NCBI GenBank assembly: GCA_044450345.1
Contig: JBIOIY010000046.1
Location: 1-25,014 of the forward strand
From: Thermodesulfovibrionales bacterium
GTDB taxonomy: Bacteria > Nitrospirota > Thermodesulfovibrionia > Thermodesulfovibrionales > UBA6898
Length of the DNA: 25,014 nt
Direction of reading: 5' to 3'
Shown here: positions 1-25,014 of the stretch, in pieces
Layout of the letters: each line of letters starts with the position of its first letter
How positions within the stretch are numbered: position 1 is the first letter of the stretch
Translations under genes and position numbers: made by a program
The notes under the pieces: generated by a model
What the model was told of the DNA's origin: nothing
What the model saw: only the letters and a program-made list of their open reading frames with translations
Databases searched by the model: none

Positions 1-54
1 GGCTCCGAAAAAGATGGAGCGTTTCTCCGCCCCTACAGACAACGTTATCTATTA

Positions 55-318
55 GAAAAATGTGGACTTTGGCCAGGACAGCAGTCGGTTGGGAGAATCC
101 TCGAACCGACTATGAGGCGCCTGAATAGAGGATGACCCTCGTGAGTAGACAGAGGCAGCTCCACGACGAAGATAAGTCATGCGGTACCCAACCCGCGCAT
201 ATCAGAGTGATCTACCGTCGTTCATTACTGCTGTTCTGTCCGAAGTACACATTCTCAAAGGAGGTCATGTAGGAGACAAAAAAATCACACCCCACTTGAC
301 AGGTTTAATACATATCAG
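55..318 (+). mobile_element. Non-coding 3' end of an IS110-family element with bridge/seekRNA-like structured RNA; transposase lies outside the window
   Basis: Long stem 62-85/227-250 (22 of 24 pairs incl. two G-U on the + strand) enclosing hairpins 83-111 and 128-140 and a stem-loop-stem at 163-221. The motif GCGGTACCCAACCCGCGCATATCAGAGTGATCTACCGTCG and the terminal TTGACA(296-301)...CATATCAG(311-318) resemble IS110-family right ends as I recall them. No transposase is visible to confirm. Confidence 0.7.
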
Positions 319-843
319 TGGCTGGAAGTGAGATTTTAAAATTGGACGCGGTGGTGTTTCTTTCTGGACGTACATCGCGTTCCAGTGTGCGGCTGTGACA
401 GGCGGGTTTTTATCGGTAACTGTTTTATCGCCAAAAAGGTGCGAGTGTCAGGTAGTCGGTGCATTCGAGATCGCAAGACGTTCTCCTCTGACGCTCAGAG
501 GCTATGCGTGCTTCGGGGCAAAACTTTCTTTCCTGAGGAATTGGGTCATTGTCCGTTGATTACTGCAAATAACCAACACTGCCAGCCAGCTCGCTGTGAT
601 CTCAGATTGATAAACAAGAGGAATCTCCGTGTTGATCACGAGGCGCATGTTTCGGGATAGACTCTTCAAGAGTTTCGCTGGGAAAGATCTGTTGGCTATC
701 AGGTGAATACGGCGGAGGCAGAGGAACCGCAGCAACGTTTGATACGGGGAAAAGATGAGATTTGTCCACGTTTGGAGCAAAGAGCAAAGGGACAATCGGG
801 GAAGGATTACTACTGAAGACAACATTCTCTCAAGAGACGCTTA

Positions 844-1611
844 TTATCCGGCCTTCAAAAACGTCTTAATACGACTTTCTCTCTCATGAACACCGCTGGG
901 GCTTAATTTGACTACCTCCGATTTTTTCCAGTTCTGGAAGAGGTCTATGATCTGGTCGAGAGAATCCTGGTGGAGCTGTTCGATCACTTCCCTGTCCGGG
1001 AGGGACGTAATGAGGTTCCTGTCGATAAAATTCCCTATCCTTTCCCTGTTGAAGACCGAGAGGAAGACCATGCCCTTGAAGATCCTCTTGTTTGTCTTGA
1101 AGGAGAAGACGAGACGGTCGAGAGAATTTTCGAGAAAAAGGTCGTTTCGCATCTGGATCTTTCTGTCGATCGCGATGGCCTGGAGCCAGTATTTCTTGTC
1201 TATAATGCAGTCGGCTTTCATCTCCATCACGGTATGCCCGATGTTCCTCCTGTCGGCCGTATACACGTTGTGGGCAACGGTATCGGCGGCAAGATGGCTC
1301 ATGTAGCCGTAGACAAAGGCCTTCTGCTGGTCGGTCTTCGACGCCCTGAGGAGATCGAATGCCACGTCCCAGTTGTGAGAGCTCTTATGGTCAGGCAGGT
1401 ACTGCTTGCCGATGATGATGTCCGCCATCAAATTGCCGTAGAGAAAATCCTTTCTGTATCTCCTGAGAACTTCGAGAAGCCCGGCGGGCAGGAGCGGGCT
1501 GAGAGAAAAAAGCTCATTACCGAGATAGATATGCGTCAGCGGCCCCCACGCGAAAGCCGCGGCAGGGATCAGCAAAAAAGCTGCGACAAGTGAAATTTTG
1601 AATAGTCTCAT
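844..1611 (-). CDS. Secreted zinc-dependent phospholipase C family protein
   Basis: Start at ATG 1611 overlaps the pepA stop (ATGA). Signal peptide MRLFKISLVAAFLLIPAAAFA, then mature N-terminal WGPLTH; motifs SSHNW, GYMSHLAADTVAHN and GHTVME are typical Zn ligands of the Zn_dep_PLPC fold. Confidence 0.8.
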   Translation of the reverse strand: MRLFKISLVAAFLLIPAAAFAWGPLTHIYLGNELFSLSPLLPAGLLEVLRRYRKDFLYGNLMADIIIGKQYLPDHKSSHNWDVAFDLLRASKTDQQKAFVYGYMSHLAADTVAHNVYTADRRNIGHTVMEMKADCIIDKKYWLQAIAIDRKIQMRNDLFLENSLDRLVFSFKTNKRIFKGMVFLSVFNRERIGNFIDRNLITSLPDREVIEQLHQDSLDQIIDLFQNWKKSEVVKLSPSGVHERESRIKTFLKAG

Positions 1612-3059
1612 GCCAGTTCCCTCACGAATTGCAAAAGGAGCCGGACTCCGACGCCTGAGACCCCTTTCGGAATATAAGGTCTTTCCCTTTCGACCCATGC
1701 TGTACCCGCAATATCAAGATGTACCCATGGCATCTCTCCCGCAAATTCTTTCAAAAAGTATGCCGAAGTCACGAGCGATCCTGTCCTGCCTCCTGTGTTT
1801 TTTAAATCGGCAATATCGCTTTTTACATATTCTTTATATTCCTCGAAAAGAGGCATTTCCCAGACCCTTTCATAAACCATGTCGCCGCATCTTTTAAGGG
1901 TATCGAGCAATCCCCTGTCGTTGCCCATCATCGCAATCACCTCGCTGCCGAGGGCTACAGAACACGCGCCGGTAAGTGTCGCGATATCGACGACCGCTCG
2001 CGGCTTGAAACGTTTTGCATAACCGATAGCATCGGCCACGACGAGGCGGCCCTCTGCATCGGTATTTATTATCTCCACAGTCGTCCCGCCGACTGCCCTG
2101 ACGATGTCACCGGGCTTTGTAGCAGACCCCCCAGGCAGATTCTCTGTGGCGGGAAGGACCCCTATGAGATTGATCGGCAGCGCCGCCTCCGATACCGCCT
2201 TCATCACGCCCAGAACGGCAGCGCCGCCGGCCATGTCGTATTTCATCTTCTCCATGCCTTCGGCAGGTTTTAAGGAAATGCCGCCGCTGTCGAAGGTGAT
2301 CGACTTGCCTACAAGCACCAACGGCGCTTTACTCCCGCCTTTGTAGTGAAGCACAACGAATTTAGGAGGTTCGTGAGATCCTTTCGCCACCGCGAGATAT
2401 GCGCCCAGGCCAAGCCTCTGCGCGTCCCTCCTTTCGAGTACCCTCACTGAAAGCTTCCCCTTTCTCAGCGAAAGAGCTGCCTTTGCAAGGTGGGACGGTG
2501 TCATGTCGTTCGACGGGGTATTGATCAGGTCTTTTGCGAAAGAGACCGCCGAGGCCATAGTATCAGCCCAGTCGAGTTCCTGCTTCAGGGCCTTCGAGGG
2601 TTTAGAAAGGACAACAAGGCTGTCCAACGTCTTCCCGTTCTTTTCCTTCTTATATCGGGAGTAGGTATACAAAGAAAGCAAGGCACCCTCCGCAAACAGC
2701 GAAGGGGAGAGTTTAAAAGAAGAAATGACTTTAGAGGACAATGCGGCCTTCCTCATCCCGTTGTCCCTCAAATAAGCCGAAGACCTTCCCCCTGCCTGTC
2801 TTAGCCCCTCGGCAGTGACCTCGTCCTTCTTCCCGAGGCCGGCAAGCAAAATCCATTCGGACTTGAGACCGTCGGGCGCGGTGACCAGGAAGAGCTCATT
2901 TTTTTTGCCGCTGAATTTTTTGGAGAACGCCTTCTTGATCGCCTGCTCAACGAGCCGGCCGAGATAGTCGTACTGCTTTGCCCCGGCCTCTGTCACTGGG
3001 AGGATGAGGGCATCGCAGGCGCAGTCCTTCTCCCTGAGATCTTTTACGGATATATTCAT
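1608..3059 (-). CDS. pepA: Leucyl aminopeptidase (M17)
   Basis: VGKSITFDSGG, MKYDMAG, NTDAEGRL, DIATLTGA and WVHLDIAG motifs; 483 aa. Confidence 0.97.
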   Translation of the reverse strand: MNISVKDLREKDCACDALILPVTEAGAKQYDYLGRLVEQAIKKAFSKKFSGKKNELFLVTAPDGLKSEWILLAGLGKKDEVTAEGLRQAGGRSSAYLRDNGMRKAALSSKVISSFKLSPSLFAEGALLSLYTYSRYKKEKNGKTLDSLVVLSKPSKALKQELDWADTMASAVSFAKDLINTPSNDMTPSHLAKAALSLRKGKLSVRVLERRDAQRLGLGAYLAVAKGSHEPPKFVVLHYKGGSKAPLVLVGKSITFDSGGISLKPAEGMEKMKYDMAGGAAVLGVMKAVSEAALPINLIGVLPATENLPGGSATKPGDIVRAVGGTTVEIINTDAEGRLVVADAIGYAKRFKPRAVVDIATLTGACSVALGSEVIAMMGNDRGLLDTLKRCGDMVYERVWEMPLFEEYKEYVKSDIADLKNTGGRTGSLVTSAYFLKEFAGEMPWVHLDIAGTAWVERERPYIPKGVSGVGVRLLLQFVRELA

Positions 3060-3152
3060 AAATTACCTTTTAAAAATACCTTATTACCAAACAAACTACT
3101 GTCGTTATTGTAGCCTATTTCCCTGTAAAATATCTACCCTGACAGGACCTAA

Positions 3153-3320
3153 CAGCCTGTTGAAAAAGTCTTATTATGTCAAGAAAATCTGTCATGCCCG
3201 CGTCAGCCCCGCTGATTCGCCAAGGTGGAAAGGCGGGTATCCAGAAGCCCGGGAAAACACTGGATTCCCGTTTTCACGGGAATGACGTCCAAGGCCAAAA
3301 TGAATTTCTTCAGCAGCCTG
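3153..3320. mobile_element. MITE-like element with IS5/IS1182-type terminal inverted repeats, carrying a REP-like doublet
   Basis: Left end CAGCCTGTTGAAAAA vs right end (reverse complement) CAGGCTGCTGAAGAA, 12/15 match. Flanked by a CTAA direct repeat at 3149-3152 and 3321-3324. No transposase inside. Confidence 0.7.
3191..3286. repeat. Inverted pair of REP-like palindromes (GTCAT(T/G)CCCG...CGGG.ATCCAG type)
   Basis: GTCATGCCCGCG...GGCGGGTATCCAG (3191-3244) and CTGGATTCCCGTTTTCACGGGAATGAC (3260-3286) are inverted copies. The first has an extra ~27 bp in its loop. Confidence 0.75.
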
Positions 3321-3362
3321 CTAAAGATTGACACATAAATGCCATTTGAACGATTATGGAAT

Positions 3363-4538
3363 ATGGAGCAAAGTGAGGGCAATCGTGATTTGTCGAGAAA
3401 AAGCATCGAGGGGATATTCGGGATACCCTTTACAGACGGGAACAAGATGACCTTATTAAAGGGGCGGGACTCCTTCACCGCCATATTCGATGCAGTACGT
3501 ACCGCAAAGGAGTTCATCTGCCTTGCATTCTATATCTTCAGGAACGATGAGACCGGCACCGAACTGGCCGAAATCCTGAGACAGAAGGTATCGGAAGGCG
3601 TAAGGGTCTATATCCTTTACGACCATTTCGGTTCAATAGGCACCCCTGCAGACTTCTGGAAATGCCTCCGTGACTCCGGGATCAGAATACGCGCGTCCCA
3701 CCCCTTCAAGTGGACCTCGCCGTTCCACTATGTCCACAGGGACCACCGCAAACTCATCATTGTCGACGGCCTCTATGCATTTACCGGAGGTCTCAATATC
3801 GCGAATGAATACAGTGGATATCATTTCATAAGGAAAAGGCCCCTAACAAGAAAAAAGGGCTGGAGGGACACGGGCATATTCCTTGAGGGCCCGATAGCCG
3901 TAACACTTTTTGAGGAGTTCAGGAAAAGCTGGGAGATATGGAAAGGCGGGGCCATCTCCTCCGTGAGAAATACGCGTCGCATCGAAGGAGGGCTTCCAGT
4001 GCTCCCGATCTTCGCAAGTTCCGCCAAAGGCAGACGGAAAATGAGGAAACTTCTCTATTACAGCATCGCCAGATCCCAAAGGAGTATATACCTCACCACG
4101 GCCTATTTCACCCCTAGCAGAAGGATGCTCCAGATACTTGAGGACGCAGTAGCTAGAGGAGTGGAAGTCAAGCTGCTCCTGCCGGGCAGGTCCGACATCA
4201 CGGCAGCCCTTTATGCCGCCCGGGCCTATTTTACGAGGCTCACCAGGGCGGGCATCGGGATATATATTTACGGCGGCGAGATACTCCATGCAAAGACCGC
4301 GGTCTTCGACGGAGTCTGGAGCATCATCGGGTCGACGAACCTCGATTTCCAGTCGCTGAGGAGAAACGATGAAGGGAACGTCGGCATACTGGACGAAGAC
4401 TTCGGGGGGCAGATGTGCGATACCTTTGACGAGGACCTGAAAAATTCGGAGAGGGTGGACCTCGAAAACTGGATGAAAAGGCCCTTCGTCGAAAAAATAA
4501 AGGAACGTTTCTTCTCCCTTTTCAAAAAACAGCTCTGA
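3363..4538 (+). CDS. cls: Cardiolipin synthase, ClsB-like (phospholipase D family, no N-terminal TM helices)
   Basis: Two HKD motifs: HRKLIIVDG..AFTGGLN and HAKTAVFDG..SIIGSTNLD. Start is either 3339 or 3363; a TTGACA at 3328 favours 3363. Confidence 0.92.
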   Translation: MEQSEGNRDLSRKSIEGIFGIPFTDGNKMTLLKGRDSFTAIFDAVRTAKEFICLAFYIFRNDETGTELAEILRQKVSEGVRVYILYDHFGSIGTPADFWKCLRDSGIRIRASHPFKWTSPFHYVHRDHRKLIIVDGLYAFTGGLNIANEYSGYHFIRKRPLTRKKGWRDTGIFLEGPIAVTLFEEFRKSWEIWKGGAISSVRNTRRIEGGLPVLPIFASSAKGRRKMRKLLYYSIARSQRSIYLTTAYFTPSRRMLQILEDAVARGVEVKLLLPGRSDITAALYAARAYFTRLTRAGIGIYIYGGEILHAKTAVFDGVWSIIGSTNLDFQSLRRNDEGNVGILDEDFGGQMCDTFDEDLKNSERVDLENWMKRPFVEKIKERFFSLFKKQL

Positions 4539-4598
4539 CCGATGCACTCCCGGAGGATCATACCATCTTGAACGCGGGATTTTTTTCGAGTGCATCGG
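4539..4598. repeat. Inverted repeat directly after the cls stop (possible terminator/processing hairpin or mini-element)
   Basis: CCGATGCACTC (4539-4549) and GAGTGCATCGG (4588-4598) form a perfect 11-bp inverted repeat. No U-tract follows the stem. Confidence 0.5.
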
Positions 4599-4689
4599 GA
4601 ACTTCCTTCACCATCCCGGGATTTCTATTTGCCTAATGAGTTGTCAAAATCCTAACTCGTTTTGAGTATAATAGTAACTCGAAAAGCTC

Positions 4690-5340
4690 ATGAATTTTTT
4701 TCTGTTTGTCATATCGGCATTTCTGATGGGTTTTGTCGCCGCAATCCCGACCGGCCCGGTCCAGATAGAGGTGATGAAGAGGTCTATCAACGGCCATCTC
4801 AAATCATCTCTTATGGTCATCCTGGGCGCCTTCCTGTCGGATATCATCTATGGCGCGATCGCCTTCTACGGGATAGCCCCTTTTCTCAGGGAACGGATGG
4901 TGATGGCGGCCTTCTGGCTCTGCGGGGGGGGCATCCTGATCGTCCTGGGCATACTTACGGTAAGGAACAGTCTTCGGGCACACGCGTTCGACCGCAACTC
5001 GAAACACCTGAAGAAAAAGCGATGGGCCTTTATCGGCGGTCTCTCCCTCTCCGGGACGAATCCGATGATGGTACTCTGGTGGCTCCTCGCCGCAAGGTTA
5101 TTCCTTGACGTAGGCTTGATTCACGATTTTACGTCGGAGGTCACGGCCACGTTCCTCATCGCCGGAGGTATCGGTCTCGCCTCGTATCTCGCTGTCCTGT
5201 CGCTCTTCCTCTATTGGGCCAAGCGGTACATATCAGAGAGCAAGATAAGACATATCAATCTCGGCTTCGGCATCCTGCTTCTCTTCATAGCCGGATATTT
5301 CATCTTTACGTCTTTGCAATATTTTTTTCAGCCGAGATAA
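4690..5340 (+). CDS. LysE/RhtB family translocator
   Basis: 216 aa, about 6 hydrophobic segments; N-terminal GFVAAIPTGPV, GAFLSD and TNPM motifs. Confidence 0.88.
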   Translation: MNFFLFVISAFLMGFVAAIPTGPVQIEVMKRSINGHLKSSLMVILGAFLSDIIYGAIAFYGIAPFLRERMVMAAFWLCGGGILIVLGILTVRNSLRAHAFDRNSKHLKKKRWAFIGGLSLSGTNPMMVLWWLLAARLFLDVGLIHDFTSEVTATFLIAGGIGLASYLAVLSLFLYWAKRYISESKIRHINLGFGILLLFIAGYFIFTSLQYFFQPR

Positions 5341-5352
5341 GAAGGCCGGATG

Positions 5353-5946
5353 TCAAATCGGGCCTTGAAAGGCCCCCGCGATGGCCGCCTTCGCCTCGTC
5401 AATCCCCTCCGCAAGCGCCCTGCTTAATGCCTCCGCAAGGGACGTAAAGCCGCGGTCTCCGAGTTTTATCTTCTTTTCGAAAGAACCCCGGTAGAGCGTC
5501 TTGCCGTCGGGCGAGAGAAGACCCAGATCGAATGACAAATCGGCGAAAGAACCGCTGCCGTTGTCTAACCTTTCAAACCTTTTCAGATCAATTTCGAGGG
5601 AATAGAATGCGGGCGGGACAAAGTTAGAGGCCCTCACCTCCTTGAATAAGGCCGCTGCCGAAAGGGCGTTTCTGAACGACTCCCTCACCATCTCGGCGGG
5701 AGGGGAGTCCCACTTCGAATACCGTGCGATATCGAGTTGATAAGGTGAGGTCCTGTAGGCGATGTAGGGCTGGGAGAGATAGCGCGGGGAATGCACAACG
5801 AGATCAAGAGAAGCCTCCGTCTTCGTCTTCGCCGCCAGCCCTTCGTTTTTCAGCGCAAGGCTGTATATCTTCGTCTGAGGCATGGCGCATGCCGCGCAGA
5901 TGCCGACCAAAAGGAACGCAATAAACGCATGCCGGAATTTTCTCAT
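5353..5946 (-). CDS. PqiC-like ABC-transport auxiliary lipoprotein
   Basis: Lipoprotein signal ending CAAC, then TKIYSL; SPRYL..IAYRTSPYQL..YSKWDSPPAEM matches the ABC_trans_aux pattern. Lies directly after mlaD. Alternative start 5961. Confidence 0.87.
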   Translation of the reverse strand: MRKFRHAFIAFLLVGICAACAMPQTKIYSLALKNEGLAAKTKTEASLDLVVHSPRYLSQPYIAYRTSPYQLDIARYSKWDSPPAEMVRESFRNALSAAALFKEVRASNFVPPAFYSLEIDLKRFERLDNGSGSFADLSFDLGLLSPDGKTLYRGSFEKKIKLGDRGFTSLAEALSRALAEGIDEAKAAIAGAFQGPI

Positions 5947-5947
5947 A

Positions 5948-6850
5948 TTACTCCCCCTCACCCTTCCCTTCTTTGTACACGACGCTCCACGGCTTCTGTT
6001 TTACTTCCTGCAGGAGGTCCTGCAGGTCCTCAGCCGTCCTCGTGACCGTATCCACCAGGTCGCCGAGACCTGCCGCCTGCCGGTCGACAAGCCTGTCGAC
6101 AGACCTCGTCGCTTTATCTGCCGATTTCGCCGCAGATTCGAACGATTTGATCATCTCCCCCGCCCTGTCGAGGTCCTCTCTCGCCTTCTTTATCAGGCCG
6201 GCGACCTCCGGCTTGTTCGTCTTCACCAGGTCCTCGACCTCGCCCAGGACGCCTTCGAGTTTGTCGGTAGTAGACTTCAGGGAGGAGGCGACCTTTTCGA
6301 TACTCGCGGAGCCGCTCACAATCGCCCTGTTGGTATTGCCTATGAGCCTCTCGATCTCGGCGACGTTCTTGGGGCTGAAAATTTTGTCCACGTCCTTTAC
6401 AAGGCTTTCTACTGTCTGAGAGAGGCCGTCGAGTTTCGTCATGATCTGAGCAAAGTCGGCCGATTCTTCCGAGGGTATCTCGCCTCCCGGCATTATCCGT
6501 CCCTCCGTCGTCTTGTCGACCGCAAGGAGCATAAAAATATCCCCGACAAAACCGTTCTGGGTGATCATGGCCCTCGTCCCTTTGTACACTGGGGTCCCCT
6601 GTTTGAGACCTATCTCCACCGTCACACGCCGGCCGGGTCCTGTCGGCTCTTTGATTGCCTTGACGCTGCCCACCCTTACACCCCCCAGCTTTACCTGCGT
6701 GCCGACTTCCAACCCCGTGGCGTTCATTACCTTCACGGAATATAGATCGACCTTTTCGAAAAAACGGCTTCCCCCGATGAGGATCACCAGGGCGCTAAGT
6801 ACAAAAAAAGAAGAGACTATAATTATCCCCGCCTTAATTTCTTCCTTCAT
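5948..6850 (-). CDS. mlaD: MlaD/MCE-domain protein with long helical C-terminal region
   Basis: N-terminal TM helix; ATGLEVGTQVKLGGVRVGSV MCE motif; coiled-coil-like tail ending KQKPWSVV. Confidence 0.92.
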   Translation of the reverse strand: MKEEIKAGIIIVSSFFVLSALVILIGGSRFFEKVDLYSVKVMNATGLEVGTQVKLGGVRVGSVKAIKEPTGPGRRVTVEIGLKQGTPVYKGTRAMITQNGFVGDIFMLLAVDKTTEGRIMPGGEIPSEESADFAQIMTKLDGLSQTVESLVKDVDKIFSPKNVAEIERLIGNTNRAIVSGSASIEKVASSLKSTTDKLEGVLGEVEDLVKTNKPEVAGLIKKAREDLDRAGEMIKSFESAAKSADKATRSVDRLVDRQAAGLGDLVDTVTRTAEDLQDLLQEVKQKPWSVVYKEGKGEGE

Positions 6851-6870
6851 TGCTCAGTCACCTCCGGTCG

Positions 6871-7656
6871 TCAGTCGCCGACGATAAACCTGAAATAATC
6901 GTCGGGCGAATAGGTCTTCGTCTCGGGTTTTCTTTCGAGAAACATCCGTATCCTCTCGTTTTCCGATCTTCTCAGTTCGTCGAGTACGCCGGAGAAGATG
7001 ACCTCTCCCGCGTCGAGCATAATAACATAATCCGCGATCGTGAATACACTCGGCAGTTCATGCGTTACGACGACTATCGTAATACCAAACACATTCCTCA
7101 GCTTCAGTATAAGGTCGTCGAGACCGGCCGCCGTCACCGGGTCGAGACCGGCGGAGGGCTCATCGAAGAACAGCAGTTCCGGATCGAGCGCGATCGCGCG
7201 CGCAAGTCCGGCCCTTTTCTTCATCCCTCCGGAGAGCTGGGAAGGATAAAACTTCTCGAAGCCGGACAGTCCGACCAGATCGAGCTTCATCCGGACCATG
7301 ATCATGATAGTCGACTCATTCAGCCCGGTATGTTCCCGTATCGGGAGGGCGACGTTTTCCGCGACAGTCATCGAATTAAGAAGCGCTGCGCCCTGAAAGA
7401 GCACCCCCATCTTCTTCCTGACTTCGTTCAGTTCTTCTTCCTCCATCGCCGCGATATCCCTGCCGTTGATCGAGATCTTCCCCCTTGTCGGCCTGAGGAG
7501 ACCGATGAGATGCTTCAGGAGCGTGCTTTTTCCGCAGCCGCTCCCTCCGAGAATGACGGACGTCTTGCCCCTGGGAACGGAGATGTTGATACTCTTCAGT
7601 ATCTCCCTCTCGCCGTAATGGGTCTGGAGACCTGTGACCTCAATCGCGTTTTCCAT
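6871..7656 (-). CDS. mlaF: MlaF-type ABC ATPase
   Basis: Walker A GGSGCGKST, LFQGAAL, LSGGMKKRAGLARAIALDP, DEPSAGLDP, VVTH. Confidence 0.95.
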   Translation of the reverse strand: MENAIEVTGLQTHYGEREILKSINISVPRGKTSVILGGSGCGKSTLLKHLIGLLRPTRGKISINGRDIAAMEEEELNEVRKKMGVLFQGAALLNSMTVAENVALPIREHTGLNESTIMIMVRMKLDLVGLSGFEKFYPSQLSGGMKKRAGLARAIALDPELLFFDEPSAGLDPVTAAGLDDLILKLRNVFGITIVVVTHELPSVFTIADYVIMLDAGEVIFSGVLDELRRSENERIRMFLERKPETKTYSPDDYFRFIVGD

Positions 7657-7659
7657 ATT

Positions 7660-8472
7660 CTAGGTAAAGTAATAAAAGAGTGTCGTAAAAAACAGGTCGA
7701 AGACGATAACAAGAAAGATGGACGCGACCACCGACGCCGTGGTCCTCCTCCCCACCTCTTCCGCGCCTCCCTCGACCTTGAAACCCTGATACGCTCCGAC
7801 AATCGTGATCACTATACCGAAGGCCCACGCCTTTACGAGTCCGGTCACGACGTCCTTTACCAAAAGCGCATTGACAGACTGCTGGAAATAATTGTACGGG
7901 TGGATGCCGATGACCGTCGTCGAAAGGAGGAAGCCCCCGAATATCCCTATCATATCGGAAAAGACAGTCAAGGCCGGCAGCATGAGCATGAGAGCAAGCA
8001 GCTTCGGCGTGACGAGGAACCTCACCGGGTTGATCCCCATCGTGACGAGGGCATCCACCTCTTCGGCGGATTTCATCGAACCGATCTCAGCGGCGAAGGC
8101 CGAGCCGCTCCTTCCGGCGACGATTATGGCGGTAAGTATCGGCCCGAGTTCACGCGTGATCGAGACCCCGACGAGGTTGGCGACGTATATCAGGGCGCCG
8201 ACCCTCTTGAGCTGATAGGCTGCCTGCAGGGCCAGGATTATTCCTACGAAGAGAGAGATGACGGCAACGATGGGAACGGCGTTATATCCGGCCTTCACTA
8301 TCTCGGATACGGTCGCCCTGACACGCACCGGCTTCCCCTTAATAGGTGAGACGAAGGTCCAGTAGAAGGTCTCGTTTATGATCCTCGAAGCATAGTGTAT
8401 GTCCCTCCGGACCGGGATAACACGCCGGCCGATGAAACTGAAAAACGCCTCAGCCCTTGAAGGCATCATCAA
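7660..8472 (-). CDS. mlaE: MlaE-type ABC permease
   Basis: RELGPILTAIIVAGRSGSAFAAEIGSMK..EEVDAL..MGINP and GGAEEVGRRTTASVV signatures. Start among 8472, 8469 and 8466. Confidence 0.95.
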   Translation of the reverse strand: MMMPSRAEAFFSFIGRRVIPVRRDIHYASRIINETFYWTFVSPIKGKPVRVRATVSEIVKAGYNAVPIVAVISLFVGIILALQAAYQLKRVGALIYVANLVGVSITRELGPILTAIIVAGRSGSAFAAEIGSMKSAEEVDALVTMGINPVRFLVTPKLLALMLMLPALTVFSDMIGIFGGFLLSTTVIGIHPYNYFQQSVNALLVKDVVTGLVKAWAFGIVITIVGAYQGFKVEGGAEEVGRRTTASVVASIFLVIVFDLFFTTLFYYFT

Positions 8473-8779
8473 GGGTCCCGCATATATCGAATACCTTGTC
8501 CAGCTTCGAGAAAATGAATATCTCGACGATCCTTTCAGGTATCCCGAGGAGCTTCAATTTCCCGCCATGGGACATCATTCCTCTAAGCCCTTCGACCAGC
8601 GTCGCTATCCCCGAACTGTCGATGTACGAGACCTCCCTGAAATCGATGAGCAGCATGGGGGCTTTTTTACCGACAAAACTCAGCAATTCCTTCCGCAGTA
8701 CAGGGGACGAATACATGTCGATGTCACCCGACAGCTCAAAGACTTTTACCCCTTTATGTTCCGTTATCTCGATCTTCAT
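8450..8779 (-). CDS. rsbV: STAS-domain protein (RsbV/SpoIIAA-like anti-anti-sigma; possibly MlaB equivalent)
   Basis: 109 aa; LSGDIDMYSSPVLR and VSYIDSSGIATLV with the conserved phosphorylatable Ser. Confidence 0.92.
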   Translation of the reverse strand: MKIEITEHKGVKVFELSGDIDMYSSPVLRKELLSFVGKKAPMLLIDFREVSYIDSSGIATLVEGLRGMMSHGGKLKLLGIPERIVEIFIFSKLDKVFDICGTLDDAFKG

Positions 8780-9209
8780 TTCTCTCCTTCAAATATCTGA
8801 CCAGTCTGAGGCGGTTGCCGATTTTTTTCCTTCCATCGAATTCAAAAACGTCGAAGCACCTCTTGATCAAATGGACGCCGAGCCCTCCGGGCCTCACCTC
8901 CTCGAGTTTCCTTCCCGTTATCCCCCGGGGGTCGGCCTTGATGCCGGTGTCTTCAATGACCACCTCGAACCGCTCGCGGTCGACCTTATACCGGACAACG
9001 ATCTTTTTGCCGGCGTCTCCCCCATATGCATACTTTATTACATTCGCGCAGGCTTCATCAACCGCAAGTCTTATCTGCTCTATCATCTCCTCGCCGAGTC
9101 CGTGCATCTGCCCCATCTTTGCCGTCACCTCTCTCACTACACAGAGGTACTTGGGATCGGAAGGCACTGTCACAACCACCGCGTTTTTTATCTCAGCCCC
9201 CCCATCCAA
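8754..9209 (-). CDS. rsbW: RsbW/SpoIIAB-like serine kinase (HATPase_c_2)
   Basis: LAVDEACANVIKYAY (N box), IEDTG (G1), RPGGLGVHLI (G2). TTG start is uncertain. Confidence 0.9.
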   Translation of the reverse strand: MDGGAEIKNAVVVTVPSDPKYLCVVREVTAKMGQMHGLGEEMIEQIRLAVDEACANVIKYAYGGDAGKKIVVRYKVDRERFEVVIEDTGIKADPRGITGRKLEEVRPGGLGVHLIKRCFDVFEFDGRKKIGNRLRLVRYLKERNEDRDNGT

Positions 9210-10482
9210 GTTCCACTATTGTCAAGTCGTCAGCTCTGTCCCCCATCCCCGAAAAATCATCGACATAATCGACAAGCCTGTCGATAAGCTGTTCCTCATA
9301 CATATGAGCCTTTACGAACTTGACGACTGTATCGAAGCCCAGCCTCTGTCCGTCCCTGTCCTTCGCATCAAAGACGCCGTCCGTCATCAGAAGAAGCCTG
9401 TCGCCGTTCCTCAGCGTGAAGACATCCGAAGGATATTCGGTCGATATGATCCCCAAAGGAGGACCGCCCGCAATAGACATAACCCTTACCTCGCCGTCCG
9501 AAAGCCACAAGAAAGGGGGATGCCCGGCAACCGCCACCTGAAAATTACCGTTTGTGGTGTCCACGACTACATAAATGCAGGTCAGGAACATCCCTCGCGG
9601 CGCCCCCGCCAGAGACACGTTCAGCCGGTCCAGGGCGGCCGAGGGCGAATCCGAAAGGCGTGAGATATATCTGAAATCGCTGCTCACCTTTGCCATATAA
9701 ATGGCGGCTGAAATACCCTTGCCGGAAACGTCTCCGATGAGGACCCCTGTCCTGTCCCCTGCCGGTTCGACAAAATCATAGATGTCTCCCCCGACCTTGG
9801 CGGCAGAGACGTTCTTCGCCGATACGGTGAGATTGCCCTTCCTGAAAACAGGGGAAGCCGGAAGAAAACTCTTCTGGATGGCGGACGCGATATCCAGCTC
9901 CTGTTTCATACGTTCCCTTTCGATCGATTCCTTGTGATAAAGGGAGTTCTCTATGGCTATCGCGAATTGCCTGCAGAGGAGCTGGAAAATCTCCATGTCG
10001 TAATCCTTCTTGGGGTTGATCACCTCCGCAACGCCGATAAGGCCGCCCCTGCCGATAAGAGGGACCGCGATAATGCTCTTTGTCGTAAAGCCGGTCAGTT
10101 TGTCGGCGTCTCTGCAAAATCTGTCGTCGGAACCGACATCTTCGATGACAAGCGGTTTGAGGTTCTCGGCCACCCACCCGGCGATGCCCTGACCCATGTC
10201 GAGAGTCACTTGCTTTTTCAGCAACTCCGAAGTTGAACCTTCCTCGCAGAGGGCAACCTCGAACTCGAGCTTGTTCGTGTCTTTGTTATAGATAAGAATG
10301 GAGCAGGCCCCGGCGTCCATGACGGCCTTCGCCTTTTCCATCACAATAGTGATCAATTCACTGAAATCGAGGGTAGAAGAGATGACCGACGAGAGCTCCA
10401 TCAGCGTCTTAAGGTCCTCAACCTTCTTTTCCATGCCCCTCAGGACCTCGCCGGATATTCCAACGGTAGGTTTTCTTACCAC
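9193..10482 (-). CDS. rsbU: GAF-domain PP2C/SpoIIE phosphatase (RsbU-like)
   Basis: N-terminal GAF (MGQGIAGWVAE..D.RF..TKSIIAVPL); PP2C motifs VGGDIYD, IGDVSGKG, MTDGVFD and DDLT. Start GTG 10482 or ATG 10434. Confidence 0.93.
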   Translation of the reverse strand: MVRKPTVGISGEVLRGMEKKVEDLKTLMELSSVISSTLDFSELITIVMEKAKAVMDAGACSILIYNKDTNKLEFEVALCEEGSTSELLKKQVTLDMGQGIAGWVAENLKPLVIEDVGSDDRFCRDADKLTGFTTKSIIAVPLIGRGGLIGVAEVINPKKDYDMEIFQLLCRQFAIAIENSLYHKESIERERMKQELDIASAIQKSFLPASPVFRKGNLTVSAKNVSAAKVGGDIYDFVEPAGDRTGVLIGDVSGKGISAAIYMAKVSSDFRYISRLSDSPSAALDRLNVSLAGAPRGMFLTCIYVVVDTTNGNFQVAVAGHPPFLWLSDGEVRVMSIAGGPPLGIISTEYPSDVFTLRNGDRLLLMTDGVFDAKDRDGQRLGFDTVVKFVKAHMYEEQLIDRLVDYVDDFSGMGDRADDLTIVELGWGG

Positions 10483-10567
10483 AGTTATGCATAACAGATT
10501 TTCGGAAGTTTTTCAAGGCAAAAGAGAACTGCTATCAGCATTCAGCTGTTAGCGATGCAGTCGGCGG

Positions 10568-10685
10568 TCATAACTCCCCCATTCCCCCTTTTACCTTTTC
10601 TCCTCGGCGAATCCGCCTGAGTGCGGAAAGAGGGGGTGCCGATCTCCGCAGGCGATCCGCCGAGGCGGAAGGCGAGGGCGTTACT
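10568..10685. repeat. Composite REP-like palindromic repeat, copy 1
   Basis: Homologous to 16985-17077 from TCATAACTCCCCC to GGGCGTTACT; the 44-bp core 10595-10638 is identical to 17012-17055. Confidence 0.85.
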
Positions 10686-10690
10686 TTAAA

Positions 10691-10716
10691 GGGCAACCAC
10701 ATGGGGATTGCCCTAC
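10691..10716 (-). repeat. GTAG-type REP hairpin
   Basis: Minus strand reads GTAGGGCAATCCCCATGTGGTTGCCC: a GTAG tetranucleotide followed by an imperfect palindrome. Confidence 0.6.
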
Positions 10717-10761
10717 AAGTCATGATTCACTGCCCGACAATTTACTATTCCCCATTCACGG

Positions 10762-10789
10762 TTCACGGTTAGCAATTAGCTGTTATAAT
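10762..10789 (+). promoter_or_regulatory. Sigma70-type promoter with extended -10 for the nodIJ-like operon
   Basis: TGTTATAAT at 10781-10789; TTCACG 16 nt upstream of the TATAAT; ATG follows 7 nt after the -10. Confidence 0.6.
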
Positions 10790-10796
10790 ACTACCT

Positions 10797-11528
10797 ATGC
10801 ATATCGTCGCCGCAAAAGACCTTACGAAGAACTACGGCGACCTGCGTGCGGTCGACCATATCGATTTCGAGATCGAAAAGGGCGAATGCTTCGGCTTCCT
10901 GGGCCCCAACGGCGCGGGCAAGACAACGGTCATGGGGGTGATATACTGTTTTATGCCTCCAACGTCGGGCGAGGTGAAGGTCTTCGGCATCGATGTCTGC
11001 AAGGACCCCTCCCGGATAAAATCGAGAATAGGGGTAATGCCCCAGGACGACAGCCTCGACCCCGACCTTTCGGTATTTGAAAACCTGATCGTCTACGCCA
11101 GATATTTCGATATCCCTAAGAAAGTCTCGGTCCCTTCTGCCAGGGAGCTACTTGAGTTCGTCGGGCTTGAGGACAAGGCGGACGTCGGGATCAAGGACCT
11201 CTCGGGCGGCATGAAGCGCAGACTGCTCCTCGCAAGGGCGCTCATCAACAATCCTGAACTTCTTATCTTCGACGAGCCGACCGTCGGCCTCGACCCCTAC
11301 AGCAGGCATTCGGTGTGGGAGAAGATGGAGGCGCTCAAATCAAAAGGGGTCACGCTTGTCCTGACGACACACTATATGGAAGAGGCGGAAAAGATCTGCG
11401 ACAGGGTGGCTATCATGAATTCGGGCAAGATCGTGACGATCGATACACCGTCGCATCTTATGGGCACGTACGAAGGCACCCTCGAAGAAGTATATCTGAA
11501 ACTCACGGGGAGGCCCCTTGCAGCTTAA
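10797..11528 (+). CDS. nodI: ABC-2 type exporter ATPase (NodI-like)
   Basis: GECFGFLGPNGAGKTT, IGVMPQDDSLDPDLSV, LSGGMKRRL, DEPTVGLDP, LTTHYMEEAE. Confidence 0.88.
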   Translation: MHIVAAKDLTKNYGDLRAVDHIDFEIEKGECFGFLGPNGAGKTTVMGVIYCFMPPTSGEVKVFGIDVCKDPSRIKSRIGVMPQDDSLDPDLSVFENLIVYARYFDIPKKVSVPSARELLEFVGLEDKADVGIKDLSGGMKRRLLLARALINNPELLIFDEPTVGLDPYSRHSVWEKMEALKSKGVTLVLTTHYMEEAEKICDRVAIMNSGKIVTIDTPSHLMGTYEGTLEEVYLKLTGRPLAA

Positions 11529-12273
11529 ACGCGCCTTCAGGGTCTGGCAGCGGCATGCGAAGGTCTACACCAAGCTCTATAAGTCGAGCATTGCCCTGAA
11601 CTTCGTGGAGCCGGTGCTATACCTTGCGGCCCTGGGCCTCGGCCTCGGCGCATACGTAAAAGAAATAAAGGGAGTACCTTACGTCAATTTCATTGCGCCT
11701 GGCATCATCGCCTCCTCCGCGATGTTCGCCGCGACCTATGAATGCTCCTACGGTACCTATGTGAGAATGACCTACCAGAAGACCTTTGACGCGATTTTGG
11801 CCACTCCGGTAAACGTCAATGACCTGATCGCCGGCGAGATGATGTGGGGAGCGACAAAGAGCATGCTCTACGGAACGATCATCATGATTGTCATCTCCGC
11901 CTTCGGCCTCGTCGGCTCCCCTCTTCTGACGGGTGCAATCCCTCTGCTATTTATAAGCGGCCTCATCTTTGCGGAAATATCCCTTATATTCGTCGCAATC
12001 GTCCCGGGCATCGACTCTTTCAACTATTTCTATACACTCCTGATGACCCCCATGTTCCTTTTCTCTGGCATCTTTTTCCCCGTCGACACGCTGCCTCCGC
12101 TTGTCGCCAAAATAGCCTTTTTCACCCCGCTCTATCATCTGGTCAATATCTGTCGGTCGTTCTCCTCCGGGGTGCCGATGAAATCCGCATGGGACATTCT
12201 CTGGATTGTCATCGTCGCACTGGTCCTCGCGCCCTATGCCTTCAGGCTCATGAGGAAGAGACTGGTAAGATAG
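11518..12273 (+). CDS. nodJ: ABC-2 type exporter permease (NodJ-like)
   Basis: EPVLYLAALGLGLG, YVNFIAPG, QKTFDAILATP, TPMFLFSGIFFP, PLYHLV. TTG start overlaps the nodI end. Confidence 0.88.
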   Translation: MQLKRAFRVWQRHAKVYTKLYKSSIALNFVEPVLYLAALGLGLGAYVKEIKGVPYVNFIAPGIIASSAMFAATYECSYGTYVRMTYQKTFDAILATPVNVNDLIAGEMMWGATKSMLYGTIIMIVISAFGLVGSPLLTGAIPLLFISGLIFAEISLIFVAIVPGIDSFNYFYTLLMTPMFLFSGIFFPVDTLPPLVAKIAFFTPLYHLVNICRSFSSGVPMKSAWDILWIVIVALVLAPYAFRLMRKRLVR

Positions 12274-12526
12274 CGTTTCACTGTCAGCGGCCTCAGATCC
12301 GCCTGCTTTGTTCAGCCAAGATGGGTCGCTACCAAAATTCGAACTGTCCCATTACCAATATTTCTTGCCATTTGAATTGGCCCGTAGTAACATCACAATA
12401 TGACTAGCTTCAGCTTTAACACACCGTATTCAATTCTCTTATGTTTTAGTATCTCTTATACCGGTATTTTGGAATTAAAAGCATTATTCATGTCTTATAT
12501 GTCTGATTAACAATAAGGAGGCCGTT

Positions 12527-14440
12527 ATGTCAATTGAAAAATCCGTTGATAACAAAAGCCTTGATCCTGCTGTCCAGCAGATGATCGCCAAGGCCGGGGA
12601 GAAGGGGATAACTACTGTATGGGACAGGTACGAAGCCATGAACCCTCAATGCGGGTATGGTGAATCCGGGCTTTGCTGCCGTAACTGCTTACAGGGACCG
12701 TGCAGGATAAACCCTTTCGGGGATGAGCCAAAAACAGGAATATGCGGCGCAACTGCGGACGTCATGGTAGCCAAGTGGCTCGACAGGGCGATAGCTGCCG
12801 GAACAGCCGCCCACTCCGGCCACGCTAAGCACCTTGCGCATACCATGATGAAGATGGCCAAGGGACTGGCCCCTGATTACAGCATAAAGGACACTGCTAA
12901 GCTCAAAGCAGTTGCAACTCGTATCGGAATTTCCGTTGAGGGCAGAACCGATATGGAGATCGCCGGAGATTTGGCTGCTGCTGCCCTCGCTGACTTCGCG
13001 GAGAAGGATACCCCTGTGCTGTGGGCAGCCACTGTGGTGACCGAGGGCCGTGTAAAGGCGCTTTCCGCCATAGGGGCCGTGCCGAAGGGAATAGACCATG
13101 AGGTTTCCGAGATCATGCACCGAACACTCTACGGGGTGGATGCCGACGCGGTGAATCTGCTTCTTGCGGGCATCAGGTGCGGCGTTGCGGATCTGGCCGG
13201 GTGCTATATGGGAACAGACCTTGCGGATATCATGTTCGGCACTCCCACTCCCGTGGTATCAAAAGCCAATATGGGAACGTTGAAGGCTGACATGGTCAAT
13301 ATCGCCGCCCATGGGCATAACCCGGTCCTCTCGGAGATGATTGTAACTGTTGCCGAAAACATGAAGCAGGAGGCTGTGGCTGCCGGGGCCACAGGGATAA
13401 ATGTAGTGGGCATATGCTGCACGGGGAATGAACTCCTGGAACGACATGCCATTCCTTCCTGTACGCATTCGGTGAGCCAGGAGATGGCGCTTCTGACGGG
13501 TGCCCTTGACGCAATCGTCGTCGACTACCAATGCATCATGCCCTCGCTCGTGACTGTTGCCGAATGTATGGGCTCGAAAATAATAACGACCATGGACATC
13601 TGCAAGATTACCGGGGCGGAGCATATTGAATTTACGGAAGAGGCCGCTGCTGAAAAGGCCAAACAGGCAATCAGGGTGGCCATCGAGGTATTCAAAAAGA
13701 GGAAAGGCCAGCCAGTAGACATCCCTGAGGTTCAAAGCAATGTCGTTGCAGGATTCTCGGCCGAGTCCATAGTGGCTGCACTTGCGAAAGTCGATGCAAA
13801 AGACCCGCTGAAGCCCCTTGTCGATAATATCAAAAACGGCAACATCCGGGGGGTCTGCCTGTTTGCCGGATGTAATAATGTCAAGGTGCCACAAGACAGG
13901 AACTTCAAGATAATGGCAGAGAAACTGCTTAAGGAAAACGTTCTTGTAGTTGCTACAGGATGCGGCGCAGGCGCGCTGATGAGACACGGCTTCATGGATC
14001 CGGCCAATGTAGGTAACTTGTGTGGAGACGGACTGAAGGCAGTGCTTACAGCCATTGGTGAAGCCAATGGACTTGGCGGCCCGCTTCCTCCGGTGCTGCA
14101 TCTTGGTTCATGTGTTGATAACTCGCGGGCCGTGGCGATCGTTGTTGCTCTCGCTAATTACCTGGGTGTGGATACTGACAAGCTGCCTGTTGTTGCCTCT
14201 GCCGCTGAGGCGGTATCCGAGAAAGCCGTGTCCATCGGTGTCTATGCCGTTGCCGCCGGACTGCCGACACACGTAGGGGTAATGCTGCCTGTCCTGGGCA
14301 GTCCTTCGGTTACTGAAATCCTTACTGACAAAGTGAAGGGACTGACAGGCGGATATTTCATTGTGGACCTGGACCCTGAATCAGCTGCTGATAAACTCTT
14401 ATCTGCAATCGATGAGCGCCGAAAAGGTCTGGGGCTCTGA
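12527..14440 (+). CDS. cooS: Anaerobic Ni-dependent carbon monoxide dehydrogenase catalytic subunit
   Basis: D/B-cluster motif CGYGESGLCCRNCLQGPC..GICG; catalytic AAHSGH; C-cluster ligands HGHNP, GICCTGNE, VVDYQC, AGCNN, ATGCG and GSCVDN; EKA; SD AAGGAGG upstream. Confidence 0.98.
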   Translation: MSIEKSVDNKSLDPAVQQMIAKAGEKGITTVWDRYEAMNPQCGYGESGLCCRNCLQGPCRINPFGDEPKTGICGATADVMVAKWLDRAIAAGTAAHSGHAKHLAHTMMKMAKGLAPDYSIKDTAKLKAVATRIGISVEGRTDMEIAGDLAAAALADFAEKDTPVLWAATVVTEGRVKALSAIGAVPKGIDHEVSEIMHRTLYGVDADAVNLLLAGIRCGVADLAGCYMGTDLADIMFGTPTPVVSKANMGTLKADMVNIAAHGHNPVLSEMIVTVAENMKQEAVAAGATGINVVGICCTGNELLERHAIPSCTHSVSQEMALLTGALDAIVVDYQCIMPSLVTVAECMGSKIITTMDICKITGAEHIEFTEEAAAEKAKQAIRVAIEVFKKRKGQPVDIPEVQSNVVAGFSAESIVAALAKVDAKDPLKPLVDNIKNGNIRGVCLFAGCNNVKVPQDRNFKIMAEKLLKENVLVVATGCGAGALMRHGFMDPANVGNLCGDGLKAVLTAIGEANGLGGPLPPVLHLGSCVDNSRAVAIVVALANYLGVDTDKLPVVASAAEAVSEKAVSIGVYAVAAGLPTHVGVMLPVLGSPSVTEILTDKVKGLTGGYFIVDLDPESAADKLLSAIDERRKGLGL

Positions 14441-14500
14441 TGTTATATGAGGTTCTCGGCAGCGATGAATGCGAACACAATATAAAATAAGGAGTATGCC

Positions 14501-15007
14501 ATGCATGAGCCAAAAGAAATATTTGTTGATATAAGCAGATGTACCGCATGCAAAACCTGCGAGATCGCATGTGCGGTTGCTCATTCCGAAAGCAAGAACC
14601 TTTACGGTGCATTGCTCGAAAAACCGGCACCCAAACGCAGAGTCTATGTGGAATGGGTGTCTCCTGATGCAAACGTGCCAATCCTCTGCCGTCACTGCGA
14701 GGACGCACCCTGCATGCATGCCTGTATCAGTGGGGCAATAAGTCGAAATGAGAAATCTGTCATTATTACAGATAGCGATAAATGTATAGGATGCTGGACC
14801 TGCGTAATGGTCTGTCCTTACGGTGTTATCGGCCGTCATCTGGAGACCCACAAGTCATATAGGTGCGACAGGTGTCCCGATAGAGAGACTCCTGCCTGTG
14901 TTGCTTCATGTCCTACAAAAGCGCTGATCTACAGGACCGTGGAATCATACTCAAGGGATGTCAGGAAAGATGCTGCTTCTGCAACGGTCGCGCGCGAGGG
15001 GAGGTAA
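14501..15007 (+). CDS. cooF: CooF-like 4x[4Fe-4S] electron transfer protein
   Basis: CTACKTCEIAC, CRHCEDAPCMHAC, CIGCWTCVMVCPYG, CDRC..PACVASCP; SD AAGGAG. Confidence 0.93.
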   Translation: MHEPKEIFVDISRCTACKTCEIACAVAHSESKNLYGALLEKPAPKRRVYVEWVSPDANVPILCRHCEDAPCMHACISGAISRNEKSVIITDSDKCIGCWTCVMVCPYGVIGRHLETHKSYRCDRCPDRETPACVASCPTKALIYRTVESYSRDVRKDAASATVAREGR

Positions 15008-15011
15008 AATT

Positions 15012-16262
15012 ATGCCGGACAATATGGATTACCTGATAATAGGCGGCAGCGCAGCAGGAATGGCGGCGGCACAGGTTATAAGGGAGCAGGATCCAAAGGG
15101 CACTATCATGGTGTTGTCGGAAGAGCCGGATATGCCGTATTTCAGGCCTATGATCCCCTATGTAGTGAGCGGCAAGAAAAAAGTGCAGAGCATAGGCCTT
15201 TCGGGTAACGGACCATATACAAGGGGTGGCATCGATATTCGCATCGGAGCAAGAGTCGATTCGGTGGATGTCTCTCGTCAAACGGTAAGCATCAACAGCA
15301 AGGACCGGCTGTCGTTCCGCAAGATCCTCTTTGCGACCGGCAGCCGTCCCTACATACCCCCGGAAATAGAGTCGACGGCTACGAAAGGTGTGTTCGCTCT
15401 TCGGACATTGGCCGATGCGAGGGCCATGGCTCAAAGGGCTGCCGACTCCGACCATGTCGTGATGCTCGGGGGCGGCTTGCTCAATCTCAAGGCGGCCTTT
15501 GCTCTTCTTGAAAGGGGATTGAAAGTCACTCTGGTGGTTAACTCTCCTGAGGTCCTTTCACAGCTTATGGACCCAGGGGATGCGGGATTGATCCGTAAAG
15601 CCCTTGATATGGCGGGACTCAAAATATTAACAGGGCGCAGTGCGAAAGGTATTATTTCAGATAAAAGCGGTGTTACTGGAGTTTCCCTTGATGACGGCTC
15701 TGAGATGCCATGCCGGATGATATGTATAGGAAAAGGGGTAAGGCCGAATATTGATTTTCTGTCCGGCAGTGAGATAGCAATAGACAAGGGTATTGTCGTG
15801 GACGGTTATACGGCCTGTAATAAGCCGCAGACATTTGCCGCCGGTGATGTGGCCGTTACATTTGATCCTGTGTCAGGCAAAAGGATAATGACCGGCCTCT
15901 GGACAAACGCGGTTGAGATGGGCAGATGTGCAGGCTATAACATGGCGGGGAGAAAGACCGCCTATTCCGGAACATTCGGGATTATGAATGCTACACAGGT
16001 TGCGGACACGCCTTTTGTCTCCATGGGCATTGTTCATACCAAAGATGCTGGTTATGAAGTGCATGTCCGTGCAACCGGATCAACCTACCGGAAGGTGGTT
16101 TTCAGCCCTGACGGTGAAAGACTGGTTGGGGTGGTATTTATAGGTGATATTACCGGCGCCGGGATGTACCGATATATCATCAGGGAGAAGATGCAGATCA
16201 ATAGGATTAAATCACATATTGTGGAGCAGAAACTGCATTATGGACATTTTCTAAAAAGCTGA
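15012..16262 (+). CDS. FAD-dependent NAD(P) oxidoreductase (NirB N-terminal/rubredoxin reductase-like), CODH-associated
   Basis: IIGGSAAG, ATGSRP, MLGGGLLNLK and FAAGDV motifs. ATG 15012 is preceded by GGAGGT, so the track start at 14958 is unlikely. Confidence 0.92.
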   Translation: MPDNMDYLIIGGSAAGMAAAQVIREQDPKGTIMVLSEEPDMPYFRPMIPYVVSGKKKVQSIGLSGNGPYTRGGIDIRIGARVDSVDVSRQTVSINSKDRLSFRKILFATGSRPYIPPEIESTATKGVFALRTLADARAMAQRAADSDHVVMLGGGLLNLKAAFALLERGLKVTLVVNSPEVLSQLMDPGDAGLIRKALDMAGLKILTGRSAKGIISDKSGVTGVSLDDGSEMPCRMICIGKGVRPNIDFLSGSEIAIDKGIVVDGYTACNKPQTFAAGDVAVTFDPVSGKRIMTGLWTNAVEMGRCAGYNMAGRKTAYSGTFGIMNATQVADTPFVSMGIVHTKDAGYEVHVRATGSTYRKVVFSPDGERLVGVVFIGDITGAGMYRYIIREKMQINRIKSHIVEQKLHYGHFLKS

Positions 16263-16434
16263 TGCAATTCACAAAAGTCAAATTGGGTCACTCATAAAAG
16301 GCCATCCCGTCAAGAGCAAATAATAATCCATAGCGCACAATATGGTTTTTTGTCTCTCCTTTTCTCCAATTTCCTTAAACCAGTATATCACGGGAAAAAC
16401 CCCTATGCTCGGCCAAATAACCTACTCTGGAACC

Positions 16435-16443
16435 TGATATAAT
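16435..16443 (+). promoter_or_regulatory. Extended -10 promoter element
   Basis: TGATATAAT 11 nt before ATG 16455; no SD in between. Confidence 0.45.
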
Positions 16444-16454
16444 TTTCAGTAGCG

Positions 16455-16904
16455 ATGAGAAAAAAACCGAGTGCACTGATTTTGATCTCTGTTCTCTTTT
16501 CGATTTGCTGTTATGCGTGTGGTCCAGGAGAGATACCAAAAAGTAAGGTGGAAAAAATAGAACTTTTTTTAAGAGAGGTGGTGAAGGACAACCGGGAGGA
16601 AGATTACCGGGGTCACGGCATACATATTTCGGTCCTTGTAACCGGGATAAAAATAGAGAGGATCACCAAAGGAGAAACCTCACAAGACAATGAGTATTTT
16701 GTCCACGGGAAGGTCTCTTATAGGATCAAAGGGAAGAGGAGGTGGGAGGACAAAGAAGGGAACGTCATTGAATTGGAACCTGAACAGGAGATTACACACT
16801 GGTTCAGCTGCGGAATTCTCGAAGATAAATATATCGGTCTCCTGTTTAAAGACAAAAAGAACCGTCTTACATTTTATGCGGACAACCCATTAAATGAATC
16901 TTAA
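16455..16904 (+). CDS. Hypothetical lipoprotein
   Basis: Basic N-terminus, hydrophobic stretch, lipobox-like CYAC; soluble charged body; no family recognised. Confidence 0.7.
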   Translation: MRKKPSALILISVLFSICCYACGPGEIPKSKVEKIELFLREVVKDNREEDYRGHGIHISVLVTGIKIERITKGETSQDNEYFVHGKVSYRIKGKRRWEDKEGNVIELEPEQEITHWFSCGILEDKYIGLLFKDKKNRLTFYADNPLNES

Positions 16905-16935
16905 GCGCGTCGATGTCCGTGCTCACTGTAATCTG

Positions 16936-17123
16936 TCAGTTATGGGTTATATCAGCAAAATCTCCCCTCGCCCCTCTTTTGGAATCATAACTCCCCCTAC
17001 CCCCCTCTTATCTTTTCTCCTCGGCGAATCCGCCTGAGTGCGGAAAGAGGGGGTGGCCGAAGGCCGGGGGCGTTACTGCCAAGGGGGGAAAAGGATATCT
17101 CTCATTTCCCTACCCGTAACTGA
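16936..17123. repeat. Nested repeat: outer inverted repeat, REP-like hairpin, composite repeat copy 2 (16985-17077)
   Basis: TCAGTTATGGGT (16936-16947) / ACCCGTAACTGA (17112-17123) inverted repeat, 11/12. Inside, ATCTCCCCTCGCCCCTCTTT...GCCAAGGGGGGA is split by the copy-2 repeat. Confidence 0.75.
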
Positions 17124-17232
17124 AGGGGTACCTCTGCATTTCAACATGTCTTGCTTTCCGCTCCACAACGTGATTAAATGGTTAAGAGATAGAGAGTCTT
17201 AAATAAATTATTTGCAGCATATGGGGTGAGAT

Positions 17233-18288
17233 ATGATAAGAAAGATCAACCATTTTATCGCAACAGGCGTCTTTATCACTTTATGTCTTGTATCGGGCTG
17301 CGCAACGACTGCAAATACTGTTAAGGTCGACGACGTCACCGCTGCAAAACTGAGGTCCGAGGTTACCGTGTACGACTCTAAAAAACTGAGCGGGCTCGAA
17401 TATACTACCGTCGGGGAAATTCATGCCACTGCATGCGGAAACCGGGAGAATGGGATGGACCAACTGAGATCTATTGCTCATTCGGCCGGCGCCAACGGTA
17501 TTGCAAAAATAAACTGCGGCAGTTTACTTGGGCCGAGTCTTATGCAGAATTGTTTGACTACCGTAATGTGTGAGGCCGTTGCCATTAGGGTCGGCACAAA
17601 GGCAGTAGAAGCGGAAAAAATCAAAACAGAGAGAGTCGAAGAGTCCGTGAAGAAGCAGGTCCTGTCACAGGGCGAAGGGTTTACGCTGGGAAAACTTCCC
17701 CTTGTGGTAACGAGTTACGATGCGGTCGGCGAGGCAAAGGATGTTGAAATTATTTTTTCGGGAAATTACATGACAAGAGGGAAAATAGTGAAGCGGGATG
17801 AAGAAAATAATCTGGCGATAATAGCCTTTGAAGAATTTCGCAAGGTGCCGGCCGGTTTCCGGATTTTCCCGTCTTATAAGGTCAAACCGGGACAGGAAAT
17901 CTACATTATCAGTTGGTTCGGGGCGACACAGCCGGGAGAAAAACCGGGGATTACGAAAGGGGCCGTTTCTGCTACGGACGGTCCCGGAGGGGACAGCAGG
18001 TATTTCGGAATAACCGCACAGCGCAATCTGTCAAACGGAGGGAGTCCCTTGATTGACAGCCAGGGGAGACTTATCGGTATCGTGACGCCTGCGCCGGGCA
18101 AGGCATCTTCAGCCCATGCAAAAGGGCATGCGCCCCAGGGGACACACTTTGCCCTCAAGAGTAACGTGCTCTTAAATCTCTACCCGGAAATAGAAAACCT
18201 GATCACATCCGAAAGCGAGCCCTCGCTCTCCCCTGAGCAGATATTCGAAGCCTATAGCAATTCTGTCGTTTCCTTGATACCCCGTTAG
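17233..18288 (+). CDS. Lipoprotein: RcsF-like N-terminal domain plus degenerate trypsin-like (S1C) domain
   Basis: Lipobox VSGC; four Cys in RcsF-like spacing; the C-terminal domain follows the HtrA-type layout but reads TSYDAV, NNLAII and NLSNGGSPL at the catalytic motifs. Confidence 0.75.
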   Translation: MIRKINHFIATGVFITLCLVSGCATTANTVKVDDVTAAKLRSEVTVYDSKKLSGLEYTTVGEIHATACGNRENGMDQLRSIAHSAGANGIAKINCGSLLGPSLMQNCLTTVMCEAVAIRVGTKAVEAEKIKTERVEESVKKQVLSQGEGFTLGKLPLVVTSYDAVGEAKDVEIIFSGNYMTRGKIVKRDEENNLAIIAFEEFRKVPAGFRIFPSYKVKPGQEIYIISWFGATQPGEKPGITKGAVSATDGPGGDSRYFGITAQRNLSNGGSPLIDSQGRLIGIVTPAPGKASSAHAKGHAPQGTHFALKSNVLLNLYPEIENLITSESEPSLSPEQIFEAYSNSVVSLIPR

Positions 18289-20780
18289 AAGACCTTTGGT
18301 CTCTTATCGAGAACTCTGAGAAATACAGCTACAACGTTAGGGTCGAACTGAGTCCCTGACCAGCGCTTGACTTCGGAAATGGCATAGTCCTTCCCTGAGG
18401 CCGTGCGGTAAGGTCTGTCCGCGGTCATTGCGTCAAAGGAATCGGCAACGCAGAGTATTCTTGCCTGAAGGGGTATGTCTTCTTCCTTAAGGCCGTCGGG
18501 ATAGCCTTTGCCGTCGTATCTCTCGTGATGATGGAGAACCCCGGGGATGACGTCGATCAATTGTTTAATCGGAGCAAGTATCTCTGCGCCTTTCTTGGGA
18601 TGTTTCTTCACGAGAGCGAACTCCTCTTCGGTCAGCTTCCCGGGCTTGTCAAGGACGATGTCATAGGTACCGATCTTTCCCACGTCATGGAGAAGAGCAG
18701 AGAGCCTCAGCATTTCCAAATCGTGATCCTTCAGCCCCAGCTCCTTGCCGATCTCCACCGCATATTGTGTCACTCTTTCAGAGTGTCCGTTTGTCCAGGG
18801 GGACTTCGCGTCAATGGCTGCGGCAAGAGAAGTGATAGTGCCGACCAGCAATTGCTGAAGGTCTTCATAAAGCATTGCATTTTCAAGAGCAACAGTGATC
18901 TGGGACGCGATGTTAACCGCTGCGGAGAGGTGCTCCGGCGCCAACCTGCCGTGAAATGTTGACCCTATATCAAGAAGACCTATCGTTTCGCCTTTGGCGA
19001 CAAGCGGCACCATCAAGGACGATTTAATCCCGATGGCATTTTGTTCCCTGTGGTACAAACAGTCAGTACCGTCTGATGCGACGTCAGGAATGAAAAGGGA
19101 GGTGGACGTCATTCCTAGCGCATCAAAATGACTCTTTTTTCCGCTGTAAACGTTGTCAAGAAATCTCCCGACTCCCCATTCTGAAATCACCCTGTAGTTC
19201 TCTCCTTCCCTGAAAAGGATCGCAGCCCTCTCGCAGGGTATAATCCTGCTCACCATCGCAACTGCAGCTTTCAGTATGGTGACCCTATCGATGGTTGACA
19301 ATATCTCCCTGTCGAGCATCGCCATCGCCTTTATTGTCTCGATCTTGCCCGAAAGCTCCATTAGTCTTTCGAGAGATTCTACGTATAGCCTGCTGTTATG
19401 AAGGGCTATTGCCATCCCGTCCGCAAGGCCTTTCATAAGCGACACGTCTCTGTTTTTAATTGTTTCACTACTCTTACAGTCGCCCACTATCCCCCCTATT
19501 ACCTTCCCTCTGATCATGATCGGGGCCAATAGGATGCTTCCAATTTCAAAAGTATCTACAAGCTCTTTGGTCAAAAGATCGCTTCCGAGCGCTTTCTCTA
19601 TAAGGACGGTTTCCCCTTTAAGGAAGCTGCTCATGGCCGGGAAATCTCTCTCCCTGAAGATTCTCGATACCAGCATCCCCTCATCAACATGGCTCAGGCC
19701 ATATCCGCCCGCGAGCGTAAAACCCTTAAGGGATTCGTCATAGAGAAAGATCACCAGTCTGTCAAACCTCAGGTAACTCGGGGCCAGGGTTACCACGTTC
19801 CTTACGAGTTCTGTTTCACTGAGACTGGTGTTCAGAGCGTTCACAATTTTCACTAGGGCACCGGAAATCTCAGCCTCTTCCTTTACCTGCTGATAAAGCC
19901 TCGCCAGTTCCTCCTCTGCAGATTTCCTGTCGGTGATATCCATGATAGTGCCGGATACGCGCACGACCTTGCCGTTTTTGACTTCTGCCCTGCCGGTTGT
20001 CTTTACCCATAGGCTTTCTCCATGGGCGTTCCTGAACTTAAGTTCAAAGTCATAGGGTTCCGCGAACTCAACTACACGCCTGAAGGCATTCTCAATAACC
20101 GCTCGGTCCTGATAAAAAGCTATGTCCTGCGTAGTATCATTTGGATCATACTCATCAGGCGATAGCCCGTAAATCCTGTATACCTCATCCGTCCATACAA
20201 TCCTGCCTTTTTCAACATCATATTCCCAGCCGCCTACTTTGGCCATCTGTTGTGTTTGACTGAGCAGCAATTTGTTCCCTTCGAGCGTCTCATGCTCTTT
20301 CTCAAGTTCCCGCACCTTTTCTTGCAGCTTTCTGGCGTAAACTTCCACCTGCATTCTGTCCAGCGCTGTCATCTCAGTTGGAAGCTGGTCCAGCACAGGA
20401 AGATGCTCGGCCCGATTCTTTTCAATTACTTCGCTAATGATATCGAAAAATTCCTCCATTTTCATCGGCTTTATAAGAAAATGCGATGCCCCGAGCGCCA
20501 TCGCCAGCCTTTCATCCTTTTGATCGATATAGGTGGACGTATAAAAAACAAAGGGGATGGTGCGGAGCCGCTCATCCGCCTTTATCCTGCGGCACAACTC
20601 AAAACCATCCATTTCCGGCATCATGATGTCCGAAATAATCAGATCAGGAGGCGAGAGAACAGCTTTTTGCAGCGCCTGGACGCCGTTGGCAGCGCTCTCG
20701 ATAGAATATCCCTGGCGCGGAAGTGCACGCTCAAGCAAAATCCTTGAGTCGATATCGTCCTCAACGATCAATATTTTCAT
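18285..20780 (-). CDS. Response regulator REC-PAS-GAF-GAF-HD-GYP cyclic dinucleotide phosphodiesterase
   Basis: REC (EDD, SDIMMPEMDG, IKP); PAS (GGWEYD..WTDEVYRIYG..GTIMDITDRK); two GAF domains; GHSERV, LLHDVGKIG, HHERYDGKGYP, VADSFDAMTADRPYR. Confidence 0.95.
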   Translation of the reverse strand: MKILIVEDDIDSRILLERALPRQGYSIESAANGVQALQKAVLSPPDLIISDIMMPEMDGFELCRRIKADERLRTIPFVFYTSTYIDQKDERLAMALGASHFLIKPMKMEEFFDIISEVIEKNRAEHLPVLDQLPTEMTALDRMQVEVYARKLQEKVRELEKEHETLEGNKLLLSQTQQMAKVGGWEYDVEKGRIVWTDEVYRIYGLSPDEYDPNDTTQDIAFYQDRAVIENAFRRVVEFAEPYDFELKFRNAHGESLWVKTTGRAEVKNGKVVRVSGTIMDITDRKSAEEELARLYQQVKEEAEISGALVKIVNALNTSLSETELVRNVVTLAPSYLRFDRLVIFLYDESLKGFTLAGGYGLSHVDEGMLVSRIFRERDFPAMSSFLKGETVLIEKALGSDLLTKELVDTFEIGSILLAPIMIRGKVIGGIVGDCKSSETIKNRDVSLMKGLADGMAIALHNSRLYVESLERLMELSGKIETIKAMAMLDREILSTIDRVTILKAAVAMVSRIIPCERAAILFREGENYRVISEWGVGRFLDNVYSGKKSHFDALGMTSTSLFIPDVASDGTDCLYHREQNAIGIKSSLMVPLVAKGETIGLLDIGSTFHGRLAPEHLSAAVNIASQITVALENAMLYEDLQQLLVGTITSLAAAIDAKSPWTNGHSERVTQYAVEIGKELGLKDHDLEMLRLSALLHDVGKIGTYDIVLDKPGKLTEEEFALVKKHPKKGAEILAPIKQLIDVIPGVLHHHERYDGKGYPDGLKEEDIPLQARILCVADSFDAMTADRPYRTASGKDYAISEVKRWSGTQFDPNVVAVFLRVLDKRPKVF

Positions 20781-20900
20781 GCTGTTTCGTCGGTCAGGTA
20801 TCCGATCTGGGACATGATCCGCTCCGGGTCGACGGTTTTCACGGTATAACTGTCACACCCGGCGGACAAAAGCTTTTCTCGGTCATCTGACATCCAACCG
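20777..20900 (-). pseudogene. C-terminal remnant of a DivK-like single-domain response regulator
   Basis: MSDDREKLLSAGCDSYTVKTVDPERIMSQI matches the last third of DivK-type receivers (AM.GDREK.L.AGCD.YI.KPID). The N-terminal acidic pocket and phospho-Asp are absent. Stop overlaps the next ATG (ATGA). Confidence 0.75.
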
Positions 20901-20927
20901 TTCAAATGCATCGAAAAGCTCCGGTAT

Positions 20928-22070
20928 TTATTTTTTTCCCTTGCCGCGTTTTTCAACATCTTTGATTTTCTTCAATCCTCCTGCTGCCCTGGTATTATCA
21001 GGGGAGATGCTTAAGGCCTTCTCAAACAACCCCTTTGCCCTTATCGGGTAGCCCAGTTCCAGATACACAAGACCAAGCTCCGTCAGATATCTGGCATTGT
21101 AGGGTTCGAGTCTTCGAGCCCCTTCGAACTCCTTTTCCGCCTCCCTGAATTTATTTTGTATTGCCAGGGTCAACCCATAATTATAATGATATTCAGATAT
21201 TGTGGCGTCATAATATGTTGCCTCTTGAAAAAGACGCTCCGCATCCTGATAATTTTTCTTTTTCAGGTGATTCTTCCCCTCTTCAAAGGCGGACCTCGCT
21301 TTGTCTTGGACTGCTGCCAGTCTTGCAGGTTTGATGGTTAATACTTTGTCGTATTCTCTTCTCTTTTCCGGGTTTGACAAGATTGAGTATGCCACAGATA
21401 CATAGGAGAATATATCGCATGACTTGTCCTTGAGAGAATCGTCGCCAAGGTGGAAGTGCACATCGGGATGATACTTTTTTACGGCCTCACGGTATGCCGC
21501 CTTGATTTCGTCAAACGAGGCATCATCCTTGACTCCCAAAACGCCATAATGTCCGAGACGTTCACATTTGCTGTACATATCCTCTATCATTTCTTTAGTC
21601 TCAGGATCTATCTTTCTTCCTATTTTCTCCTCACGTATCTCACCCACCACCACCTCAGACATCTCAATGTTGGCGGCGCGGTCTTCCTGCAGCCCAAGCG
21701 TCCCTATCAGCGCTTCAATCTTTGTTAAAAGTTCTTCTTTCTTGATCGGTTTTTCCAGATAGTCGTCCGCATGAAATGTCTTGATGACATCGAATTTATA
21801 TTTCAGCCCTTTATAAATACCTGACATGATAATAATCTTGGGAGGCTTTTGCAGCCCCGCATCTCCCTTGACTTTCTTGCAGAGCTCGAATCCGTGTATT
21901 CCCGGGATAAGCCCATCGATGATCGCCAGATCAGGGCTTTCCTTTATGATTATCTGGTAAGCTTCCTCGCCGTTTTTGCTGGTTATGATGTTAATATCCT
22001 TATAATATCTGAGAAAGGCATTAATCATGTTCAGGATATCCTGGTCATCATCTACAATTAGAACCTTCAT
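20928..22070 (-). CDS. Receiver domain - DnaJ (J) domain - TPR protein
   Basis: REC (VDDD, IIDGLIPGIHG, MSG, EKP); J domain HYGVLGV..ASFDEIKAAYREAVKKYHPD..AYSILSNPEKRREYD; three C-terminal TPR-like repeats; SD GGAGGAG. Confidence 0.9.
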   Translation of the reverse strand: MKVLIVDDDQDILNMINAFLRYYKDINIITSKNGEEAYQIIIKESPDLAIIDGLIPGIHGFELCKKVKGDAGLQKPPKIIIMSGIYKGLKYKFDVIKTFHADDYLEKPIKKEELLTKIEALIGTLGLQEDRAANIEMSEVVVGEIREEKIGRKIDPETKEMIEDMYSKCERLGHYGVLGVKDDASFDEIKAAYREAVKKYHPDVHFHLGDDSLKDKSCDIFSYVSVAYSILSNPEKRREYDKVLTIKPARLAAVQDKARSAFEEGKNHLKKKNYQDAERLFQEATYYDATISEYHYNYGLTLAIQNKFREAEKEFEGARRLEPYNARYLTELGLVYLELGYPIRAKGLFEKALSISPDNTRAAGGLKKIKDVEKRGKGKK

Positions 22071-22143
22071 ATCTCCTCCGGATCCTCTAAGGCATTAATC
22101 CGCGCCGCTTTCATAGACGTAAGCTCAAGCCATCCTGGGATCT

Positions 22144-24426
22144 TTAGGTGTTGCCCCTGGACATAACCTTCACCCGTGAAAGATACCCTGCCAGTCTCTC
22201 CTTCAGCGCCGACACAGCGTCTTTATCTCCCGTCCTGGCTGCTTCTTCTATCTCCCCTCCTATCAGTGTTACCCCATCAAAGCCGTATCCGCCCCCGGAG
22301 CCCTTCATGCTGTGGCCGAGCCTAAGGATTTCCTGAAGGTTACCTTCGATCAGAAGCCTTCCTATCTCCTGTATATCCCGGTGCCGGTTTTCAAGATATC
22401 CCGTAATAAGGTCCGCCAGGTCCGGATCGACATAAACGACTATATCCCCCTGCTGTTCCGCATCCCCGCCTGTTACTGTCTCTTCGTCCAGATACTTATG
22501 GATAACAGCGAGCAGTGCACTGTCCTTCATCGGCTTCTGTATATAGTCGGTGCATCCCATATCTATGCATTTCTTGATTTCCTCCGGTCCCTCATGTGCC
22601 GTCATGGCGATGATCGGCATCGTGGGAAATCCCTCAAGTTTCCTTATTATCCTCACCGCTGTATAGCCGTCCATTACCGGCATTTCCATATCCATAAGAA
22701 TCAGGGAGACCGTCTGGTTCTTGAATGCGGTTATCGCCTCTACCCCGTTCTTTGCGAAGACCGCTTTGAACCGGCCTTCCTTTAGGAGATATTTCTCCAC
22801 CAGTTTCCTGTTGTCTTCAACATCGTCAACCATCAGGATGGACATGCGCCTGTCTATCCAACTGTCGAGGGTCTCCAGAAGCGCCTTTTTGTTTAAAGGT
22901 TTTGTCAGGTAATCGTCCATTCCCTCCTTAAGACATTTTTCCCTATACCCTTTCAGAGCATGTGCTGTCAGGGCTACAATGGGAGTCCGCGCTCCTCCAC
23001 GTTCTGCCTCCAACTCCCTGATGAGCCTCGTTGCCTCAAATCCGTCCATCTCAGGCATCTGGACATCCATCAGGATCACTTTGTAACTGTATTTCCTGAC
23101 GGCCTCAACCGCCTCTTTTCCATTTTTCGCTATATCTACGGCAAACCCGGCATTCTCCAGAATCTTCCTTGCAAGATTCTGGTTATCGATATTGTCTTCC
23201 ACAAGCAGGATCTTAAGATGGGGCATGCCCCGGTCAATATTTTTGTCAGTCGTCCGTTGTGCCGGAAGATCGCCACTGCCCTGTTGATATGAAAGGGTGA
23301 GTGCCACATGAAATGTGCTTCCCTGGCCGACTTTGCTTTCTACCCATATATCCCCCCCCATCAACTCCACAAGGGACTTTGTGATGCTCAACCCCAGACC
23401 TGTTCCACCGTATCTGCGGGTTGTGGAACCGTCTGCCTGGTCGAATTTCTCGAATATCTTTTCCTGATCTTCACTGCTCATGCCAGCTCCCGTATCCGTG
23501 ACCATGAAATGAAGCCCAACCATCCCTTCCCGACATACCGCGTCCGGCGCCGTATCCTCCTTCACGACTTCAACCGATATCTCCCCTTTTTCCGTAAATT
23601 TTACGGCATTTTCCGCCAGGTTCATCAGCACCTGGCGAAGCCGTGAAGGGTCTCCGAGGATAACTGCCGGTATGCCAGGATCGACCGAACACTCCAATCC
23701 GATGCCCTTATCTTGGGCAGGGTAAAACAAAACCTCTTTCACCTCTTCGATCACATCCCGAAGCCTGAAGGGAACGATATCGAGACTGATCTGGCCTGCT
23801 TCCATTTTCGAAATGTCGAGGATGTCGTTGACGATGGAGAGCAGGGCCTCAGAGTTTCTCTGCACTATCTTGAGATACTCCCCCTGTTCTGTCGTTAATT
23901 TTGTGTCGAGGGTCAAACCGGTCATGCCGATTATAGCGTTAAGAGGTGTCCTTATCTCATGACTCATGTTGGCCAGAAATTCGCTCTTGGCACGGGAGGC
24001 CGTTTCAGCAGCTTCCCAGGCCCTCCGGAGCTCTTCTTCTTTGTCCCTTCCGGTTTTAACGTATTCCCGATAGGACCTGCTTACTGAGTTCAGCGTTTCC
24101 GAGTGTTCATCTTTCAGGTGATTTTGGAAAGAGAGCCATTCATCAGACGTCAGTTCCCGGGCGAATTGTGCGCTCACGCGGTAGAAGGGCTCCAGAAATT
24201 CCTCATTGGTCATCTCCTTCTGGCCATCTACCACAACCAGTTCAAGCTCCTCAAAATTCTTGCAGATGATAAGTCTGATGCTCTCACCTTTGGTCAGCGG
24301 ACTTTTGCTCCAAAATGCAATACCGCCCTCCGAGATATCGGCGATCTGGAATTTATCGCATTTGCTCTGGACCATTATTTTGGTGAACACGCTGGTTTTT
24401 ATCCTTTTGTGCCTTCTTCTTTCCAT
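22144..24426 (-). CDS. Soluble hybrid histidine kinase PilZ-HisKA-HATPase-REC-REC-HPt
   Basis: PilZ motifs ERRRHKR and DISEGG; H-box [15 protein letters not shown] box [11 protein letters not shown] boxes DTGAG and GGTGLGL; two receivers (LMDVQMP, LMDMEMP); HPt GHSMKGSGG; no TM segment. Confidence 0.93.
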
Positions 24427-24458
24427 AGGTCCTTATACCAAGAATGCAGATTTCGTTA

Positions 24459-24540
24459 AATGAAGAACCCAGCGGCAAGACCGCAGGGTATCTTAACGCA
24501 AGGAATTATTTTCATTATATTCGCTCGCTATCCGTTTCAT
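24459..24540. repeat. Degenerate palindromic MITE/REP-like element (IS200/IS605-type hairpin)
   Basis: ACCCAGCGGCAAGACCGCAGGGT hairpin followed by an AT-rich spacer and TTCGCTCGCTA. Resembles CCCCGCAGCAAGCTGCGGGG-type repeats as I recall them; single copy here. Confidence 0.45.
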
Positions 24541-24547
24541 AATGTCC

Positions 24548-24900
24548 CTAATTCTGTTTGGCTGAGACAACTTCTAGTCTGTTCTTACCCTTCCTTTTCG
24601 CTTCATACAATCCAGCCTCAGCTTCGCTGAATAATCTGTTGTACGTGCCTGAGGAAGAACCGATGAAGGCATTTGCTTGCAAATTCACGTGATTGCATCT
24701 CGATCCACTTAGTTGGATTATCCCATAATTCTGTCTGAGTTACAATCAGGGATTCCTGGTGAGTTCAGGCTTCGAACTTCCCGATACCGCTGTCCAATTG
24801 TTTGCAATGTTCCTTACTCGCGTTGGTTGCAGAAAGAAGTTTTCTCGGATAACTGATCACAAATGGTCTTACTATGACATCCTCCCGCCACCAAACTGCT
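24548..24900 (-). pseudogene. Degraded GGDEF (diguanylate cyclase) gene remnant
   Basis: Minus-strand frame ending at 24548 reads RLFSEAEAGLYEAKRKGKNRLEVV, the typical GGDEF C-terminus (AD.ALY.AK..GRN). Upstream sequence has stops/frameshifts and no intact GG(D/E)EF. Only 24548-24640 is well supported. Confidence 0.6.
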
Positions 24901-24908
24901 TACGCAGT

Positions 24909-25014
24909 TATGGAGAGGGTTTCCTTTTGGGAACAGCGCTGACCTGGATAAGGCACACGAGCAGTGCGCTTCCTGGGAAGCAACCGCACGAGGCTAATGA
25001 GCGAGGCCAACACC
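24909..25014 (+). mobile_element. Non-coding 5' end of a second IS110-family element (bridge RNA-like), truncated by the window edge
   Basis: GAGAGGGT...CAGCGCTGACCTGGATAAG...CGAGCAGTGCG-CTTCC-TG-GGAAG-CAAC-CGCAC-GAGGCTAATGAGCGAGGCCAACACC resembles, from memory, the leader upstream of some IS110 recombinases. Hairpin 24964-24989; terminal ACACC may start the arm that pairs with GAGGGT. Confidence 0.55.

Follow-up and report, generated by a model that had tools for sequence, protein, structure and literature searches.

Gene content of the operon

The window is the whole of contig C46 (25,014 nt), from an assembly that is 91% complete. It carries seven minus-strand genes at 5353..10482 (Table 1), which encode, in gene order, a GAF-PP2C protein, an RsbW-type kinase, a STAS protein, MlaE, MlaF, a long MlaD and a PqiC-like lipoprotein. 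Pfam and NCBIfam profiles back each of the seven names. A sequence-only reading of this DNA had described seven same-strand genes that overlap or lie within 20 nt of each other, and the ORF coordinates bear this out: in gene order, the first three junctions overlap by 17, 26 and 23 nt, the next two leave 3 and 20 nt between genes, and the last is an overlap of 14 nt. It had also described a STAS gene that overlaps the start of a 270-aa MlaE without a fused STAS domain. We found the same, with the 23-nt overlap taking in the STAS stop, and an overlap here is seen in most relatives' junction sequences too. MlaD consists of an N-terminal hydrophobic segment, an MCE domain (residues 37-104) and a long C-terminal extension.

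Table 1. Features of the operon, with positions in the window.
Feature	Position	Strand	Basis
GAF-PP2C (SpoIIE/RsbU-type) phosphatase, 429 aa	9193..10482	-	Pfam GAF 39-177, SpoIIE 242-425
RsbW/SpoIIAB-type serine kinase, about 140-151 aa	8754..9209	-	HATPase_c_2
Stand-alone STAS protein, 109 aa, RsbV-like fold	8450..8779	-	TIGR00377 above cut-off
STAS Ser55, predicted phospho-acceptor (= RsbV Ser56, E. coli MlaB Thr52)	8615..8617	-	alignments
STAS Asp21 (= RsbV Asp23)	8717..8719	-	alignment
STAS Glu63, candidate transporter-facing residue	8591..8593	-	conservation
MlaE permease, 270 aa, without fused STAS	7660..8472	-	TIGR00056 above cut-off; only PF02405
MlaF ATPase, 261 aa, with Thr110/Met123/Lys124	6871..7656	-	profile and alignment
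MlaF C-terminal extension (240-261) with a short helix at its end	6874..6939	-	alignment, AF2
Long MlaD/MCE protein, 300 aa	5948..6850	-	profile
PqiC/MpcA-like ABC auxiliary lipoprotein (ABC_trans_aux)	5353..5961	-	PF03886; NF033620 weak, 22.7 bits vs 200

The real start of the kinase may sit a few codons downstream. For the PqiC-like gene the ATG at 5946 is the likely start, and a lipobox-like Cys can be picked out by eye from the sequence.

An Rfam search of the window gave 0 matches. The sequence-only reading had named an internal promoter between mlaE and the upstream genes as a point against it; a promoter scan gave 5 sites where 2.9 +/- 2.1 were expected, which is chance level, and we neither claim nor dismiss such a promoter. 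Where STAS meets mlaE, a terminator-like hairpin (8467-8444) was considered as a conserved element and rejected, as a loose hairpin-plus-T test was passed by 9 of 60 related junctions.

The STAS protein

By family, the STAS protein is RsbV-like and is not MlaB. It scores 69.4 bits against the anti-anti-sigma profile TIGR00377 (RsbV/SpoIIAA; cut-off 53.45) and 21.2 bits against the MlaB profile NF033618 (mlaB_1; cut-off 90). Sequence comparison gives an E-value of about 1e-13 to RsbV/TM1442 versus 0.015 to MlaB, and the identity to E. coli MlaB is 21%. The AF2 model (pLDDT 94) contains a strand at 98-100 and a helix at 103-108 and so is not the minimal MlaB fold, which has neither strand 5 nor the terminal helix; structural matching of the model (VIA) gives Z scores of 18.4 with RsbV and 13.0 with P. 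aeruginosa MlaB. The MlaB interface residues Leu55, Leu59, Leu90 and Thr52 have Ile58, Val62, Leu93 and Ser55 as their counterparts here, and MlaB Trp29 and Tyr88 are not kept. Substitution of Trp29 or Tyr88 blocked purification of the E. coli complex (10.1101/2020.06.04.133611). What the protein does share with MlaB is that it is encoded in an mlaEFD operon. The sequence-only reading took it for the MlaB subunit. That identification fails as a matter of family membership, and the MlaB-like role gains support from the comparisons below.

The DSSG motif that had been noted is present at residues 54-57. We do not count it as evidence for either role because MlaB and anti-anti-sigma factors are not told apart by it: Asp51-Thr52 stands at this position in E. 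coli MlaB, and a Ser or Thr is retained in 25 of the 27 STAS copies that lack an adjacent kinase. The residues on the kinase side (Ser55, Asp21 and Tyr52) are all kept. Every one of the 78 kinase-adjacent copies has Ser at the acceptor site and Asp21, although 58 of the 78 rows come from one clade (57 Nitrospirota and L106), so these counts are not independent events. Asp21 is found in only 3 of the 27 copies without a kinase. Its RsbV equivalent, Asp23, hydrogen-bonds RsbW Arg23 (PMC7340262). Asp also occupies position 21 in 5 of 26 control STAS proteins, and we rejected Asp21 as a universal need for kinase binding after finding an RsbW-STAS pair (L266) with Thr there. Glu63 is present in 105/105 mlaE-linked STAS proteins, with or without a kinase, and in 2 of 26 other STAS rows.

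The kinase and phosphatase

The closest solved relative of the kinase is B. subtilis RsbW (6m36, E 1.6e-12), and the kinase scores below the RsbW equivalog cut-off (67 vs 145). Arg26, Glu52 and Asn56, the first two of which correspond to RsbW Arg23 and Glu49, are present in 59/59 aligned rows. The GAF-PP2C protein is presumed to be both sensor and eraser; it is the sole full SpoIIE match in the genome, which has one other, weak match. The sensor linked to the phosphatase differs between loci (GAF, FHA-GAF, REC or PAS). Cyclic-nucleotide-binding GAF domains are marked by an NKFDE-type motif. We could not make out such a motif here, so a cyclic-nucleotide ligand is not supported, and we put no ligand forward.

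A PP2C phosphatase, an RsbW-type kinase and a STAS protein are thus encoded together with their catalytic residues, as in a SigB/SigF switch, but the cognate SigB, SigF or SigG was found neither in the operon nor over the cut-off in the genome. The sigma factors of the genome comprise five RpoD-like proteins, FliA and two ECFs. None of its eight Sigma70_r2 matches lies on contig C46, in agreement with the claim that the window holds no sigma factor. A target of this kind encoded elsewhere would have told against the sequence-only reading; across 41 genomes, in assemblies that are incomplete, SigB/F/G exceeded the TIGR02980 cut-off in none, compared with 1 of 14 control genomes. In the flanks of a subset of the loci, no sigma gene was seen.

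The MlaF surface and tail

In E. coli, MlaF residues T114, M127 and K128 are reported to touch MlaB (PMC7784689), and by alignment these are T110, M123 and K124 here. With allowed substitutions that were set after viewing the alignment columns, the triad is present at 97/101 loci with a separate STAS gene and at 20/27 where MlaE has a long N-terminus. It is present in 0/17 STAS-less MlaF paralogues, including the genome's own three, although these controls represent few clades and, for 14 of them, the search for a STAS gene reached only about 1.5 kb. Lys124 alone appeared to be a clean marker of STAS partnership on 7 controls, but it is present in 10/17 and we rejected it. It is kept in 28/28 kinase-less lineages, so its retention does not need a phosphate.

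The MlaF tail aligns with that of E. coli and forms a helix at 251-258 in the AF2 model (pLDDT about 70), which resembles the E. coli "handshake". It is at least 22 residues long at 99/99 separate-STAS loci; where the MlaE N-terminus is long, the median is 13. A tail helix motif, which we defined after viewing the sequences, is found at 90/99 and 0/27 of these loci, respectively. In E. coli, MlaF can bind MlaB without its tail. The Veillonella MlaF has a short tail and no MlaB, and many MlaEFD systems function without MlaB (PMC10665443).

Conservation of the gene order

The order of the genes is conserved, as the sequence-only reading had proposed to check; like the chance-level promoter scan and the lack of SigB/F/G over cut-off, this result favours that reading. 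PP2C, kinase, STAS and mlaE are contiguous in 57/60 Nitrospirota loci; two of the others are cut by contig ends and one is without the enzymes. The full seven-gene order is found in 40/60. Among 41 genomes, 18 have an mlaE orthologue (at least 66% identity) and 16 have a kinase orthologue (at least 50% identity), which is inside the mla operon in 16/16. We never found it apart from mlaE, and the remaining 23 of the 41 genomes yielded no kinase orthologue. When we searched 251 Nitrospirota genomes for the STAS gene first, 14 of 15 matches were directly before mlaE, and in the other a REC-GGDEF gene separates the two. The genome's three other STAS matches are not beside its three other mlaE operons, so the claim of no other mlaB holds for this assembly.

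At 27 loci STAS is beside mlaE without an adjacent kinase, in some cases where the genes do not overlap. The MlaE tree places twenty-six of these in four separate groups, and L197 adds a fifth instance; the trees (quick IQ-TREE and FastTree) served solely to show that loci without a kinase spread over several groups. At several loci mlaF or mlaD-pqiC has relocated in the genome while STAS-mlaE is unchanged, so the tightest link of STAS is to mlaE and not to mlaF. Reading-frame overlap alone may hold this junction together. Outside Nitrospirota, searches with single proteins turned up few close relatives: 7 among 201 genomes from the phylum of G044, and 3 among 251 from that of G041. Some loci with the kinase (L308, L218) have an MlaF whose tail is E. 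coli-like.

Comparison with known systems

The transporter genes resemble Mpc (MpcEFDA) of Brucella abortus, in which MlaE, MlaF, a long MlaD and a PqiC-like lipoprotein share one operon without MlaC and a STAS module is associated with the permease (PMC12436622). The same gene content is found here, and judging by homology the product is probably an envelope-spanning, lipid-moving complex. In Mpc, however, the STAS domain, which is homologous to MlaB, is fused to the N-terminus of MpcE (PMC12436622), whereas here it is a separate 109-aa protein with its acceptor intact, and the genes for a kinase and a sensor phosphatase lie in front of it.

E. coli MlaFEDB also has a separate STAS gene in the mla operon with a Ser/Thr at the acceptor site (PMC7367683), as well as the MlaF triad and C-terminal helix (PMC7784689). 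It differs in having a minimal 97-aa MlaB without strand 5 and the last helix, for which no kinase is known, and in having a short MlaD plus MlaC and MlaA (PMC7367683). The B. subtilis RsbU-RsbV-RsbW-SigB switch has the same PP2C, RsbW-type kinase and RsbV-like STAS (PMC7340262; PDB 6m36), and its Asp23/Arg23, Tyr53, Ser56 and Glu49 all have equivalents here (PMC7340262). In our case SigB/F/G is absent from the operon and from the matches over cut-off in the 41 genomes, and the genes are welded to a transporter. Vibrio SypE/SypA, Bordetella BtrUVW and Chlamydia RsbUVW likewise have outputs beyond an adjacent alternative sigma factor, but none is described, in the parts of PMC8256260 consulted, as acting on the ATPase of an ABC transporter. 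We did not find such a kinase-phosphatase-STAS-transporter arrangement in a literature search.

A proposed phosphorylation-gated transporter and its alternatives

The kinase, phosphatase and STAS genes in front of the transporter, together with the kept MlaF docking surface, suggest that the transporter is switched by phosphorylation. We put the probability at roughly 60% that this is a lipid bridge of the Brucella Mpc type, gated through phosphorylation of a free MlaB-equivalent subunit. The observations are of gene content, synteny, co-occurrence and residue conservation; the binding and phosphorylation steps in the following account are inferred, as are the direction of the switch and the substrate. 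The operon would encode a Mla-Pqi chimeric (Mpc-type) envelope lipid transporter, made up of MlaE2F2, a bridge formed by the long MlaD and, at the outer membrane, a PqiC-like cap. The STAS module, a free protein and not an MlaE fusion, would dock on the helical subdomain of MlaF as E. coli MlaB does, with Ser55 against Lys124. The kinase would bind STAS through Arg26-Asp21 and phosphorylate Ser55, as its conserved catalytic and docking residues suggest. By analogy with MlaB T52E, which lowers MlaF pull-down (PMC7367683), phosphorylation would weaken STAS-MlaF binding, and MlaF would then leave MlaE or lose ATPase activity, stopping transport. On sensing a cytoplasmic signal, the GAF-PP2C protein would remove the phosphate and transport would resume. 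Kinase-less lineages would keep STAS as a constitutive subunit.

The STAS protein carries marks of two partners: Asp21 tracks the kinase, and on the transporter side STAS stays by mlaE when the kinase is lost and MlaF keeps the residues that touch MlaB in E. coli. This kinase-less linkage and the MlaF contact residues are consistent with STAS being an MlaB-like subunit of the transporter. Gating is further supported by the lack of SigB/F/G over cut-off in the 41 genomes and by the fusion of STAS to MpcE in Brucella. It is weakened by the much closer relationship of STAS to RsbV/TM1442 than to MlaB and the loss of Trp29 and Tyr88, by the frequency of Lys124 alone in controls, and by the dispensable E. 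coli tail. It is also weakened by the five RpoD-like sigma factors, FliA and two ECFs in the genome, since Chlamydia RsbW controls a housekeeping sigma factor, and by E. coli MlaB T52A, which is inactive yet still bound and which its authors found hard to square with simple phosphoregulation (PMC7367683).

The main rival to gating, which we consider unlikely, is that the transporter is the input. The sequence-only reading had offered both, and the sequence by itself fits either. STAS would bind MlaF (or MlaE), and the state of the transporter would set the amount of free STAS, which titrates the kinase off whatever it acts on downstream, for example an RpoD paralogue, FliA, an ECF sigma factor or a non-sigma effector. 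The full anti-anti-sigma fold of STAS, the RsbW Arg23 equivalent in the kinase and the five RpoD-like sigma factors all fit this, as do Chlamydia RsbW, which acts on sigma66, and the non-canonical outputs of SypA and BtrV (PMC8256260). So do the locus with a REC-GGDEF gene between STAS and mlaE and the loci where the module stays with mlaE after mlaF or mlaD has relocated. Against it are the 0/41 result for SigB/F/G, the lack of a sigma gene in the flanks of a subset of loci, and the retention of STAS and transporter in kinase-less lineages; the phosphatase also has its own, locus-variable sensor, as expected if the input were there.

It is quite improbable that an ordinary partner-switching module is simply co-transcribed and co-regulated with mla, with STAS binding kinase and phosphatase and never the transporter. 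The RsbV-like sequence and fold, the missing Trp29 and Tyr88, the MlaEFD systems that work without MlaB (PMC10665443) and the ability of overlapping frames to keep genes linked would all allow it. However, STAS without a kinase stays by mlaE in at least four groups, even without gene overlap, and loses Asp21 while keeping Glu63; the MlaF triad and tail track the presence of STAS; and no kinase orthologue was found away from mlaE.

We give very little credence to a switch of opposite sign, in which phospho-Ser55 pairs with MlaF Lys124 and activates, or to STAS binding the cytoplasmic N-terminus of MlaE more than MlaF: the Lys124 equivalent faces the acceptor residue in E. coli (PMC7784689), phosphorylation promotes BtrV binding (PMC8256260), STAS-mlaE is the most stable junction and the fused domain occupies the MlaE N-terminus in Mpc, but T52E weakens E. 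coli MlaB-MlaF binding (PMC7367683) and, for the opposite sign, Lys124 persists in all 28 kinase-less lineages.

Significance

It is possible, at somewhat less than even odds, that this operon represents a widespread and perhaps ancestral form of Mla/MCE system, in which STAS is a genuine phosphoprotein of the partner-switching kind, served by a kinase and a sensor phosphatase of its own. The control would then have been lost in E. coli-type MlaB, in the STAS that Acidobacteriota have without a kinase and in the STAS fused to the Mpc permease. If so, inter-membrane lipid traffic would be switched on and off post-translationally. Kolich et al. 2020 left phosphorylation control of MlaB open, with no kinase known (PMC7367683). 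The operon offers a kinase, a phosphatase, an acceptor Ser and a matching ATPase for this question, which can be tested in vitro because the parts are small and mostly soluble, and the kinase-less natural copies are ready controls. If gating is true, the direct target of a partner-switching module would be an ABC transporter instead of a sigma factor, and gating would also account for the STAS fold of MlaB with its conserved Thr.

Gene order and conservation

The sequence-only reading had placed seven same-strand genes in one run, and the ORF map, with all seven on the minus strand, bears this out. Pfam and NCBIfam name them, in order, GAF+SpoIIE, HATPase_c_2 (RsbW-like), STAS, MlaE, MlaF-like ATPase, MlaD (300 aa) and ABC_trans_aux/PqiC-like. 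Neighbours overlap by 17, 26 and 23 nt at the first three junctions, stand 3 and 20 nt apart at the next two, and overlap by 14 nt at the last. The source genome (3.19 Mb, 91% complete, with the window as contig C46) has three further mlaE operons; STAS lies beside none of them, in line with the earlier claim of no other mlaB. A 243-aa ATPase occupies the divergent position equivalent to that of the ABC-2 exporter in 3 of the 60 Nitrospirota loci described below (L055, L058, L067).

Features in the window and at compared loci (G, genome; C, contig; L, locus)
Feature	Location	Strand	Remarks
Seven-gene operon	5353-10482	-	
STAS gene	8450-8779	-	free 109-aa protein
Zinc-dependent phospholipase C-like gene	844-1698	-	near the lipid transporter operon
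PLD/cardiolipin-synthase-like gene	3339-4538	+	near the lipid transporter operon
Sigma-70-like site	10762-10789		with the ABC-2 exporter pair
ABC-2 type exporter pair	10797-12273	+	ATPase and permease, divergent from the operon
Redox cluster	12527-16262	+	CO dehydrogenase (Prismane family), 4Fe-4S ferredoxin, FAD oxidoreductase
Signalling cluster	18285-24426	-	REC-PAS-GAF-GAF-HD protein, REC-DnaJ-TPR protein, PilZ-HisKA-HATPase-REC-REC-Hpt hybrid kinase
Second STAS gene	G000:C32:27166-30380		preceded by a 551-aa protein whose C-terminus bears an RsbW-like domain
PAS-PP2C, STAS, mlaE	L197:2442-4169		PAS-PP2C directly followed by STAS-mlaE, no kinase between
STAS and mlaE, separated	L307:920-2357		one Nitrospirota genome
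Kinase module with mlaF	L308:1427-5207; L218		MlaFs of a different branch, E. coli handshake-like tail
STAS and mlaF	L212:4524-5741		STAS directly before mlaF; mlaE not detected upstream within the locus

Among the best 80 of 541 MlaE matches, the closest named relatives are Nitrospirota (Thermodesulfovibrionia), with 93% identity to 'Ca. Sulfobium mesophilum', and 60 of the 80 loci form a close Nitrospirota group. Gene order, which the sequence-only reading had singled out for checking, is conserved: PP2C-kinase-STAS-mlaE is contiguous in 57 of these 60 loci, and of the other three, contig ends truncate two and the third keeps STAS-mlaE alone. The full seven-gene order is present in 40; the remaining 20 comprise 8 loci cut by contig ends and 12 real rearrangements. 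All three tested genomes with no mlaF at the locus have an orthologue elsewhere, and four of five tested for a displaced long mlaD followed by pqiC have that pair elsewhere. The operon is split in Magnetobacterium, Magnetominusculus and some other genomes (L099, L100, L103, L046, L047, L065; L175-L180), and in those tested its three pieces (STAS-mlaE, mlaF, mlaD-pqiC) are dispersed over the genome but none is lost.

In a whole-genome set of the source and 40 relatives, which overlaps with the 60 loci, 18 of 41 genomes have an mlaE orthologue and 16 a kinase orthologue, always within this operon; the remaining 23 yielded no match or weak ones of at most 37% identity. A STAS query blind to mlaE gave 15 matches in 251 Nitrospirota genomes. 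Fourteen lie directly before mlaE, and in the fifteenth (L307) a REC-GGDEF diguanylate cyclase gene stands between the two. A metagenome scan based on MlaF (80 loci) added 20 loci with kinase-STAS-mlaE, the majority of which fall outside the Nitrospirota clade in the MlaE tree. The phosphatases checked there have other sensors (FHA-GAF, REC, GAF) and lie up- or downstream, and a Thermodesulfobacteriota locus, L106, has kinase-STAS-mlaEFD-pqiC with no adjacent phosphatase, so the constant core is STAS-mlaE, usually with the kinase. The coupling of kinase module and transporter is real and conserved.

Candidate kinase-facing residues of the STAS protein

By sequence and modelled fold, the STAS protein is of the anti-anti-sigma type. 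Its best solved relatives are TM1442 and RsbV (E about 1e-13), structure comparison gives Z 18.4 to RsbV versus 13.0 to P. aeruginosa MlaB, and it has a fifth strand and a last helix, both of which MlaB lacks. In the RsbV-RsbW structure, RsbW Arg23 binds RsbV Asp23 and RsbW Glu49 binds RsbV Ser56 (PMC7340262). The kinase equivalents, Arg26 and Glu52, are present in 59/59 aligned rows; those in STAS are Asp21 and Ser55, the predicted phospho-acceptor.

The 154 loci that have an MlaE match were sorted into 109 with separate STAS, 9 with fused STAS and 36 with none detected, the last mostly with a long-N-terminus MlaE or truncated. Dropping four separate-STAS loci with an incomplete upstream side left 78 kinase-adjacent and 27 kinase-less loci, where kinase-less means only that no kinase is adjacent (four Acidobacteriota genomes tested carry other RsbW-like genes). 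Asp21 is found in 78/78 kinase-adjacent copies, most of them close kin, versus 3/27 kinase-less ones; Tyr52 in 78/78 versus 16/27; and Ser55 in 78/78 versus 17/27, with Thr in 8 more kinase-less copies. Asp21 is also uncommon in control STAS proteins (5/26), and Thr takes its place in one unrelated RsbW-STAS pair. In a quick MlaE tree the kinase-less loci form four separate groups, one nested inside Nitrospirota that carry the kinase. L197 stands apart as a single locus and retains Asp21, which may point to a recent loss or relocation of its kinase. We consider it very probable that STAS is a substrate of the kinase.

Candidate transporter-facing residues

STAS Glu63, where E. coli MlaB has His, occurs in 105/105 mlaE-linked copies of both classes and in 2/26 other STAS rows. 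In E. coli, MlaB Thr52 and Gln22 contact MlaF Lys128 and Thr114, and MlaF Tyr261 and Met127 contact MlaB Leu55, Leu59 and Leu90 (PMC7784689). Alignment gives Thr110, Met123, Lys124 and Tyr254 as the equivalents in MlaF here, and Ile58, Val62 and Leu93 as those of the three leucines in STAS. The Thr/hydrophobic/Lys triad (110, 123, 124) is present in 97/101 separate-STAS loci, 20/27 long-N-terminus loci and 0/17 STAS-less paralogues; Lys124 alone fails as a discriminating mark, being present in 10/17 controls.

After Phe239, MlaF has a tail of at least 22 residues in 99/99 separate-STAS loci with an aligned tail and a median of 13 in the 27 long-N-terminus loci, and the AF2 model has a helix at 251-258. 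The tail calls for caution as evidence: in E. coli, MlaB binding is reported not to need it (PMC7367683), and in Veillonella, which has no MlaB, a short tail is reported (PMC10665443). Likewise, MlaB Trp29 and Tyr88 (10.1101/2020.06.04.133611) are not conserved in STAS, a caution on the docking reading. As judged from these alignments, MlaF keeps the MlaB-docking face. The earlier proposal that STAS is the MlaB subunit gains comparative support on the MlaF side, but the protein itself is closer to RsbV. STAS probably binds the transporter, and the comparative evidence suggests that one STAS serves both kinase and transporter.

Possible sigma factor targets

None of the eight sigma-70 region-2 matches in the genome lies on C46, as expected from the sequence-only reading. 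From length and sequence they appear to be five RpoD-like, two ECF-like and one FliA-like. The RpoD-sized paralogues are on contigs C25, C60, C6, C21 and C5; relatives carry one to five. The SigB/F/G model (TIGR02980) reached its cut-off in 0/41 genomes, and nearly all of the matches listed belong to long frames of RpoD size. With the canonical target thus removed, the RpoD paralogues, FliA and the ECFs are left as candidates. In Chlamydia, RsbW acts on the housekeeping sigma factor (PMC8256260), and an RsbW-type protein might act on any of the five RpoD-sized paralogues. That the transporter instead reports its state to another target is a minority reading, which we hold to be rather unlikely. 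Proteins of about 550 aa resembling the one beside the second STAS gene occur in many relatives.

Proposed mechanism

The transporter half matches the architecture of Brucella Mpc, in which a STAS domain homologous to MlaB is fused to the permease (PMC12436622). We infer that here a free STAS fills the role of the fused domain, under the control of the kinase and the phosphatase. When unphosphorylated, STAS would dock on MlaF and support assembly or ATPase activity; phosphorylated Ser55, which by homology would face Lys124, would release STAS from MlaF, in analogy with the release effect of MlaB T52E in E. coli (PMC7367683); and the GAF-PP2C would reset the switch in response to some signal. 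We give gating of transport, with phosphorylation as release, a probability of about 0.6 as the main output.

Mere co-transcription of module and transporter would fit the close junctions; set against the kinase-linked Asp21 and the conserved Glu63, we judge it improbable. A switch of opposite sign, or a contact on the MlaE side, we hold to be very improbable.

In full-text searches of literature outside the subscription journals, no listed title or abstract described an mla operon coupled to a kinase and phosphatase. The word 'kinase' does not occur in passages of two comparative MCE/Mla surveys (PMC10665443, PMC5561183) or of 10.1101/064360. These STAS genes may be listed as MlaB in Supplementary Dataset 1 of PMC10665443 (MlaB distribution). 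Whether MlaB is phosphorylated is a question that Kolich et al. (PMC7367683) raise and leave open, there being no cellular evidence for it. All parts of the system belong to known families; what is new is their coupling, and the mechanism that we propose for it is directly testable.
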